A stretch of DNA of 64,000 nt, taken from positions 6,749 to 70,748 of IMG/VR virus record IMGVR_UViG_3300048591_000302; one strand, written 5' to 3'. Below, one piece after another: positions 1 through 64,000 of this stretch. Under the pieces are notes generated by a model that saw only the letters and a program-made list of their open reading frames with translations, made no database searches and had not been told where the DNA came from. Both the position numbers and the translations under genes were made by a program. Each line of letters starts with the position of its first letter. Positions within the stretch are counted from its first letter, which is position 1. Origin of the DNA: a virus.

Positions 1-98
1 CACGCCACATATCGACGGTCTCAGTCACGTCGCCAGATGACATACACTCGTTCACGCATTCCGCCGGTATTGATCCCGGCACGTACCACCCACGTTTG

Positions 99-650
99 TC
101 AAAGAATCGCACGATGGCACCCACTTTCTCCGAGTTCAAGCCCGGTTAATACGTTACCGAGGAACGGTGCGTCGTCGCACCCACATTGAAACACGTCTCC
201 GTTCGGCTTGACGACGAAGTCGTCGCAATAGCATCGCGCTTCGTCACCCCACGTACACCGCCCGGCTAATGAAGGTTCCGTAACCGTGTTGATGTTCATA
301 CCGAATGCCTGAATCACCGCTGGCTCAATCGGCTCATGCCAGTCATCCAGTGAGAGCCGACCGCTGATTGCTCCTTTAGCAATCAGTTTTGCAATCAAGA
401 AGGCACGTTCCGGAATCTTACCATTGGTAACGATCCACACTTCTTCTGATTGTGCAATCACTCTGCACAATATGCGTTCGAACTGTGGGTGAATGGTCGG
501 TTCGCCACCACCAATCACGTTGAATTCACCTCGACACATAGCCAGCGCGGCTTCCAAGACCTTCATCGACATGTCATCCCCGACCTCTGTAGCCGCGAAC
601 CCACAATGGTCGCACAGCATGTTACAGCGATCAGTTATCTTTAGGTACAT
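99..650 (-). CDS. Radical SAM protein with short twitch/SPASM-like C-terminus
   Basis: CxxxCxxC (RCNMLCDHC), GGGEP, VTNG and C-terminal VKPNGDVFQCG..LGNV. ATG at 650 follows a GAGGAAG RBS; the ORF track start at 668 is probably too long. Confidence 0.85.
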   Translation of the reverse strand: MYLKITDRCNMLCDHCGFAATEVGDDMSMKVLEAALAMCRGEFNVIGGGEPTIHPQFERILCRVIAQSEEVWIVTNGKIPERAFLIAKLIAKGAISGRLSLDDWHEPIEPAVIQAFGMNINTVTEPSLAGRCTWGDEARCYCDDFVVKPNGDVFQCGCDDAPFLGNVLTGLELGESGCHRAIL

Positions 651-840
651 CTGCTTCCTCCTTCTCAAAAGTGATTTCGCGTTTCGTCAGTTCCTTGCAA
701 TCCCTGCAACCAAAGATTACAATAACCTTATCAGCGGGTGCTCCAGCATGGAATACCATCATGTTGTCGCTCCCACAAGCATCACACTTGGGCAGTACAT
801 GTTTCACTATCCACCTCAACGGTTTTCGGTCCAACTTCAT
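631..840 (-). CDS. Small zinc-ribbon protein
   Basis: CDAC...CRDC pairs; overlaps neighbours in operon fashion. Confidence 0.55.
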   Translation of the reverse strand: MKLDRKPLRWIVKHVLPKCDACGSDNMMVFHAGAPADKVIVIFGCRDCKELTKREITFEKEEADVPKDN

Positions 841-1012
841 ACCGCGTCATCGTTCCGGTTTCGTCAATCAGTCCAAGTGTCTTGTGACACTTGTCACAAT
901 AGACGCGAACCAGAAACGTTTCCGGCACTTCTGTGTGAAGCATCTCTTGCAGTTCCAGATCATAGATCGATTCAGTTGGAACCTTGTACACAAGTCTGTG
1001 CTTACAACTCAT
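782..1012 (-). CDS. Small hypothetical protein, possibly Zn-binding (CKH...CDKC)
   Basis: ATGA coupling with the upstream stop at 1009. Confidence 0.5.
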   Translation of the reverse strand: MSCKHRLVYKVPTESIYDLELQEMLHTEVPETFLVRVYCDKCHKTLGLIDETGTMTRYEVGPKTVEVDSETCTAQV

Positions 1013-1335
1013 TTGTAGATCTCCAGATTTGTAAGTTGCCATTTACGCCGCACACGTTCGATGAAGGCTTCCCCATATGGTTGCCCATCCTTATACCGGT
1101 ACACCGCACGATTCGGATAGTGTACCACCCCGTTACGACCGGCGACGAACCAGAGTGCTGTAAGGTATCCTTTTGTTGTTGCAATGATTGGGTAATCACC
1201 GGGAAAGCCCATCGCTCTGCGACCGCAATGCCAACACTTGAATCGACCAACGCGACAGTGAATATCATACAACTGTAGAGTCGTATAATCCTCACCGAGT
1301 ATCGAGACCAAGCAATGCTCACACTTCAGTTTCAT
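1009..1335 (-). CDS. Zn-finger protein, DYPI paralog family member 1
   Basis: MKLKCEHC...CWHC...GFPGDYPI...LWFVA; AAGGAG RBS before the ATG at 1335. Confidence 0.65.
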   Translation of the reverse strand: MKLKCEHCLVSILGEDYTTLQLYDIHCRVGRFKCWHCGRRAMGFPGDYPIIATTKGYLTALWFVAGRNGVVHYPNRAVYRYKDGQPYGEAFIERVRRKWQLTNLEIYK

Positions 1336-1464
1336 CGCGCAACTCCTTGAGCAATCGAATCGCTGTTTCAATCCGCTCGATTATGTAACCCGTACTTCCT
1401 GGGTTCTTTTCGTTCAAATATTGGGCTGCACCCAACGCATTGTACAACGCCTCCATCGCTTCGC

Positions 1465-1803
1465 TCATGTGTGACTCCTCCATTTTCCTTCCGAGAAAAC
1501 GATCTGCCCGAACATGTACGGGTTGCCAGCCTGATTCATGAATCGCGTTGCACCGGATGATGCTACTTCGGCTCCGCGCTCAGCAACGAACCAAAGCACA
1601 CCGATCAGGTTTGCAACCGTCTCCGTCTGCTTCGCCTGTTCCATCAGTTCGCTGATTGGGTAATCAGGATAGCCATGGACAAAACGATTGTGGCACGACG
1701 GACACACGAATATGTCCACCGTAACCCGGATGTCACAGAGTTGCTCCAGAGACAGATCGAAATCCCAAAGAATATCTCCGCACTTTTCACAACGAATTTT
1801 CAT
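1465..1803 (-). CDS. Zn-finger protein, DYPI paralog family member 2
   Basis: MKIRCEKC...CPSC...GYPDYPI...LWFVA. Confidence 0.65.
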   Translation of the reverse strand: MKIRCEKCGDILWDFDLSLEQLCDIRVTVDIFVCPSCHNRFVHGYPDYPISELMEQAKQTETVANLIGVLWFVAERGAEVASSGATRFMNQAGNPYMFGQIVFSEGKWRSHT

Positions 1804-2132
1804 GATACCAACTCCTCGGCTACAGTTTTCCAGTTACTACCACACAGTGAGTATAGCAATACACCTCTATCGGTCATGATCCTGCCCGACCACATCACAT
1901 ACCCTGCTGCAGCACAGTGCCACATCACGTTACGGAGTGACGGGAACGAAGCCGTGTGAAGAGCCTCAGTGACATGCTCCTTGATTGGGTAATCAGGAAT
2001 ACCCATCACGGCACCATGAAGATCGCAATGGAAATCATACGCCGTGTATGGCAGTTCTTCAAACTCACATGTCATCGGTATCTTGGGCAGAGCATCAACC
2101 GGATTGAAACAGCGCTCACAAATGATCTTCAT
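1800..2132 (-). CDS. Zn-finger protein, DYPI paralog family member 3
   Basis: MKIICERC...CDLH...GIPDYPI...MWHCA; ATGA overlaps at both ends. Confidence 0.65.
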   Translation of the reverse strand: MKIICERCFNPVDALPKIPMTCEFEELPYTAYDFHCDLHGAVMGIPDYPIKEHVTEALHTASFPSLRNVMWHCAAAGYVMWSGRIMTDRGVLLYSLCGSNWKTVAEELVS

Positions 2133-2338
2133 GACCACACCTCCAGATTAAACATCTTGTCACCAATGAAGCCCCACACATATGCTCTGCTGAAGGTGAC
2201 TGTGTAGTCGAAGAAGTCCACATTACCTTCGAGCCAGAACACGACATCGTGGATGCTTGCATCTACTGCTGTGCGCACCTGTCCATTGGTCTCAGCCGAC
2301 TTATTCAAGTGATGGAAGAACGATTCTTTGACGCTCAT
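2129..2338 (-). CDS. Hypothetical protein
   Basis: GGAGG RBS; coupled to the next gene. Confidence 0.55.
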   Translation of the reverse strand: MSVKESFFHHLNKSAETNGQVRTAVDASIHDVVFWLEGNVDFFDYTVTFSRAYVWGFIGDKMFNLEVWS

Positions 2339-2424
2339 ATTATCCTCCGAACATATGTACGATACACATCAGACACCAGGCACCGTAGAGCACAGCAGCC
2401 ACCATGATCACGACACAGATCGCC

Positions 2425-2622
2425 TTAATCATTGAGCACGCTCCGTCCTGTCATCGGATAGATAATCCATTTGGGAGGCATAGATCCATACACGACCTCG
2501 CTCACCGCGCATGCGCCCATCAAGAACTCCAACTCTGCTTTTGCACGGGTCTTCTTACCGCGCACGTGTGACAAACGTTTCCGCAACATCTCTTCAACTG
2601 CTTTCATCTGTTCAGCATTCAT
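2425..2622 (-). CDS. Hypothetical protein
   Basis: GAGGAG RBS; co-oriented with neighbours. Confidence 0.55.
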   Translation of the reverse strand: MNAEQMKAVEEMLRKRLSHVRGKKTRAKAELEFLMGACAVSEVVYGSMPPKWIIYPMTGRSVLND

Positions 2623-3070
2623 CTCGTTACTCCTCGGACAGCCTCGATCTCGAACAATTTCGACTGCCCATTTGTTTCAATGGTTACATAATCCGATCGC
2701 TCATACCGTACGATGTGTACATCGTTCTCTCCCTGCTGTAACATATCAACCAGTCCGACTGGTAGGTGACGCCGCCCATATCCTGCGATATAGACGACAT
2801 CACCGCGCCTAAAAAGTAACATTAGTGCCACCACTGATTTGGACCGTGAAGCGGAGTCCAATAGCTTCACAATCGCACACCAGTTCGTTACAATTCGTGA
2901 CTGGATGAATCTCGATCGCGAAACGCACCTTGATGTTGCATCCCGTGTAGGTCAACGAAATCTTGGGCTGACCAAAGATTTTGTCGATCTTGTGGTACAT
3001 GAAATCGAGTTCTTCCACATTGTGAATGACACCGATGAACGTGATCTTCGCTTTATGAAACGGGTCCATA

Positions 3071-3457
3071 TCAGCTCTCCTGGAAGAAGTGGCAAGCAAC
3101 TTCGGTCAGATCGAAGGTCACGTGCGCCCCGCACCGGCACATGTACCCATCTGCGTCCGGCTCGAGAGTACGGCTGTTACCGCACAGAGGGCACGACACC
3201 TCGAAGATCGAGTCAAACAACTCGTCCTCGTTGCTGATTGCGCAATCGCCCTGCACGTGCTTCCCCTTGTTGACCGGATCGACGCTCGTCGGTTCATGGA
3301 GCACCAGCTCACTTCCAATGCCCGGACGCCCGTAGCGTGAATAACATTGTGGGCACATGTAACCCCATGCACTACCACCCTTGACTGGTGCATCATACTT
3401 CGCCATCTGTTCGCAGAACTGGCACTTCGGCAAATACGTCATCTTCACGGTCTTCAT
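3071..3457 (-). CDS. Double zinc-ribbon hypothetical protein
   Basis: CQFC, CPQC, CPLC and CRCG motifs; ATG at 3457 in ATGA overlap. Confidence 0.6.
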   Translation of the reverse strand: MKTVKMTYLPKCQFCEQMAKYDAPVKGGSAWGYMCPQCYSRYGRPGIGSELVLHEPTSVDPVNKGKHVQGDCAISNEDELFDSIFEVSCPLCGNSRTLEPDADGYMCRCGAHVTFDLTEVACHFFQES

Positions 3458-3634
3458 GGTTGCAATCCTTTCCGCATAATGCGCACTTTGGTTTCTTCGA
3501 TACATTTGATTAGGTCATCCAGATCTCTGATGCTCAGACATGCGTTGAACACGTGAACAACTGCTGCTGTCTCAGAGATAGAATGCGCGTTGAAAATACC
3601 TTGACGAAACGCAGTCTTGTACTGCGTTGGTAGA

Positions 3635-4156
3635 TCAATCAAGACTTTCACGGTATTTCCTCCACATTCTGTTACGCCGCCAGTTGACAGCGGCTGTTGT
3701 TAATCCTACAATCTGCGCAATCTCCTCGTCATTCTTACCGAGGATGCGCTCCTCTATGATTCTGTGATCCAGTTCGTCAGTCGTTAGGCTGTGCAAATGC
3801 TCATGCATCTGCTTGAGCTTGTCCTCTGTCGAGTGGATGTCATTATGCACATCCTCCCATGTGACGGTCTGGATTCGATAACCAGCCCGCCACTTCTGCC
3901 GAGGAACACGAACTATCGGTGACTTCTGCCGGTGGTAGTGTATCCGGCTATTGATGCGCTCGACCAAGTAGCCCATCCAGGCATCATGCTCCAGATCGAA
4001 CAACTTGTTTGAGCAGAGGACTTCCAAGACCACTTGGAAACCCTCGTTCTGCTCGTCCTTCGTCCTCGAAATATTCTCTACCACCGGGCGGATGCCATTG
4101 ATCACGGAATCTATATCTTGCGTGAGAACGTAATTCCGTAATTCAACGTCATTCAT
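3635..4156 (-). CDS. Sigma-70-like factor or HTH regulator (sigma region 4)
   Basis: IVRVPR motif and C-terminal HTH EEIAQIVGLTTAAVNWRRNR. Confidence 0.6.
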   Translation of the reverse strand: MNDVELRNYVLTQDIDSVINGIRPVVENISRTKDEQNEGFQVVLEVLCSNKLFDLEHDAWMGYLVERINSRIHYHRQKSPIVRVPRQKWRAGYRIQTVTWEDVHNDIHSTEDKLKQMHEHLHSLTTDELDHRIIEERILGKNDEEIAQIVGLTTAAVNWRRNRMWRKYRESLD

Positions 4157-4587
4157 TCGCGAACTCCCATCATCGGTGCGAACCCACCACGCAAGCGACT
4201 GGCAACATAACGGTTATCGCGGTAACAACTGGTTGCCGCTCCGACTTTCTGCGCCTCGTACACTCGCTCGATGCTGAAACCGAGACACAGAGCGTACGTT
4301 GTCAGACGTTCCAAGTGCTTCTCAGGCTTATGCGCTGCTGCGACATTGTAAATGTTGCGGAACTGATTCACCAAATCTTCGAAGACCATCGTCTCGCAGA
4401 TCGGAATGAGCGTTTCATCGCCGACGAGCAAGACGCCCATCTCCTTGTATTGTGATGCAACTTCGAGTGCATTGTTGCATTGGACTTCGACGAGATACTC
4501 ACCATTGTGACCCAGAGGGATCAGCATGTACTCGGAACGGATATTGGACAGTTTCGATTCGCTATGCAGTTTGATCTTGAGTTTCAT
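4153..4587 (-). CDS. Hypothetical protein
   Basis: 144-aa ORF with GGGAG RBS, ATGA-coupled. Confidence 0.6.
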   Translation of the reverse strand: MKLKIKLHSESKLSNIRSEYMLIPLGHNGEYLVEVQCNNALEVASQYKEMGVLLVGDETLIPICETMVFEDLVNQFRNIYNVAAAHKPEKHLERLTTYALCLGFSIERVYEAQKVGAATSCYRDNRYVASRLRGGFAPMMGVRE

Positions 4588-4640
4588 TGCAAGTCTCCCT
4601 AATTGTAATTATAATTGTTATTGACACAACCGAGCGTTTT

Positions 4641-4949
4641 TTACTTCCCGAGCACCTCCAATCTTTTGTACCATGCTTTGATGATCATGGTGACTGCGAG
4701 GTTTCGTTCTGGATTATGTGCATCTTCTTTGCACTCGGTCCCGTTTACATACATCTCGTAAGCACGAAGAACCGACCGTTTGGCGACGTTTCGCCGAACA
4801 GTCGGTTCTTGGAGCATGAATGCGTATTTGCCGTTGATCGTGTAATCGCGATACACGAGCGACAGCTGATGTGTGAACCGAGACCAGTTCATCTTCCTGT
4901 ATGTGTACAGGTAGGTCTCATAGATTTCGTTGTAGAACTTGCGCGTCAT
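4641..4949 (-). CDS. Hypothetical protein, first gene after the 5.1 kb promoter
   Basis: AAGGTGA RBS before ATG. Confidence 0.55.
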   Translation of the reverse strand: MTRKFYNEIYETYLYTYRKMNWSRFTHQLSLVYRDYTINGKYAFMLQEPTVRRNVAKRSVLRAYEMYVNGTECKEDAHNPERNLAVTMIIKAWYKRLEVLGK

Positions 4950-5098
4950 ATATCACCTTTGATTCTGATTTGGTAATCTGGCTTGTAGCCACACTACCTT
5001 GACTTCTGATTATGAGATTCGGCATAATCTGCGAATCTCTATTCCGCTTTGAATAGCGGAACCAACAACCAACCAATAATGTAAAAGAACTATACCAT

Positions 5099-5126
5099 AT
5101 TATACCCTAAAAAGGGTAAAATACAA
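5099..5126 (-). promoter_or_regulatory. Sigma70-type promoter TTGTAT-N16-TATAAT
   Basis: Perfect -10, AT-rich upstream tract, TACCCT/AGGGTA inverted repeat across the spacer, intergenic. Confidence 0.6.
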
Positions 5127-5177
5127 GCGGGAAACAAATTATTTTCGATTTATTTTCAACCAGGGTTCAACCCCAGG

Positions 5178-5618
5178 TTATGAGATTATGGGCAATCTGA
5201 TAATCTGGTAAAATGTGTGGATTTCTTGATCTGCAAGCGTGGTTATGTAACCTCGCGAGTCGTAGATTTGCTCACCATCCCATGCTACTGCGTGACCGGG
5301 CATGAGCAATATGCCCATGCGCCCTTGTATATGCTCACGCAGACATAGATAATATGAGATTGCATCATCATCACACGTACCCACGTGTATCACGCGCTCG
5401 AACGTGACACACGCATATCCGTGATCAAGCGCAGCGAGCGCAAGCTCGTTCGGGTGCATACCCTTGTAACACAATGGAGCTGAGCATCTTGGTCGAACGA
5501 TCTTGTCACACGCATAGCGTGTGATTAACGAATCTGTCTCAGCATCCGATAGGTCAAGGCATGATGCAAGCGCGAGCGCGAGGCATGAACCTGGTCTTCT
5601 GCTTGTTATGAGTCTCAT
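5178..5618 (-). CDS. Putative papain-fold (C39-like) cysteine peptidase
   Basis: N-terminal GSCLALALAS (candidate catalytic Cys) and GHAVAWDGEQIYDS (His...Asp). Confidence 0.5.
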   Translation of the reverse strand: MRLITSRRPGSCLALALASCLDLSDAETDSLITRYACDKIVRPRCSAPLCYKGMHPNELALAALDHGYACVTFERVIHVGTCDDDAISYYLCLREHIQGRMGILLMPGHAVAWDGEQIYDSRGYITTLADQEIHTFYQIIRLPIIS

Positions 5619-5941
5619 AGTGTTAGCAACAGGTATTTGTCGTAGTTTGGTTTCTGGAACAAGACCTTGTACTCATAGTCGTTCGCGGCAGTCATGATCC
5701 AAACACCAGACCCATTATCACAGAGTCTTGGGAAAGTCTGGAGCTGGGCTGCCGTGAACCGCGAGCCTTTCATATTGGGTAACTTGACCTCAATAAGTCG
5801 GATACCGTAAAGGCGATGCGTGGCAAACAAGTCTGGCATACCCTCCTGATAAGCATTGCCATGCAACACCTTTACGAACCAACCTCGTAAGGTTAGGAAA
5901 TCCTTTATGTCTGTTTGGATTCGGGCTTCTCTACCTTGCAT
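5615..5941 (-). CDS. VRR-NUC family nuclease
   Basis: EARIQ..I...L...GW, GMPDL, IEVK and AQ motifs of the PD-(D/E)XK VRR-NUC family. Confidence 0.85.
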   Translation of the reverse strand: MQGREARIQTDIKDFLTLRGWFVKVLHGNAYQEGMPDLFATHRLYGIRLIEVKLPNMKGSRFTAAQLQTFPRLCDNGSGVWIMTAANDYEYKVLFQKPNYDKYLLLTL

Positions 5942-6168
5942 TGTTCCTCTTTCATCATTTGAATTGCGAACAACAGCATTTCGACGGCCTGCTTGCAATG
6001 GTGCATCTCATTAGGCGTGTCAATCAAGGCAAGCGCACACAAGCGTTTGGCTTGGTGCATGTAGAAAGCCTTGTTCTCGACGTCGAGCGAGATCTTGGTT
6101 ACCAAATCTTTGAGATCCGGTTTGCACTCATGGAGCAGCGAACGTAATTGTTTGTCAGTCATTTTCAT
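5905..6168 (-). CDS. Hypothetical protein
   Basis: GGAGG RBS; operon context. Confidence 0.5.
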   Translation of the reverse strand: MKMTDKQLRSLLHECKPDLKDLVTKISLDVENKAFYMHQAKRLCALALIDTPNEMHHCKQAVEMLLFAIQMMKEEQCKVEKPESKQT

Positions 6169-6323
6169 CTAAGTCATCCTCCATATCAAACATGATTGTG
6201 TCATCGAAGTAACCCTTGCAAGCGAGATCCTGCTTGCAATTACCATCTTTGTCTACCAACACGTTCTTATTGACGTGCGCGATCATACAGCGACCCTTGT
6301 CATTACAGGACGAGCAACCGATT

Positions 6324-6722
6324 TCATTCATAGGGATACATCCTCCTCAGCACTCCCGGACGTTGTGTCCATGCTTCGATAAGCGTGGACTTGTACTTCT
6401 TCAGCAGTTTCACTTCTTCGAGGTTCTTGATTGTGTCATCGAAATCCTTGTACGTCTCGTACATATCCCACGTATCGGGCGTACGCAATCGATAGATTGA
6501 CATGAACGGCTTGACTTGTTTCATCACGAAGGTGCCGAGCCAGATTTGCGCATCTTTGATCTGGTCGTTGGTTGCACCCTGTCCTGGGTAGACAATGATG
6601 GAACCGAATCCGCATACGCGCATACATTCGTGCGCTTCCTTTATGAAGAACTCCTTGATGCCGTCAATCATTTCCTGTTTCATTTTTCTCACGTCCTTTC
6701 TTACGGTTACGTATTTCTTCAA
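6324..6722 (-). CDS. Hypothetical protein
   Basis: Operon context; the true start may be internal (MKQEM). Confidence 0.5.
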   Translation of the reverse strand: MKKYVTVRKDVRKMKQEMIDGIKEFFIKEAHECMRVCGFGSIIVYPGQGATNDQIKDAQIWLGTFVMKQVKPFMSIYRLRTPDTWDMYETYKDFDDTIKNLEEVKLLKKYKSTLIEAWTQRPGVLRRMYPYE

Positions 6723-7014
6723 TCAATCGGACCTTATTGTGTTGATAGTACTTGGGTATGCCCATGTTACGTGCAAGCCCATACAGGTCTTGCATTGTCA
6801 TATCATAGTATGTTTCGTAGCGCAAGTACAACTCATCGATATACGATAGCAACTTGTCATAGTTGCATATCCGGACGACCTTGGCAATGTACGCTAATTC
6901 ATCCTCCTTTAGTTTGGAGATCAGCGTTTTCTCCAGATTACCTAATCTGTATTCGATCTTCCGTGCCTCTGATGTTCGAGCTTTGGATAGGTCAACGACA
7001 TCTTCCCATATCAT
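6664..7014 (-). CDS. Protein with C-terminal Rho-N-like helical nucleic-acid-binding motif
   Basis: MTMQDLYGLARNMGIPKYYQHNKVRLIEEI matches the Rho_N pattern. Confidence 0.5.
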   Translation of the reverse strand: MIWEDVVDLSKARTSEARKIEYRLGNLEKTLISKLKEDELAYIAKVVRICNYDKLLSYIDELYLRYETYYDMTMQDLYGLARNMGIPKYYQHNKVRLIEEIRNRKKGREKNETGND

Positions 7015-9314
7015 TTTTCACCCCAGCTTGTCATATTGGTTTTCCATTCCATACCGATAAGTGGAACAATGGGTCTATAGGACTCGACCTTGAGGCGAAC
7101 TGTCTCTGCTATCGCTGCTGATGCTGTGCGCTTATTGACACACATGATTTCGTCATGTATGTTCAGCGGAAGCGTAACAAATGGGTGCGCCCCTTGCGGT
7201 TGATGGTCCCATATTCCTCGTTGTACAGCTTTGGTAATCTGCGCTCCAGTAGACTGGATACGGTGGTTACCTGCTGCTCTCATGTTAGATCCTTGAATCT
7301 GGAAAGCAGCACCATACAAAGCGGATTGCAATGCTCCGCAAGCTGTCTGCTCTCTATCAGAACGAACCACGGTCAACCGCAGTTTCTTCCACGGTTCAGG
7401 TGGCTTCTGTGCCATGTCAAATAGCGCACGGCAGATACGATTCTCAAGAGTGAAATACCTGCGGAACATGAGCATACTCGCTATGTAATCTGCCGGTTCA
7501 TGCCACTCAACAGCTGTGCCTATGCCACCAGGCTGTTTCATGGAACAGAACATATCGACCACATCACGACGTGCTTCACAGAACTCAGGATAATCTTCGA
7601 GAATACGCCTGTATGCTTCCTCAGCTACATCCTCAGGAAGACCCACTCTTGTAACGAGAGTATGAGTCTCACCGAAGTAACAGACAGCGAACACACCGTT
7701 CTTGCTTCTGCTGTACAAATCCTGTTTCGTACCTTTGGTTGCGCAAATCTCGTCATACGACAAGTGCGGGAAGAAGTACCTGCTTCCCCAGATCGAGTGA
7801 ATCTTGAGACCAGAAGTAAGTTCTGCATGCATCTTACTATCATGGTATGCCGCATCCATCAAGCCAACTTCGAACGAATCGAAGTCACCGCCATCAAGCT
7901 GGTAACGCTTGTTGAAAGCGAGCTGGAAACACTCACGCACCTTGCGCTCACGATTGATACCTTGTGGATTCAGTTCATCAGCACCTGACATGCGCGTACT
8001 CAGTGAGCCGATGACCTTGAATGATGCGTGAAATCTACCAGCCCGCAACAGTTTGTTGTACAGGTCGATTTCCTTCTCAGCACCACGGGCATCAATAATC
8101 TCTTGTGCCCGTAGGGCTGCGGGATGAGGCGAACTGTCATCGTTTGACCACGTTGCGACATGCTCAAGGAGCTTGCCGCGTGTGCTGTCAACGATAAGGG
8201 CTTCAGTTGGTTCCATCACGTCGTGCAAATATTTCAACGCTCTGCGTGGGTCAGTAGGTATGCGCCCTCTGGAGTCCACAGATTCTTTAATCAGAGCTTT
8301 GATCTTCGCCTTATTGATCGCGAAACCGTGCCACCGAACATTACCAACCATGCAAGCAAGTTCGCTGTCGTCATCAGACACAACAAGCTGTAAGTCCTCA
8401 TTAGCTGTTCGCTTGAAGAAATTATACAACTCGCGGGTGTACACGATGTCATCATGAGCATACTTGCGAGCTTGATCGTTGAACTCCCACATGCGCACAT
8501 GATCTTCAACGTAGCGAGGCCAAGTTTGCTTCCAGTCATAATACACGTCTCCTGATGGGAGTTTGATTACTTTTGGTTTCACATACTTGCCTTCGATGGT
8601 TTTGTAACCTGCAAGTGCGAACGGGGCATAGCCCAATCCTCGCGGATGCGTGACATCCAAGTTCTCGTACTTGATTTGCACATCCAGTCCGAGCGCATCA
8701 ACGGCTAATGCTTTCAATGCACTTGAAGGCGCGAACTTCAAGATGACATCTTGGAACTTCAAATCCAATTTCCCATCTGCATCCTTACGGTCGCGAATGT
8801 GCCATTTCTTCTTTTCCTTGGACCGCTCGAAGTAGATGTCCTTAATCTCGATACGCTTGTTCAATTCTTCAGCGAGAAACTTCCCCAGCTCGACCGGAAC
8901 CTTCTTGACGCGAATGGACTTGCGGTCCATCGTGCTTTGATATGGTCCCTTACGAGCATGGAGCATCAGATCAACGATACCGCGAGGCTTGAGACACAAG
9001 GCATTGTTCCGTGCCTTAGGTTCAAGAAGTGCGATTTCGTTAATCATGCTGATCGGTTTCTTGTCAAAGCCATAGGTTTCACCAGTAAGACGCAGAACAT
9101 TATACAGCTTCGTCAAGTGAAACTGGTCAAATGCCCAGTTGAAACCGCACAAGTCATGCTTGAACAAATCTTCGATTAGTTCAAGAGTGACCTTGATGGG
9201 TTCAAGCCATGGGCTATATAGCGTTATCGGTCCATCATCTTCAGCGTACTGAATGAGGACTATAATGCCATGTAAGCCACATGTTTCTGTGTCTACGAAA
9301 TGCATAGGTAACAA
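7011..9314 (-). CDS. polA: DNA polymerase family A with 3'-5' exonuclease domain
   Basis: ExoI DTET, ExoII FNWAFD, ExoIII YAHDD; motif A DFDSFE, motif B KNGVFAVCY, motif C IHDE. Confidence 0.92.
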   Translation of the reverse strand: MLPMHFVDTETCGLHGIIVLIQYAEDDGPITLYSPWLEPIKVTLELIEDLFKHDLCGFNWAFDQFHLTKLYNVLRLTGETYGFDKKPISMINEIALLEPKARNNALCLKPRGIVDLMLHARKGPYQSTMDRKSIRVKKVPVELGKFLAEELNKRIEIKDIYFERSKEKKKWHIRDRKDADGKLDLKFQDVILKFAPSSALKALAVDALGLDVQIKYENLDVTHPRGLGYAPFALAGYKTIEGKYVKPKVIKLPSGDVYYDWKQTWPRYVEDHVRMWEFNDQARKYAHDDIVYTRELYNFFKRTANEDLQLVVSDDDSELACMVGNVRWHGFAINKAKIKALIKESVDSRGRIPTDPRRALKYLHDVMEPTEALIVDSTRGKLLEHVATWSNDDSSPHPAALRAQEIIDARGAEKEIDLYNKLLRAGRFHASFKVIGSLSTRMSGADELNPQGINRERKVRECFQLAFNKRYQLDGGDFDSFEVGLMDAAYHDSKMHAELTSGLKIHSIWGSRYFFPHLSYDEICATKGTKQDLYSRSKNGVFAVCYFGETHTLVTRVGLPEDVAEEAYRRILEDYPEFCEARRDVVDMFCSMKQPGGIGTAVEWHEPADYIASMLMFRRYFTLENRICRALFDMAQKPPEPWKKLRLTVVRSDREQTACGALQSALYGAAFQIQGSNMRAAGNHRIQSTGAQITKAVQRGIWDHQPQGAHPFVTLPLNIHDEIMCVNKRTASAAIAETVRLKVESYRPIVPLIGMEWKTNMTSWGEK

Positions 9315-9499
9315 ATGACCTCACGTCTGTTGTTAGCAAGCTTGCAATCGAACTTGATTCCGTTGATCTCGAATTGCGGGGAAATGCTTTTGAGTTTCAC
9401 TGGTGACTGCATAACGAACACGCGGAGACCACTGGAAACAACTTTGAACGGTCTGTCAATTCCAGGCATCTTGAGCGTGTTCCCTGGTTTCATAATCAT
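9293..9499 (-). CDS. Hypothetical protein
   Basis: ATGA coupling. Confidence 0.5.
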   Translation of the reverse strand: MIMKPGNTLKMPGIDRPFKVVSSGLRVFVMQSPVKLKSISPQFEINGIKFDCKLANNRREVICYLCIS

Positions 9500-9855
9500 G
9501 ACTGCTTCTCCATCGATTTGGCTTTGTGCATTTTGATGAACTCGCCCACAAGGAAGCGGTCCACCTTACGACATCTGATTCCGAGATTGCGCTCGATGAA
9601 TCGTACGGATTCGAGCTGCCCGGCTGTCGGGGCAAACTTCTCCACGATCAATTGAGCGTCATCATTGCTCAGCTGTATGTCAGCTGATTGACCAACCTCT
9701 TTGATTGTGTCAATCAGCTTAGCCAAGTGTCCGTCTGTGTCCAGACAAACACGGGCAGCGATCCTGAAGATCACCATCTTCCCGTTAATCATCCAGATTC
9801 TCCATGCTTGTAAGAACAGGTATTTTGAGAACGACTGACGCCACATAGATTTCAA
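9496..9855 (-). CDS. Hypothetical protein
   Basis: Operon context; start uncertain. Confidence 0.45.
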   Translation of the reverse strand: MKSMWRQSFSKYLFLQAWRIWMINGKMVIFRIAARVCLDTDGHLAKLIDTIKEVGQSADIQLSNDDAQLIVEKFAPTAGQLESVRFIERNLGIRCRKVDRFLVGEFIKMHKAKSMEKQS

Positions 9856-10111
9856 CGCTGACGCCCGTACTGTGCGAAGATTGTGGCATCACAAACATAT
9901 GAGTGAAACCACCATTCAATAATACTGTCAAATGACGACACATGCACTCAGACCATGGCTTGTCCGGGTCCATCTCCGACTGGATCGGATTGTAGACGTT
10001 GCCATAGACTGATAGCTTACGCTCATACGATCTGAAATCTTCCTTGATGTCCTCAAGCTTCATACCGGCGTTGAGCCTGTTAGATATTGAGCCTGCCAAG
10101 TAGATTTTCAT
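9785..10111 (-). CDS. DUF4406 / nucleoside deoxyribosyltransferase-like protein
   Basis: KIYLAGSIS...VYNP...W..CM...STGVSVE pattern. Confidence 0.75.
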   Translation of the reverse strand: MKIYLAGSISNRLNAGMKLEDIKEDFRSYERKLSVYGNVYNPIQSEMDPDKPWSECMCRHLTVLLNGGFTHMFVMPQSSHSTGVSVEIYVASVVLKIPVLTSMENLDD

Positions 10112-10290
10112 TCGCAATGCTCCACGCGGGCTGTGATGTTGGACATCTGACCGACATTCAGATCGAGGAAATCCACGATCTTCATCTTTTCCAAAACGGC
10201 ATTCTCGTGAACAACCGGATCGAAGCCACGCTCGTCATATGCCCGTTCGTCGATTTCGTAATCAGCTGAGAACACAATTCTTAGTTTCAT
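10108..10290 (-). CDS. Hypothetical protein
   Basis: Abuts both neighbours. Confidence 0.45.
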   Translation of the reverse strand: MKLRIVFSADYEIDERAYDERGFDPVVHENAVLEKMKIVDFLDLNVGQMSNITARVEHCE

Positions 10291-10512
10291 TCAAACCCAA
10301 CTTTCATGATAGATTTTATTACCAACAATTCTTGTTGTGGATTTAGGAAACCACCTGCAAGCAATTTCACCCCCTACATGGTACATAAGATGGTATGCAA
10401 GTTCAGTTTCCCCGAGCTTCATCGCTAAGACGTATTTGATGGTACAAGTTCGAGGTCTTGTGTCTAAATCCTCGGCATCGTCATATATATCATAGTCATC
10501 CGCGTAACCCAT
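10291..10512 (-). CDS. Hypothetical protein
   Basis: GAGGTGA RBS; C-terminal WFPKS motif common in small phage proteins. Confidence 0.55.
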   Translation of the reverse strand: MGYADDYDIYDDAEDLDTRPRTCTIKYVLAMKLGETELAYHLMYHVGGEIACRWFPKSTTRIVGNKIYHESWV

Positions 10513-10515
10513 AAA

Positions 10516-10929
10516 TCACCTCAGATCATAATGCTGGGTTTCGAAATCCAGAGCAGTATCCAGGATATATTGTTGTGTATTCTTGGGCTGTATCTTATCT
10601 TTCGGTATCAACCCGAAGCGATCATTGATTTGCATAATCCGCCGTGTATAGAACTTCCAAGCGTTGAACCGCTTAGTTGGCGAAGCATTCGGGTTAAGAA
10701 GAACCTTCCTATATCGTTGCCACTCAAGAAACACAGCGTGTTCATACGGAGTAAGTCGACCAGTATCGCGCTTCTGTTGAAGACGATACTGGTCGGTCAC
10801 CCACTTCTGATACTGCTCGTTCCAGGGCATTCTCTGATTATAGAATCCCTGGACCGATGCCTCTCCTGCGTTAGCCGCAGATAGGAGAGTCCAAATTAGG
10901 ACCAGTATACAGTTTATTTTGTACATCAC
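10516..10929 (-). CDS. Hypothetical exported protein
   Basis: Hydrophobic N-terminus ending in AANA-G, resembling a signal peptidase I site. Confidence 0.5.
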   Translation of the reverse strand: MMYKINCILVLIWTLLSAANAGEASVQGFYNQRMPWNEQYQKWVTDQYRLQQKRDTGRLTPYEHAVFLEWQRYRKVLLNPNASPTKRFNAWKFYTRRIMQINDRFGLIPKDKIQPKNTQQYILDTALDFETQHYDLR

Positions 10930-11716
10930 ACACCGTTTTGATGTCTTGGATCATGTCTCGGTCAGTAATGCCACCAGAGCACCAGGCGGCAACGCGAGTA
11001 TGAATGCCGTAACCGATGTTAGCGGCAAGCAATTCGACGAGCTTGTCAACTTCACCGCGACAACGAACACGACGAGCGTTGGAGTTCGCAGATGTCCGAG
11101 TGACAACCTTGGAACGAACGCTCCCGTCAGCATTGTTCTCGTGATGGATCTTGAGGCGCTTCGCCAGATCGTACATCTTGTCCTTGTCGTCACGGAGAGA
11201 GTACAAATCACGAACCGAAGCCTGCGAAAGAATGTTCTTGGCTGCCAGTTCCTGAATGTCAACGGGAAGCTTCAGCAAGAGCCAGCGGCATTGAACCCAA
11301 CCACGAGATTTGCCGATCCGATCGGCAACTTCGTATTCGTTCAGACCGGCAGCAAGCAACGCCTCGATGCCTTTGGCTTCTTGGTAGAGCGACAGGGCAC
11401 GACGCTTCAGGTTCTCGGACAGGTTCATGACGCGGGCTTGCGTTTCGTCGATGTCAGTCCGAATGATGCACGGGATGGTCTTCTTGCCAAGCAATTCGTG
11501 CGCTTTGTACCGGCAGTTACCGGCAACGACACGATACTTGTAGAACTTCCCATCGCTTGCCAGTCTCTCAAACGGCTGAATCATGATTGGCTGCATCAGA
11601 CCATTGGCTTCGATGTCCTCAGCCAATTCCTGTACCTCCGACGGGTTGATGACGCCACGACAGTTGAAGGTCGGGTCCGAAATCATTTCTTCGAGTGCGA
11701 TCAGCTTGACTTCCAT
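10871..11716 (-). CDS. ParB/Spo0J-family protein 1
   Basis: ELAEDIEANGLMQPI, VVAGNCRYKA, ENLKR and HTH EVADRIGKSRGWV. Confidence 0.88.
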   Translation of the reverse strand: MEVKLIALEEMISDPTFNCRGVINPSEVQELAEDIEANGLMQPIMIQPFERLASDGKFYKYRVVAGNCRYKAHELLGKKTIPCIIRTDIDETQARVMNLSENLKRRALSLYQEAKGIEALLAAGLNEYEVADRIGKSRGWVQCRWLLLKLPVDIQELAAKNILSQASVRDLYSLRDDKDKMYDLAKRLKIHHENNADGSVRSKVVTRTSANSNARRVRCRGEVDKLVELLAANIGYGIHTRVAAWCSGGITDRDMIQDIKTVCDVQNKLYTGPNLDSPICG

Positions 11717-13590
11717 TAGAATACCCTCCTAAGTTCGTTTGTTGTTATTGTCTGCAAGTCACGTTTCTTCTTCAAGTTCTGTAAGATTAACTCATCTGTA
11801 GGCAGATGAATGATATCGATGATCGTAGCACCTGCGTTGGTATCCATCCCTAATCTGTGGATACGGTCCTCAGATTGCATACGACTCTCGGCGTTGTAAT
11901 CATTGCTGTAATAGACGATGGCAGGTGACGCTGTAAGCGTAAGTCCCATACCGCCGGCACCCGGTTGAGCAACGAATGCAATCAATGGATAATCGTCGAA
12001 GTTCTCTTGGAACGCTCGTAACACTTCGGTATTATCCTTGATGCCCATTGTGTTGATCCAGCCTCGACCATCAACCTGTATGACATTCCATCCTGCTTTC
12101 TTGGCAATGTCCGTACAGATATCAACCGAGCCTTGATAGCCTCCGTAGATTACGAGCCTTCCAATTTCGGAGTACTCGTCGAGCAGGTCTTGCAAGACTG
12201 CCATCTTCGGAGATTTCACAACCTGTGACTGACGTTCGACGATTGGGGCTTTGCCCTCACCCTTACAATGAGGACACACGATTGTCACCATTTCATAGGT
12301 CACCTCCTGCATTTCACCACTGATTGTAACATCTATACCGTCGTTGCTCGTTGAAGCAATAGCTTCAGTGATCTTGCCAACGCCATCACAGACTTCGCAA
12401 CGACCCATTCTGTCAGTCACCACTTCGATGTACTGGAACCCGTCACTCAGCTCACGAAGTAGATTGAGCGCAGTAATTGCTCTTGGTGCTTTCGCGGCAA
12501 TCGTAGTCATTGCCCGGCGTGTTGCTGAATCGATATCACACTTGATAAGCCGATAGATCTTGTCTGGCAGATTCAGCAAATCTTTCTTGAGCTGAATGAT
12601 GGCAATGCCCTTCATACGTTCGCCGAGAACCTTGACTTCGTTCTTGGCTTCGTTGAATGAGTGATACGTTATGGAGCCGATCACATGATTCGCATGATCT
12701 TTGGTCATCCCGCAGGTACGGCACAAGCCTTCCTTGTCATACCACGTCACCAACTTGGGGAACGTATTACCCGCGAGACCTTCTTGTTTCACGATCAAAC
12801 CAAGACGGTCGCGGAATTTGTGAATGTTGCCCTCAACGAGAAAGCCTGGACAACACACTTCAACTTGCCAATACCAGTCTGTTGGGTTTCTTGGAGCGGG
12901 TGTACCTGACATCAAGATTACGAAACCGTCGTTGTTGCGCAAGTTCCGAATTGTTGAAGCGAGTTTCATAGCCGACTTGGAACGTTGTGCATTCGGATTC
13001 TTCAATCTCGATGATTCGTCGAAGACGACTCCATCGTATTGGTCACCAATGCACTTCTCGAACATGTTGTAAGACATGAACGTCGGCATGATCTCGGCTT
13101 TCCATTTCTGGAACTCAAGCTTGTTGGCATACAACACGCTTTTGGGAGCTACCCATAGCCAGTTACGTAATCCTTGCTTGGCTGCCCACTCCATGGTTTC
13201 GATAGCCATGAGTGTTTTGCCAAGGCCCATCTCTGAGCCAAGAATGCACTGGCGGCGCGTGATAAGATGCCTGATTCCGTCGATCTGATAGGGTCTGAGA
13301 GAGCGTTTGCTCTCGTATTCGAGAAGAGGTTTGTCATATCGCTCGTAAGGATTCAATCCTTCGAGAAACATGAGCTGGAAGATGTTTCGCTCTGTTGCCT
13401 TGATTGACCAATCTTTGGTTGGATTCACTTCGTCGAAGCCGTGATACTTGGCTCCGTCAAAGGTCTTGATTCGGTCAATCAAAGTCTTATTGTAACCGCT
13501 TTGGATGCGGATACGATCCTTATCCCAGATCAGTTTGACAGGGACTTTGCGCCTGTCAACGATGAAGAATGTTTGTTCAATGTTTGACAT
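11716..13590 (-). CDS. SNF2-family helicase with zinc-finger insertions
   Basis: LRPYQ, EMGLGKT, FDES, SGTP, GMGLTL and QSEDRIHRLG. Confidence 0.9.
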   Translation of the reverse strand: MSNIEQTFFIVDRRKVPVKLIWDKDRIRIQSGYNKTLIDRIKTFDGAKYHGFDEVNPTKDWSIKATERNIFQLMFLEGLNPYERYDKPLLEYESKRSLRPYQIDGIRHLITRRQCILGSEMGLGKTLMAIETMEWAAKQGLRNWLWVAPKSVLYANKLEFQKWKAEIMPTFMSYNMFEKCIGDQYDGVVFDESSRLKNPNAQRSKSAMKLASTIRNLRNNDGFVILMSGTPAPRNPTDWYWQVEVCCPGFLVEGNIHKFRDRLGLIVKQEGLAGNTFPKLVTWYDKEGLCRTCGMTKDHANHVIGSITYHSFNEAKNEVKVLGERMKGIAIIQLKKDLLNLPDKIYRLIKCDIDSATRRAMTTIAAKAPRAITALNLLRELSDGFQYIEVVTDRMGRCEVCDGVGKITEAIASTSNDGIDVTISGEMQEVTYEMVTIVCPHCKGEGKAPIVERQSQVVKSPKMAVLQDLLDEYSEIGRLVIYGGYQGSVDICTDIAKKAGWNVIQVDGRGWINTMGIKDNTEVLRAFQENFDDYPLIAFVAQPGAGGMGLTLTASPAIVYYSNDYNAESRMQSEDRIHRLGMDTNAGATIIDIIHLPTDELILQNLKKKRDLQTITTNELRRVF

Positions 13591-13891
13591 TTTTACCTAT
13601 CCTCTTGAAGAGTTCAGCATCTATTTTATACAACTCGTCGAACACTTTACCAAGACCGTCTATGTTGGTCACATACTCATACTTGTGCAAGTTTGAGTAG
13701 ATATTGTACCAATCTAATAGTGTCCCGGTACAGATGTAAGCATCTGTGTTCGTGAGTTCATCGACTAACAAATACTTGTTGAATAGGAACATCAAATTAC
13801 AATTGAGCTTCAGAACATAGCTGACGTAACAGTGAGATCGCATAATCTCGATCGGTAAAGTCTGCTTTGGTACTGATCGTATGATTTGCAT
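13577..13891 (-). CDS. Hypothetical protein
   Basis: 104-aa ORF filling the gap. Confidence 0.45.
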   Translation of the reverse strand: MQIIRSVPKQTLPIEIMRSHCYVSYVLKLNCNLMFLFNKYLLVDELTNTDAYICTGTLLDWYNIYSNLHKYEYVTNIDGLGKVFDELYKIDAELFKRIGKNVKH

Positions 13892-13895
13892 GGTG

Positions 13896-13926
13896 AAGAA
13901 AAGGCGGGTGTATTGCTACACCCGCC
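13896..13926 (-). terminator. Intrinsic terminator
   Basis: GGCGGGTGTA/TACACCCGCC 10-bp stem followed by TTTTCTT on the minus strand, just after the 13942 stop. Confidence 0.75.
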
Positions 13927-13941
13927 ACCCTTTCCCCCGCT

Positions 13942-14604
13942 CTACACAGTCCTGTCGGAAACAGGTTCTGCTTCAGGTGCTTGCTCGGCAGTCTGAATCT
14001 TCGGATTGTTGAAATCCTGGATTGCAGCAGCGATTGCCTCGTCGTCCGGCAACGGATTGATCACGTTTTTACAGTCGATACACTTGGGAGCGTGCCAACT
14101 GTAGCCGTTTGCTTCGACGAGAACGCTTTTCACCGTGGCAGATCGCCCAATCCGCGATACGAAGGCACGGGTCTCGTAGCGTGACGACTTGTTTCCGAGC
14201 AGGTACGGGACGAAGGTTTCCTTCGACGGGAACCAGAGCAGGAACTCAGGACCGGCCATATTGCCCATCCGGACTTCCTGAACCTTGCTGTCCGAGTCTT
14301 GCATGATCTGCTTGAAGAGTTCGCTCTCCGGCTCATGCGAGACAACGACTTTCTCATCGCTGAACTTGATGGCTTTGGGACGCCAAGCCAAGATGATGCA
14401 ATCGAACTCCTTGCCAACGTCGCAGATTTCTTTGCCTTCGACGTAGCCGAAGTGACCCATCCCGATTGCACCGGTCTTGACTTCGCGACTCGACGAGCCG
14501 TAAAGTTGCATCCGATTGAAGCCGCCTTTGGACATGTTCTCGATGAACGACTCATCCCACTGGGTAGGAACGGACGGAACGGAAACGATCATTTCATTAC
14601 TCAT
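13942..14604 (-). CDS. Putative single-stranded DNA-binding protein
   Basis: Position in the replication module, beta-rich aromatic core and acidic/Pro tail; inferred. Confidence 0.45.
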   Translation of the reverse strand: MSNEMIVSVPSVPTQWDESFIENMSKGGFNRMQLYGSSSREVKTGAIGMGHFGYVEGKEICDVGKEFDCIILAWRPKAIKFSDEKVVVSHEPESELFKQIMQDSDSKVQEVRMGNMAGPEFLLWFPSKETFVPYLLGNKSSRYETRAFVSRIGRSATVKSVLVEANGYSWHAPKCIDCKNVINPLPDDEAIAAAIQDFNNPKIQTAEQAPEAEPVSDRTV

Positions 14605-14615
14605 GGTCTTAATCC

Positions 14616-14650
14616 TTAGTGATTAATGATTAACGATTAGTGATTAACGA
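14616..14650. repeat. Imperfect heptamer tandem repeat
   Basis: GATTAAT GATTAAC GATTAGT GATTAAC between parB2 and the SSB-like gene. Confidence 0.75.
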
Positions 14651-14651
14651 A

Positions 14652-15692
14652 TCAGACTTCGACGACCTTCGCCGTGTCAGCGGTGACAGCGACGTTACCA
14701 TTCAACTCGCTCTTCATCTGTTCGAGCTTGGCAACTTCGCGTTCGAGCTTCTTGCGCTTGCGTTCTTCGTCACGCTTGGACGCCGCTTCTTCGAGCGACA
14801 TCTTGCGCTCGTCGAATTTCCGCTTGGCTTCGCCGATGCTCTCCGGATCGAGACGCATACACCACGTCAGGGCGAAGAGGAAGGCTCCGGAGGGATCGGT
14901 GATACTGTTCCGGCTCAGCAGATCGGCAACATCTGCGGTGTTGTTGCGCATGGATTCAATTTCACCCTTGTTGCGCCACGTTGCCACGGTCGGAGGAACG
15001 AACTCTTCCGTTGCGCCACGACCTTCACGCTTCGCCTTGTTCAGCTCGGCGAGACGGCTTTTGATGTTGCCAGCGAACTCGCGGGACGAATCATTGATCG
15101 CCGCTTCCTTGTAGTTCAGCTGTTCTTCCGGCGGCAGATTGGCGAGAGCGAACGCATTGGAGAGCTTGATGACGCCTTCGTCGACCAGGGTCGCGATATC
15201 TTCGTGGAGCTTGATGAGCTTCATCCGTTCCTTCACGAACGCCTCGGAGACGGCGAGCATTTTCGCCATTTCTTTGGTGGTCATGAGCGGATCGGCTGCC
15301 ATGATTCGCACCATCTGCTGCGTGAATTGCGCCGGAAGGGTGTCGATGCGGTGATGGTTCGCCATGAACTGGTCAACGAGTGCTTCGTTGTCGCTGATGT
15401 TACGAATCAGCGCCGGGACTTCGGACAGACCAGCCATCTTGCTTGCCGTGAAACGTTGCAGACCGTCACAGAGGATGTACTTGCCTTCGATTGCGTCAAT
15501 CTCGATTTCCTGGCTTTCCTTGAGCTGAACCGCGTCGTCCTGCGTCATCGGACGAACCGAGAGCGCATTGATCAGACCACGGGCAGCAATGGAATCGACG
15601 AGTTCTTGGAACTTTTCGGTTTCCTTGTTGACCGGTCTGAGAGCGACTGGAGATTCGTAAATCTCCCCGAGTTTGAGCATTTTCTGCTCCAT
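14652..15692 (-). CDS. ParB-family protein 2 with C-terminal coiled coil
   Basis: ELVDSIAARGLINAL, ILCDGLQRFTA, HTH KEMAKMLAVSEAFV and a charged tail; GGAGG RBS. Confidence 0.85.
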   Translation of the reverse strand: MEQKMLKLGEIYESPVALRPVNKETEKFQELVDSIAARGLINALSVRPMTQDDAVQLKESQEIEIDAIEGKYILCDGLQRFTASKMAGLSEVPALIRNISDNEALVDQFMANHHRIDTLPAQFTQQMVRIMAADPLMTTKEMAKMLAVSEAFVKERMKLIKLHEDIATLVDEGVIKLSNAFALANLPPEEQLNYKEAAINDSSREFAGNIKSRLAELNKAKREGRGATEEFVPPTVATWRNKGEIESMRNNTADVADLLSRNSITDPSGAFLFALTWCMRLDPESIGEAKRKFDERKMSLEEAASKRDEERKRKKLEREVAKLEQMKSELNGNVAVTADTAKVVEV

Positions 15693-15717
15693 TTCGTGCC
15701 TCCGTATTTTGGAGTTT

Positions 15718-15834
15718 GGTTATGTAATCTGGGCGTTTTACCCAGATATCCGGTAGGTTATGTAATCTCGCAGATTACGCAAATCTCAGTATCAGTATTC
15801 CCAGATTACGAGATTATGCGTAATCTCATAATCT
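15718..15834. promoter_or_regulatory. Array of GATTAY/RTAATC operator-like motifs (left arm)
   Basis: GGTTATGTAATC twice plus the near-palindrome AGATTACG AGATTATG CGTAATCT CATAATCT at 15803-15834. Confidence 0.65.
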
Positions 15835-16007
15835 ACAGTTTGTTCCGCGACATAAGGCAGTAAATAGCGGTTTGCGTCAATTCCTATCGGTCTAACTTGA
15901 ACGGTATGGCGTTTACTGCCTTTATCCATATTCATATATAGGTCGGCTTTCAAGTTGAAATTTGACGGCTAAAAACAAAAGACAAGAAAAATTTTCGACT
16001 CTATCAT

Positions 16008-16036
16008 ACAATACCACAATTCGGACTAAAAAACAA
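16008..16036 (-). promoter_or_regulatory. Putative leftward promoter TTGTTT-N17-TATTGT
   Basis: Inverted counterpart of the element at 16290-16317 (CGTTTGTTTT...GTATTGTAT). Confidence 0.5.
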
Positions 16037-16289
16037 ACGTGAAACTAAAAAAGGTGAAAAAAAGTCGGTAAAATGAGTAGAATTTACAAAGCATTCAACC
16101 TATAGCGTTTTACAGATACTTATTTATCCTTATTTATCTACATTATCCCCTTCAGGGTTCCTTTCAGGTTCTCTTTGATATAGAGAGGACTTCTTTTTTG
16201 AGTGTCGGTTTGTAAGTTGTTCATAGTCAAACTTATCAACCTACTTATTTATTGCGTTTTCGGACATTCCATTTATTTCAATATACCGT

Positions 16290-16317
16290 TTGTTTTGTAA
16301 AGGGTTTAGCGTATTGT
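16290..16317 (+). promoter_or_regulatory. Putative rightward promoter TTGTTT-N16-TATTGT
   Basis: Upstream of the primase operon; same layout as the elements at 5099, 16008 and 62736. Confidence 0.5.
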
Positions 16318-16359
16318 ATAGTAATGCGGTTTCGTTTTACGCGCATGAAACGCCGTTTG

Positions 16360-16404
16360 TGATTACGAGATTATGCGTAATCTCATAATCTGGATTACAT
16401 AACC
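16360..16404. promoter_or_regulatory. Array of GATTAY/RTAATC operator-like motifs (right arm)
   Basis: Exact 31-bp copy (16361-16391) of 15804-15834, followed by GATTACATAACC, the reverse complement of 15718-15729. Confidence 0.65.
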
Positions 16405-16425
16405 ACAAAAATAAGGTACAAAAGC

Positions 16426-19020
16426 ATGGTCACAAGAGGGCAGATTATCAAAGATTTCCTTGAAAATACGCCAGATTATGATAATCTCGCTGATTTGTAT
16501 GCACTTTACCGCGATGAAATGCAATGTCATGTAGTGGTTGCAGCAGATAACGGTAAGCGTGACGGATTAGGTTGGACGGACGGCGTTTCATCTTGGTATC
16601 CTTTCGTGATTTCAGACCAAGATTCACTAATCAAACATGTCGGTTTTGATTTGCGCAGTCATGTTGAAGGTATTGGACTCACTGGCTGGAACTGGAAAGA
16701 GAAATGCAGCATGTGGGTCGCCTTTGACTTCGACTCGCTTGTCAATCATAAACAGGGATTGACGGAATCTGAACTCAAAGACATCGCGAATGCAGTAAGT
16801 AACATCGAATGGGTAACTATTCGGCACTCAACGAGCGGGAAAGGTTATCACATCTATGTTAGATTAGATCCTGCAATCCCCACGGATAACCGTGCTGAAC
16901 ACTCAGCACTTGCGAGAGCGGTATTGCACAGGATGACAGCGTTGACCGGCTATAACTTCAAGGACAAGATTGACGTCTGTGGCGGTAACATGTGGGTTTG
17001 GCACCGCAAGATGCGTGGTACGAATGGTCTTGAACTGATTAAAAGTGGTATTCCACTCAATAACCTTCCGAATTGGAAGGAACATATTGATGTGATTACC
17101 CAATCTCAGCGCAAACCTCGTGATTATGACACCTTGGTTTCAGCCAGAACCAATATCAAGCTTGATGCGTCACATCTGAAGTTGTTGAATTGGCTTCAAG
17201 ATAACGGTTGTACATGGTGGTGGGATAATGATAGGCATTTGCTTGTCACACATTCGATTGATCTCAAGCAAGCACACGAATCACTCGAACTAAAGGGGTT
17301 GTTTGAGACAAACAGTAGCCGGACTACAACACACAACGTGTTTTGTTTTCCATTGCGTTGTGGTGCGTGGGTCGTTCGTCGCTTCGGTAAGGGATGTACC
17401 GAGCATGAATCGTGGGAAGTAGACGCAAATGGATGGACAAGATGCTACTTCAACACAGATTTGGACATCAATACGGCTTCGCGTACGTTTGGTGGCACTG
17501 AACATCCAAATGGTGGCTTCATTTTTGGCGAAACAGAGAGTGCTGTCAAAGCTGCGCTCTCCTTAGGTGTGCATTTAGACTTGCCACCTAAGGCAAACCT
17601 GTGTACGTGTCGCATGAAAGAACATAGAGATGGTCGTCTGATTGTCGAAATCTTTGATAAGGAGAACCATTTAGCTGGGACAATGGACGGTTGGATTCGC
17701 GATGGTCATTTCTGGAAGAAACTGTACAACAAGAACAGGCAGAATAAGACAACAGAAGAGCTTGAGAACTTCGATGACTTGATTCGGCATCTGATTTCAC
17801 CATCTGGAGAGGATCAGGGCTGGGCGATCTATGTCAACGGAGAGTGGACCTTTGAAATCCTAACGCATATCAAGCTGGCTCTGGCAAGTCTTGGCTATAA
17901 ACAGAAGGAGATTAACGAAATCTTGGGTTCCTCGGTGCTGAAAGGATGGAAACTTGTCAATGTTCCCTTCGCAACCGAATATCCCGGCGACAGATCGTGG
18001 AATCTCAATGGTGCTCAGTTGGTGTATCAGCCAACTATCACGTCAATTGATTCACTACAAGTGAGTTGCCCGCACTGGTGGTCAATTATTGAGCATATTG
18101 GTCAGTCTTTGGATGAAGCAGTATCAACCAATGATTGGGCACTCAGTAACCGTATCTATACTGGTGCTGATTACATAACCTGTTGGATTTCCTCACTCTT
18201 TCAAGAGTCAACGCAACCGTTACCTTACTTGTTTCTCTATGGGAAACAGAACACTGGGAAATCCATACTGCATGAAGCTCTTTCGTTGCTTATGACTAAG
18301 GGCTATGTCAGAGCAGACAATGCTCTTACAAGTCAAGGCGGCTTCAATGCCGAGTTGGAGTCAGCGGTTTTGTGCGTTGTTGAAGAAACGAATCTCAAAA
18401 CTGCTAAGGAAGCATCAAACAGAATCAAAGATTGGGTAACCGCACGTGAGCTGTCTATTCATCATAAGGGTAAAACACCCTACATGATTAAGAACGTGAC
18501 ACACTGGATGCAATTCAGTAACGAGTATGATGCTTGTCCAGTGTTTCCCGGTGACACGCGAATCGTTGTTATTCATGTGAATGAGCTTAAGAGTATTGTT
18601 CCCAAGAAGAGGCTTATCGAACATTTGAAAGAGGAAGCCTCAGCTTTCATGAACTATATTCTTAACTTCCAGATTCCGGAATCACCTGATCGCTTGAACG
18701 TTCCAGTACTTCAAACAACAGACAAATTCAATATTGCAGAAAGTAACAAAAGCTTAGTCGAGGTGTTTATCGAAGAAAAGTGTCACTCTGTGCCTGGTCA
18801 TCTGATCAAATTCAGCGACATGTATCAGGAGTTCATCAATTGGCTTGGACCAACAACAGATTATTGGGGAAAGAAACGCTTCTCTAAGGAGCTTCCTCCC
18901 CATATTCTTCGGGGTCGTAGTCCACAAAACAATCAACTTTATGTGGCAAACCTGACCATGTACGCTGAAGCAGAGCCAGGTATGCCCTATAGGGTAATAG
19001 ACGGAAAGGTTACTCAATGA
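16426..19020 (+). CDS. Primase-helicase: AEP/NrS-1-like primase plus SF3 (DUF5906/D5-like) helicase
   Basis: AFDFD and STSGKGYHIY primase motifs; GKQNTGKS Walker A, VVEET and FSN...GDTR helicase motifs. Confidence 0.88.
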   Translation: MVTRGQIIKDFLENTPDYDNLADLYALYRDEMQCHVVVAADNGKRDGLGWTDGVSSWYPFVISDQDSLIKHVGFDLRSHVEGIGLTGWNWKEKCSMWVAFDFDSLVNHKQGLTESELKDIANAVSNIEWVTIRHSTSGKGYHIYVRLDPAIPTDNRAEHSALARAVLHRMTALTGYNFKDKIDVCGGNMWVWHRKMRGTNGLELIKSGIPLNNLPNWKEHIDVITQSQRKPRDYDTLVSARTNIKLDASHLKLLNWLQDNGCTWWWDNDRHLLVTHSIDLKQAHESLELKGLFETNSSRTTTHNVFCFPLRCGAWVVRRFGKGCTEHESWEVDANGWTRCYFNTDLDINTASRTFGGTEHPNGGFIFGETESAVKAALSLGVHLDLPPKANLCTCRMKEHRDGRLIVEIFDKENHLAGTMDGWIRDGHFWKKLYNKNRQNKTTEELENFDDLIRHLISPSGEDQGWAIYVNGEWTFEILTHIKLALASLGYKQKEINEILGSSVLKGWKLVNVPFATEYPGDRSWNLNGAQLVYQPTITSIDSLQVSCPHWWSIIEHIGQSLDEAVSTNDWALSNRIYTGADYITCWISSLFQESTQPLPYLFLYGKQNTGKSILHEALSLLMTKGYVRADNALTSQGGFNAELESAVLCVVEETNLKTAKEASNRIKDWVTARELSIHHKGKTPYMIKNVTHWMQFSNEYDACPVFPGDTRIVVIHVNELKSIVPKKRLIEHLKEEASAFMNYILNFQIPESPDRLNVPVLQTTDKFNIAESNKSLVEVFIEEKCHSVPGHLIKFSDMYQEFINWLGPTTDYWGKKRFSKELPPHILRGRSPQNNQLYVANLTMYAEAEPGMPYRVIDGKVTQ

Positions 19021-19892
19021 GTTATTTGGACGACTTGCTTTCGTTTGTTGAAACAGATGTTGCAACCACCAGAGAGAAGGTGAGTAAGGGTGCTTTCCCG
19101 TACCCTGGTGGCAAGTCACGTTCGCTAGGCAATCTGTTGCCTCTGCTCCCTTACCGGAACAAGTACATCGAATTGTTCGGTGGTAGTGGTGTCGTGTTCA
19201 TGAATCGGAAGAGGTCCAAGTGTGAGGTCTTCAACGACAAACACGCTGGCTTAGTTGACTTCTTCAAATCGTGTCGTGAGAAACCAGATGATGTAATCGA
19301 GTATTTGAAGCAGTTTCCATTCTCTCGCGAGGATTTCATTGACTGTCGAGATACTTGGGTTACGACAACCGATCCGTTGGAGCGTGGTTGCAAATGGTTC
19401 TATTCCATTATCAACAGTTTCACGTCCCAAGGTCGTAATTTCGGACGCAGTTTGCAGGATAGCTCTGCTAAGCATTTGCGCAGAGAACCTATCATCAAAG
19501 AAATCGCAGCTCGGTTCAAAGATGTTCTAATCGAGAACCAGGATTTCATGCAACTGCTCAAGGATTATGATTCAAGTGATTCAGTTTTCTATCTGGACCC
19601 ACCGTATATCGGTGACTTGTGTTCAACTATGAGCGGATTCTATAAGCATATGATGACACGTGAAGAGCATTTAGCTCTGATCGAACAAGTGTTCAAGATG
19701 AAAGGGTTCGTTGCTGTAAGCAGTTACAAGAATCCGCTCTACGAGCCATACCCTTGGACTCGCGTTGAATGTTGGGAGATTATGCTCAGCATGAAAGGCT
19801 GTGCTTTCACTGAATCGAACAAATTGTTGGAGCTACGGGATCGTAGCGAAAGTCGTCCGATGCGTTACGAATATCTATATATCAAGGAGTAA
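19017..19892 (+). CDS. dam: DNA adenine methyltransferase (Dam/D12 class)
   Basis: FPYPGGKS, ELFGGSG, VFND and YLDPPY. Confidence 0.9.
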   Translation: MSYLDDLLSFVETDVATTREKVSKGAFPYPGGKSRSLGNLLPLLPYRNKYIELFGGSGVVFMNRKRSKCEVFNDKHAGLVDFFKSCREKPDDVIEYLKQFPFSREDFIDCRDTWVTTTDPLERGCKWFYSIINSFTSQGRNFGRSLQDSSAKHLRREPIIKEIAARFKDVLIENQDFMQLLKDYDSSDSVFYLDPPYIGDLCSTMSGFYKHMMTREEHLALIEQVFKMKGFVAVSSYKNPLYEPYPWTRVECWEIMLSMKGCAFTESNKLLELRDRSESRPMRYEYLYIKE

Positions 19893-19894
19893 AT

Positions 19895-20485
19895 ATGTTC
19901 AAGCATTTCAATAGTAATCTCTTGTGTACGGTGACCGCGACCCTCACTGGTCCTCGTCATATTGAGAACGATATCGTGGATATCTGCATCTGCCCGGTAA
20001 ATCACGATTTCACCGTTTCGGCAGATTTCCCGATCTTCTATGGGATATTGGAACCACGAAGAGATGGTGTGCTCGATACAGGCTACTGCCCCAGAAACAA
20101 GTATGAAGAGTTAATGAAGTATGCTCAGAATCCATATGATGTGTCCGATCAACTTGTGCGCTGGTTTGACAAAATCAAACTGCGCGAAGGTAAGAAGATT
20201 ATGCCTTTGGCGTACAACTGGCCAGTGCTAAGCAAGTTCCTCCTGGACTGGCTGGGTGAATTGGATTTCGAGTACGTTTTCGATCATCAATATCGTGACC
20301 TGTTGAGTATGGCAACTTTCTTGAACGATAGGAAAGTCTGGAACTTCCAGCTTGCAGCCTATCCAAAAACCAAGTTGTCATATTTGGCAAGTCAATGTAA
20401 AGTACAATACAAAAAACATGACCCAGTTACACAGGAGGGACTGGCGATTATGCAAATCTATAAGCAAATGCTTAGTAACAACTAA
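19895..20485 (+). CDS. DEDD 3'-5' exonuclease-fold protein, catalytic residues apparently lost
   Basis: Layout matches DnaQ-like proteins, but ExoI reads TATLTG and ExoII reads AYNWPVL. Confidence 0.55.
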   Translation: MFKHFNSNLLCTVTATLTGPRHIENDIVDICICPVNHDFTVSADFPIFYGILEPRRDGVLDTGYCPRNKYEELMKYAQNPYDVSDQLVRWFDKIKLREGKKIMPLAYNWPVLSKFLLDWLGELDFEYVFDHQYRDLLSMATFLNDRKVWNFQLAAYPKTKLSYLASQCKVQYKKHDPVTQEGLAIMQIYKQMLSNN

Positions 20486-20499
20486 GTGGAAAGGTAGAA

Positions 20500-20943
20500 A
20501 TGTGGAATTGTTCCCTATACATCAGTGGTGGTAGTATTGCAGTCGTTCCATATGACAGCTCAATACATGCCAGTAGTAACTTGATTTTCAGGCACGAACT
20601 GAACACAGCTCTTGAAGAGAGTTACACGAAATGGCAGAATAAGAACAATATTGGTAGGATTCTTGTTCTTAGCCACTGTTATGCAGTACAGAAAAGTATT
20701 CTTGTAACCTTGTTCAAACATCATGAAGAGCTGTTCCACTATAACTATAAGGACGTTGCAGTAGTTGCTGCTGCGATCAATGATAAGCGTGTTTATCGTG
20801 GCGAACCACCACTTTTCACAGGCTTGTCACTCAAGGTTATCTGTGGCATGCTCAAAATCAAAAATGAGGATGAGCTTGATTCGGTATCGAACGCTTGCAA
20901 AATCATAGAAGTGTACAGGGCAATGATGAAGGGAGTACTATGA
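20500..20943 (+). CDS. Second degenerate DEDD exonuclease-like paralog
   Basis: LFHYNYKD...AINDK...SLKVICGML...IIEVYRAMM aligns with FDHQYRD...FLNDR...KLSYLASQC...IMQIYKQML of the upstream gene. Confidence 0.5.
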   Translation: MWNCSLYISGGSIAVVPYDSSIHASSNLIFRHELNTALEESYTKWQNKNNIGRILVLSHCYAVQKSILVTLFKHHEELFHYNYKDVAVVAAAINDKRVYRGEPPLFTGLSLKVICGMLKIKNEDELDSVSNACKIIEVYRAMMKGVL

Positions 20944-21941
20944 AAGTCACATACGTCAAAAGCAAAGTTGCATATTGGAACCAGACATTTCTGGATCTGA
21001 TGGAGATGGCTGACATTACGGTCGATGATGTCTCCTACGATTATGCTCTCGCAATCAACACCTATCGGAATCACTATAAGGTTCCTACCAAGGTGAAATG
21101 GATCACGTGGGTGCAGGACCATCCATGTGAGGTCGAGGAACAAGCGGAACTGTTCAACGAACATACGGATGACGTAATCATCGGTTATGAAAGTCCGTAT
21201 AAAGCCTTGGGCTTCGACAGCAAGAGGCTTTACAGCATTCCGTTTCCAGTCGGTCGCAGGTTGTTCAAGCCGAAGACAATCTCTAAGAGGTACGATATCG
21301 TCTTCGTGAGCAACAAGGGACTTTATGTCTACAATCATGCACCATTGCAGCTGTATAAGGTGATCAAGAAGCTCGAAGCTATCTATGCTGAGACTCTGAA
21401 ACCGTTGACAGACAAAGAGATTCATGAAATCTGCATGAACGATAATGAGTTCTATACATACTACAATACGCATGTGAAGGTTGATCTGCGTGAGAAGTTC
21501 ATGTCGCTGTTCATCTATTGGCTTGTTTGCGAGTGTCTCTATCGTCAAGCGATGGTAGATCATTGCATCAAGCAGGGCTTCAGTGTTCACGTCTGGGGTG
21601 TAGGTTGGAAGAAGAATCCCAAATACTGCCATATCGCTTCTGATATGGTCAGTGAAGGTGATTTGGTTCATGCCTACAGCCTTGGCAAGTATGTTTTGCA
21701 CCTGAACAGTCTTGGTGGTGTACATCAACGTCCGATCGAAGCACTCTATTGTGGATGTAAGGTGCTGAACCCAATGCAGGGATCAGACCATCCAGAAACG
21801 TTCGATGCAGATGCACACTATACGGAGACAAAACGGCGTATTCAAACACAATTTCACAACATCGTGAATCATGTACCATGTTCTGCACAACTGTGGGACA
21901 TCATGGACGTGAGTAAATACACTTACAAGGAGATACTATGA
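20940..21941 (+). CDS. GT-B glycosyltransferase (CgeB / Glyco_trans_1_2-like)
   Basis: YDIVFVS, VHVWGVGW and AYSLGKYVLHLN...HQRPIEALYCG; ATGA start at 20940. Confidence 0.7.
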   Translation: MKVTYVKSKVAYWNQTFLDLMEMADITVDDVSYDYALAINTYRNHYKVPTKVKWITWVQDHPCEVEEQAELFNEHTDDVIIGYESPYKALGFDSKRLYSIPFPVGRRLFKPKTISKRYDIVFVSNKGLYVYNHAPLQLYKVIKKLEAIYAETLKPLTDKEIHEICMNDNEFYTYYNTHVKVDLREKFMSLFIYWLVCECLYRQAMVDHCIKQGFSVHVWGVGWKKNPKYCHIASDMVSEGDLVHAYSLGKYVLHLNSLGGVHQRPIEALYCGCKVLNPMQGSDHPETFDADAHYTETKRRIQTQFHNIVNHVPCSAQLWDIMDVSKYTYKEIL

Positions 21942-22438
21942 TCGTCGGATTTACAGGATTCAAACAGAGCGGCAAAGATACTGCCGCGCTTGCATTGTAT
22001 GAGATGGGTTACGAAAAGGTAAGCTTTGCACATCCAATCTACCAGATTGCAGCCATCTTCGATTTCGATCTTGACGACAAGAACGCTGTTCATCCTGTTT
22101 GGAGGATCACGCTGAGACAGTTCCTTCAGGTGGTTGGGACTGAAATGTTCCGTAACATAATGGATGATGACGTTTGGATCAAGCACATGGAGCATATTCA
22201 TGGCCTCCCTGAACGGGCGGTGGTCACGGACGTTCGTTTCCCTAATGAAGCGGCCTTCATCCGGCGCAAGGGTGGGATCGTGATTCGGATTTGTCGTGAT
22301 ACAAAGGAATACGATTGTCACGCTTCAGAAATGGGGCAATCAAGTATCACACCTGATTACACAATCAACAATAATGGTTCGGTGGAAGAACTACATCAAG
22401 CAGTAAGGAGTATTCTCGATGCGCGCAATATTGATTGA
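21938..22438 (+). CDS. Deoxynucleoside monophosphate kinase
   Basis: GFKQSGKDT P-loop, SFAHPI, RQFLQVVGTE, DVRFPNE and HASE. Confidence 0.92.
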   Translation: MIVGFTGFKQSGKDTAALALYEMGYEKVSFAHPIYQIAAIFDFDLDDKNAVHPVWRITLRQFLQVVGTEMFRNIMDDDVWIKHMEHIHGLPERAVVTDVRFPNEAAFIRRKGGIVIRICRDTKEYDCHASEMGQSSITPDYTINNNGSVEELHQAVRSILDARNID

Positions 22439-22757
22439 TTCCGTCAAGCAGGAAGTTCGTGAGATCGATCTCGATATCGAGAAGATCGCTGAAACAATTG
22501 GCTGTGAACTGTTCACAATCGTTGGGTACAAGCCTTACACATTCTTCGTGGATGATGAAGGCTTGCTCAAAGACCCGAGGAATTGGTTCACTATTGTCGG
22601 TGCTGGCTACCAGTGGTTCGCTGGTAATGGTCTCATTCTCAATGGAACCTACGACTGCGAGCCATGCACTATGTCCCTTGATGAAGCGAAGAAACTGATT
22701 GTTTTCGCCCGTGGTCGGAATCTAACGATCCCAAGTGTACAGGTATATTCACTATGA
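22419..22757 (+). CDS. DUF3846-like protein
   Basis: FVDDEGLLK...FAGNGLI pattern. Confidence 0.6.
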   Translation: MRAILIDSVKQEVREIDLDIEKIAETIGCELFTIVGYKPYTFFVDDEGLLKDPRNWFTIVGAGYQWFAGNGLILNGTYDCEPCTMSLDEAKKLIVFARGRNLTIPSVQVYSL

Positions 22758-23185
22758 AATGGCACGAATATTTTCTGAATGTCTGTGCGGTTGTTGCTGG
22801 TAAAAGCAAAGATGAATCAACCAAAGTGGGAGCAGTCATCGTTGGACCAGATCATGAAATCCGGTCAACCGGTTACAACGGCTTCCCACGCGGTGTCAGA
22901 GAGCTGAAGGATCGGCAACATCGACCGTTGAAGTACCGTTACACTGAACATGCTGAGCGCAATGCTATTTACCAAGCGGCGAGAGCTGGAGTATGCACAA
23001 ACAAGTGTACGCTCTATGTGAATTCGTTGCCTCCGTGCGCAGATTGTGCCAGAGCAATTATCCAAGCAGGTATTGTTGAAGTCTACTTTGCCTGCGCTGA
23101 TGTACCAGAACGCTGGTATGATGATTGGATAATCAGTCAAACAATGTTCAAAGAAAGTGATGTGATTTGTGAAAACATTTTCTGA
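22754..23185 (+). CDS. dCMP deaminase
   Basis: SKD..TKVGAVIV, STGYNGFPRG, HAERNAI and PCADC. Confidence 0.93.
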   Translation: MKWHEYFLNVCAVVAGKSKDESTKVGAVIVGPDHEIRSTGYNGFPRGVRELKDRQHRPLKYRYTEHAERNAIYQAARAGVCTNKCTLYVNSLPPCADCARAIIQAGIVEVYFACADVPERWYDDWIISQTMFKESDVICENIF

Positions 23186-23501
23186 GTATCAAGCAGCAGC
23201 CGCGACAACCGCAATCTACCCCAAGACTGGGATGCTCGGTCTGACATATGTCGCTCTTGGTCTTGGCGAGGTTGGTGAAGTACAGGGTAAGATCAAGAAG
23301 ATCATTCGTGACAATGCCTGTGTAATCACGGATGAGGCAAAGAAAGAAATTGGCAAGGAGCTTGGTGACGTGCTTTGGTATCTTGCCAACATGTGTACGG
23401 AGCTTGATCTTGACTTCGGAGAGATTGCACAATCAAATCTTGATAAGTTGGCATCAAGAAAAGAACGTGGCGTCCTTCAAGGGAGCGGAGATAACCGATG
23501 A
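23169..23501 (+). CDS. MazG-like nucleoside triphosphate pyrophosphohydrolase
   Basis: GEVGEV..KIKK, KELGDVLWY and NLDKL..R.ERG..GSGDNR. Confidence 0.9.
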   Translation: MKTFSEYQAAAATTAIYPKTGMLGLTYVALGLGEVGEVQGKIKKIIRDNACVITDEAKKEIGKELGDVLWYLANMCTELDLDFGEIAQSNLDKLASRKERGVLQGSGDNR

Positions 23502-23577
23502 AGCGCTTAGGCAGAAAGCAGTCTCAAGAACTCAAAGATATGAAGGAAAAATGGAATGAAAAAAATGGGAGGCTATA

Positions 23578-23727
23578 ATGATTGATTATTATACCGTTAA
23601 GAAGCAAGAAGAATTCGATAAGGTTACGAAACCTAAGCAGTACAAACGTATCAAGCCGAGGGTTGATCGTAACGGGCCTTGTCCGTGTGGTAGTGAACTG
23701 AAAGCAAAGAAGTGTTGTTACAAATGA
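23578..23727 (+). CDS. 49-aa SEC-C motif protein (absent from the ORF track)
   Basis: Hand translation MIDYYTV...RVDRNGPCPCGSELKAKKCCYK; GGGAGG RBS. Confidence 0.75.
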   Translation: MIDYYTVKKQEEFDKVTKPKQYKRIKPRVDRNGPCPCGSELKAKKCCYK

Positions 23728-23906
23728 TTACATTAATGTGCACCTTAGTCTCGGTATGTCTTTCGAGCGCAAGCTTCATCGGACTCATGTACTTCGGTTT
23801 CGGGATCGAAATCCAAAACATTTGGGCATTCTTCGTGCTATTCGCGGCTTGGAAAGTGTTTTCTAATCTGGCACGCGCTTTCGCGAAGAGTGTGAAGGTG
23901 GAATGA
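23724..23906 (+). CDS. Small two-TM membrane protein
   Basis: Two hydrophobic stretches; ATGA-coupled. Confidence 0.5.
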   Translation: MITLMCTLVSVCLSSASFIGLMYFGFGIEIQNIWAFFVLFAAWKVFSNLARAFAKSVKVE

Positions 23907-24205
23907 TGCCATTTTATCACAGGGAATTAGTTTTGGTCGAAGCCATTCAATTGAGATGGGCGACTTGGAACGAGATTTGTGCGTTCCTTGGAGACACAAT
24001 CAATGATAGTAATCCAGGATTCTTTGGACCAGCCTCAGATACGTGCGGAGAATGTGGTCCTGATTACATAAATATTAAGATTCCTACGCCTATAGGTGAA
24101 CAGATAGTCCAGCACCGTGATTACGTAATCCAGGGCGTGAATGGTGAGTTCTATGCTTGCAAGCCAGATGTCTTTGCTGAGATATATGAGAAGGTGGGAT
24201 CATGA
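23903..24205 (+). CDS. Conserved phage hypothetical protein
   Basis: VEAIQ...DYVIQGVNGEFYACKPDVFAEIYE, a widespread phage motif. Confidence 0.7.
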   Translation: MMPFYHRELVLVEAIQLRWATWNEICAFLGDTINDSNPGFFGPASDTCGECGPDYINIKIPTPIGEQIVQHRDYVIQGVNGEFYACKPDVFAEIYEKVGS

Positions 24206-24429
24206 ACTACTATACACCAGAAACCCACGAATGTTTGGATAATCAAATGAATCAGTGCAGTATTGTAACAAACTATGTATGCAGCCGATTGTGGAACAAG
24301 TGTAAATATTGCAAACTTGACGAAGATGGATGTTGCATTTACATGGGCTATACAGGCGAATGCCGTAATTCTGAAGCAAGATGTGATCAAAAGGAACACG
24401 AACATGAGCGTAAGATATATGTGCCGTGA
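24202..24429 (+). CDS. Cys-rich small protein
   Basis: Many Cys residues; ATGA-coupled. Confidence 0.45.
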   Translation: MNYYTPETHECLDNQMNQCSIVTNYVCSRLWNKCKYCKLDEDGCCIYMGYTGECRNSEARCDQKEHEHERKIYVP

Positions 24430-24659
24430 TTTCGAACGCTGTCCATATTGGAAGTGTGATCTGATTAACAATTTCCTTTGTGGATGGAGAAATCACAAGA
24501 GTGAATGTTCAAACCCACAGGCACACGCAAGATGTGAACAGATTATTGAGTATAAATGTCCCGGTGAAGAAGGATGCGCGTACAAAGAGGGCAACGATTG
24601 TGTGTGCAAAGTGAGAAGCGGTCCTCGTAGCGGTAACTGTACAAACAAGAAGGCACAAC

Positions 24660-24989
24660 ATGAAATGGCAAGAACTGAGAAAATGGCGGCGCAAGGGTAA
24701 GGATTTCCTGATTGAAGTAACACACTATGATGAGTCGATCTGGAACATCCACCTGTATCTCTATCCAGATCATCCTCTTTTCAAGGCTGATCGTAGAGCG
24801 TTCGATCAGGCACCGGGACATTGTTACATTTCATTGTTTCAGCGGAATCGACTCAACAGCGATACTGATACGTCTTTACAGGTCGGTTGGGACTACAATC
24901 ACGAAGGCGATGATTACTATCGTGATCTTCGTGATCCGGGACCAATACTCGCGGATGCTGACAAACTGTATGATTGGGTAATCAAATGA
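24660..24989 (+). CDS. Hypothetical phage protein
   Basis: WNIHLYL.PDHPLF...VGWDYNHEGD motif. Confidence 0.6.
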   Translation: MKWQELRKWRRKGKDFLIEVTHYDESIWNIHLYLYPDHPLFKADRRAFDQAPGHCYISLFQRNRLNSDTDTSLQVGWDYNHEGDDYYRDLRDPGPILADADKLYDWVIK

Positions 24990-25205
24990 TTTCTTTTGAT
25001 GAGAGCGAAATCAGCAAAGAGGAATTTGAAAAATTAATTGCTGATAATGATGTGTTCAAAATTCATTCAGGCGATGCTTGTCTTTGTATTCCCAAAGCAA
25101 GCGTCACGTTTCAAGGTATGGTTGACCTTCATCTGTTGGATAAATTGATTAAACAAGCAAAAATGTCAAGCGATATTGTAGAACTTTCAAACTTAGGATA
25201 ATCAA

Positions 25206-25844
25206 ATGACAGAAGAGGGCCCTTTTACTTATTTTCCTAACGAGTGTAATGAAGGTAAAACAATGAAACCATGTCCGTTCTGCAAGTCAAGCGATCTGAA
25301 GTACTACTCAGGATGGCCGAAGAAGATCAAGGAAGCTGAGAAGTTACAACATCTGATGCGTAAGCCTACAATAACGTGTAGAGGCTGTGGCATCGAGTTC
25401 AGTTCAGGTGTATTCGGTTGCGGCTACAATGATAAGTACGCCTATGATGTCACGGTACAAGTCTGGAACACCCGCGTCTTTGAGAGCCATGACCATCTTG
25501 TAGCCGAGAACAAACAGCTGCACGATATGATCTATGATTGTCAAACCCAGATTCACGGATACAAACGCAAGCTTGAAACCTGCGTCATCCACGAGAATGT
25601 TTTGCTGAACGTCGCACAGCTCGATGTCTGGTATGCTTCGATAGCCAAAGGCTACAAAGCTTGCAGGAAGTGCGGTGCGCCGGTAAGAGGAAACGGTTGC
25701 TGCATATTCTGTGACGCGTGGGACTCCGGAACTGAATTTCGCTGGATCAACGCAAGTGCTGATTCAGTGGTCGCGTTCAAGAATGAACTGGACTGGCTTC
25801 TTGCTAAGTACGGTGCTAAGATTGATGGTGTAATCAAAATGTAA
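25206..25844 (+). CDS. Lar-like (restriction alleviation) zinc-ribbon protein with C-terminal extension
   Basis: KPCPFC...CRGC...VWNTR, then a coiled coil and CRKC...CIFC. Confidence 0.55.
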   Translation: MTEEGPFTYFPNECNEGKTMKPCPFCKSSDLKYYSGWPKKIKEAEKLQHLMRKPTITCRGCGIEFSSGVFGCGYNDKYAYDVTVQVWNTRVFESHDHLVAENKQLHDMIYDCQTQIHGYKRKLETCVIHENVLLNVAQLDVWYASIAKGYKACRKCGAPVRGNGCCIFCDAWDSGTEFRWINASADSVVAFKNELDWLLAKYGAKIDGVIKM

Positions 25845-26042
25845 GGAGCTTATGTATGAATGACTATGTTTGGTTTGAAAACGGTTGCATCAATTTCTTC
25901 AATACTGATGGTGAACGGTTTGTTGTTATTCTTGCAAATGTTTTTGAGTGCAGATTCGTTTGTGAAGATAATGATGTATTACTAAAAGTTACCTTCACCG
26001 ATAATGCAACAGTCCACTACAAGCTTAAAAGGATGAACAAAG

Positions 26043-26762
26043 ATGAGCAAATCTAAGCACTATGAGATGTCCAAACTTCATTTTGAAGATTTGACACGGC
26101 AGGTAGAGTTCAACAGCACAAGTGGATGGCGGCCTGTAGGCTTGCCAACATTCAAAGAGCATGAGAATTACAGGTTCAAGCCACCGCACGATATCGAGGG
26201 TAATAAGATGTTCGTTGGACCATGGTACGTGAAGGACAAGACACCATTCAGGATCACGCGACTCGATATCAGCGCAACATACAACGATTACAACTTCAAA
26301 TCTGTGACTATCTGCTATTGGAACGGTTCGAGCGGTGACGTGTATCCATGGGAGATCATGGGTGCGCATAAAGTGATTATTGAATCAAAGCACAAAGAAA
26401 TTATGGCTTGGCATTATGCTGATCCATCCTTGCCTATATTCTACCGTGCTAAAAATGGTCTTGCTTGGCAAGTATGTGGCAGACCTATAAGCTTCCGTGA
26501 GGATTGGGAATACAAGCTCGGTGATCCTTTGGACGCCCATGGTAATCTATTCAGGGTAGGTGAATGCTATACGTGCAACGGTTCGACATTTATTTTACTG
26601 GATGTTGATAGCCGCAGAGCTAAAGTATTGAATAGCGATGAATCGTTGTATGATTTGCCAATCATAGAAATTAAGGGTGCTGTTCCGTGCTACGAAAATC
26701 GTGTACTCAGCGCGTTCATCAAAATCTTATTTAGGAGTTACTATGAAAAGCCGACACAGTGA
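26043..26762 (+). CDS. Hypothetical protein with two copies of a repeated module
   Basis: H..(LIM)..H..D...W....P..F.E...Y....D..GN...VG..Y present twice. Confidence 0.6.
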   Translation: MSKSKHYEMSKLHFEDLTRQVEFNSTSGWRPVGLPTFKEHENYRFKPPHDIEGNKMFVGPWYVKDKTPFRITRLDISATYNDYNFKSVTICYWNGSSGDVYPWEIMGAHKVIIESKHKEIMAWHYADPSLPIFYRAKNGLAWQVCGRPISFREDWEYKLGDPLDAHGNLFRVGECYTCNGSTFILLDVDSRRAKVLNSDESLYDLPIIEIKGAVPCYENRVLSAFIKILFRSYYEKPTQ

Positions 26763-27213
26763 ATTGATCAGAGAATATTATGAGGACATAACTCAGGATG
26801 TCTGGGGACGAGTAAGCTGTTCAGACTCTTGGCGCCTGTGCGTTAAGCCAATAGCCTTCAATGAAGACTATGAGTATGAGCTTGGTGCGCTTAGAGATAA
26901 ACATGGTGAAGTGATTGAGATAGGTGGGTGCTACGTACTAAATGGTCGAGTATTCGTTGTTCGATTCCTAAAAGACCGTGAAGTACATATCCAGTATCTG
27001 GATAATAACTACAGAGTCAGTTTTAGTGTAAAACAGATGCTGGAAGCTGAACCTTGTCGGAATATCGGTACTCTGAAATATGCTATCGGCAGATTACAGA
27101 ATCAGATAGCTATACTCGAATATCTTACTGATGTTCACAGACCGTTCGAAGGTGAAATCGGACCATGTAACGATAAAGTAAAGGTGAACGCATGCACAAA
27201 AATGCCAGCGTAG
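26743..27213 (+). CDS. Paralog carrying the same module
   Basis: AGGAG RBS; RHSELI...WRLCVKPIAFNEDYEY...DKHGEVIEIGGCY. Confidence 0.6.
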   Translation: MKSRHSELIREYYEDITQDVWGRVSCSDSWRLCVKPIAFNEDYEYELGALRDKHGEVIEIGGCYVLNGRVFVVRFLKDREVHIQYLDNNYRVSFSVKQMLEAEPCRNIGTLKYAIGRLQNQIAILEYLTDVHRPFEGEIGPCNDKVKVNACTKMPA

Positions 27214-27686
27214 TCAAACATTGGGTCGTAGACACGAATCGTCGGGTCGAGTTCTTAAGACAAGATGAAACATGGCGACCACTAACAGGGGTCACATTAC
27301 ATGACTTCGAATATGCGTTAGCAAGATTTGCTTACCCAATCGACAGTAATTGGCGCGAGATGGTGGTCGGAAATGAATACTATAATGATGCATTTGGCTA
27401 CTTCATTTTCCACGGTCGTGTAGATGCTGCAAGCTTTTCCATTGGTCAGCTACACAAGGCACAATGGGAGCTTGATGGAGCCAAACCGAAGTGTGAAATG
27501 TTTGGTGAAATGGAATATATTCCTCACCTGATACCGGAAGGCTTCCGGGTGCTTACAGCTGAGGAACAGTTTAACAAGGGTGACTATTTTTTGAAGAGTT
27601 GGTGTGGTTCAACCTACTGGGAAAAATTTACTCTAGGTGGGTCCACCATTGGCAATGCAATAGCAATAAGAAAGGTGAACACATGA
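27192..27686 (+). CDS. Divergent paralog carrying the same module
   Basis: VEF..WRP...FEY...PIDSNWREMVVGNEY. Confidence 0.55.
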   Translation: MHKNASVVKHWVVDTNRRVEFLRQDETWRPLTGVTLHDFEYALARFAYPIDSNWREMVVGNEYYNDAFGYFIFHGRVDAASFSIGQLHKAQWELDGAKPKCEMFGEMEYIPHLIPEGFRVLTAEEQFNKGDYFLKSWCGSTYWEKFTLGGSTIGNAIAIRKVNT

Positions 27687-27850
27687 CAGTCAGGGAGATC
27701 GAGGTTCTTACAACCTATGTGTGTGAGCATTGTGGTCACATTCATAAAAAACAATTTCAGATTCGTTGCAATGCTGATTGGTTACGCAATAGCATTCCAC
27801 CAAAGATGGAATGCCCTAAATGTAAGGAGGCGTATGAAAGAAGCAATTGA
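27683..27850 (+). CDS. Small zinc-ribbon protein
   Basis: CEHC...CPKC; ATGA start. Confidence 0.55.
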   Translation: MTVREIEVLTTYVCEHCGHIHKKQFQIRCNADWLRNSIPPKMECPKCKEAYERSN

Positions 27851-28325
27851 TCACGCAATCAAACTAAGGCTTATCCTAATTGAGGCTGGCGCAACAATGC
27901 CCTATGCGTTCGATGAAACACCGCTCGAAGAACCGGCAAGCTGGTTCTTCGGTGAGCTGTTACATCAACATACAGTTGCAATAGAGCTTGCAACCTTCAT
28001 GCACCAGATTCTCTATCGACTCACTGGCGAGATTGTTGATGCAAGTTCGATGACCAAAACTGTTGATAGTGACTTCTTCGTGGTCCAGCTCAAGAACGAG
28101 ATCGAGCTGATCCTTGAGGAAGCGAACCGGACCAAGTACATTGCTCAACGGATTCGCGACAGCAGCGGTCAAATCTTTGGTATTGCTTTCAGCGACGAAC
28201 CAAATAATCCTGAATCAATTGTTAGCTCAATCTATGACAAGATGAATATGGTCAAGGAAATTTATATAGAGATTACACGAATGATTAAGGAAACAATACA
28301 ACTATATGAGGAACAGAGACCATGA
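27834..28325 (+). CDS. Hypothetical helical protein
   Basis: AAGGAGG RBS before the ATG at 27834. Confidence 0.55.
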   Translation: MKEAIDHAIKLRLILIEAGATMPYAFDETPLEEPASWFFGELLHQHTVAIELATFMHQILYRLTGEIVDASSMTKTVDSDFFVVQLKNEIELILEEANRTKYIAQRIRDSSGQIFGIAFSDEPNNPESIVSSIYDKMNMVKEIYIEITRMIKETIQLYEEQRP

Positions 28326-29086
28326 AGCAGAGCGTTAAGAAAGTCGAGATACGTAACCCCTACGAGAAAATCGAGTATTGCGGTCGTATCTGTTACAAGA
28401 GTGAACCGAAGGGTGATGCAGTTGGCTTCATCAAGAAGCGTATTGCCAGCGGTCATGAAAGCATTTTGGAACATGTGTATATCACTGTTTACGTGGACAC
28501 TGATACACCGATTTTCCTCGATGACAAATTCCTGACTATCGGTACACGTTCTGTATCTGGCAATATCCGGTCATTCAGGAACTACTGTAAACGCCGTAAG
28601 GACTATGCCATGGCACAGTACCTGCTCTCCATACTGCGTGGTAGTGCATACAATCATTTCTTCGAGGATATACCATGTAAAGACAAGACAGCATCCGGTG
28701 GTATCGTGTTGATGAAGCAGGAAACCTATCATTGCGTAACCAATCGTGGTATTAGTCACGAACTGGTGAGGCACCGGCAGATGTCCTTCAGTCAAGAGAG
28801 TACTCGATATATCAAGTACGATGAAATCGAGTATATTGATCCACTCACAGACCATCCGGCTTTGGGTCGTGCGCTTAAGGCTTGCTCCAAGGCTTACAAG
28901 GAACTGATCCGTGGTGGGATACCACCGCAGATTGCGCGAGCAGTACTGCCCAACGATTTGAAGACCGAGATCATTATCACAGGTACGCCACAAATGTGGG
29001 ATTACGTAATCAATCTGCGCAGTCAGCCAGATTGTCACCCTCAAATGCAAGAACTAATGAAGGAGATCAAAACATGTCGGAGCTGA
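28322..29086 (+). CDS. thyX: Flavin-dependent thymidylate synthase
   Basis: GRICY, GHESILEH, RGISHELVRHRQMSFSQESTRY and ARAVLP. Confidence 0.95.
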   Translation: MKQSVKKVEIRNPYEKIEYCGRICYKSEPKGDAVGFIKKRIASGHESILEHVYITVYVDTDTPIFLDDKFLTIGTRSVSGNIRSFRNYCKRRKDYAMAQYLLSILRGSAYNHFFEDIPCKDKTASGGIVLMKQETYHCVTNRGISHELVRHRQMSFSQESTRYIKYDEIEYIDPLTDHPALGRALKACSKAYKELIRGGIPPQIARAVLPNDLKTEIIITGTPQMWDYVINLRSQPDCHPQMQELMKEIKTCRS

Positions 29087-29280
29087 ACGGAACAATAAAT
29101 CTTAAAGAGATCGCAGACCTTGTCTGCAAGAAAAAACAAGACCTTGCTAATGGCATCTACAAATGTCCAATTTGCGGAGCAAGGGTGAATCCCGAAACAG
29201 ATTTCGATGATGAACGCTCGAAGAAGGAGTTCTTCATCTCGTCCCTGTGTCAAGAATGTCAAGATAAGGTTTTCGGCTAA
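29074..29280 (+). CDS. Small zinc-finger protein
   Basis: CPIC...F.DE.SKKEF.IS.LCQECQD; AAGGAG RBS. Confidence 0.65.
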   Translation: MSELNGTINLKEIADLVCKKKQDLANGIYKCPICGARVNPETDFDDERSKKEFFISSLCQECQDKVFG

Positions 29281-29651
29281 TGGCTGTCATCTTGACAATA
29301 GACAAGGTGAAGTTCGCAGTTGATGGTGCCCTGTGGATCAGAGAAGGTGAGAAGCTGCATATCGATGCTACGCTTGCACTGATGCTGCCACAGGACAACA
29401 CCCTCTGGATGGACTACATCAGTAAGTTCGCTGATCTGATGAGCCAATCAGATGCGCTAACCAACTTCACCATAGTGCGCGTTGGTCAAGAGATCATGGT
29501 GACGCTACCAGATAACATGTGTACGCGATATCTGCTCAATGGACTGTATATCGCGGATGATGAGTTCATCTTCACTACGTTACGTCCATTGGAAATGATG
29601 ATCTGTCTATCCACTGGACGCAGAAACGCCGCTTTGCGCGGCGTTGGTTAA
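29280..29651 (+). CDS. Hypothetical protein, last gene of the plus-strand block
   Basis: TAATG overlap with the upstream stop. Confidence 0.55.
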   Translation: MAVILTIDKVKFAVDGALWIREGEKLHIDATLALMLPQDNTLWMDYISKFADLMSQSDALTNFTIVRVGQEIMVTLPDNMCTRYLLNGLYIADDEFIFTTLRPLEMMICLSTGRRNAALRGVG

Positions 29652-29654
29652 GTG

Positions 29655-29783
29655 TTACTTGGGAACCTTGAAGTTGAGTCTTTCTTTGAACTCTTCTTTC
29701 TTTCCTTTGTTCCAGTTGGATACGGGTCGAATATAGCCGCACACGCGGCTATACACTTCGCACTTCTGACCACACTTAGCCAT
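29655..29783 (-). CDS. 42-aa stand-alone glycyl-radical domain resembling the class III ribonucleotide reductase (NrdD) C-terminus (absent from the ORF track)
   Basis: Hand translation MAKCGQKCEVYSRVCGYIRPVSNWNKGKKEEFKERLNFKVPK; RVCGY glycyl-radical loop and WNxGKxxEFxxR tail; start overlaps the upstream stop by 8 nt. Confidence 0.85.
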   Translation of the reverse strand: MAKCGQKCEVYSRVCGYIRPVSNWNKGKKEEFKERLNFKVPK

Positions 29784-30441
29784 CGACTACGCTTTCTGGT
29801 GTTATGTATTCATGTTTCTGTCCCTTAATTACCTTATTGAAAGGTACGATCTGATTCTCCAATCCAGAATATACGCTCCTGAGTATGTGCTCACCATATA
29901 TGCTTGAATGATAAGCTTTCTCGCGCTTTGCGTGGTAGTCACAACAAAGGAAACGTATATTCTTGGATTGCAAGAATCTGCAAAGAGCAACAGCAACGCA
30001 GATGCATGGCATTGATGGCCCGTACACGCCAAGCAGAGGTTCCTGTATCATGATCAGGTTCGTGTAACCGGTATAGCATGTCCAAGCTCTCGGCGATAGT
30101 AGCATCGTTGCTCGACAGCAATAGGCTCTATCACGAAGGGATGCGTCAATCTGTATCGCGAATAGCGGTCCATCGGCAACGGTGTTTACTTGATGCACAC
30201 TATTGTTCAAACAGATGGTCATGTGACCAGCCAAGTGTTCAGCGCGCAAGTATTCGAGCGAGGCACCGCTACCAACGATGTTGATTACTTGTCCTTGGTA
30301 AAGATCAACCAAAGAAAGGAAAGCGTTATTAATTGCACTAGAAATAGGTACATAATATCTCCTTCTGTAATCAACAGGCACGTACTCTTTAGTCGTGCCT
30401 TCTTTCTTTAGTTGTTTTAGACTTTTAAACATGCGATACAT
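29776..30441 (-). CDS. DUF115 / Maf-like glycosyltransferase-fold protein
   Basis: INIVGSGASL...TICLNNS...AVALCRFLQSKNIRFLCCD resembles the G.GPSL...GxD pattern of DUF115/GT42-like proteins. Confidence 0.55.
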   Translation of the reverse strand: MYRMFKSLKQLKKEGTTKEYVPVDYRRRYYVPISSAINNAFLSLVDLYQGQVINIVGSGASLEYLRAEHLAGHMTICLNNSVHQVNTVADGPLFAIQIDASLRDRAYCCRATMLLSPRAWTCYTGYTNLIMIQEPLLGVYGPSMPCICVAVALCRFLQSKNIRFLCCDYHAKREKAYHSSIYGEHILRSVYSGLENQIVPFNKVIKGQKHEYITPESVVDG

Positions 30442-30692
30442 TCTTCCTTATCAATCTTACGACCTTCGCAAGATAGCTGATTAGTAAATCCACAGCAGAA
30501 GCGTACTCGTTCGCTACCTCGTTTCGCACACGGTGGAAGGATCAGGTGGTAGACGCGCTTGTTCCGCGTGTCACGCTCGTAGCCCTCCGGCATATCAGGC
30601 ACCTTCGCTATGTAGTACCTGTCTCCGTTGTTCAACGTTCTGAATCTTTCCTTCGATTTCATCGAGCATCTCCTTGTCCACAGCTTGTCCAT
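30417..30692 (-). CDS. Cys-rich hypothetical protein
   Basis: PPCAKR..FCCG..SCE..CIAC. Confidence 0.5.
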   Translation of the reverse strand: MDKLWTRRCSMKSKERFRTLNNGDRYYIAKVPDMPEGYERDTRNKRVYHLILPPCAKRGSERVRFCCGFTNQLSCEGRKIDKEECIACLKV

Positions 30693-31281
30693 TCATCACG
30701 TCGAGCCGAATCATGCGAAGCATATTCCGGATTTCCTCATCTGCGCACTCGTCCTCCGCTTCCGAAAGTTCTCCGACCAGTTTCCACTTCGGATAGTTGC
30801 CACTCTCCTTGAGTATTTCAGTTATGCTCTCGAAGAGATTGCTCAAGCGATTGGTCCGAGCCAGCATCATGAGTGGTTGAAGTTGCTTACGTAATCCTTC
30901 CGGAGCCTGTTTCATGGCTTCTTGAAGGTTCTTCATGAGAATGTCCTCGAAAGCATAACCAGAGATCATCTCTCCAGCTACGATACGTGCCTTGGACAGA
31001 TGCTTATACACGCAGTCGAGACACGGCTCACGCCGGATGTTGATTTCCGTTTGTCCTGGATGATGAGGGGGCTTGTTATCAAGCATTTGTTTCAGCGCGG
31101 AGGGAAGATCAAGCTTCAACAGTTCCTTTTTATCAGTGTTCTTGAATAGAGGAAGGATTTCCGTCTGAAGGAAGCCGCAGCATTTCTTGCTGGCCTCCAG
31201 CTGATCGATGAAGCCGGGTACAAGCTTTTCGATGTCGCTCTCTACGAGTTTCAACTTTTTGTAATTGTCGTTCTCGCTCAT
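30595..31281 (-). CDS. Hypothetical protein with CC and CxxC motifs
   Basis: KKCCG, REPCLDCVYKHL and GELSEAEDEC; ATGA-coupled. Confidence 0.6.
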   Translation of the reverse strand: MSENDNYKKLKLVESDIEKLVPGFIDQLEASKKCCGFLQTEILPLFKNTDKKELLKLDLPSALKQMLDNKPPHHPGQTEINIRREPCLDCVYKHLSKARIVAGEMISGYAFEDILMKNLQEAMKQAPEGLRKQLQPLMMLARTNRLSNLFESITEILKESGNYPKWKLVGELSEAEDECADEEIRNMLRMIRLDVMNGQAVDKEMLDEIEGKIQNVEQRRQVLHSEGA

Positions 31282-32243
31282 TCTGTCCTCCAGGAATTAT
31301 TCTGAATGCTGTCTTCGATGGTTTTGAACGCCTCGAGATCACCTAGTCCACACTCGAACAGACACGGTTCCCTTTCCCATTTGATCCGGGCATGTATTGC
31401 CTGCTTCTTGAAACGTTCACGAAATTTCTCATCTGTAAGACACTTGCGACAACGTTCGTGATCAACCAAGATTCCGCAACGTGGGCAGCCATACTGCTGC
31501 AAGCTCTTAAGAGAAATCTTACTCCCGTCTTCAAACTCTCCCTTCTTCAGATGTTTATATAAATCGATGGCTTTTTCCCAATGTTCGCTGACAATCCTTT
31601 TATGTCTGCTACGATTCAGCTTGACGTTGATTCTTCTGCGGGCTTTCTTGATGTCAAAGGGAACACCGACGAATTCAGCAACACGCTTTATTTGTTCCAG
31701 CGGCTCGGAGACAAGCTTTTCGTATTCCACAACCAGCGTCGGTTTCTGATACTTCTGCAACCATGCACACATCGGTATGGCTACGTTCAAATAGAACTCA
31801 GGACCATTTACCGTTTCGTTGTTCATCTCTCTAAGAGGAAATTTCCTGGTCATTCTCTCCTGGCTTGTGGCGACGGCTTTCGGATGTCTGACCATCAGGA
31901 TGATCTTGTCCACATACTTCGGGTCGGTATGAATGATGCCTCTGGCAACGATCTTGACCGCCGTATTGTGTTCATTGATTAGACGATCAAGACGCTCCGC
32001 ATCCATCCAACGATAGAACATTCCCTGGACAGCATATATATCCTCCCAGAATCCGTTCGGATTCATGTCCTTCTTGATGTTTGCTTTCCTTTTGGGACTC
32101 AAATACTGCATACAGGCTTCTTCCGGTGTCTTCGGTTTTCTTTCTTGTGGAAAGGCGTCTCCTACGATCTTCAGGCCACCGGACCTACAGATATCCATCA
32201 TCAGACTGGTGCCGCTCCTCGAAACTCCTGATACGATAATCAT
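31278..32243 (-). CDS. PAPS-dependent sulfotransferase with Cys-rich C-terminus
   Basis: 5'-PSB loop SGVSRSGTSLMM, NPNGFWE, 3'-PB ILMVRHP..V..S and VEYEKLVSEP. Confidence 0.85.
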   Translation of the reverse strand: MIIVSGVSRSGTSLMMDICRSGGLKIVGDAFPQERKPKTPEEACMQYLSPKRKANIKKDMNPNGFWEDIYAVQGMFYRWMDAERLDRLINEHNTAVKIVARGIIHTDPKYVDKIILMVRHPKAVATSQERMTRKFPLREMNNETVNGPEFYLNVAIPMCAWLQKYQKPTLVVEYEKLVSEPLEQIKRVAEFVGVPFDIKKARRRINVKLNRSRHKRIVSEHWEKAIDLYKHLKKGEFEDGSKISLKSLQQYGCPRCGILVDHERCRKCLTDEKFRERFKKQAIHARIKWEREPCLFECGLGDLEAFKTIEDSIQNNSWRTE

Positions 32244-33202
32244 ATCACTTCTCCCCAACTAACTCTTATACCGCTTGTGAAACGAACGAAACCCGGTTGT
32301 ATTGTAGCGTTCACTTGTGCCAGATCATTGCTTCGGCTAGCCGTAGATGCAGGAGACAGGTAGCTTGCAGGCCACACCGTTGATGTTGTATAGGTCGGAG
32401 CCGGATATGCCGGAGCACAAGCATTCTTCTTTCGATAATACTTCTTGTACCAATAATTTTGTATGTGGACTGAATGAACATTTGTATTATAGACATAGGC
32501 TGAATCAGGGCTGGTGCCTGCATTGTATCTGCTTTTATTACTGTTCCAGGCTGCAACTTGGTCAGGAGACATGACACCGTTTACAGCTGTTCCAGACCAA
32601 TACCAATTAAGCAATCCTGAGTAGTCAGCCCCTGTCCTTGCCACCATTTCAACGACCTGCGACGGTCCATATCTATGTGATCCTGTGTATATTCTTTGAA
32701 ATTTGGCAAAGGTTCTTTTAGACCGCGAACCTTGCCACTCATACACCGTAATTACATCAGAACCGGAGGTGTATTTAAATGTTCCGGTCCCTGAATTGTT
32801 ATTTGATAGTGTCTCACAATTTGTACGTTCATCGCAGTAGACACATAGGTCTTTTGTTTCTCCATTTTCCCAAATACAGACGAAATGTTCAAATCGACAT
32901 AGACTGTCGGAATAATACTTCAACATGGGTTGAAAGAACATGAGGACCATGCAATCATCATAAGGAGCCGTCCAATCGACGGTGATGGGTATTTTTCGTA
33001 CAGCACCGCAATTACGGCCGCAAGTGCAGCCAGGACGATCACATTTGTTCAAATAAGTGTCAAAACCCAGATTCTCTACCAGAAAAAATTTGTCGTCTGT
33101 TTCCTTCACAGAAAATCCGAAGTTGAATGGGTTGGTCGGATACCGATTTGGCATATCCTTACAGTTAATGGCTCCTTTTTCGTAACGGATAACATTATTC
33201 AT
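32240..33202 (-). CDS. Putative minor tail or virion protein
   Basis: Directly follows tail-tip genes; rich in Tyr, Ser, Thr and Cys. Confidence 0.45.
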   Translation of the reverse strand: MNNVIRYEKGAINCKDMPNRYPTNPFNFGFSVKETDDKFFLVENLGFDTYLNKCDRPGCTCGRNCGAVRKIPITVDWTAPYDDCMVLMFFQPMLKYYSDSLCRFEHFVCIWENGETKDLCVYCDERTNCETLSNNNSGTGTFKYTSGSDVITVYEWQGSRSKRTFAKFQRIYTGSHRYGPSQVVEMVARTGADYSGLLNWYWSGTAVNGVMSPDQVAAWNSNKSRYNAGTSPDSAYVYNTNVHSVHIQNYWYKKYYRKKNACAPAYPAPTYTTSTVWPASYLSPASTASRSNDLAQVNATIQPGFVRFTSGIRVSWGEVI

Positions 33203-33703
33203 TTAGAACACTCCTATGAAAGTCATTGCATTATGCCCACTGAAATATATTAAGAAATTCGTACGATGATACAGGTCTGCTGCACCGGGTCGCAATGTTC
33301 CATCTGTACTAGAGACACCTGATTGTGTAATCGTTCCATTATTATCAGTATAATAATGTGTTGCGTCGAATTGAATATGACCGTAGTTCGTAACAGCGTT
33401 CATCTCAATCCTCTGCGTTCCGTTGTCAAATAACCAGTATTCAATATAGCCTGTTTCTTCGTCAATGGTGATGTCTGTGGGACAAATAACACCCGGATAA
33501 GACGGATATCTTGTCAAGAATGTGGATTGCGGATAGATTGTCTGGGTTCCGAAGGCACAAAGCATTGTTTCCTGGGTCGTTATAAGCATCGGGTGGCGGC
33601 AAGGTATCTCAATAGTTCTAGTGCAGAAAGCTCCACCACAACAGCACTGGCGGATTTTATGATCCGTCATTAGAACTTTACTGTTTTGAATGTAGAATTT
33701 CAT
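33203..33703 (-). CDS. Putative minor tail protein (CCC motif)
   Basis: KIRQCCCGG; beta-rich; position in the tail operon. Confidence 0.45.
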   Translation of the reverse strand: MKFYIQNSKVLMTDHKIRQCCCGGAFCTRTIEIPCRHPMLITTQETMLCAFGTQTIYPQSTFLTRYPSYPGVICPTDITIDEETGYIEYWLFDNGTQRIEMNAVTNYGHIQFDATHYYTDNNGTITQSGVSSTDGTLRPGAADLYHRTNFLIYFSGHNAMTFIGVF

Positions 33704-34695
33704 CAGTCACAAAGCTCCAATGGCATGACTCTGAACCAACGTTGTAACCCATTGAAACCGCTGTAGTGCGCGACCATGTATTCGCGGTCGTCACGATCAG
33801 TGTTTGGCTCTTCATCGACATCCGTTCCTTGCTGCATCCGAATTATTGCAACCGTTTTGTTACCATCAATCGACGGCGTGTCGAGATATACATCTTTAGT
33901 GAACTCTGCATTAGCCACGCACTTGATCAGACCGAGACGCATCAGCGTCATCCAGTTACTATCGCTGGTTGCATCATCACGATCTTCAGCTTCCAAGATC
34001 AAATCACTACTTGTAGGTGCCATCGTACTCTCATTGAAAAGGAAGCCAACGAACCTGTTTTCGCCGATCACAGCAGAGGAATACACTTCAGCTGAATCAG
34101 TAGGAGGGAAAGACAATGGTGGATTAACGAATCCAGGATAGCCATCTACAACCATGCTCGTCGGTGTTTCATCAGGCCACGTATCCTGTAGAGCAGTTAT
34201 TACAGTCGTCGGTGTTGACCATGAACTACGAAGGAAAAGCCCAAGCTGTTTCTCAAAGAAATGGTACTCAATATTTTCTGACAGCTCTTGCGTGATTATG
34301 GCTGAGTAGACACCACTCTCGACCTGAAACTCGATTGTTCCAAGCTTGTAAGCGTTGTGTCCAGTGAAATGCAAGTCCTCTTCCATATCAACGGCGGCTG
34401 GCGAAAGTGCGAAGAAACTGCTTTCAGCGTCACCGTCATCAACGGAAGAGAAAGCGACGAAATACACGTTCCATGTTTCGACAGCAATAGCTGCTGTTAT
34501 GTCGATCGTGCCTCCGTTGATTGGACGAACGAACTTGCTACCGTTGCCATACCAGATGTAGCGACCACCGGTTATGGTAATCTCGTACTTGTAGACATCA
34601 GGATCTTCACTCACCAGAGTAACTAAGAATCCGATCTGGAACGGAGCATTCTTAGCTATCGTGATCCAATTGATACGCTCTTTTTGAATAGGCAT
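33703..34695 (-). CDS. Putative tail tip protein
   Basis: Acidic beta-rich protein after the hub-like gene. Confidence 0.5.
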   Translation of the reverse strand: MPIQKERINWITIAKNAPFQIGFLVTLVSEDPDVYKYEITITGGRYIWYGNGSKFVRPINGGTIDITAAIAVETWNVYFVAFSSVDDGDAESSFFALSPAAVDMEEDLHFTGHNAYKLGTIEFQVESGVYSAIITQELSENIEYHFFEKQLGLFLRSSWSTPTTVITALQDTWPDETPTSMVVDGYPGFVNPPLSFPPTDSAEVYSSAVIGENRFVGFLFNESTMAPTSSDLILEAEDRDDATSDSNWMTLMRLGLIKCVANAEFTKDVYLDTPSIDGNKTVAIIRMQQGTDVDEEPNTDRDDREYMVAHYSGFNGLQRWFRVMPLELCD

Positions 34696-37217
34696 TATGG
34701 CACCTCTTCGCTAATGAATGCTCCACCGTGCGGAGCATAAGCTATTACTACTGTGTCACCTACAGCAACACTATTGTCCTTGATAGCAAACTTGATATCC
34801 TCGTAGTCAGTGTTGGTTTGAGCAACACCCTTCTGCTTAGCCATCTTGACGGTCGTGTTACCAATCTGTACTGCATCACCAACAGCGTAAGTACCGTGTA
34901 CGCTCTTAACCTTGACAGTGATTATATCGCTCTCCTTGACTTGATTCATTAGCTGATCGCCGTAGCGACCAACACTCGTCAGGTCATATATCCGAGCGCG
35001 CTTCTTCAACCCGGGCAGGAAGAACGAGTCGAAATAGAACGGCTCAGGGAGGAAGGTGCTGTCAATGGCTGCCACGATATTATCCGGATACGGATCGTTG
35101 AAATCCGGGAACGGGTCACCGCCAGTGGGTGAAGTAGGTAGCCAGATCACAACATCAGAAGCATCCTCAGCGAAGTTGGTTTCATTGGACAGCACGACAC
35201 CGTGCGTTGCAACGGTGAAGTCCGGCAAGTCTATCTCCACGACGTCGAAAGGCTTGACATCAACCTTCGTATAGAACTGACCTACACGAAGCTGATGCCA
35301 CGAATTGCTGTAGCGAACAAGCCAGAACTGCACACTACGGAGTACACAGATGCGCAAGTTGTAGATCAAGTAATCATGTTTATACAGGTACTGCTTGAAG
35401 CCAACTGGTCTGTTCTTCTGGTAGACGTATCGCTCAGTACGCTCAGGAAAGTAGTCAGTGAAGTAGGCAGCCTTGATGTCGGTGTAGATGCTACGTACGT
35501 CGGTTAGCTCCATCTCGATAGTAGGATACTCAGTCGTGTCCTCATCAACAGTACCTGCCGGATCAGCAATCGTCGTTATATCCTCAGCGAGATCGCGAAT
35601 ATACACTACACCATCTACGATCACTATCCCAATATGCGCTTCCCAACACACTTGCCTCAGCAGTTCCAGCGCATCCATCATCTCGAAGAGTGCGAAGCCA
35701 CAAGGATAGTTCTTGACGCTATCCAAATCACGGACATGCGCGAAGCTTACAGGGTCAGCAGTTAGATCAGTAGTGTAGTTATCGATCACGTATTCGAGAA
35801 CATCAACTACATTACCTGTGGGCGCGATAGATGAACGATAGGAGACGTACCATTGTTTGGTGTCCCAGTCGTTACGACCACGCATAGCTTGTCCAACTGT
35901 CAAGATGGATGGACCTGAAAGGTCTAGCTCATACATCGTCGTAGGCACGACACGAAGCTCACCACGGTAGAAAGCGTATGCTGCTAGCACTTCCTCGGTT
36001 GCCTCGCCATTGAACACGTAATCGTAGCCATCTTCATTAACGAGAAACACTTGTGTACCAGCCGGGATATACCACACATTGGGGTAGTTGTACTGAATCT
36101 CACCTGGCCATCCACCTTCAAGCTCTACACCACCAAGTTCATACTGACCACGGGCATCAACGATACTGGCATCCATAGTATAGCCTGCACCAACGTTGGT
36201 ATCAATCAGTATTGGATTTCCCAAATCATCAAGCACAGGGTTCTCAAGGATAAGTTTGTCACCGATATGCTGGCTACAACGAACGTAGACATCGCGATAA
36301 TCGGTTTCTTGGTCGTCGTTGAAACTGGGATCAGCCATTTCACGACCTTCAGGTTCAGGGAGTGACGTGGGCTGGTACTTGATATAGTAATAGTTCTGCC
36401 TAAAACGTATACGCAAATACTTGCCAGCGAGACGACCGCTGAAGTTGTTGACCCAGAGTGCGCTCGGGTTCGCGGCATCAGCGTCATCATCAGGATTAGG
36501 ACGTGTCGTTATGTCACGACCACCAGTATAGTAGTTGACATTGAAGTACAATGGGCTGTCATCTTTGGTCTCGAACTCGCCAGTTATTTTGTTCATTGAA
36601 CCATAGATCAGCACATCACCAACGTTGACCATATACTCACCATCAGGCATAGCCTCTGGATTGCTCACCTTGAACTTGGTCTTGATGAACGTTAGATTCG
36701 CTGATCCACGTTTGAACTTCCCAACCGAGGCTGCTTCATACACGGCTTCGAGCAGCTTGCAGTCTGGTATGCAATAGCGGTTGATTGCAGGTACACCCAA
36801 GACGGTGCCGAAACCAATAGGAGGATTGGGTGGAGGGCATATTTCATCCTCGATTTCCTCATCTGTCAGAACGGTTACCAAACTCGTCTCAACAGAAGAT
36901 ACACAGGCGAGCTGCATAGTTCTGTTCATCTCGATCCAAACGATCGGCGTTGACACCTTGCCCTTGAAAACAGTCAGTGCATCGTCAGTAGGATTAGCCT
37001 TGAAAGTGATAATCACAGGCAAGCCATACAGCGGTGAGCTGTCGAAAATAGCTTTCATCTCTCCATCACTGTCATCGAGCGTGATCGAGACATCACTTGA
37101 CATAGTGATCGAATCGATACTACCTTCTGAGTGTATGGCACCCATCTGGATGACACGGGCAGTACGATCTACACCGCCGATGGTCAGGGTGTACTGCGGT
37201 GAGAAAGTATTAATCAT
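34695..37217 (-). CDS. Tail tip or baseplate hub-like protein
   Basis: 840 aa; SITLDDSDG, PIGFG.V..VPA and NVVDVLEYVI motifs; downstream of the tape measure. Confidence 0.65.
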   Translation of the reverse strand: MINTFSPQYTLTIGGVDRTARVIQMGAIHSEGSIDSITMSSDVSITLDDSDGEMKAIFDSSPLYGLPVIITFKANPTDDALTVFKGKVSTPIVWIEMNRTMQLACVSSVETSLVTVLTDEEIEDEICPPPNPPIGFGTVLGVPAINRYCIPDCKLLEAVYEAASVGKFKRGSANLTFIKTKFKVSNPEAMPDGEYMVNVGDVLIYGSMNKITGEFETKDDSPLYFNVNYYTGGRDITTRPNPDDDADAANPSALWVNNFSGRLAGKYLRIRFRQNYYYIKYQPTSLPEPEGREMADPSFNDDQETDYRDVYVRCSQHIGDKLILENPVLDDLGNPILIDTNVGAGYTMDASIVDARGQYELGGVELEGGWPGEIQYNYPNVWYIPAGTQVFLVNEDGYDYVFNGEATEEVLAAYAFYRGELRVVPTTMYELDLSGPSILTVGQAMRGRNDWDTKQWYVSYRSSIAPTGNVVDVLEYVIDNYTTDLTADPVSFAHVRDLDSVKNYPCGFALFEMMDALELLRQVCWEAHIGIVIVDGVVYIRDLAEDITTIADPAGTVDEDTTEYPTIEMELTDVRSIYTDIKAAYFTDYFPERTERYVYQKNRPVGFKQYLYKHDYLIYNLRICVLRSVQFWLVRYSNSWHQLRVGQFYTKVDVKPFDVVEIDLPDFTVATHGVVLSNETNFAEDASDVVIWLPTSPTGGDPFPDFNDPYPDNIVAAIDSTFLPEPFYFDSFFLPGLKKRARIYDLTSVGRYGDQLMNQVKESDIITVKVKSVHGTYAVGDAVQIGNTTVKMAKQKGVAQTNTDYEDIKFAIKDNSVAVGDTVVIAYAPHGGAFISEEVP

Positions 37218-37557
37218 TTGGCATAACCTCCAATGTGAGTGATACGCTAACGAACCTGCGCTTGCTGCGTATGTAATTGATTAGTTCATCGCTGATGTAG
37301 ACGCTCTTGGTCAAGCCACGATGGTCAATGTACGGTATGGCTGTACCCATAGTGGACAGTAGGTAACTGATCACCGAATCATACTCTTCATCACAAGTGG
37401 GCATGTCAAAAGACACTTCAATATGCTCACGTGTGATATCATCCTTGAAGATTTGCAAGTTGTTTGAATAGCTGCGTTTGGTGCGAATGTTAGGTCGCAC
37501 GTTGATCACCTTCGACTCACGACCTTCGGGCAGTTCGAGCGTACCGAGTGTAATCAT
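37210..37557 (-). CDS. Distal tail-like protein
   Basis: Small beta protein after the TMP; related in pattern to 37557-37955. Confidence 0.5.
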   Translation of the reverse strand: MITLGTLELPEGRESKVINVRPNIRTKRSYSNNLQIFKDDITREHIEVSFDMPTCDEEYDSVISYLLSTMGTAIPYIDHRGLTKSVYISDELINYIRSKRRFVSVSLTLEVMPND

Positions 37558-37955
37558 TATGCCACCTCGAAACTGAATTCGACATTAGTGTTGCAATCGT
37601 TGACCGTGATGTCGCGATCTGTGACAACTATGTCTCCAACGATGGTACCATCAAACGACTCGTCTGTCTCGACAAGCTCGTCATCAATATAGTATAGAGT
37701 CAATGACATAGCCTGACCAAGACTTGCATACAAGAACGAAAGCAAACCGAGGTGATCGGTGATGCTGCTGAAGGAGAGTTTGAGCACGTTGTATTGGATC
37801 GCTGTGTCCCGTAGGAAGATGTGCCTACGATCCTTAATGATATTGGTTGTTATATCGGTTGTCCATGCAGCTGCGTCACCGAAGTCTGGACCTTTGGTGA
37901 TCGTGTAATCAGTGGTACCTGCTGTGAGCGTTACTTGATATATTTCTTTGTGCAT
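37557..37955 (-). CDS. Distal tail-like protein
   Basis: First gene after the TMP. Confidence 0.5.
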   Translation of the reverse strand: MHKEIYQVTLTAGTTDYTITKGPDFGDAAAWTTDITTNIIKDRRHIFLRDTAIQYNVLKLSFSSITDHLGLLSFLYASLGQAMSLTLYYIDDELVETDESFDGTIVGDIVVTDRDITVNDCNTNVEFSFEVA

Positions 37956-37971
37956 TGTTTCACCTGTGTGG

Positions 37972-38017
37972 TGGGCTAGGGGTTAGCGGAGGGCTAACTA
38001 ACCCCTTAGACGGCCCA
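37972..38017 (-). terminator. Stem-loop after the tape measure stop
   Basis: AGGGGTTAG/CTAACCCCT stem with flanking TGGGC/GCCCA; no U tract. Confidence 0.35.
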
Positions 38018-41000
38018 TTAATATTTCGCTTTAGACGTGTATCCACTGACCTTATTGTTCCGGTCTATATTTTGCTCGGTAACACGACCAAGCACCTTCC
38101 CGTCAACAATGATATTAACCGGGACCATAACTGCTGTTGACGCATCTTTATCCTTATACGGAACTCTGCCTCCACCGAACTCGCTCTCCATACCATCAGC
38201 CATGTTATCGAAACGTCTCGCAGGTCTGGAGCTGATCTCTGATGAGGACATCCAGCCACCGCGATAAATATCTTTATTCTTCTTGATCTGCTCAGGTGTC
38301 AAACCACCGCCGCGACCCATCTTCTTCCACTCACCACCAAGGTTCTTCTTCTGTATTCCACCGAGTGCCGCGCCACCCATGATCTTGCGACCACTGGCAA
38401 CATCTGCTTCGGTTACGAACATCTCACCCATTGGTCCTTTGAGCTTCTTACCTGTCATCTTCTCGTAGCGATCAGCGGTTGTTCCTTCACGGAAGTCAAC
38501 TAACTCTCCGCGAGCCTTCATGACTGCTTCTTGTCCGAGAACACCAGAGCCACCTTTACGTATGTCCTCCATAGCCATTTGACGGACGCGCTGATTCACG
38601 AAAGCTTCTTCAGACTTGTTTTGCGGTCCCTGCATCATGGCTCCGCTTGCAGTCTTAGCAACACGCTGTTTCTCTTTCTTGAAGAAGGCATCGAAACCGC
38701 TAGCCGTAGCCTGATCTTCCTCAGTGAGAGGTGTTTTGACCTTGGCAGCTGCCTTAACCGTAGCGGCGATCCTCTTAGCTTTCTCTTCCTTAGTCTCAGG
38801 CTCACCCTTGATCTGTAGAACACCTGCACCTTTCTCTGTTGCCCGCATTTCATCAGATGAATCTGCAAGGTATCTCTGCAACCTGTCTCTTTGCTCATTG
38901 ACCAATTTGGCTACTTCTCTTGCCACCTCTTGTGATCCTGATTTGTCAATCGCAGATGTAGTTTCATCATCGAAATTGACAGTCCTTAGGTCTTTACCCT
39001 TCAAGTGTTCAAGAAGCGACCTTGCCTTGATTAGTGCTTCACTCTCGAACGGAGCAGATTCTTCTTCAACAAGCTTATCACCTTTGATGCGTAATGTAGC
39101 TGCTGCTTTCTTCTCTTCTGCGTCCTTGCGCATAGTATACTCGACAGCCTGCTTACGCTCATCATCACGACCGATCAAGTCAGCTGTCTTGCGCAATGTT
39201 TCTTTCTGCTTATCTTCTTCGCTATTACGCAGGGAGTACTCGACGGCTTTAGCTTTCTCTTCTTGCTGTATTCTGCTAGCTTGCTTGTTCTGATCATCAC
39301 GACCGATCAAGTCAGCTGTCTTAAGCAATACTTCTTTCTGCTTCGCTTCTTCATGCTTATTGAGAGAATAATCAATAGCTTGCTTACGTTCATCATCACG
39401 GCCGATCAGGTCAGCAGTATTACGTAATGTTTCCTTCTGCTTGACTGATTCATAATCTTCCATGCTCTTCTCAGAGATACCAATATCGGACCTACGACGG
39501 ATGTCCTCCATCATCTTTTCATTCATGTAACCATGGGTCTTCTCAGGATCGAAGTCATTATCTTGGACTTCTTTCTTTACCTTGTCAACAGCCTTGACTG
39601 TATCCTTGTCGTGCGTATAGATAGAACCCTTGGTCAGCCCTTCCTTGATGAAGGGAGTGAGCATCTGCTCGATACTCTTCAGGATGCCTTCGAGGACGTG
39701 GATACTCTCAACCTTGATAGGCGTTTTCTGGTAGAGGATCATGGAATCAATAAGACGAATTAGTTCTTGATCCTTAACGCCGGTCTTGGACGTCTCAAGC
39801 TCTTCAGGTGTCAAAGCAGACAAGAACGCTTTCGCATCTTGCAGACCAAGGCTCTTGAGTGCGTCAGCCATGCTCTTGCCAGCCATGCGCTCACGGATGT
39901 CCATGCCATTGTTAATCAGCTTGATCGTACCAGCAAGCTTATTATAATCGTCCTGCTGCTTCAGTAGTGAATCTCTGATATCCTCTTGGACAGCACCCTG
40001 CTTGAGCAATCCTTTGAGATTGATTAGCTGATCCTTCAGGGCAATTACAGCTTCATTAGTACGTGCAGTTGCCAGATCACCACCTATGGCATCGTACTTC
40101 ATATTATAATTGGGCGATCCCGGCGTCCGGGCAGAGATGTAGCGTTGATCGATTGCTCGTATGAGATTTTCTACATCAGATATCTTGGGTTGCTTAACAT
40201 CAATCTTGCCTTTAAGCTCATCCAGATTCTTACCTGTGAACAAGTATTTGTCAAGACCCCCATACAGCGGCTTGATCTGTTCCAGTGACTGCTTAACGGT
40301 ATTGGCAAAGTTCTTGTTAGCGTCAGTCTGTTCCTGTATCCTGTTGTTCAGGGCTTCATTAGTTTGCCTGATCTCTTCGCCTTTAGCGGCGAGCGCAGTA
40401 CGCTCAGACGTTGCCTTCGTGTTGATAGCAATCTGTGCCAGTAGTTTCGTTACCTTCTCTGTCTCAGTAGTGATCTGTTTGCCAATAGTCTCGTTAAGTT
40501 TGATCGTCGAGTCCTTGAAGGCATCACCAAGCTTGGTGCCGAGCGTAGCTGCTGCCTCGTCATTGCTAAGCGCACGGATCGCCTCAGCAGTACCACCACC
40601 GATTGCGGCAATACGTTTGAGGGTTGTCTGAATTTGGGTAGAAAGCTCTCCGCGACGAACGCCGAGAGCATCCATCTTTTGTGTCGTGGTTTCATCAACA
40701 CCGACTGGCTTGCGCGTGATCTCAGCCAAACGTTCAGAAGAAAGGTCTTCAACACGTTTCTCGGTCGTCAATAAGGTATCGATCTCTTTACGCTTCTCAT
40801 TCAGCTGTGCCAGATGTTCCAGACCTTTGGTCAGCGAGGCTGCTTCCTTCTGCACAATATCTGCGTTCTTCTTGAGCTGAGCCATGCGCTCACGCTCCAA
40901 GTCATTGCGCATCTGCACAAGCTTGAGCGTAGATTCGGTGATCTCCATATCGGTGAAACCGACGCTGGCAAGCTGCTTATTGATATCAAGTGCATCGTCG

Positions 41001-44000
41001 AAATGCTTGCGACCCGCATCCGTATCACCCTTCTTGTATGCAGTCTTCGCGTCGGCAACAGACAAGCGGCGTAGTTCAAGGAACACACGGAGCTTCTTCG
41101 TGTCCTCGGCAAGTGTCTTGGTCATCTTGGTTCCGCTACGCATAGCCGTGACATACTTGGTCAAGCTATTTCTGGCTTTGAACCATTCGAGCGTAATCTC
41201 TTTCTGTTCGCTCACCAAGTCAATAATCGCGGAACGCTGGATATCGTAGACATTGTTGCTCTTGACATAGCGATAGCTGTCAGTATACTCTTTGCGTGTC
41301 TGTTCCAAGACATTGTTGAACAGTCCGATCCGACTGGTCACTTGTGTCATTACGCTATCAATAACACTCTGTAAGGTTTTGAAACCTTCACGGATGACAT
41401 CGATATTGTGTTCAATCTGTTTATTCAGAGAGGACGTCTCAGCAGCAATATTCTGCAAGGAATATCTGGCTACAGCAGTATTCAGCTCTTTCTGTGCGTC
41501 AGCTGCGTCCTGCATCGCAATCACATTACGGTCTAGCCGGACCTTGACCAACCCAGTCTTATCAAGCAGATTCTCATATGTCGCGACCAAATCAACCAAG
41601 GTCTCTGTGACCTTGACAGCGGCGTAACCAACAGCTGCGAAGATACCGACCTTCGCGAGTGAACTGGCTGTATAGAGCAGAGCGTTGGTTATCGTAATCT
41701 CAGCATTGAACGCCTTGAGTGCAGCCATTGTTTTGACGATCTGCGCTGTAACCTTGGAACCGATATAGTAGCCAACGAAAATGCGCAATGCCTCGGTGAG
41801 TGCCTGGATAACCTTGACCGAACCACCAGCCACCTGTAGGAACGACGCCATGTACGAAACTACTTTATCACCAAACACTTCTTGGATGTAGTTCTTGGCA
41901 GCTTCACGCTGTATCTGTATGTACTTGGCATTACTCTCGAAAGAGATATTGACGGCTTTGATGTACGCTTCGGTAGCAGTCTTGAACTTGTTCAACGTCT
42001 TGTCGAACTCTTGCATATCATCGCGAGCCAAAGCAGCCAAACCAGCGATAGGACGTTCGCGACCGAGCAGTTCCCCGATTCGCGATAGTCCGTTAGCTTT
42101 GTTCATCTCGTCATTAAGCTTACGAATGACGTTCTGGAAACCAAATGTTGCGATAGCAGCTTCACCGCTCTCTACGCCCCACTCAGCGAACAACTCTTTC
42201 ATCTTGTCCGTGGGCTTGATAAGCTTGATCAATATGGAGCGCAACTGCGTCGAAGCAGTATTATACTTCTGACCTTGGATGGTCATAACCGCTAATGATG
42301 CGTTAAGCTCGTCTAGCGTGATGCCGAGTGTGTGCGCAAGAGGTGCAGTACGACCGAGCGTATTGGACATTTCCTTGGCAACGACACGACCTAAGTCGAT
42401 TGTCTTGAACATGGATGCAGCAACCTGCGTGGTATTGGAAGCATCCAAGTTGAAGGCATTCAATGCAGCTGTAAGCAGATTGACTGATTCAGCAGTACTG
42501 GTGACAGTAGCTGCACCGAAAGCAAGAGCCTGATTCATGAAGGTTATTGCAGCAGTACCACGGGCAACTTGATTCGACAAGGTTTCGTAAGCACCTTCTG
42601 CAACAGTAAGCACATCAACGCCGAATTGTGAGGACAACTGGCGCATCTGCTTCGTCCAACCTTCAAGAGGCATCTGTTGGTCTTGACTGATTGTGCGAAT
42701 CTCGGAGACTTTGATTTGCAACAGCTCAGCCTGCTTGATGGAATCCATCATCAGATTATTGAAGCTGCTGATGAAGCGATAAATCTGGTGAACGAAAACA
42801 TATTGGAATGCACGATCCCACATCGTCTTGAAACGTGTGGTGTGTTCCTGCGTATGTTTTGCGATCAGGGCACCTGCTTCTTCATAAGACTGGGCTGAAG
42901 GAACTCTAGACTGCGCGAGACGACGCATACCCTGGTTCATCATGTCACCAGTCATGCCAATCTGTGCGCTATTACGAGCGTTCCGATTAGCTTCTTCAAA
43001 TGTTCGTGTTTGCTCAGCACGTTTCTGACGTTCAGATTCACGAACCTGACGATCACGCTGGGCAATCAGCCGAGCTTGTTCTCGCTCATTAGCGTTACGA
43101 GCTTGATTACTATCAGCAGCTGAAGCAAACTCTTGCGCGATGCGTTCCCGTTCGCCACGGCTAGCCCGCATCCGCGCCAAACGTTGCTCGACCTGCATCC
43201 GACGTTCCATTACATCGGTGTAGACCCTGTTCTCTGCAAGCTCAGCACGAATACCTTTGAGCGCACGTTGCGAGCGCAGGTTCTCTTGAACAGCCAAACG
43301 CCTGCTATCAGAGATGCGCCTATTGACACCTTCCTCGTAAACTGCAAGACCTTCCTTGGAATATGCTACTTCATCAGCTATACGCTTTCTGCTATCTTGA
43401 GACACACGATTAGCCGCTCGTTGCGCAAGCAACTGTTTGGCTCTCTCACTACGCTCATACATTCTGGTCAAATTGGCGTTGCGCTCCGCTTCATACGTTG
43501 CATCCTCAGGACCAACTTGTGCAACCGGATTCTTAGCACCACCGCCAATACGTACTTGAGATAGTGAGCGGAGCAAAGCTGCTGATTCGCTAAGCTCAGC
43601 ATTCATCTGGCGTAGCTTACCTTGTGCTTGATTCAGTCCCATTGCCTCACTGAGATTCTTGGTCGTGAGACCCTTATTACTCAGATTGTTGAGGTCAACA
43701 TATAAGCTAATCGTTTCTTTCAGGTCATTATTGACCTTAGACATGTCCAGCAGTTTGACGAAACCGCGCACACCCTTGAAGCCGGAAAATCCCTTGAACA
43801 TGCTGGCTTCGAGAGCCTTCATCTCACGGGAGACGATCTCAGCTTGTGTAGCCAGCTTCTTGTAGCTTTTGATTACCTCATCATTAATAATGCTGAGTGC
43901 GCGTACACGCTTAATCGTGACGCCAATGACCTCGTTCTGGGTCTCCATTGACTTGTTGGCTTTGTCAATGTCTTGCTGCCCAGTAACATTCAAGTCAATA

Positions 44001-44023
44001 TTATGCTGATAGTCCATTCTCAA
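38018..44023 (-). CDS. Tail tape measure protein (TP901-type core)
   Basis: 2001-aa helical protein; AEGAYETLS, LTAALNAF, APLAHTLGITLDE and ASTQLRSIL..L.KP core motifs. Confidence 0.92.
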   Translation of the reverse strand: MRMDYQHNIDLNVTGQQDIDKANKSMETQNEVIGVTIKRVRALSIINDEVIKSYKKLATQAEIVSREMKALEASMFKGFSGFKGVRGFVKLLDMSKVNNDLKETISLYVDLNNLSNKGLTTKNLSEAMGLNQAQGKLRQMNAELSESAALLRSLSQVRIGGGAKNPVAQVGPEDATYEAERNANLTRMYERSERAKQLLAQRAANRVSQDSRKRIADEVAYSKEGLAVYEEGVNRRISDSRRLAVQENLRSQRALKGIRAELAENRVYTDVMERRMQVEQRLARMRASRGERERIAQEFASAADSNQARNANEREQARLIAQRDRQVRESERQKRAEQTRTFEEANRNARNSAQIGMTGDMMNQGMRRLAQSRVPSAQSYEEAGALIAKHTQEHTTRFKTMWDRAFQYVFVHQIYRFISSFNNLMMDSIKQAELLQIKVSEIRTISQDQQMPLEGWTKQMRQLSSQFGVDVLTVAEGAYETLSNQVARGTAAITFMNQALAFGAATVTSTAESVNLLTAALNAFNLDASNTTQVAASMFKTIDLGRVVAKEMSNTLGRTAPLAHTLGITLDELNASLAVMTIQGQKYNTASTQLRSILIKLIKPTDKMKELFAEWGVESGEAAIATFGFQNVIRKLNDEMNKANGLSRIGELLGRERPIAGLAALARDDMQEFDKTLNKFKTATEAYIKAVNISFESNAKYIQIQREAAKNYIQEVFGDKVVSYMASFLQVAGGSVKVIQALTEALRIFVGYYIGSKVTAQIVKTMAALKAFNAEITITNALLYTASSLAKVGIFAAVGYAAVKVTETLVDLVATYENLLDKTGLVKVRLDRNVIAMQDAADAQKELNTAVARYSLQNIAAETSSLNKQIEHNIDVIREGFKTLQSVIDSVMTQVTSRIGLFNNVLEQTRKEYTDSYRYVKSNNVYDIQRSAIIDLVSEQKEITLEWFKARNSLTKYVTAMRSGTKMTKTLAEDTKKLRVFLELRRLSVADAKTAYKKGDTDAGRKHFDDALDINKQLASVGFTDMEITESTLKLVQMRNDLERERMAQLKKNADIVQKEAASLTKGLEHLAQLNEKRKEIDTLLTTEKRVEDLSSERLAEITRKPVGVDETTTQKMDALGVRRGELSTQIQTTLKRIAAIGGGTAEAIRALSNDEAAATLGTKLGDAFKDSTIKLNETIGKQITTETEKVTKLLAQIAINTKATSERTALAAKGEEIRQTNEALNNRIQEQTDANKNFANTVKQSLEQIKPLYGGLDKYLFTGKNLDELKGKIDVKQPKISDVENLIRAIDQRYISARTPGSPNYNMKYDAIGGDLATARTNEAVIALKDQLINLKGLLKQGAVQEDIRDSLLKQQDDYNKLAGTIKLINNGMDIRERMAGKSMADALKSLGLQDAKAFLSALTPEELETSKTGVKDQELIRLIDSMILYQKTPIKVESIHVLEGILKSIEQMLTPFIKEGLTKGSIYTHDKDTVKAVDKVKKEVQDNDFDPEKTHGYMNEKMMEDIRRRSDIGISEKSMEDYESVKQKETLRNTADLIGRDDERKQAIDYSLNKHEEAKQKEVLLKTADLIGRDDQNKQASRIQQEEKAKAVEYSLRNSEEDKQKETLRKTADLIGRDDERKQAVEYTMRKDAEEKKAAATLRIKGDKLVEEESAPFESEALIKARSLLEHLKGKDLRTVNFDDETTSAIDKSGSQEVAREVAKLVNEQRDRLQRYLADSSDEMRATEKGAGVLQIKGEPETKEEKAKRIAATVKAAAKVKTPLTEEDQATASGFDAFFKKEKQRVAKTASGAMMQGPQNKSEEAFVNQRVRQMAMEDIRKGGSGVLGQEAVMKARGELVDFREGTTADRYEKMTGKKLKGPMGEMFVTEADVASGRKIMGGAALGGIQKKNLGGEWKKMGRGGGLTPEQIKKNKDIYRGGWMSSSEISSRPARRFDNMADGMESEFGGGRVPYKDKDASTAVMVPVNIIVDGKVLGRVTEQNIDRNNKVSGYTSKAKY

Positions 44024-44574
44024 TCTCCGTAATTGTAAGTTTTGGTGGCTGTAAATGTAATTGGTGAATTGGCTTTAGTATCCTTCATGGCAGACTTGAA
44101 ACTAGCGTAACCTCTATTGAAGGCTGACCATGGTGAACTCTTGACCTTGGCTATGCTGAAGCGGTCATTCAGTTCAAAATAGTCAAGCGTAGGTTTCTGT
44201 CCGGCGTCCTTGATACCAAAGCCGAATTGCAGATTCGGTAATCTGCTGTTGTAGGTGTACTGACCAAGTGTTGCTCCGCGAGCAGGATTCTTAAGCTTCT
44301 CAGATGGTGTACGTTTCACAGCTGTGAAACGACCGAGCCTATTTCTTTTCTGCTTCACCTTCATGTCAATACGCACCTTCGTATTGAAGAAGGTTTCGGC
44401 ACTCTCCCCGGTACCTTTTACGTTACCACGGAAAGTGCCTCTTGCGAAACCAGTATCAACAGGTACTTCCTTGTTAGCACTCTCAATGAAAGCACGACCA
44501 GCACTGCGAAGAAGATTATCGAAATCAACTTCGATCTTAGGGAGAGTCTTGCCTTTGATTTTGATGCTATACAC
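44020..44574 (-). CDS. HK97 gp10-like neck or tail-completion protein
   Basis: VPVDTGFARG motif; basic protein. Confidence 0.6.
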   Translation of the reverse strand: MYSIKIKGKTLPKIEVDFDNLLRSAGRAFIESANKEVPVDTGFARGTFRGNVKGTGESAETFFNTKVRIDMKVKQKRNRLGRFTAVKRTPSEKLKNPARGATLGQYTYNSRLPNLQFGFGIKDAGQKPTLDYFELNDRFSIAKVKSSPWSAFNRGYASFKSAMKDTKANSPITFTATKTYNYGD

Positions 44575-44806
44575 GGATTCTACCTGCCATCATCATTGCT
44601 TGTTGAAGTTCCATTTCCTCATGCTGACGAATGTCATCGTATGCTAAGATCTTGGCTTGCGCCCAGACTGAGCAATCATCCCAGGAGGCAGATGAACCGG
44701 GTGGTCTGATCCGGAGTCTTTCACATGCTCTCCAGATTTGGTATTCACCTGTTCTGCCTCCTGGGTAGAATGCCTTTATTGAGCCTGAGCAGCTGATTGT
44801 AAAAAA
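44567..44806 (-). CDS. -1 frameshift extension (GT-type) of the tail assembly chaperone
   Basis: Slippery T TTT TTA at 44806-44800; the -1 frame is open to TAG at 44567 (...WDDCSVWAQAKILAYDDIRQHEE...). Confidence 0.7.
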   Translation of the reverse strand, partial: FFTISCSGSIKAFYPGGRTGEYQIWRACERLRIRPPGSSASWDDCSVWAQAKILAYDDIRQHEEMELQQAMMMAGRIRV

Positions 44807-45246
44807 CGCTTGCGCGCTTCTTCAATCCTCGCTTCGTTCAAACCATTGGCATCGAAGACCGCACTGATGATCGCATCGATCTCACGATCGGTGAAGCAAG
44901 ACTTCTTGAGGTCCACGTCGTAGTTGCCCCACGTCGTTGGGTCAGTCATCTTGACGGTATCCCACTCCAGCCCTTCGGTTGCACCCAGTGATTGCACGAT
45001 CATGTAATTGATCTTGGTTTCACTGTACTGCTCGATCTGTGCAATGAACTCCTTGTCCTCGATATCAGGCTTGGCTTCTTTCTCGCCACGCTTCATGATC
45101 ATCTTGGGGATAGGACGCTTGCACAGATCGGTGAAGATCGTGTAATCAAGAACCGCTCTTGCTTTGAACACGATATCGCCGTTGTTACGAGGAATGACAC
45201 ACACGATCTCATTCGGTTGATCGATATTCTTGCCGTTGATTTTCAT
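44776..45246 (-). CDS. Tail assembly chaperone (G-like)
   Basis: Follows the tail tube gene; ends ARKRFL at a slippery site. Confidence 0.7.
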   Translation of the reverse strand: MKINGKNIDQPNEIVCVIPRNNGDIVFKARAVLDYTIFTDLCKRPIPKMIMKRGEKEAKPDIEDKEFIAQIEQYSETKINYMIVQSLGATEGLEWDTVKMTDPTTWGNYDVDLKKSCFTDREIDAIISAVFDANGLNEARIEEARKRFLQSAAQAQ

Positions 45247-45278
45247 AGGATTTGCCCTCCTATTACATTGTTAGTTGT

Positions 45279-45770
45279 TTAGGACCGGACTGCTTCGACG
45301 ACGAGCACGTTACACTTACCGCTGGTCGCGATCTGACCTTCCGCGATATTGTAATCGAGCTGCTCGTAACGGAACTCGGGCAGGGTGATCGTTTCGGTCT
45401 GCGTCACCGCACCGCACAACACTTCCACCTTGACCTCGATGTCAATGGCGAAGGGTTCGCATTCGTCCTCGGACGTGGATTCCCATCCGAGATGGTTCAA
45501 TCCGGTCGCCGGGTCCACTTGAATCGCGTCAAGCGGGGTTGCCGTCGCAGACGTTCCACGGACCCATTCCCACATGAACTCCAAGTTCACGTCAACGGGC
45601 TGCTCATCCGCGAGCCGGACGCTATCCAGCTTGCCACGGTCGAGAGCGTACTCCATTGCGCGATACTCGGTCCAAGAGATGGAGCCGTCGCCGATTTTGA
45701 CTTCGAGAGATTCCCCACTACCGCCGCCCTTGAGCGTGATGGTGGCGTTCTTGAGATCGACTTTAGCCAT
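45279..45770 (-). CDS. Major tail tube protein
   Basis: Acidic beta-rich 163 aa; GGAGG RBS; canonical position. Confidence 0.7.
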   Translation of the reverse strand: MAKVDLKNATITLKGGGSGESLEVKIGDGSISWTEYRAMEYALDRGKLDSVRLADEQPVDVNLEFMWEWVRGTSATATPLDAIQVDPATGLNHLGWESTSEDECEPFAIDIEVKVEVLCGAVTQTETITLPEFRYEQLDYNIAEGQIATSGKCNVLVVEAVRS

Positions 45771-46212
45771 GTTTTACCTCCATGTTATAAGTCGCTTCGA
45801 TTGTTGAACGTATCAATTCCTCTGACGGAGCTACTTCACCGTAATGGTTCACAAGGATAGTTGGCTCATTTGTTGCATCAATATCAAGGCAGATTATCAC
45901 ATCACCGTTCTCATCCAGTAGAGGTATAGAGAGTGTGAAAGCATTCATCGCATCAGCAACACTGTGAACATGCGTATAAATGTTCTCTTCATCCCTCTTC
46001 GTGCAGATAAGAGCATTAATGACCACTTCCACCAATACTTCATTATTGGCTCTTGGAGTGAAATGAGGTCCGTTCACACGGATTTCACACCAAGTAGTTT
46101 CACCAGAAGTGAGTCGCTTCTCACCGATGAAGTACTTGCTTACGGTCAGTACTCCGTCAAAGTGAAGATTGATACTCTTCATGATGATGAAAAGCCATTC
46201 TGAAAGACTCAT
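45763..46212 (-). CDS. Tail terminator-like protein
   Basis: Position, size and WCEIRVNGP motif. Confidence 0.5.
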   Translation of the reverse strand: MSLSEWLFIIMKSINLHFDGVLTVSKYFIGEKRLTSGETTWCEIRVNGPHFTPRANNEVLVEVVINALICTKRDEENIYTHVHSVADAMNAFTLSIPLLDENGDVIICLDIDATNEPTILVNHYGEVAPSEELIRSTIEATYNMEVKHG

Positions 46213-46619
46213 GGAAGTATCCTCTTAATATTCATCCACACGGCATACTCTGCATGAATGCTTGTGATTTGATAATCACAGCCGTCAACTGTCACCATGT
46301 CATTGAGGTTAGGATGATCGATGTCATAATCGTCAGGCAGGTCAGATTTCTTGATCAGCAGATGACGCGCATCCAGATCAAAGAATCCGCCTTGCTTGAA
46401 GATACCAGACAGTCCAGGAAGATCCTTACTCCGATGTATGTCGGACGGGAGCAGTATTGCATGACGAATAGTGTAACTATCGTAGGCAATGTCCTGCTCA
46501 CCAGTCTGCAAATTCAGAGTTTTCTCTTTGTAGACTTTCCACAAGGCATTGACACCCCACATCTTGCGCAGGGCATACAGTGTCTTGTCTATCTCGATTT
46601 GACCATAACCTTTTGACAT
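46209..46619 (-). CDS. Head closure (stopper)-like protein
   Basis: NLQTGE...GGFF...NDMVTVDG.DYQI pattern; follows the capsid gene. Confidence 0.55.
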   Translation of the reverse strand: MSKGYGQIEIDKTLYALRKMWGVNALWKVYKEKTLNLQTGEQDIAYDSYTIRHAILLPSDIHRSKDLPGLSGIFKQGGFFDLDARHLLIKKSDLPDDYDIDHPNLNDMVTVDGCDYQITSIHAEYAVWMNIKRILP

Positions 46620-46630
46620 AAGTGAGCCAT

Positions 46631-46652
46631 GGAGGTTGGTTACCCAACCTCC
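46631..46652 (-). terminator. Stem-loop after the capsid gene
   Basis: GGAGGTTGG/CCAACCTCC 9-bp stem; weak U tract. Confidence 0.45.
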
Positions 46653-46669
46653 ACTATCCCTGTTAGTTA

Positions 46670-48064
46670 TTAGGCGAACATCACGATACCCTGGTTCACG
46701 TCGAGCTGGGTGACTCCGCAGAGCAGATCCAACGTGACCAAGTGACCCTGCTCTTTCGGCAGGTAGGAGATGACAGCGCGCATCGACAATCCCTTGTAGT
46801 TCACGACAGCCGCACTCACATTGCCAGCACGTGGCATAGCCAACGGGCGGGTGACGAGAGCGATAGCTTGCGGGGTGAACGCGAGATTGTACGATCCGGC
46901 AGGCGCCAGTCCGAGAACGGCATCATTCGCCAACGCACCGGCAAGCGGCGAGCTGGGCATGATGTCTGCTTCAGACGAGACGATGTTGCTGACCGCGCTG
47001 ACAGTGTACAGGTTCCCGGCTGCATCAGCGATGATCCGACCGACGAACGGCGGATAGCTGGCATTGAAACCGTCCACCGCGATGTCTTCAACGTAGCCGT
47101 TGGCATAGCCAGCCGACAGATTGACAGCCATCGGGGTGTAGATCCGGATGACAGCATCATTCAGCACAGCATCCTTGAGACCGGTGCTAAGAACGATGGT
47201 CGTCGGGGTCGCACCACCAACAGTCGAAGCCACACGATACGGGAACATCGAACCCGCGATCGTGACGTAGGAACCGTTCACGATTGCCGCCGAGAAGTTA
47301 TCGACGGTCAAGGACGTGGTACCAGCCGCGTAACCCGCACCATTGTTGACTGCACCAACGACAACTTCACAGTTATCGACGAGAGCATACGGCGTGTTCT
47401 GGACTCCGTAGAGGGAGAACCCGAACCGACGACCGAGCGACGCTTCGCGGATAGCCGTGCCATCATCACCGATCTTTTCCGCACTCGTAAACTGCGGAGT
47501 CTGGAGCAGAATGCTCTCAGTCGCCGGAGTGATCACGAAATGCCGATTGGCAGCATCCCACTTCAGTTCTTCAGCTTTCTGACGAACCTTGGCGAGATAC
47601 TCGACCGAGTTGCTCGGAGTCATGGTGTCCAAGCGACCGACATAGTTCGGGAAGAACTGCGGAACAACGCCCATACAGGCTTTGTCCACACCACTTCCGA
47701 GCGAAGAGGCCGCCGGGCGCATGAACATATCGACGAGATCCTTCATGGACAGGGACAATTGCTTGTCCGTGATCATGAACGACGTATGCAGGTGCTGATT
47801 CAGCTTGACCGGGATCGAAGTGGACTTCGCGGACTGAATCTTGACTTCGCCATCACCCTTACGTTTCGCGGTGAAGGCTTGCGGGCGATCCGCATTCACG
47901 ACATCCCCGAATTGCGCGATCTCTTCGCTGAAGTCACGATGGACAAGGTTACCCATGACCATTCGTTCTTCGAGAAGAGCCAGCGTTTCCTGCGCCCAAA
48001 TCTCGGGTGCAAGACCATCGACCTCATTGGCATAGACCGGTCGAAACAGTTTGTTGTACTTCAT
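46670..48064 (-). CDS. Major capsid protein (P22 coat-like, HK97 fold) with inserted domains
   Basis: PEIWAQETL..L, VHRDFS.EI..FGDVV, GRRFGF, NLAF...AIALVTRPL and LDLLCGV. Confidence 0.9.
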   Translation of the reverse strand: MKYNKLFRPVYANEVDGLAPEIWAQETLALLEERMVMGNLVHRDFSEEIAQFGDVVNADRPQAFTAKRKGDGEVKIQSAKSTSIPVKLNQHLHTSFMITDKQLSLSMKDLVDMFMRPAASSLGSGVDKACMGVVPQFFPNYVGRLDTMTPSNSVEYLAKVRQKAEELKWDAANRHFVITPATESILLQTPQFTSAEKIGDDGTAIREASLGRRFGFSLYGVQNTPYALVDNCEVVVGAVNNGAGYAAGTTSLTVDNFSAAIVNGSYVTIAGSMFPYRVASTVGGATPTTIVLSTGLKDAVLNDAVIRIYTPMAVNLSAGYANGYVEDIAVDGFNASYPPFVGRIIADAAGNLYTVSAVSNIVSSEADIMPSSPLAGALANDAVLGLAPAGSYNLAFTPQAIALVTRPLAMPRAGNVSAAVVNYKGLSMRAVISYLPKEQGHLVTLDLLCGVTQLDVNQGIVMFA

Positions 48065-48903
48065 CAAATGAGACCTTTCTCTTTCAGTTCTTTGCGATGT
48101 TCACGCCACGCTTTCGGGTCTTTGGCGAGCTTGGCAACATCAAGAGTGCCGCCCGTTGAGCCGCCGGTATTGTTACCACCCGTACCGCCTGACGCTTTGC
48201 TTTTGAAGAGGTTGCCATACCGTTCAGTCATCTCACGCATCTTGGTCACCGCTTGACTCGGAGAGAGTACAACTTCCTTTGGTACTCCTTTCTCATCAGG
48301 CACAGTGATCTTGACGGTCGTGAGAAGATTGCCAGTGGACTTACCATCTTCACCAACTTCCTCGGAGAGTGCAGCCTTACCGATTAGCAAATCAACGATT
48401 TGACTTGCGTTGAATGCTTCCGCTTCGAGAGCAGCAGCAGTCAAATCCCTCTGGATGCGCTCACCGGTATACCGGTTCTTCCAAGTGTCACGTTCAGCCG
48501 AAGTGCTGGTGATTGCAGTCTTATGCTCGTCAAGAAGACGCTTCCGCTCGCGCTCAGCTTTCTCCTTGTCGGACATGTACTGATTCTGCAATCCTTCGAT
48601 GCGCTGATTCAGCGAATCAATCTCTTGCTGACTCAGATTCTTGCTACTCCGAAGAGTCTCAAGCTCTGTGACAAGAGTCTCATTCTGCTCGCGCAATTTT
48701 CTCTTGTTCTCAGCAAGGATGCTGTTGACCTCGACTTGCGTGAAGACTTTGCCAGTCGGCGCAGCTGCTTTTGCTTCAGCATCAGCTTTCGCCTTTGCTT
48801 CAGCTTCAGCTTTCGCTGCTTCAGCTTTGGCTGCTTCAGCTTTGGCTGCTGCTTCTGCATCATTGTCATACACCGGAACGAAACACTTGTAAGATGCCCT
48901 CAT
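48064..48903 (-). CDS. Capsid scaffolding protein
   Basis: EAAKA repeats, FTQVEVN, coiled coil and YGNLFK..GG.GG tail; GGGAG RBS before the ATG at 48903. Confidence 0.8.
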   Translation of the reverse strand: MRASYKCFVPVYDNDAEAAAKAEAAKAEAAKAEAEAKAKADAEAKAAAPTGKVFTQVEVNSILAENKRKLREQNETLVTELETLRSSKNLSQQEIDSLNQRIEGLQNQYMSDKEKAERERKRLLDEHKTAITSTSAERDTWKNRYTGERIQRDLTAAALEAEAFNASQIVDLLIGKAALSEEVGEDGKSTGNLLTTVKITVPDEKGVPKEVVLSPSQAVTKMREMTERYGNLFKSKASGGTGGNNTGGSTGGTLDVAKLAKDPKAWREHRKELKEKGLI

Positions 48904-48922
48904 TGTCCATCTCCCTTCAGCA

Positions 48923-49369
48923 TTAGTTGAGCCTATAGACACGCGCCGTATCACTATAGCTGAGGTATTGTTGAAGCAGACGCCAAGCAGTAGCTGACGG
49001 GATACCTGCCACAACATAGTGATCTGGCCTTGTGCGGTCATAGTTTGTTTTCACCGAAGCAAACGCGGATTGCACGACATTGAGATTCTCCTGTTCAATC
49101 TCTGGGTCGTAACCCTTCGACAGCTTGAGAGCGATCTCGCAGCAGGCATCCTTGATTGCTTGCGGTACGATCAAGTCTCCATTACGCGGAAACTCGTTTT
49201 CCTGACTTGCGTCAGTTTTGTCACCAATAAATGATAAAACATTAATCATCTTAGTCGCTGAATTAATAGCTTTTTGTTTATCTGAATCTCCCATCATGAA
49301 CCAATCATCAGTATTGAAGATGCTGTTTAAGTATTCATCTGCTTCCTCCAATGTTACATAAGGATTCAT
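48923..49369 (-). CDS. Head-tail adaptor (DnaT-like family)
   Basis: YVTLEEADEY...KQKA..SAT..I...F.G.K....Q..EFPR...VPQAIKDACCEIA. Confidence 0.8.
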   Translation of the reverse strand: MNPYVTLEEADEYLNSIFNTDDWFMMGDSDKQKAINSATKMINVLSFIGDKTDASQENEFPRNGDLIVPQAIKDACCEIALKLSKGYDPEIEQENLNVVQSAFASVKTNYDRTRPDHYVVAGIPSATAWRLLQQYLSYSDTARVYRLN

Positions 49370-49803
49370 TATTTAGCCTCCGTAATGATTACGTATTTCT
49401 TCATAAGTTCAATGCTCTCAGGCGTATGCGGCCAGAGATACCAGCCACCAGAACGTACGCCCAAGTAACAAGCATTCCTGCGTGACCAGCTGATTTCATG
49501 ATCTTTCATGATTTCAAGCATTATATCGTCACAATATTTCCGCGACTTATATTCGATAGCATAGAGCGCATCATGGACAAGGAAAGCCGCGATGCCTTTA
49601 CCCATACGTTCGATACGTGGACGATAGATCGCAGGAATGCTACCGAAATCAGTAATGAAACCGGGCTTGATCTCGATATTGAAATGCCCAGCTATCGTTC
49701 CGTAGAACGTTTCTGTAAGTTCCCAATCAGTGCCACTCCATTTCCCCCAGTCATTGCCTGGAAGTCTTGGAGTAGCGGTGATGTTTGTGAAATACATCTT
49801 CAT
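49369..49803 (-). CDS. DUF1353 family protein
   Basis: PGFITDFGSIP, AFLVHDALY and YLGVRSGG. Confidence 0.8.
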   Translation of the reverse strand: MKMYFTNITATPRLPGNDWGKWSGTDWELTETFYGTIAGHFNIEIKPGFITDFGSIPAIYRPRIERMGKGIAAFLVHDALYAIEYKSRKYCDDIMLEIMKDHEISWSRRNACYLGVRSGGWYLWPHTPESIELMKKYVIITEAK

Positions 49804-50147
49804 CGTGTGCCCAACCATGTAAAGAATGCGCCGACTATGGAACCACCCGTTGCTGATGCCCAAGCTACCATTTTGAGTGCGGTTGTTTTCTCTGTTTCAA
49901 TAATCAAGATACGATCTTCGATCTTCTTCATACGCTCTTCACCTTCACGAAGACGTTCTTGCATATCGTTGTCAATATCTTCGATCTGCTTTTTAATCCC
50001 TTCCATTTGTATTGCGATATAGCGAACGTCGTTCGCTATCGTAATCAATTGCTTTGTATGTTCCTGTACGAAATCAGCACAGGGAACGTTGGTGCGGCTA
50101 TTTAGCACCTCCTGCATCATTGCTCGTATTTCATCGCGTTCACTCAT
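49800..50147 (-). CDS. Coiled-coil protein with one C-terminal TM helix (XhlA/holin-like)
   Basis: Heptad region followed by a hydrophobic tail. Confidence 0.45.
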   Translation of the reverse strand: MSERDEIRAMMQEVLNSRTNVPCADFVQEHTKQLITIANDVRYIAIQMEGIKKQIEDIDNDMQERLREGEERMKKIEDRILIIETEKTTALKMVAWASATGGSIVGAFFTWLGTR

Positions 50148-50467
50148 TCGGCGGTGTCCTCTATGGTTGCATCCGTAAATCTTGGATCAGCCAACAGGAG
50201 TCCGATAACCTCCTGTACGAGTGTGGCATAGCTCGGAAGCTGAGACACGTCCGGAACGTCCACGATGATCGCACCTTTCGATGCATCCTTCATTGCGTTA
50301 AGAGTATCTTTGCTCTTCCAGCTTCGAATGATTACCTGAGCAGGTTGCGCGAAGACCACGTTCGGGTCTTGCCTTTCAGCGAAAAGCTGAACATTGATGT
50401 TCATCGCAACCTGCGCTGTTGTATCGAAGCCCTGCGAATTCTCGATTGTCTTGCCTAAGAATTTCAT
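50144..50467 (-). CDS. Fibre-associated small protein B
   Basis: Follows fibre 2; similar to 53790-54131. Confidence 0.5.
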   Translation of the reverse strand: MKFLGKTIENSQGFDTTAQVAMNINVQLFAERQDPNVVFAQPAQVIIRSWKSKDTLNAMKDASKGAIIVDVPDVSQLPSYATLVQEVIGLLLADPRFTDATIEDTAE

Positions 50468-53337
50468 GTTTGTGTCCCCACTACTGTTCCTGATGTTGTT
50501 CCGACGTGTGCAGAAGTTGAACTGATGCGTAATCTGCCGTTGTCATCAACCCAGATAAAATACACATCGCCATTTGCGCAACTAAATTGACCATATCCAG
50601 CAAAAACATTAATTGCATTCTTTCTCACCCCGATGGCTGCACTTCTATTTGTCGAGGAGTAAGCCGCCACCGCTTGAACTGCGCAGAGCTCATTTGTATC
50701 AAGATTTGTGTGCTGCACTCGAAGAATTGGACTGCCAGCGGCTGCGAGACAAGCTGTTGTGGTTTTGCCTGATGGCGTAATCTCAAGAATACCGCCACTT
50801 GTTGTTTCAATTTGGGTACGGACACTACCGGCAGTGTAAGTAAGCATCAACTGCGGATTTGTCGCGTCAAGAACTTCAAGCCGTGCATTGGCTGAGGCGT
50901 TCCCGCGATTGATTCCGATCATCCCGTCCTTGTCGATGCGCATACGTTCTGTTGTTGAAGTGCCACCGGCATTAGTTGAGAACCGTAGAGAACCGGGCAT
51001 TGCAGAAGCACCGGGAGCGCCATTAGTGTAGGCTTGAATCCGTGCGCCTTCAAGCATACGATCAGAACCGTTTGCACCCTGAAAGAATAGACCGCCCAAT
51101 GAGTCGGCGGAACCGGGCAAAGTAAAGCTCCCTATGACATTACCACGTGATTTTCCGAAAGCGATCCCCGGACCGCTTGCATCAACAGAATTACGCATCA
51201 GTGAGGAAGTGGAGCTATTGGAACCAGTCCCTTCCTGTTGGATTTTGAAATCAAATCCTGTTCCGTTGAACCAACCGTCTCTAGCAGCTGTAAGACCGAG
51301 CAACAATGCGCCAGACGGAGACAAACGCATTCTTTCAGTGGTAATGGCATCGGCATTATTTGTTCTGAACACCAAGGCAGTCGATAGGCTACCCTCTGAT
51401 GCGTTGCTTGTCACCAGACCCTGTATGGCGGCACCATCCAGCATCTTTGTGCCATCAGCACCATTGAAGGAAATGTATCCCAACATGTTTCCTGCCGTGA
51501 CAGCAGTCACCCCACCAACGGAACCACTTTTAGATCTTCCAAGCGTCAAATATGGGCAGGTCGAATCGACTGTGCCATTTGCAACCAATGACATGGAACT
51601 GCTTGTGAAATCAGTACCTTCGATCTGCAGAACATGTGGATAAGCTGTAGCGGAATTGTAGAAATCGGCTCGGCTGGTAGTAATACCAAGGAGAAGACGA
51701 CCGTTAGATAAAAGCCGCATTCTTTCATTGAGTCCGCCAGTCGAGAACTTGAGGAAGCCCGAGGTTTGTTGTTGCTGGATGTCGGTGTAATAACCATCCG
51801 TGCTATTGCCTGAACATTCGAGTCTAAAACCGCCTGTTCCGTTATATACCGGAATATCAATAATTGTTTTGACTCCTGCCGCATTGGGTGCTTCATTGAA
51901 TATTCTGGCCGCCGCAAATGATCCTCCCTCGACTGTCCCGATGATATGAACAGGAAACGTTGGATTGAACGTCGCCTTGTCCCCTGCAGCGATCCCAAGA
52001 CGTGACGCCGAAAGCCTGAAATCGTTTGTTGTGATTATCAAATCACTCATAAGATTCCAAGTGCCACCAAGCGGCATCTTGGTGACGGCGAGATTCGTGA
52101 ACGCCGATTCGTATATTCCTGTGTGCAGATGATCTCCGGCGGCTATTTGTCCAGCACTTGTCCCTATGGCAAGTGACACCAAAAGATTATTGGCGTCAAG
52201 ACCGAGAACTGTGTTTGCAGTCAAGTCAGCGAAACTGATTGCAGAAGCAGGATGCGAATTTGGTTCGGAACGTCCGGAGAGTGCATTGTGCGTTGTGGGA
52301 GACACTCCCGAAATTTGGATACGGGACGATCGGATATTGACGACTTCAACAAGATTCGTGTTGACCGACGCTCCGCCAGTTACCCTGCGATATGTGGCTC
52401 TGCCTACAATCACAAACTCTTGGAAAGCCAGATTACCCCAAGAAATGCTGGCGGGATCTTCACCTTGAGCAGCGGCAAGCGAACCATGGACATTCTGACC
52501 CATCACCGCGAATGTCTGCCATTCCGCACCGGTTCCATCTAGTTTCCTTACAGGAGCAACTACAAGCCAATAGTTGAACCAATTGTTGTTTGCCGTGATT
52601 GCAGCAAGTGACCAGCTACCCTCGTTCAAGAGATTGTAATACGGATTCGTTGCATTGTCGTGAATACCATTGACGGATGTGTCGATCCAATCCCAATTAT
52701 CTACTCCAGAGCGGAATAGAATACGATACGGACCACCAGAAATAGCTTCACCTATTTCCGTGTAGATATCTTCATCAACAAATGTTCCTTCAGTAACCGC
52801 CCAAGCAGTAGCCGGAGCTACACCAGAAGCAGCGCAACCAGAAACGATTCTGGAACCACTGGTCAGATGATCGTGTTTGTGATTTGCCTCTGACATCCCA
52901 CGATTGGTAACCGTATTAGATGGGTGTCGTTCTTCAAACGAAAGTGCCTTGACACTAGTTGCATTGTAATAGATGTAGTCAAGCTGTGCCGTCGTGTCGA
53001 TGTTCCACACTGTTTGAGATACTGTGAGAACTCCTCCATCGGCATAATACAAAAACCACGTTCCAGAAGTGATTGCGTGAGCAGTCGTGGAAACTTCACC
53101 TTCTTTGACATAACGGACACCATTGACCCAGACAGCTGCACCAGTCGCACCCGTAACGGTGAAAATGCGCGTTGCTGGATCATACGCGACCGTGAACTTC
53201 GACGGATCTTCCAATCCATTGCTGAAGATCGAGCCGAAATCAGCATCAGACACCATTGCTTTGAAATTAGCAAAGGTGTCCGGAGTATGATTGTCCGTAT
53301 TTCCTATAGCATGATTTTGTACGTGATGCGATGGCAT
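50464..53337 (-). CDS. Fibre / receptor-binding protein 2
   Basis: 957 aa, G/S/T/A-rich, repeated F.T....ERMR(L/I) units and HNALSGRS..NSHPASAI. Confidence 0.75.
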   Translation of the reverse strand: MPSHHVQNHAIGNTDNHTPDTFANFKAMVSDADFGSIFSNGLEDPSKFTVAYDPATRIFTVTGATGAAVWVNGVRYVKEGEVSTTAHAITSGTWFLYYADGGVLTVSQTVWNIDTTAQLDYIYYNATSVKALSFEERHPSNTVTNRGMSEANHKHDHLTSGSRIVSGCAASGVAPATAWAVTEGTFVDEDIYTEIGEAISGGPYRILFRSGVDNWDWIDTSVNGIHDNATNPYYNLLNEGSWSLAAITANNNWFNYWLVVAPVRKLDGTGAEWQTFAVMGQNVHGSLAAAQGEDPASISWGNLAFQEFVIVGRATYRRVTGGASVNTNLVEVVNIRSSRIQISGVSPTTHNALSGRSEPNSHPASAISFADLTANTVLGLDANNLLVSLAIGTSAGQIAAGDHLHTGIYESAFTNLAVTKMPLGGTWNLMSDLIITTNDFRLSASRLGIAAGDKATFNPTFPVHIIGTVEGGSFAAARIFNEAPNAAGVKTIIDIPVYNGTGGFRLECSGNSTDGYYTDIQQQQTSGFLKFSTGGLNERMRLLSNGRLLLGITTSRADFYNSATAYPHVLQIEGTDFTSSSMSLVANGTVDSTCPYLTLGRSKSGSVGGVTAVTAGNMLGYISFNGADGTKMLDGAAIQGLVTSNASEGSLSTALVFRTNNADAITTERMRLSPSGALLLGLTAARDGWFNGTGFDFKIQQEGTGSNSSTSSLMRNSVDASGPGIAFGKSRGNVIGSFTLPGSADSLGGLFFQGANGSDRMLEGARIQAYTNGAPGASAMPGSLRFSTNAGGTSTTERMRIDKDGMIGINRGNASANARLEVLDATNPQLMLTYTAGSVRTQIETTSGGILEITPSGKTTTACLAAAGSPILRVQHTNLDTNELCAVQAVAAYSSTNRSAAIGVRKNAINVFAGYGQFSCANGDVYFIWVDDNGRLRISSTSAHVGTTSGTVVGTQT

Positions 53338-53340
53338 TTC

Positions 53341-53793
53341 TTACTCCTTAAAGGACTCGACTGCTTCGCTCGTTTGCATTTTGTAGGCTTCTTTGCTCAT
53401 GCCGATAGCTTTCAGCTTATCAGCTTCATCCAAATATTGTGAATCAAACAATGCTACAGTATTAAGCGAACGACCTTCGCCACGGAGCAAAGAGACATCC
53501 TTGAGACCAAACGTATTGAAATAGTTTTGACCGCGACGAACTCTCGCCGAATCATACCGACCATAACGGAGCAGGACTGTTGGGCTATATGTAGTATGGT
53601 CATAGGCGATTTGGAAACCGAATACCTTGCCGCCATAGTAGGTGGAATTGTCGTATTCCAGAGTACGTTCTGTGATTATCGAATCATACGTCCCATTCGG
53701 AAGTAGTACCACTTGATACTTGGTAACATCCTTGGTTGGTGTCGCACAACCAGCAAGAAGCAAAGCCAAAATGATTATGTAAGCATACTTCAT
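53341..53793 (-). CDS. Lipoprotein
   Basis: MK + hydrophobic stretch + LAGC lipobox. Confidence 0.75.
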   Translation of the reverse strand: MKYAYIIILALLLAGCATPTKDVTKYQVVLLPNGTYDSIITERTLEYDNSTYYGGKVFGFQIAYDHTTYSPTVLLRYGRYDSARVRRGQNYFNTFGLKDVSLLRGEGRSLNTVALFDSQYLDEADKLKAIGMSKEAYKMQTSEAVESFKE

Positions 53794-54131
53794 ATTGCTG
53801 AGTCCTTTATTTCTGCTCCGATGAAATCTTCATTGGTGAGAACGGTCTCTGCAACCATTAGAAGCATCGTCGGGTAGCATTCACAGGTTTCAATATTGTC
53901 TTTTCGAACGATTTTGATTGCCGAAGCGACTGGAGGTGCCTTAGCAAGCCACGCTTCCTTGGTAGCGAAACCGATGAGTGTGATTTCAGCATACTGATTG
54001 AATTGCTGAGGATCATTAACACCCTCTTGCAAATAATATGGATCGTACGTGATGATGTTCACGCGAGTGATGACCCAACATTGTGCCGTTGTATAATCCC
54101 GTTGCGTCAGAAGTTTGTCAAACCATTTCAT
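53790..54131 (-). CDS. Fibre-associated small protein A
   Basis: Follows fibre 1; AAGGAG RBS. Confidence 0.5.
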   Translation of the reverse strand: MKWFDKLLTQRDYTTAQCWVITRVNIITYDPYYLQEGVNDPQQFNQYAEITLIGFATKEAWLAKAPPVASAIKIVRKDNIETCECYPTMLLMVAETVLTNEDFIGAEIKDSAI

Positions 54132-54141
54132 GATGTCTCCT

Positions 54142-57100
54142 TTAGCTTAGTTCTACTGCAACTTGATCTCCTGCTCCACGACGGTACAGGAAATATACTT
54201 TGTTTGAATCGTCCGTATCAATCCAGATTGCCATGTTTCCATTGGCGGCAAGCACAGGTTCAGTGTCTTGTGCATACTGCTTCAAATTGATTTCAGAATC
54301 AAACTTGATGGAGTTGGCAATATTATAGATCGCCCCTGTGGTCTTGATTCCAAGAACCAACGCATCCGCGTTTGTCTTCCAGTGCGTCAGATCGGCTGTT
54401 TGCACGGCTGACTGCTTGAAAAGAACATTGGGCAGATCGTTCGCAAGACCGCCGAAGAATGAAACGTAATAACCTAAAGCCGGAGTGTTCTCGGTAATAC
54501 TGTCATGACCGAATCCGACTCTTGAGTATCTTCCAGATACTGCGCCTGCATGATCTATCTGATAGAGATACGTATAAGAGTTAGCCGTATGCAGTCTTAC
54601 AAATCTCCCAATCGGAGCTTGGAATATGGCGCTGGCATCCGTCATATTCAGATGATTGCAGTTGGCAATATTCATGCCTGTTCCGGTTGTCGTCATTGTC
54701 ATAGGCGTAGCCGTCCCTAAGCGAGGTATCGAGATTGCGCAAGCACTCTGCGTTGTTCCAACATAGAGCGTTCTTGATGCTCCTGAAAGGGTCAGGTTGC
54801 CAACAACAGATGTCGGAGCGTTGATTGTAAGAGAAGGAGTGTCGAACTCACCATAGATCAACGGAGTGATAGTCGGGCTATTGGCAATATACAGCTTATT
54901 CGATCCTATTTCATTATATCCTGCTTGATAACCTATGGCAACATTTCCTGCTCCTGATATCGAAGAATACAATGCTTGGTAGCCTATGGCTACATTGTTT
55001 GAGCCACCGGAGACGGTGTACAGAGCTTGGCTTCCTACGGCTACGTTGTAACTCTGTGATCCGTTCAACCGAAGAGCGTTTGCTCCTATAGCTACGTTAT
55101 CTGAACCTGTGGTGCCGGATAGCATTGCACATAGACCGACGGCGACGTTGCTGCTGCCTGTAGTATTGGCATTTAATGCGTTTCTGCCGAGAACCGAATT
55201 GGAAGTCCCGGTGGTGTTAGACGCCATCGAACCGTGTCCGACCGATGTGTTGGAACCTCCCTTCGTATTCGCAGTCAACACATTTACACCAACGCCCGTA
55301 TTGTATGACGCCTCAGCAACGGCTGTCGCCGTACTCCCCATCGTGAAGTTTCCGGAGTTCACACCAACAAATGTGTTTTCTCCTGCTGTCGTGATTGCTC
55401 CAGAAACTCCCCAATTGAAGTTATGGATGAAGCGATCTGCTCCCTTATAGATTACGCCATACTGAGTAGTTTTAGCTGTGTTGTCCAACTGAAAACTACC
55501 AGTGGACACATGAAGCAATCCGGTGATACGAAGAAGTGGTGTATTGAACTCACCGTAAATAAGTGGGGTGACTGTATTGCTATTGGCAATTATCAAACGA
55601 TCCGATTCAGTGGTAAGAGTAGCTCCAGCCTGAAGACCTATCAAAACATTTCTTGAGCCGGTTGTAAGATTTTGTCCAGCGGCATAGCCGACACCCACAT
55701 TGCTCAGTGCTGACGTAATCAAGCCACCAGCATATGTTCCGAAGAAGCAGTTGTTCGCAGCAGAATTTCCAGCTGCATTCGGACCCATACCCGTGTTCAT
55801 GCCGAAGAAGCAGTTGTCGCTTCCTTGATTGAAACGTCCGGATTGATAACCATATGCACTCACTCTTGACTTGGAGTGTGCAGCGTATCCGCTGCCGGCA
55901 GTAACACCCACAAAAGTGTTGTTATCGCCTCCTGTGACGTTAAAACCTGATTGCAGACCAACTGAAGTAGAGGTGCCGGAGACGGCTTTGGCAGATACAC
56001 CTATTGCGGTGGAACTGGTTCCGGTCGCATCTGCGTTTACTCCGAACTTCTCTGAGTTGACACCGACACCGGGACAGGTCAATGTTCCGTTCACACGAAG
56101 TAGAGCATTGTCGAACTCACCATAGATAAGCGGTGTTGAGGTTGCACTATTGGCAACATACAGTTTGTTGGAGCCGGTTTCAGCGTACCCTGCTTGATAA
56201 CCGAGGAACAGATTGCCTGATCCAAGGTTTTTGTATCCGGCTTTATATCCAAGAGAGGAGTTGTAATTACCAAGTACGTTCAGCGCCAACCCACCACCGC
56301 CATAGACTGCGTTTTGAACGCCTGCGACGTTCTTGGTGTATGCGCCATTTCCGACGACAGTGTTTTCGGAACCGCTCACGTGATCATTCATCGTGCCGGA
56401 ACCAATGACCACGTTATAATTTCCGGTTGTCATGTTACGGGCGGCTGCTCTTCCCATGACAGTATTGTGAATGCCGATGTTGATCTGCCAACCGGCTTCA
56501 TAACCAAAACAACTGTTGAACGCGCCTACCGTAACCTCCTGAAGTGCTTCCAGACCGTAGCCGGTATTCTGTCTGCCTGAACACCACATGCCGGAGCTGC
56601 CACCGAAGAACGTACTGGAATTACTTCCAGCATAGAGCGGTGAGCGAACCTGCATCCGATCACCGAAATGCAGATACGGGGTCACTTCGGTTGTATACTC
56701 GAACAGGGTTATCGCGGCTCTGCCGTTCCAAGTGCTGAGAGTCGGTATGATCTTGAAGCTGTCCGTGGTTGTCGCAAGACCAGCTATTGCAAATGTTCCA
56801 TTGCCATTGGCAGCTACGGACATACCGCCAAATGTGATTGTACAGCCACTGGTTGTTCTTTCAGAAATGACTACCTGAGCATAATAACGGACACCAATGG
56901 TAGCAGGAACGTCGTGGGAAAGGACATCCACATTATCGGCGATATGTTTCCAGCCAGTAGCCCAATCATCCGTCCAGCCGGTTGAAGTCCAGGCGTCGCC
57001 GGCCGTAATGAGTTGTGGTCCGACCAATGGAAGGTCATTGCCGGCGTTCCCGTTGATCTTGAGATTGTCCGTGTTCGTCGGGTAGAGCAGACTGTTTAGA

Positions 57101-58149
57101 GCATCTCGTGTCCAGTAGCCAAGTTCTGTATTGTCCACCTTCGCCCAACCAGTTGTGGTCTTGATTGCGTAATCATTGACCTGCCAATCGGTGATACCGC
57201 CGAGATCAGTTGTGCCAGCAACCGAGACGATCCACATACCACCGATATCTGTTTCACCAGTGATATCAGGAGTATTAGTGTCTGCATCCCAGTTACCTCT
57301 AAGATGAAGAGGATCAAGACCAAGAAATTCGAGTCCAGATTCATCGGCTTTGACGCGAACGAACTTGTTCGCTTGGCTCAGATATGAGGCAGGCGTATCG
57401 CCGAGTGCGGTGAAAGACTTCGGAATATAGGCTTTGAGAGCCTTCTGTGACGCTACGCGGGTATCAGAGTCTGCGGCGAGCAATGGATCAGTATCGAGAT
57501 ATGACAACGGCATTTGTTGTACATTATCGAGATTGCTTAATCCAACGTCACTCTTAGTTGCGTCGGCGAAAATAAGCCCGTCCGAAGTGGCCTTCACACG
57601 AACGAATCGATTTGGCGAACCGATATAGGTGGACGGTGTGTCTGAAAGAGCTGTGAAGGTTGACACTACGGACGGGACATATGTTAGCTTGGTACCATCG
57701 TACTGTAACGATTTACCAATAGCAATATCTGTGTTGTCAACAGGGATTCCCTGTATTTGATTTGCATTCCATTGGGCAGTAGCATTGCCGACTTGTGCTG
57801 CTGTAACCTGATGTGGATTCAGTGTATTGCTTACGTGAGCATCAAGCTGAGCATGGCTCAGAGTTCCGATACCGCTTAGTTCACTATGAGCTGGTTGTAC
57901 GTACTCGATAGCTTCTTCAGCCGCATTCACGCGCGCGTATTTCAAGGCTGAACCGAGCAGACTCGGTAGTATCACTAGAGTGGTCGGTTGCCACATACCT
58001 GACGTGAATTGGAGAAGCTGTGCTTCCTGTGGCGTCACAGCAGCAATAGGGTAACTCTGCAAGGCAGTAGCATTACCAGTAAACTGGGAGATACCAGTTT
58101 TATTGATTAGATAAGTACGCTTGTAGAGTTTGATTTTGTAATCAGACAT
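54142..58149 (-). CDS. Fibre / adhesin-like protein 1 with beta-roll repeats
   Basis: NPHQVTAAQVG, FTAL.DTP twice, many 14-aa NxAxGxxA repeats and TPLIYGEF three times. Confidence 0.8.
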   Translation of the reverse strand: MSDYKIKLYKRTYLINKTGISQFTGNATALQSYPIAAVTPQEAQLLQFTSGMWQPTTLVILPSLLGSALKYARVNAAEEAIEYVQPAHSELSGIGTLSHAQLDAHVSNTLNPHQVTAAQVGNATAQWNANQIQGIPVDNTDIAIGKSLQYDGTKLTYVPSVVSTFTALSDTPSTYIGSPNRFVRVKATSDGLIFADATKSDVGLSNLDNVQQMPLSYLDTDPLLAADSDTRVASQKALKAYIPKSFTALGDTPASYLSQANKFVRVKADESGLEFLGLDPLHLRGNWDADTNTPDITGETDIGGMWIVSVAGTTDLGGITDWQVNDYAIKTTTGWAKVDNTELGYWTRDALNSLLYPTNTDNLKINGNAGNDLPLVGPQLITAGDAWTSTGWTDDWATGWKHIADNVDVLSHDVPATIGVRYYAQVVISERTTSGCTITFGGMSVAANGNGTFAIAGLATTTDSFKIIPTLSTWNGRAAITLFEYTTEVTPYLHFGDRMQVRSPLYAGSNSSTFFGGSSGMWCSGRQNTGYGLEALQEVTVGAFNSCFGYEAGWQINIGIHNTVMGRAAARNMTTGNYNVVIGSGTMNDHVSGSENTVVGNGAYTKNVAGVQNAVYGGGGLALNVLGNYNSSLGYKAGYKNLGSGNLFLGYQAGYAETGSNKLYVANSATSTPLIYGEFDNALLRVNGTLTCPGVGVNSEKFGVNADATGTSSTAIGVSAKAVSGTSTSVGLQSGFNVTGGDNNTFVGVTAGSGYAAHSKSRVSAYGYQSGRFNQGSDNCFFGMNTGMGPNAAGNSAANNCFFGTYAGGLITSALSNVGVGYAAGQNLTTGSRNVLIGLQAGATLTTESDRLIIANSNTVTPLIYGEFNTPLLRITGLLHVSTGSFQLDNTAKTTQYGVIYKGADRFIHNFNWGVSGAITTAGENTFVGVNSGNFTMGSTATAVAEASYNTGVGVNVLTANTKGGSNTSVGHGSMASNTTGTSNSVLGRNALNANTTGSSNVAVGLCAMLSGTTGSDNVAIGANALRLNGSQSYNVAVGSQALYTVSGGSNNVAIGYQALYSSISGAGNVAIGYQAGYNEIGSNKLYIANSPTITPLIYGEFDTPSLTINAPTSVVGNLTLSGASRTLYVGTTQSACAISIPRLGTATPMTMTTTGTGMNIANCNHLNMTDASAIFQAPIGRFVRLHTANSYTYLYQIDHAGAVSGRYSRVGFGHDSITENTPALGYYVSFFGGLANDLPNVLFKQSAVQTADLTHWKTNADALVLGIKTTGAIYNIANSIKFDSEINLKQYAQDTEPVLAANGNMAIWIDTDDSNKVYFLYRRGAGDQVAVELS

Positions 58150-58462
58150 CAGCTGGTCCTCTCTTCACGATTACATCACCCATGTCAAACGTTTCTCTGG
58201 AGCCGTCTGCTCCATTTAGTACGAACTCATACGAGTACTTCTGCGCCGGAACATCCGTCTCAGAAGTATCAAGCATGAATACGAATTGCGGAAAACTGGT
58301 CGGATCAATCGGAAGGATATTCTTGCTGATAATAGCTGTTTCTTCATTCAAGGAACGCTTCATAGCGAAGTCGATAGACATGCCAGTAACGTCAACGACA
58401 CCAGCATCGTCGCGGATGTCAATGTTATACCGAACTGTACGTTTCGCTACGAAGTCGTCCAT
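58142..58462 (-). CDS. BppU-N-like Ig-fold virion protein
   Basis: VDVTG..IDFAMK...LDTSET....KYSYE....G.V.V pattern. Confidence 0.55.
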   Translation of the reverse strand: MDDFVAKRTVRYNIDIRDDAGVVDVTGMSIDFAMKRSLNEETAIISKNILPIDPTSFPQFVFMLDTSETDVPAQKYSYEFVLNGADGSRETFDMGDVIVKRGPADV

Positions 58463-58470
58463 TGTTTTCC

Positions 58471-58767
58471 TCAGGGTTTTGGTGATTCAAGAATCTTGGC
58501 AATAGTGCCATAGACCCACGGGAGATAAATCTTACCGCAGGCTTGTTTCATCATCGCGATATCCTCGATTGTCAAATCTCCACCGTTCATGACCAAATTC
58601 ATGGTCGTGAAACGCTGCATTTTGACTTCCGGACTGTCATTCTGCTCGGAGTAGTTCAATGCCCGCAAGACGAGTGTCTTGACAGTGACTGGCTTGTCCT
58701 TCTCCACGACCGGGTTGCCTTCGAAATCGACGATCGTTTGCTCCAAATTGACCTTCATGTTGCCCAC
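58471..58767 (-). CDS. Conserved fibre-associated hypothetical protein
   Basis: DFEGNP...K..RF...DLTIEDIAMMK...VYG pattern. Confidence 0.55.
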   Translation of the reverse strand: MGNMKVNLEQTIVDFEGNPVVEKDKPVTVKTLVLRALNYSEQNDSPEVKMQRFTTMNLVMNGGDLTIEDIAMMKQACGKIYLPWVYGTIAKILESPKP

Positions 58768-58792
58768 CTATTGTTTTAGTGATCCCTATTGT

Positions 58793-60499
58793 TTAACGTT
58801 TGCTACCTTTAACTCGCTTAACCCCGTCAGGGTCAGTTTCAGGGTCTTGCGAGTTACTCTTGATATCTTTACCGACCTGACTATCAGGCTTAAGCTCGTT
58901 CGTTGTGACGTGCGGTGTCTGTGCAGCTTGAATACGCGCAATACGCTCTGCGTGTTCGATCGTTGCGATTTGATAATCACCTTCGGGATAGTGCCGAACA
59001 TCACGTGCTACATATTCGTGAGATAGTAACCCAGATTCCACGTCCTTCTCGATAATGGCATTATTGATGATTGGAACATCTGAAGTATTAACTTCAGCAA
59101 TGATCTTGTCGAGAGTAGTAGCATCAACTTTGGATGCGAACAGATTATACGTGACCTCTTGCAGTACCTGTTTCTGTGCCGTTACGGAGTTGATACGTTC
59201 AATCAGAGCAATCTTCTTGCTTGACTCTTCGATGATCGTTGCTTCACTCTTGATATTGTAACGACGAGGATAAGTGATAGTAACCGGTTCGATCTCACCC
59301 TCGTACCGATGCCAGATTATGGCGATCTGACGTTCGGTTGCTTCCAATACTTGTCCGATATTTGCCAAGCCACCTTCCAGACCTTCATTGTCACGGTCTT
59401 TCGAATCAGCAGAAGCCTGTTTGGTTGACAGATTACTGAGTGTCAGATGTACTAATCTACGAATGTTCTCGCGAATCTCACGTTGTTTCTCCATCGAGAC
59501 CTTGAGAGGCTCAGAGGACGGATGGATGAAGTCAGGCCGTTCCGTTCCGAGTGGGTAGCGACGACCTTGGGACGTGCCAACTTGCACATCGCCTGTGCCG
59601 GATTTCGCCCCTTCATGCTCGACACCGACCTTCTGTTTCTGATTATTGATGAACTCGGTTTTGGGATCAAACTGTTCGGTGTAGAACGGAAAATTGCTTT
59701 TGATAGCATAGCTAATATCGGACGATTCCATATTGAGCAATGCGATTTGGTAATCTGCAACGTCTGTCATGAGAGATTCATTAATCTCGACAATGACAAA
59801 CGGGATCACGCTGATACGGATCGTCGCACTCAGCGTGTACATTTTCTTCTCATAAGTATAGACGTTCACGACACCATTCTCAAGACGGAGCAATCTGAAT
59901 ACGGACTGGTACTTGATCGTCAATCCAGTCGAATCATCATAGACTGGCTCGTTATAGCGAAGCAAGACGGCGGTGAGCCTGTTATGATTATCATAGGACC
60001 AGTTAATGATTTGCTCAGCTTTGAACATGTAAACATACGGATGTAACCCTTCGGTATCCGCGAGAGTAGGACCGTCAATAAGTGGCATATCAATGAAGAT
60101 GCCGACTTTACCCATGGACAATAGTTCTGGCAACACCTGTTGCCCAATGAACGTGTCCATATTGGAGCCGCGCAGGTCTACACCACCTTCGTTACCACGC
60201 ATGCACTCGCGATACATATTGGAACCACCGATACGCTCGATATCGACTGCGCGTTGATAGATAGCATTCTTGGTGTCAATGATCGCTTCTTTCGCGAAAG
60301 TCGGGATTGGCGTAATCCGACGACGTTTCTCGAAATCGGCACCGTCTTCTCTGGTCGAGAACTGCTCAAGATACTCGTCGCGGAAGACTTCTCCACCTTC
60401 ATAGCAAAGCCTCCACTTGTGCCAATCAGCAATCTTGGCACTGTAAAGTGGATGCGCTAATCCTTCATCCATGTCTGTCATGATCAGTTTGAGCATCAT
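58793..60499 (-). CDS. Portal protein
   Basis: Directly after terL; HPLY...W..WR..YEGG, GKVGIFIDMP, PYVYMFKAEQIINW and IPFV. Confidence 0.85.
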   Translation of the reverse strand: MMLKLIMTDMDEGLAHPLYSAKIADWHKWRLCYEGGEVFRDEYLEQFSTREDGADFEKRRRITPIPTFAKEAIIDTKNAIYQRAVDIERIGGSNMYRECMRGNEGGVDLRGSNMDTFIGQQVLPELLSMGKVGIFIDMPLIDGPTLADTEGLHPYVYMFKAEQIINWSYDNHNRLTAVLLRYNEPVYDDSTGLTIKYQSVFRLLRLENGVVNVYTYEKKMYTLSATIRISVIPFVIVEINESLMTDVADYQIALLNMESSDISYAIKSNFPFYTEQFDPKTEFINNQKQKVGVEHEGAKSGTGDVQVGTSQGRRYPLGTERPDFIHPSSEPLKVSMEKQREIRENIRRLVHLTLSNLSTKQASADSKDRDNEGLEGGLANIGQVLEATERQIAIIWHRYEGEIEPVTITYPRRYNIKSEATIIEESSKKIALIERINSVTAQKQVLQEVTYNLFASKVDATTLDKIIAEVNTSDVPIINNAIIEKDVESGLLSHEYVARDVRHYPEGDYQIATIEHAERIARIQAAQTPHVTTNELKPDSQVGKDIKSNSQDPETDPDGVKRVKGSKR

Positions 60500-60503
60500 C
60501 AGC

Positions 60504-62144
60504 CTACATTATGTTGTTGATATTTTGTGATGTTGCACCACCTGCTGCGAGCAGCAATGCTATCTCAGCATAACACCGAGCGAGTGCGAAGTGGTCATCA
60601 CGTGCTATTTTAACGTACTTGGCAACGATATTACCTTCTGCGTTCTTCTTGTACACCTTGACAGTACTCTTCAAGTGCTGTGTGTACTCGTGACCGATAT
60701 CATTCGGTATACTGATTTTGCGATTACGGAATCTCTGGAGTGCCATGTCCAACCAGCTTGTGCGATCGACGGTAACCATCGGCATATCAGGAGCCAATGT
60801 GACTTGCTTGCCGCTGACAGCGTTTCCGAAGTGACACATTCTCGCGATACCGTAGAACCGTTGACACAGCTCGAAAGCTTTCCTGCGTTCCGGATCAGCA
60901 TCGATAACCAGTTGGTTAGCACCATACTTGTGCATCAGAACATCGATATCCTCGAAGTTATCTACTGTGCCAGCATCCACAACCTTAGCATGGGCTGCTG
61001 TATTGATATCGATACCATGTTCCAGTGTCCACTCATCAACTTCGTAATGCAGCTTGGACCCAACGTCAACACCGATCGTCACCAGTTTCATTCCGCTAAC
61101 TTGGTTACCCTTACCGTACTCACCGAAACATTGATTGATATCCTCATCATTGAGCTTGGCACCCTTGACAACGTGTGTTTGTCCAAGCTTGCTATTATAG
61201 AGTTCCTGTTCGTCAACAGGGCTTGAAAGACTTTTCAGGTATGATATGGCTATCTGATGCGGATGAATCGTCGGGCTATATAACTGATTGATATGGAAGC
61301 CACGCACGTCCATTCCGGGACAAGCTGCTACATGTTGACCGCTAGCAAGAAACAGACGTTTCTCTTCGTGTTTGAGCAATCCTTTACACTCAGTGCAAAT
61401 CAAGTGCGTGTCCTTGATTCGTGAATCATTATGTGTCTCAGCGGTAATGACCATTGAATCCGGGAAAGTCAATTCGATCATTCGCGAGCAACACGGACAA
61501 CGAAAGAAGAAGTGTTCCTGTGTGCTATAGCGATACTCATTATTGATACCGTACTCGTCAACTGTTGGTGTACTCACCATCCATACTTGCTGTTCGACCT
61601 GACCGCTGGCGCGCTCGAAAGCGAGTGGTAGATGCTCCTGGACCATTTCGTCCACTTCGTCAAAGGCTATTTTCCCAGCGGGGATACTTTTGAGCTTGCT
61701 TTTGCTCCTGCTACCTCTGATATAGAGTGTAGCTGAGCCGGCGCGTTTCATGCTCGTGTTCTTGACATCGCTGAATAGTTTGGTCAAGTGTTCGCTACTC
61801 TCCAGTGCCGGGTCGAAGCGGCTAGCACTGAAATCCGATGCGTCGTCACTCGTTGGCAACACGTAGAGGCAGCTGTCGCGATTGATATCGATATTGAAGA
61901 ATGTCCAGTTGAGTAACAGCTCCGTGTAACCCATCTGAGCTGCTTTCTGACCGATATTCTTCTCTGCTGTACTGTTGTGCATCTCCCGTAACCACGGGTG
62001 ATTGTCAAATCTCCAAGGACCGGGAAAAGGCTTACCCATTACACGGTACTGTTCCGACCATTTAGCACACGTGGTGATAGCTTTGCGCTGTAAGCCATCA
62101 CGCATTCTGCTCAACAGATATTGTGCCATCGGTGTGCTCTGCAT
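60504..62144 (-). CDS. terL: Terminase large subunit (lambda GpA type)
   Basis: KAAQMGYTE Walker A, FDEVDEM, STPT, CPCC..CTEC, GVDVG and DDHF. Confidence 0.92.
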   Translation of the reverse strand: MQSTPMAQYLLSRMRDGLQRKAITTCAKWSEQYRVMGKPFPGPWRFDNHPWLREMHNSTAEKNIGQKAAQMGYTELLLNWTFFNIDINRDSCLYVLPTSDDASDFSASRFDPALESSEHLTKLFSDVKNTSMKRAGSATLYIRGSRSKSKLKSIPAGKIAFDEVDEMVQEHLPLAFERASGQVEQQVWMVSTPTVDEYGINNEYRYSTQEHFFFRCPCCSRMIELTFPDSMVITAETHNDSRIKDTHLICTECKGLLKHEEKRLFLASGQHVAACPGMDVRGFHINQLYSPTIHPHQIAISYLKSLSSPVDEQELYNSKLGQTHVVKGAKLNDEDINQCFGEYGKGNQVSGMKLVTIGVDVGSKLHYEVDEWTLEHGIDINTAAHAKVVDAGTVDNFEDIDVLMHKYGANQLVIDADPERRKAFELCQRFYGIARMCHFGNAVSGKQVTLAPDMPMVTVDRTSWLDMALQRFRNRKISIPNDIGHEYTQHLKSTVKVYKKNAEGNIVAKYVKIARDDHFALARCYAEIALLLAAGGATSQNINNIM

Positions 62145-62674
62145 TATTTCTCCAAGATGACCATTAGCTCGTTGGCAATTTTCTCAAGCAATGCTTCATT
62201 CTCGATATTGTTGCTCAGCAGTTCGACAATACGATCCGCGATAAGTACGAGCGTAGCCTTGTCCAATACTTCGTTGAGTGACAATTCAAGCTTGTGTGCG
62301 CTGGTAACCAAAGTGTTGATTTGCATAATCAGCTGACTAATCTGCGGGGTGTGCATGATCATCTCATTCGTATTATTCAGCGCGTTCATGCGCTGTTCCA
62401 GCATCATTCGGAGAATCCCGATTTCATCTCTCAAAGATTTGACATGGCTGTTATGGCTCAGCTCTGCTGCTCTCGCGGAGAATTGGGTCAAGCGATAATT
62501 GCGCAACGCTTGCTTCTCCTCGTTGTCTTTGAACTTGTTACCACCATGCAGCAAGCAATATTTGCTCCCCTTATAGGATTTCATGTTACATTGACCACGT
62601 TTCGGGTGCAAGAAAGCACACCGTTCGGGATCGAACTCGTCCGATATCCTTTGCATATCTTCTCGTTCTGCCAT
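62144..62674 (-). CDS. terS: Terminase small subunit (CxxHGG type)
   Basis: RCA....GQC......YCLLHGG and SLRDEIGILR; abuts terL; start placed downstream of the predicted promoter. Confidence 0.7.
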   Translation of the reverse strand: MAEREDMQRISDEFDPERCAFLHPKRGQCNMKSYKGSKYCLLHGGNKFKDNEEKQALRNYRLTQFSARAAELSHNSHVKSLRDEIGILRMMLEQRMNALNNTNEMIMHTPQISQLIMQINTLVTSAHKLELSLNEVLDKATLVLIADRIVELLSNNIENEALLEKIANELMVILEK

Positions 62675-62735
62675 GATTACGTAATCCAGTTTGATTTTTG
62701 ACAATTTTTGATGTGGAACATTATCCCTACACCTT

Positions 62736-62763
62736 AGTATACGCCTTTTTTGGAACAAAACAA
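62736..62763 (-). promoter_or_regulatory. Putative promoter TTGTTT-N16-TATACT for the virion operon
   Basis: Same layout as three other intergenic elements; GATTACGTAATC palindrome at 62675-62686 downstream. Confidence 0.5.
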
Positions 62764-62839
62764 ATGAGTTTCATTTTTTATTTTTCGTAGGAAAATGACC
62801 TATTTCTGAAACAACTCATAACCCACCAGTGGGCTGCTT

Positions 62840-63029
62840 CTGAGAAATCTGAAACGAACAGCACACATCCAACAGCAATGTTAAACGCCTCAGATTGAGA
62901 AACCTAAAACCCTTCAATAGCATGTTCAAGGCCACAGATTGAGAAATCTGAAACTGTGTCAATAGTCTGTTCAACGCTTCTGATTGAGAAATCTAAAACT
63001 GTGTCAGATTAAGAAATCTGAAACTGTGT
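62840..63029. repeat. Five degenerate direct repeats (A/T)GATTGAGAAATCTGAAAC
   Basis: Copies near 62841, 62892, 62936, 62981 and 63006; the intervening sequence is also partly repeated. Confidence 0.85.
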
Positions 63030-63306
63030 AGGGCACACCCGCCCGCTCGCGCAAGTATGCGATTCTCAAAAGTGAGAATAACCCTGTAGTGGTGTAGTAA
63101 TGATCGTTACAACGTGTAGTGAGAACTTGAAAATTCTCAAAAGTGCGAATCGACGTAGCGGAATAGTAAGGTACCATCCCATACTTAACCATAGGTTCAA
63201 CTTGGAATTGTTCTACGGTACCTAAAAATGCAAATTTAGGCTATATGGATTATCACGGAATAGCCGTTTTTCCGCCTAATCGGAAATTGATAAAGATTAC
63301 TGAAAT

Positions 63307-63372
63307 CCTTGTCCCTTGTCCCTTGTCCCTTGTCCCTTGTCCCTTGTCCCTTGTCCCTTGTCCCTTGTCCCT
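63307..63372. repeat. Heptamer tandem repeat (CCTTGTC) x9
   Basis: Nine perfect copies plus CCT. Confidence 0.97.
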
Positions 63373-63380
63373 ATAAGCTG

Positions 63381-63410
63381 AAAAGGCGTGTACACGTGTA
63401 CACGCCTTTT
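63381..63410. terminator. Perfect 30-bp palindrome, possibly a bidirectional terminator
   Basis: AAAAGGCGTGTACAC GTGTACACGCCTTTT, 15 nt after the stop at 63425. Confidence 0.6.
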
Positions 63411-63424
63411 GGCGAAGTATCGGA

Positions 63425-63730
63425 CTATGCTTTTTTCGTTGCATAATTCCGATACGTTTTTAACCATTTACGAGCCTGTATAAGTCTTTGTTTGTCAAAG
63501 ACTTTCAAATATTCACCACACTCAACGAGTACCAAACCGCCGAATACTTCTTGCATGTTTTGAACTTCTGTAATTGCTTGTTTATCAGCGAGTAACACAA
63601 GATAATCAGCTCGGCTATTCCGTACAAAAGGCGGATTTTCCGCCTTGTACCTTTCGATACACTTGTTTTGAATTACCGTGTCCGTTGGGAACATGCGTTT
63701 GACTTTCGTTTTGTACTCTTGCAAGGTCAT
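63425..63730 (-). CDS. Hypothetical protein (101 aa, AT-rich)
   Basis: ATG at 63730 (MTLQEYK); the longer ORF-track version is read-through from the repeat. Confidence 0.55.
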   Translation of the reverse strand: MTLQEYKTKVKRMFPTDTVIQNKCIERYKAENPPFVRNSRADYLVLLADKQAITEVQNMQEVFGGLVLVECGEYLKVFDKQRLIQARKWLKTYRNYATKKA

Positions 63731-63884
63731 TTTTTCCCTACTTTCTTTTACTTTGACTTTTGAAACTTGAAACCGTATCCATATTATATTGCATTCCATA
63801 GACAATACAAACAATATATTGAAAATAATTGAAAAATAGTTATAACTTATTGTTACTCCGATACTTGCAATTTGGATTTGCAAA

Positions 63885-64000
63885 TCCACGCTCCACGCTC
63901 CACGCTCCACGCTCCACGCTCCACGCTCCACGCTCCACGCTCCACGCTCCACGCTCCACGCTCCACGCTCCACGCTCCACGCTCCACGCTCCACGCTCCA
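63885..64000. repeat. Heptamer tandem repeat (TCCACGC) x16+, running off the window end
   Basis: Perfect copies; starts within the palindrome TGGATTTGCAAATCCA (63873-63888). Confidence 0.97.

Follow-up and report, generated by a model that had tools for sequence, protein, structure and literature searches.

A phage ORF of 42 codons encoding a free-standing likeness of the class III ribonucleotide reductase glycyl-radical loop, a candidate exchangeable subunit for the host enzyme

The window, which is the whole stretch of 64,000 nucleotides of the viral record that was analysed, shows at 29655..29783, on the minus strand, an uncalled ORF encoding 42 aa, exactly as an earlier note on this DNA had described it. 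This small ORF starts with an ATG, its translation is MAKCGQKCEVYSRVCGYIRPVSNWNKGKKEEFKERLNFKVPK, and it is the final member of a minus-strand block that starts with the terminase gene. The features of the window that are used below are the following.

99..668, minus strand: ORF encoding a radical SAM protein of 189 aa, unspecific
21938-22438, plus strand: dNMP kinase gene, by Pfam/PHROG matches
22754-23185, plus strand: dCMP deaminase gene, by Pfam/PHROG matches
23169-23501, plus strand: MazG gene, by Pfam/PHROG matches
28322-29086, plus strand: ThyX gene, by Pfam/PHROG matches
29280..29651, plus strand: last plus-strand ORF, convergent with the small ORF
29626..29646, no strand assigned: GC-rich 8-bp hairpin, AACGCCGC / GCGGCGTT, a weak candidate for a bidirectional terminator
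29655..29783, minus strand: the small ORF, a putative free-standing glycyl-radical loop of 42 aa corresponding to the C-terminal module of NrdD (ORF list, Pfam NRDD and TIGR02487)
29736..29738, minus strand: codon for Gly16, the glycine of R-V-C-G-Y that is presumed to bear the radical (sequence and alignment A1)
29772..29774, minus strand: codon of Cys4, aligned with the last zinc-ribbon Cys of NrdD (C-P-x-C-G)
29776..29783, minus strand: overlap of 8 nt, ATGGCTAA, between the stop of the 221-aa ORF and the start of the small ORF
29776..30441, minus strand: upstream ORF of 221 aa, for which an MptE-like (DUF115) fold is no more than a lead

The ATG of the small ORF lies within the final codons of the upstream 221-aa ORF, and their 8-nt overlap would fit translational coupling of the small ORF. 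The earlier note had described it as the coupled last gene of a virion operon; its position at the end of the minus-strand block and the overlap stand, and the assignment to the virion is doubtful, as the nearest four upstream ORFs encode a sulfotransferase, two unknown proteins and the MptE-like lead, none of them recognisable as virion proteins. The 221-aa ORF shows no match in Pfam, PHROG or NCBIfam, and a word search for homologues of its protein found none but itself; its structure rows in the atlas point to the MptE-like family PF01973, with TM values of 0.66-0.70. In the viral locus L058, a homologue with 25% identity to this protein is encoded directly upstream of the small ORF, and in L039 and L058, which are distant relatives of the phage, the small ORF is found at the same operon end. 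Only 3 bases separate the stop codon of the small ORF from that of the convergent plus-strand ORF. The GC-rich hairpin is just past the stop of the small ORF, within the 3' end of the convergent ORF, and shows folding z values of -2.9 on the minus strand and -2.5 on the plus strand; having few trailing U, it escaped the terminator scan. The promoter/terminator scan gave numbers at chance (8 versus an expected 7.7, and 4 versus an expected 3.6), and an Rfam search of 28500-31500 at E up to 1 gave no match. The small ORF is on the other strand than the nucleotide genes, and ends a late-looking block beside the MptE-like gene and the sulfotransferase gene.

The protein encoded by the small ORF matches the Pfam family NRDD (PF13597) with an E of 1.8e-12 and 47.2 bits, against a cut-off of 26.2, in the last 37 positions of the profile (526-562 of 562), and the NrdD family TIGR02487 with an E of 3.7e-12 in positions 545-580 of 581. 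With nothing but the tail of NrdD present, its score falls far short of the 326 bits that TIGR02487 sets for the whole protein. It also matches PHROG 487 (NrdD-like) with an E of 4.9e-6, and chance cannot reasonably account for its likeness to NrdD. In the solved T. maritima NrdD (4COI/4U3E), residues 608-644 align with the family profile, with G16 of the RvcGY motif on the glycine of RIVGY, and we take Gly16 to be the residue bearing the radical. The glycyl-radical loop of NrdD that had been read from the motifs of the ORF is borne out by these matches. In alignment A1, which contains 40 sequences, the invariant residues are C4, R13, G16, P20, W24, N25, G27, K28 and E31; position 4 is a Cys in 70 of the 73 viral orphan copies, and the C8 column is variable, its majority residue being T where a body adjoins the copy and C among orphans. 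The zinc ribbon is incomplete in the small ORF, which retains one ligand position, the last (C4), in conserved form, and the remaining three ligands (C, H and C) are found at the ends of the split NrdD bodies described below; these Cys and His positions are presumed to be zinc ligands, as in T4 NrdD. Two profiles, NRDD and Gly_radical, had been named earlier for a search, and only the first matches: a Pfam scan of the small ORF at E up to 10 gives NRDD alone and no PF01228 (Gly_radical), so that the ORF falls outside the GrcA / Gly_radical family, though it may work like GrcA. Over a core of 29 residues, its mean identity is 78-82% to free-standing relatives versus 72% to the C-termini of full-length NrdD, and it has the features of a split-type peptide: an M-x-K-C-G start at the fourth zinc-ligand position, and a Cys before the Gly. 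As judged from its sequence, the small ORF encodes the glycyl-radical loop of class III RNR as a protein on its own.

The phage record has 70,748 bp, with terminal repeats of 113 bp. No NrdD body, with the ten-stranded barrel and its finger-loop cysteines, was found in it, the sole NRDD match in the 70,748 bp being the small ORF itself; as this match covers only profile positions 525-562, the small ORF is a module of NrdD and not an NrdD. No TIGR02491 match, indicative of NrdG, was found in the whole record at E up to 10, and neither a class I/II RNR large subunit (PF02867) nor a tyrosine integrase was found in the genome. The lack of an nrdD body and of nrdG, claimed earlier for the window, extends to the whole record, which also contains the unspecific radical SAM ORF at 99..668. 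A hidden or split nrdD elsewhere in the phage was discarded, with one NRDD match in the record and no class I/II RNR large subunit. The dNMP kinase, dCMP deaminase, MazG and ThyX of the phage need an RNR upstream in the pathway, and the genome is without any RNR. The radical SAM ORF is not supported as the phage's own NrdG: it shows no TIGR02491 match, a weak one to TIGR02495 (NrdG2; 22.7 bits, with a cut-off of 131, among 26 weak radical SAM families), and no Fer4_12 match, unlike the host NrdG-like proteins. Its PHROG names are generic, its 27% identity to the NrdG of Victivallis covers 79 residues of the radical SAM core only, and its C-terminus has a twitch/SPASM-like Cys cluster. It is 29 kb from the small ORF, and no homologue of it turned up within +-6 kb on either side of the small ORF in other viral loci.

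Among 1.84 billion protein representatives, 148 of the nearest 150 relatives have 192 aa or less and two are full-length. The small ORF is far from a lone curiosity. At E <= 1e-3 it is matched by 242 small proteins of 23-74 aa. A Cys precedes the radical Gly in 52/73 viral orphans, 13/16 copies beside a body and 11/15 bacterial orphans, and in only 1/59 full-length NrdDs. The bacterial loci examined were the best 80 of 590+ genomic matches, and script classing found a truncated body followed by the small ORF in 13 of the 80; L120 is a fourteenth split locus by its body end, and in L148 the small ORF is after a full-length NrdD. Split nrdD was found in Lentisphaeria, Victivallales, a Verrucomicrobia MAG, Thermoguttaceae, some Desulfuromonadales and Halanaerobium. 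In these loci the body stops inside the zinc ribbon, just after C..H....C-P, at NRDD profile position 525-533, and a separate ORF of 41-60 aa has the glycyl-radical loop. Three operons are annotated with Pfam: L086 and L096 show the body, the small ORF and an NrdG-like radical SAM gene, in this order, and L155 shows the body, nrdG and the small ORF. All 12 split and all 25 full-length bodies that were aligned retain the catalytic Cys pair; L084 was left out of modelling because its body has long-read frame errors. An assembly error, intron, intein or recoding was discarded as the origin of the bacterial split, which is present in 14 loci from different assemblies, where the body and the small ORF may share a frame or not, and are separated by several stops and by a spacer of some 20 to 220 nt. 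The short ORFs that the earlier note had mentioned beside bacterial nrdD genes do exist; those nrdD are themselves truncated, and the ORF is there a subunit and not an add-on to a whole enzyme, which makes its action in trans more plausible.

At least 14 of the 101 sampled genomes of the Lentisphaeria-containing phylum contain a split nrdD. None of the five split-nrdD genomes checked whole shows a full-length NrdD; several split-NrdD bacteria in the genome sampling also carry one, so the small ORF is not always indispensable. Four bacterial genomes, G061, G068, G089 and G137, contain an orphan small ORF with only full-length NrdD. Some relatives of the small ORF read in frame into a lipoprotein-like extension, which is unexplained by the RNR model. 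Within the limited coverage of a full-text literature search, neither a free-standing NrdD radical peptide nor a split class III RNR was found described.

The viral loci examined were the best 80 of at least 442 viral stretches confirmed by tblastn, and they contain the small ORF only in 73 cases and a full-length form in seven. The NrdD body is absent in 48 of the 50 whole viral records searched, and in eight of the nine viral records that are at least 90% complete. The isolated phage context, which had been put forward as the novelty, is therefore not rare. Eighteen of the 50 viral records belong to the provirus class. In GenBank, seven of 50,697 phage records match, and an isolated small ORF is seen in none of them: H1 and H3 are full-length on inspection, and H2 and H4-H7 are full-length by annotation. 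The ORF is conserved, as the earlier reading needed, and the viral copies are under purifying selection: the 67 unique viral cores show a mean pS of 0.87, which is saturated, versus a pN of 0.19, and the median dN/dS is 0.13, taken from the 516 of 2211 viral-core pairs with finite dS. The radical Gly is retained in all 73 viral small ORFs, and the ATG is conserved at the same residue across lineages. In 24 of the 73 viral loci the small ORF is in a replication module, between the genes encoding a Sak4-like protein and a DUF669 SSB. A conserved in-frame "peptide" upstream of many viral copies was considered and rejected, as it is the 3' end of the Sak4-like gene in another frame. An origin as an attachment site or as a duplication of the nrdD 3' end was also rejected, given the lack of a tyrosine integrase, the terminal repeats, the conserved ATG and the purifying selection.

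A search with the terminase in 301 genomes of the Lentisphaeria-containing phylum gave only matches of 25-32% identity, in seven genomes. The small ORF shows 83% identity to a Lentisphaeria chromosome and 85% to a Lentisphaeria MAG protein, and solely from this similarity a host with a split NrdD, among Lentisphaeria/Victivallales and other anaerobes, is likely. Complex prediction between the phage peptide and the split body of a Victivallis vadensis MAG (L096, residues 118-666) gave 0.84, and the best of three controls gave 0.00; at least 91% of the contacts agree between runs, and the partner pLDDT is at least 83. The docking mark is reached by 58 of 80 solved complexes and by two of 110 mismatched pairs, counts which are only rough here because the analysis used its own alignments. 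With split-gene halves and solved NrdD structures at hand, the pass may reflect likeness and not binding. The predicted docking is a computational result, as are the identity of the small ORF, its conservation and the natural split.

Since the radical tail has a small gene of its own in some bacteria too, what the phage provides may be a fresh supply of the fragile part of the host's DNA-precursor enzyme. We propose, with a probability of about 0.55, that the small ORF encodes a phage-supplied, exchangeable radical subunit for the host class III RNR; its translation, radical formation, docking in cells and dNTP benefit are what we infer for it. The likely host lineage would have a two-piece NrdD, in which the catalytic body, of about 660 aa, breaks off within the C-terminal zinc ribbon, and the last zinc ligand and the R-V-C-G-Y radical loop are supplied by a second chain, a peptide of about 45 aa. 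Upon infection the phage peptide would be made, the host activase NrdG with SAM would convert its Gly16 to a glycyl radical, and the peptide would dock into the host NrdD barrel, replacing or adding to the host's own peptide, held by strand pairing and a shared zinc site; equally, it may dock into a full-length NrdD with an oxygen-cleaved tail. NTP reduction would thereby be sustained and give substrate for the phage dNMP kinase, dCMP deaminase and ThyX, the phage carrying the cheap, damage-prone part alone. Late expression of the block that contains the small ORF would suit dNTP supply poorly. The general model, in which class III RNR is modular, with an exchangeable radical peptide of about 40 residues and an interchain zinc site, and in which the peptide is carried by many phages and prophages of anaerobes and sustains host ribonucleotide reduction after oxygen cleavage or host shut-off, is tentative, with odds a little under even.

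A role in repair only, by which the peptide would rescue oxygen-cleaved full-length host NrdD as YfiD/GrcA and T4 Y06I do for pyruvate formate-lyase, is unlikely, and overlaps with the exchangeable subunit, as the sole difference is the state of the target. The orphan ORFs of G061, G068, G089 and G137, genomes which hold only full-length NrdD, the small ORF placed directly after a full-length NrdD in L148, the 18 proviruses among 50 viral records and the GrcA and Y06I precedent, as given in PMC13450708, all agree with it. However, the small ORF groups with the split-type peptides, by the Cys before the Gly and the start at the fourth zinc ligand, and the residues upstream of the Gly that a cleaved NrdD keeps would probably clash with residues 1-15 of the peptide unless displaced.

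A competitor or decoy is distinctly improbable; such a peptide would occupy the host NrdG or the NrdD barrel without turnover, with the effect that host dNTP synthesis is slowed or shifted in time, or that other glycyl-radical enzymes are deprived of the activase. The predicted docking suits an inhibitor as well as a helper, the small ORF is at the end of a late-looking block, and the direction of the effect cannot be read from the sequence, which by itself does not separate helper from competitor. Yet the peptide retains all the residues conserved in working NrdD tails, those invariant in 40 sequences, and the Gly is present in 73/73 viral small ORFs, whereas its loss would be the simpler route to a dead-end blocker; the phage also invests in dNTP finishing enzymes while having no RNR of its own, and 24/73 viral loci show the replication-module location. 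The least probable alternative, with small odds, is that the ORF has no RNR role and is a carried-along fragment, part of an attachment site that duplicates the nrdD 3' end, a peptide of another enzyme such as the phage radical SAM protein, or an N-terminal extension module: the radical SAM ORF at 99..668 in the same genome, the in-frame lipoprotein-like extensions of relatives and neighbouring genes unrelated to RNR in the window speak for it, and against it are the purifying selection with saturated synonymous sites, the ATG conserved at the same residue across lineages, the terminal repeats without a tyrosine integrase, and a radical SAM ORF that is 29 kb away, resembles NrdG in the radical SAM core only, has a twitch/SPASM-like Cys cluster and was not found beside the small ORF in the +-6 kb flanks of other viral loci.

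The small ORF is thus a candidate spare part for class III RNR, and a directly testable one, found in three settings: as half of a natural two-piece NrdD in several anaerobe lineages, as bacterial orphans in genomes with only full-length NrdD, and in dozens of phage genomes. If the exchangeable radical subunit is real, the radical cofactor of an essential DNA-precursor enzyme would be a replaceable subunit, and body, peptide and NrdG would form a simple system for the study of radical installation and transfer. The ORF would be among the smallest auxiliary metabolic genes known, missed or called a fragment by standard gene callers and annotation, a minimal gene of a new kind, and its product the first spare part or detachable radical subunit for a glycyl-radical enzyme beyond the formate lyases. 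The matter would also be relevant to how anaerobes of gut and sediment tolerate oxygen, and to the ways in which their phages obtain dNTPs.

The precedent that the earlier note had named is real: according to a 2026 review, GrcA/YfiD of E. coli and Y06I of phage T4, the latter being the phage-encoded precedent, are spare parts for pyruvate formate-lyase, and such parts are known for formate lyases only, while their existence for other glycyl-radical enzymes is yet to be determined (PMC13450708). Like GrcA/YfiD and Y06I, the small ORF, with 42 aa and its own ATG and stop, encodes a small free-standing protein that consists of the glycyl-radical loop without the catalytic barrel, and by analogy with GrcA/YfiD it is expected to be activated by the cognate activase and would replace the radical domain of the large enzyme. 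GrcA, of 127 aa, differs in that it belongs to the Gly_radical family (PF01228) and has pyruvate formate-lyase as target, whereas the small ORF belongs to NRDD and its proposed target is class III RNR; GrcA is also a repair part, whereas the proposed target of the small ORF is in some hosts genetically without the radical domain, which would make the peptide a subunit. With the full-length NrdD of T4, E. coli and T. maritima (4COI/4U3E), the small ORF shares the last ~37 residues, including E-V-Y-S-R-V-x-G-Y and W-N-x-G-K-x-x-E, but it is without the barrel and the ATP-cone, retains only the last zinc-ribbon ligand and is a separate translation unit. With the small ORFs of the split-nrdD operons it shares the M-x-K-C-G start, the length class, the Cys before the Gly and 82% mean identity over the 29-residue core, whereas those adjoin a truncated nrdD, and in the three annotated operons an NrdG-like gene too, and the phage copy has neither. 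In the split class II RNR of Pseudomonas aeruginosa, NrdJa/NrdJb, a C-terminal zinc-finger part is a separate polypeptide, according to PMC9669993. This class II enzyme differs in its use of adenosylcobalamin and in that its detached part is without a radical. We know of no phage-only copy of the detached NrdJ part. Cyanophages carry psbA, which encodes D1, a fast-damaged, high-turnover component of the host machine and not the whole machine; the likeness to the small ORF is one of analogy only, between an unrelated protein and process and a phage gene that may likewise supply a damage-prone part of a host machine.

The small ORF at 29655..29783 is, by profile match, the extreme C-terminus of anaerobic ribonucleotide reductase (NrdD). 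It closes a minus-strand block whose genes follow in this order:

60504-62144, minus strand: terminase (Pfam/PHROG)
Minus-strand block, with the terminase: portal
46670-48067, minus strand: major head protein
38018-44023, minus strand: tape measure of 2001 aa, with tail proteins
31278-32258, minus strand: sulfotransferase
Between the sulfotransferase and the 221-aa ORF: two ORFs without assigned function
29776..30441, minus strand: 221-aa ORF directly upstream of the small ORF, MptE-like/DUF115 fold as a lead only
29655..29783, minus strand: small ORF of 42 codons in the ORF list, MAKCGQKCEVYSRVCGYIRPVSNWNKGKKEEFKERLNFKVPK

The small ORF matches Pfam NRDD with an E-value of 1.8e-12 and 47.2 bits (cut-off 26.2) at profile positions 526-562 of 562, TIGR02487 (NrdD) at positions 545-580 of 581, and the NrdD-like PHROG 487; the Gly_radical profile of pyruvate formate-lyase type gives no match at E up to 10. 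These searches, the profile comparison suggested by the earlier note among them, bear out its claim of a 42-aa ORF of NrdD glycyl-radical type at this position. When the family profile is aligned to the solved NrdD of T. maritima (residues 608-644), Gly16 falls on the RIVGY glycine. The ATG overlaps the stop of the 221-aa ORF by 8 nt, ATGGCTAA, and three bases separate the stop of the small ORF from that of the convergent plus-strand ORF 29280..29651. An 8-bp GC-rich hairpin (29626..29646; z -2.9 and -2.5) lies where the two convergent gene blocks meet; it is only a weak candidate for a bidirectional terminator because it has few trailing U.

The whole virus record is 70,748 bp, of which the window is bases 6749-70748, and shows direct terminal repeats of 113 bp and a CheckV completeness estimate of 77%. 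A plus-strand block, head-on to the minus-strand block, contains genes for a primase, a Dam methylase, a dNMP kinase, a dCMP deaminase, MazG and ThyX. The statement that neither an nrdD body (the catalytic part) nor nrdG accompanies the small ORF extends to the whole genome, which contains no second NRDD match, no NrdG (TIGR02491), no class I/II RNR large subunit and no tyrosine integrase. ParB-like ORFs, two clear and a third weak (10871..11716 (-), 14652..15692 (-) and L003:556-1578 (+)), were seen in this integrase-free phage; an antisense ORF (14640..15863 (+)), longer than the ParB-like ORF opposite, shows no family match. At the end of the tail block, the sulfotransferase and the MptE-like/DUF115 lead form a pair that is likely sugar-modifying, and homologues of both occur near the small ORF in the related viral loci L039 and L058.

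When a word-indexed search was limited to proteins of 23-74 aa, 242 of them reached E <= 1e-3. PF13597 is present in all 120 of those listed, identity is as high as 88%, and the sources that have a name include MAGs of Lentisphaeria, Victivallaceae and Thermoguttaceae, with contigs as long as 5.6 Mb. HMMER, run exhaustively against 1.84 billion representatives, returned 3376 matches at E <= 1e-3, and among the best 150 of them 148 are 192 aa or shorter and two are full-length NrdD. C4, R13, G16, P20, W24, N25, G27, K28, E31 and R35 are invariant in the 40-sequence alignment A1. In the window ORF a Cys directly precedes the Gly. The same is true of 52 of the 73 orphan copies in viruses, 13 of the 16 copies that neighbour a body and 11 of the 15 orphans in bacteria, and of only 1 of 59 full-length enzymes. 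Compared over its 29-residue core, the window ORF has a mean identity of 82% with copies that neighbour a body, 78-79% with orphans and 72% with the tails of full-length enzymes. By these sequence comparisons the window ORF groups with a free-standing clade and is not a fragment recently left over from a complete nrdD. Two further features were seen in the family. The RVCGY...WNKGK stretch is duplicated internally in three small proteins (P0001, P0121, P0122), which may be a true tandem duplication or an assembly artefact. In P0123, P0125, P0129, P0156, P0206, P0227, L005, L011, L029 and L085:7992-8459 the radical-loop ORF continues without a stop, in the same frame, into a hydrophobic stretch with a lipobox-like L-x-G-C at its end, followed by about 100 residues; this recurrent lipoprotein-like fusion is outside what the RNR model explains.

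In bacteria, 590 genomic loci were confirmed and the best 80 classed by script: 51 contain full-length NrdD, 13 a truncated body followed by a small ORF within 2 kb, 15 an orphan small ORF with no body within 8 kb, and in one (L148) an additional small ORF comes after a full-length NrdD. One further locus, L120, is full-length by script class yet split as judged by its body end. Split bodies terminate in '...SICPVHGYIPGEHxxCP[LH]...stop', whereas full-length enzymes run on as '...CPxCGxxxEVYSRVVGY'; the break therefore lies between ligand positions 3 and 4 of the C-terminal metal site, and the small ORF begins M-x-K-C-G, i.e. with the fourth position. The ligand roles are presumably those of the T4 NrdD literature. 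Body and small ORF are separated by about 20 to 220 nt, with the frame shared or changed and often with several stops, which excludes read-through, an intron or a single sequencing error as the cause of the split. Operon order was checked by Pfam in three operons. Those of a Verrucomicrobia MAG (L086) and a Victivallis vadensis MAG (L096) show an ATP-cone plus NRDD 1-525, the small ORF and an NrdG-like Radical_SAM plus Fer4_12; in Halanaerobium saccharolyticum (L155) the order is body (1-533), NrdG, small ORF. A Lentisphaeria chromosome (G051) has three tandem small ORFs after its split body (L084:7818-8538) and four further dispersed copies. Short ORFs beside bacterial nrdD genes, mentioned in the earlier note, were thus found, the neighbouring gene being mostly a truncated body (the 13 loci and L120) and full-length in L148 alone.

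Full-length NrdD is absent from all five split-nrdD genomes searched whole, and the catalytic Cys pair never varies in the alignment of 12 split with 25 full-length bodies, so the split enzymes would seem able to work only with the peptide acting in trans. NrdD is present in 68 of 101 sampled genomes of the phylum containing Lentisphaeria; at least 14 of the genomes have the split form, and some of these, several in number, have a full-length paralogue besides. The peptide might instead be a pure repair part, GrcA-like, for cleaved full-length NrdD, which we consider unlikely; orphan small ORFs are found too in genomes whose only NrdD is full-length. In a Paceibacterota MAG (L148:5997-8440), a 94-aa ORF with a second radical loop directly follows the full-length NrdD and is possibly a spare part beside a whole enzyme.

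The reading preferred here, proposed from sequence and model at a probability of about 0.55, is that the phage peptide would be an exchangeable radical subunit for the class III RNR of its host, whichever organism that proves to be. The peptide would be translated, probably in coupling with the gene before it. NrdG, with SAM, abstracts the pro-S hydrogen of radical glycines, and that of the host would do so at Gly16. The peptide would then occupy the barrel of a host NrdD body without a working radical domain, held by strand pairing and a zinc site shared through Cys4, and hand the radical on to the finger-loop cysteine for NTP reduction. A phage with dNTP finishing enzymes and no RNR would thereby renew the part of the host enzyme that costs least and is most easily damaged by oxygen. 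Counted against this is the late-looking, sugar-modifying neighbourhood of the small ORF.

The L096 split body (residues 118-666, from a 37-row alignment) was modelled in complex with the phage peptide, for which alignment A1 was used. The model scored 0.84, the highest of three controls scoring 0.00. Of 80 solved complexes 58 reach this mark, as do 2 of 110 mismatched pairs; both counts are approximate because the alignments were made for this analysis. Three runs share at least 91% of contacts, with a partner pLDDT of at least 83. The tightest predicted contacts join peptide 8-11 to body 635-639, adjoining the invariant C639/H642/C652, and others join peptide 36-38 to body 575-583 and 602-603. 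Since body and peptide are in effect the two pieces of one split gene, and solved structures of NrdD exist, the pass indicates likeness to the native NrdD tail and is no proof of binding.

The IMG/VR scan confirmed 442 related stretches, of which the best 80 comprise 73 small ORFs and seven full-length NrdD. The isolated phage context, which had been put forward as the novelty, is hence not rare: 48 of the 50 whole viral records of the examined stretches lack a body in the NRDD search, among them eight of the nine that are at least 90% complete. Eighteen of these 50 records carry a provirus classification. One of the two records with a body, G038 (187 kb), has a split body (profile 1-525) at 80959-82536 and the small ORF 70 kb apart at 151615-151722. 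A replication/recombination module surrounds the small ORF in 24 of the 73 viral loci (e.g. L021:4406-7214, L038:6001-6841), with the order exonuclease VIII-like, Sak4-like AAA_24, small ORF, DUF669 SSB, RusA, helicase. The distant relatives L039 and L058 have it at the same operon end as the window phage: in L058 the gene immediately upstream is homologous to the 221-aa gene (25% identity), and L039 encodes a sulfotransferase, a primase, Dam and a dNMP kinase homologous to those of the window phage. Among GenBank phages, 7 of 50,697 records match and none contains an isolated small ORF: H1 and H3 are full-length on inspection, H2 and H4-H7 by annotation.

All 73 viral small ORFs retain the presumed radical Gly. 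The 67 unique viral cores (29 codons each) show a mean pS of 0.87, with synonymous sites saturated, and a mean pN of 0.19; the median dN/dS is 0.13, from the 516 of 2211 pairs with finite dS. That the peptide is a competitor or decoy of the host enzyme we hold to be improbable, somewhat more so than a repair part.

A radical SAM ORF is also present in the phage genome:

99..668, minus strand: radical SAM ORF of 189 aa, with a CxxxCxxC motif and GGGEPT

Its C-terminal Cys cluster, C.C..KPNGD..CGC, is twitch/SPASM-like in look, its likeness to NrdG is confined to the generic rSAM core, and its small family (14 relatives of 187-233 aa) is without assigned function. It overlaps with a longer ORF on the plus strand (493..1278), the one that a simple gene caller would choose. 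A role of the peptide outside RNR, with this rSAM protein or as part of a lipoprotein fusion, is the least probable of the alternatives.

Full-text searching of the literature turned up no account of a free-standing NrdD radical peptide, and other papers or supplements may contain one. In the sections consulted of a June 2026 review, formate lyases are the sole glycyl-radical enzymes with known spare parts, other enzymes being given as undetermined (PMC13450708); the consulted sections of two papers on RNR evolution mention split class II RNR and not split class III (PMC9669993, PMC4390871). The idea of a spare radical part is already known. As far as the literature searched shows, two points are new: that the radical subunit of class III RNR can be detachable, as proposed here from sequence, and that phages carry it widely. 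By analogy, the small ORF would work like GrcA/YfiD and T4 Y06I, but it belongs to a different family; it is homologous to the tail of NrdD, yet is not an NrdD.
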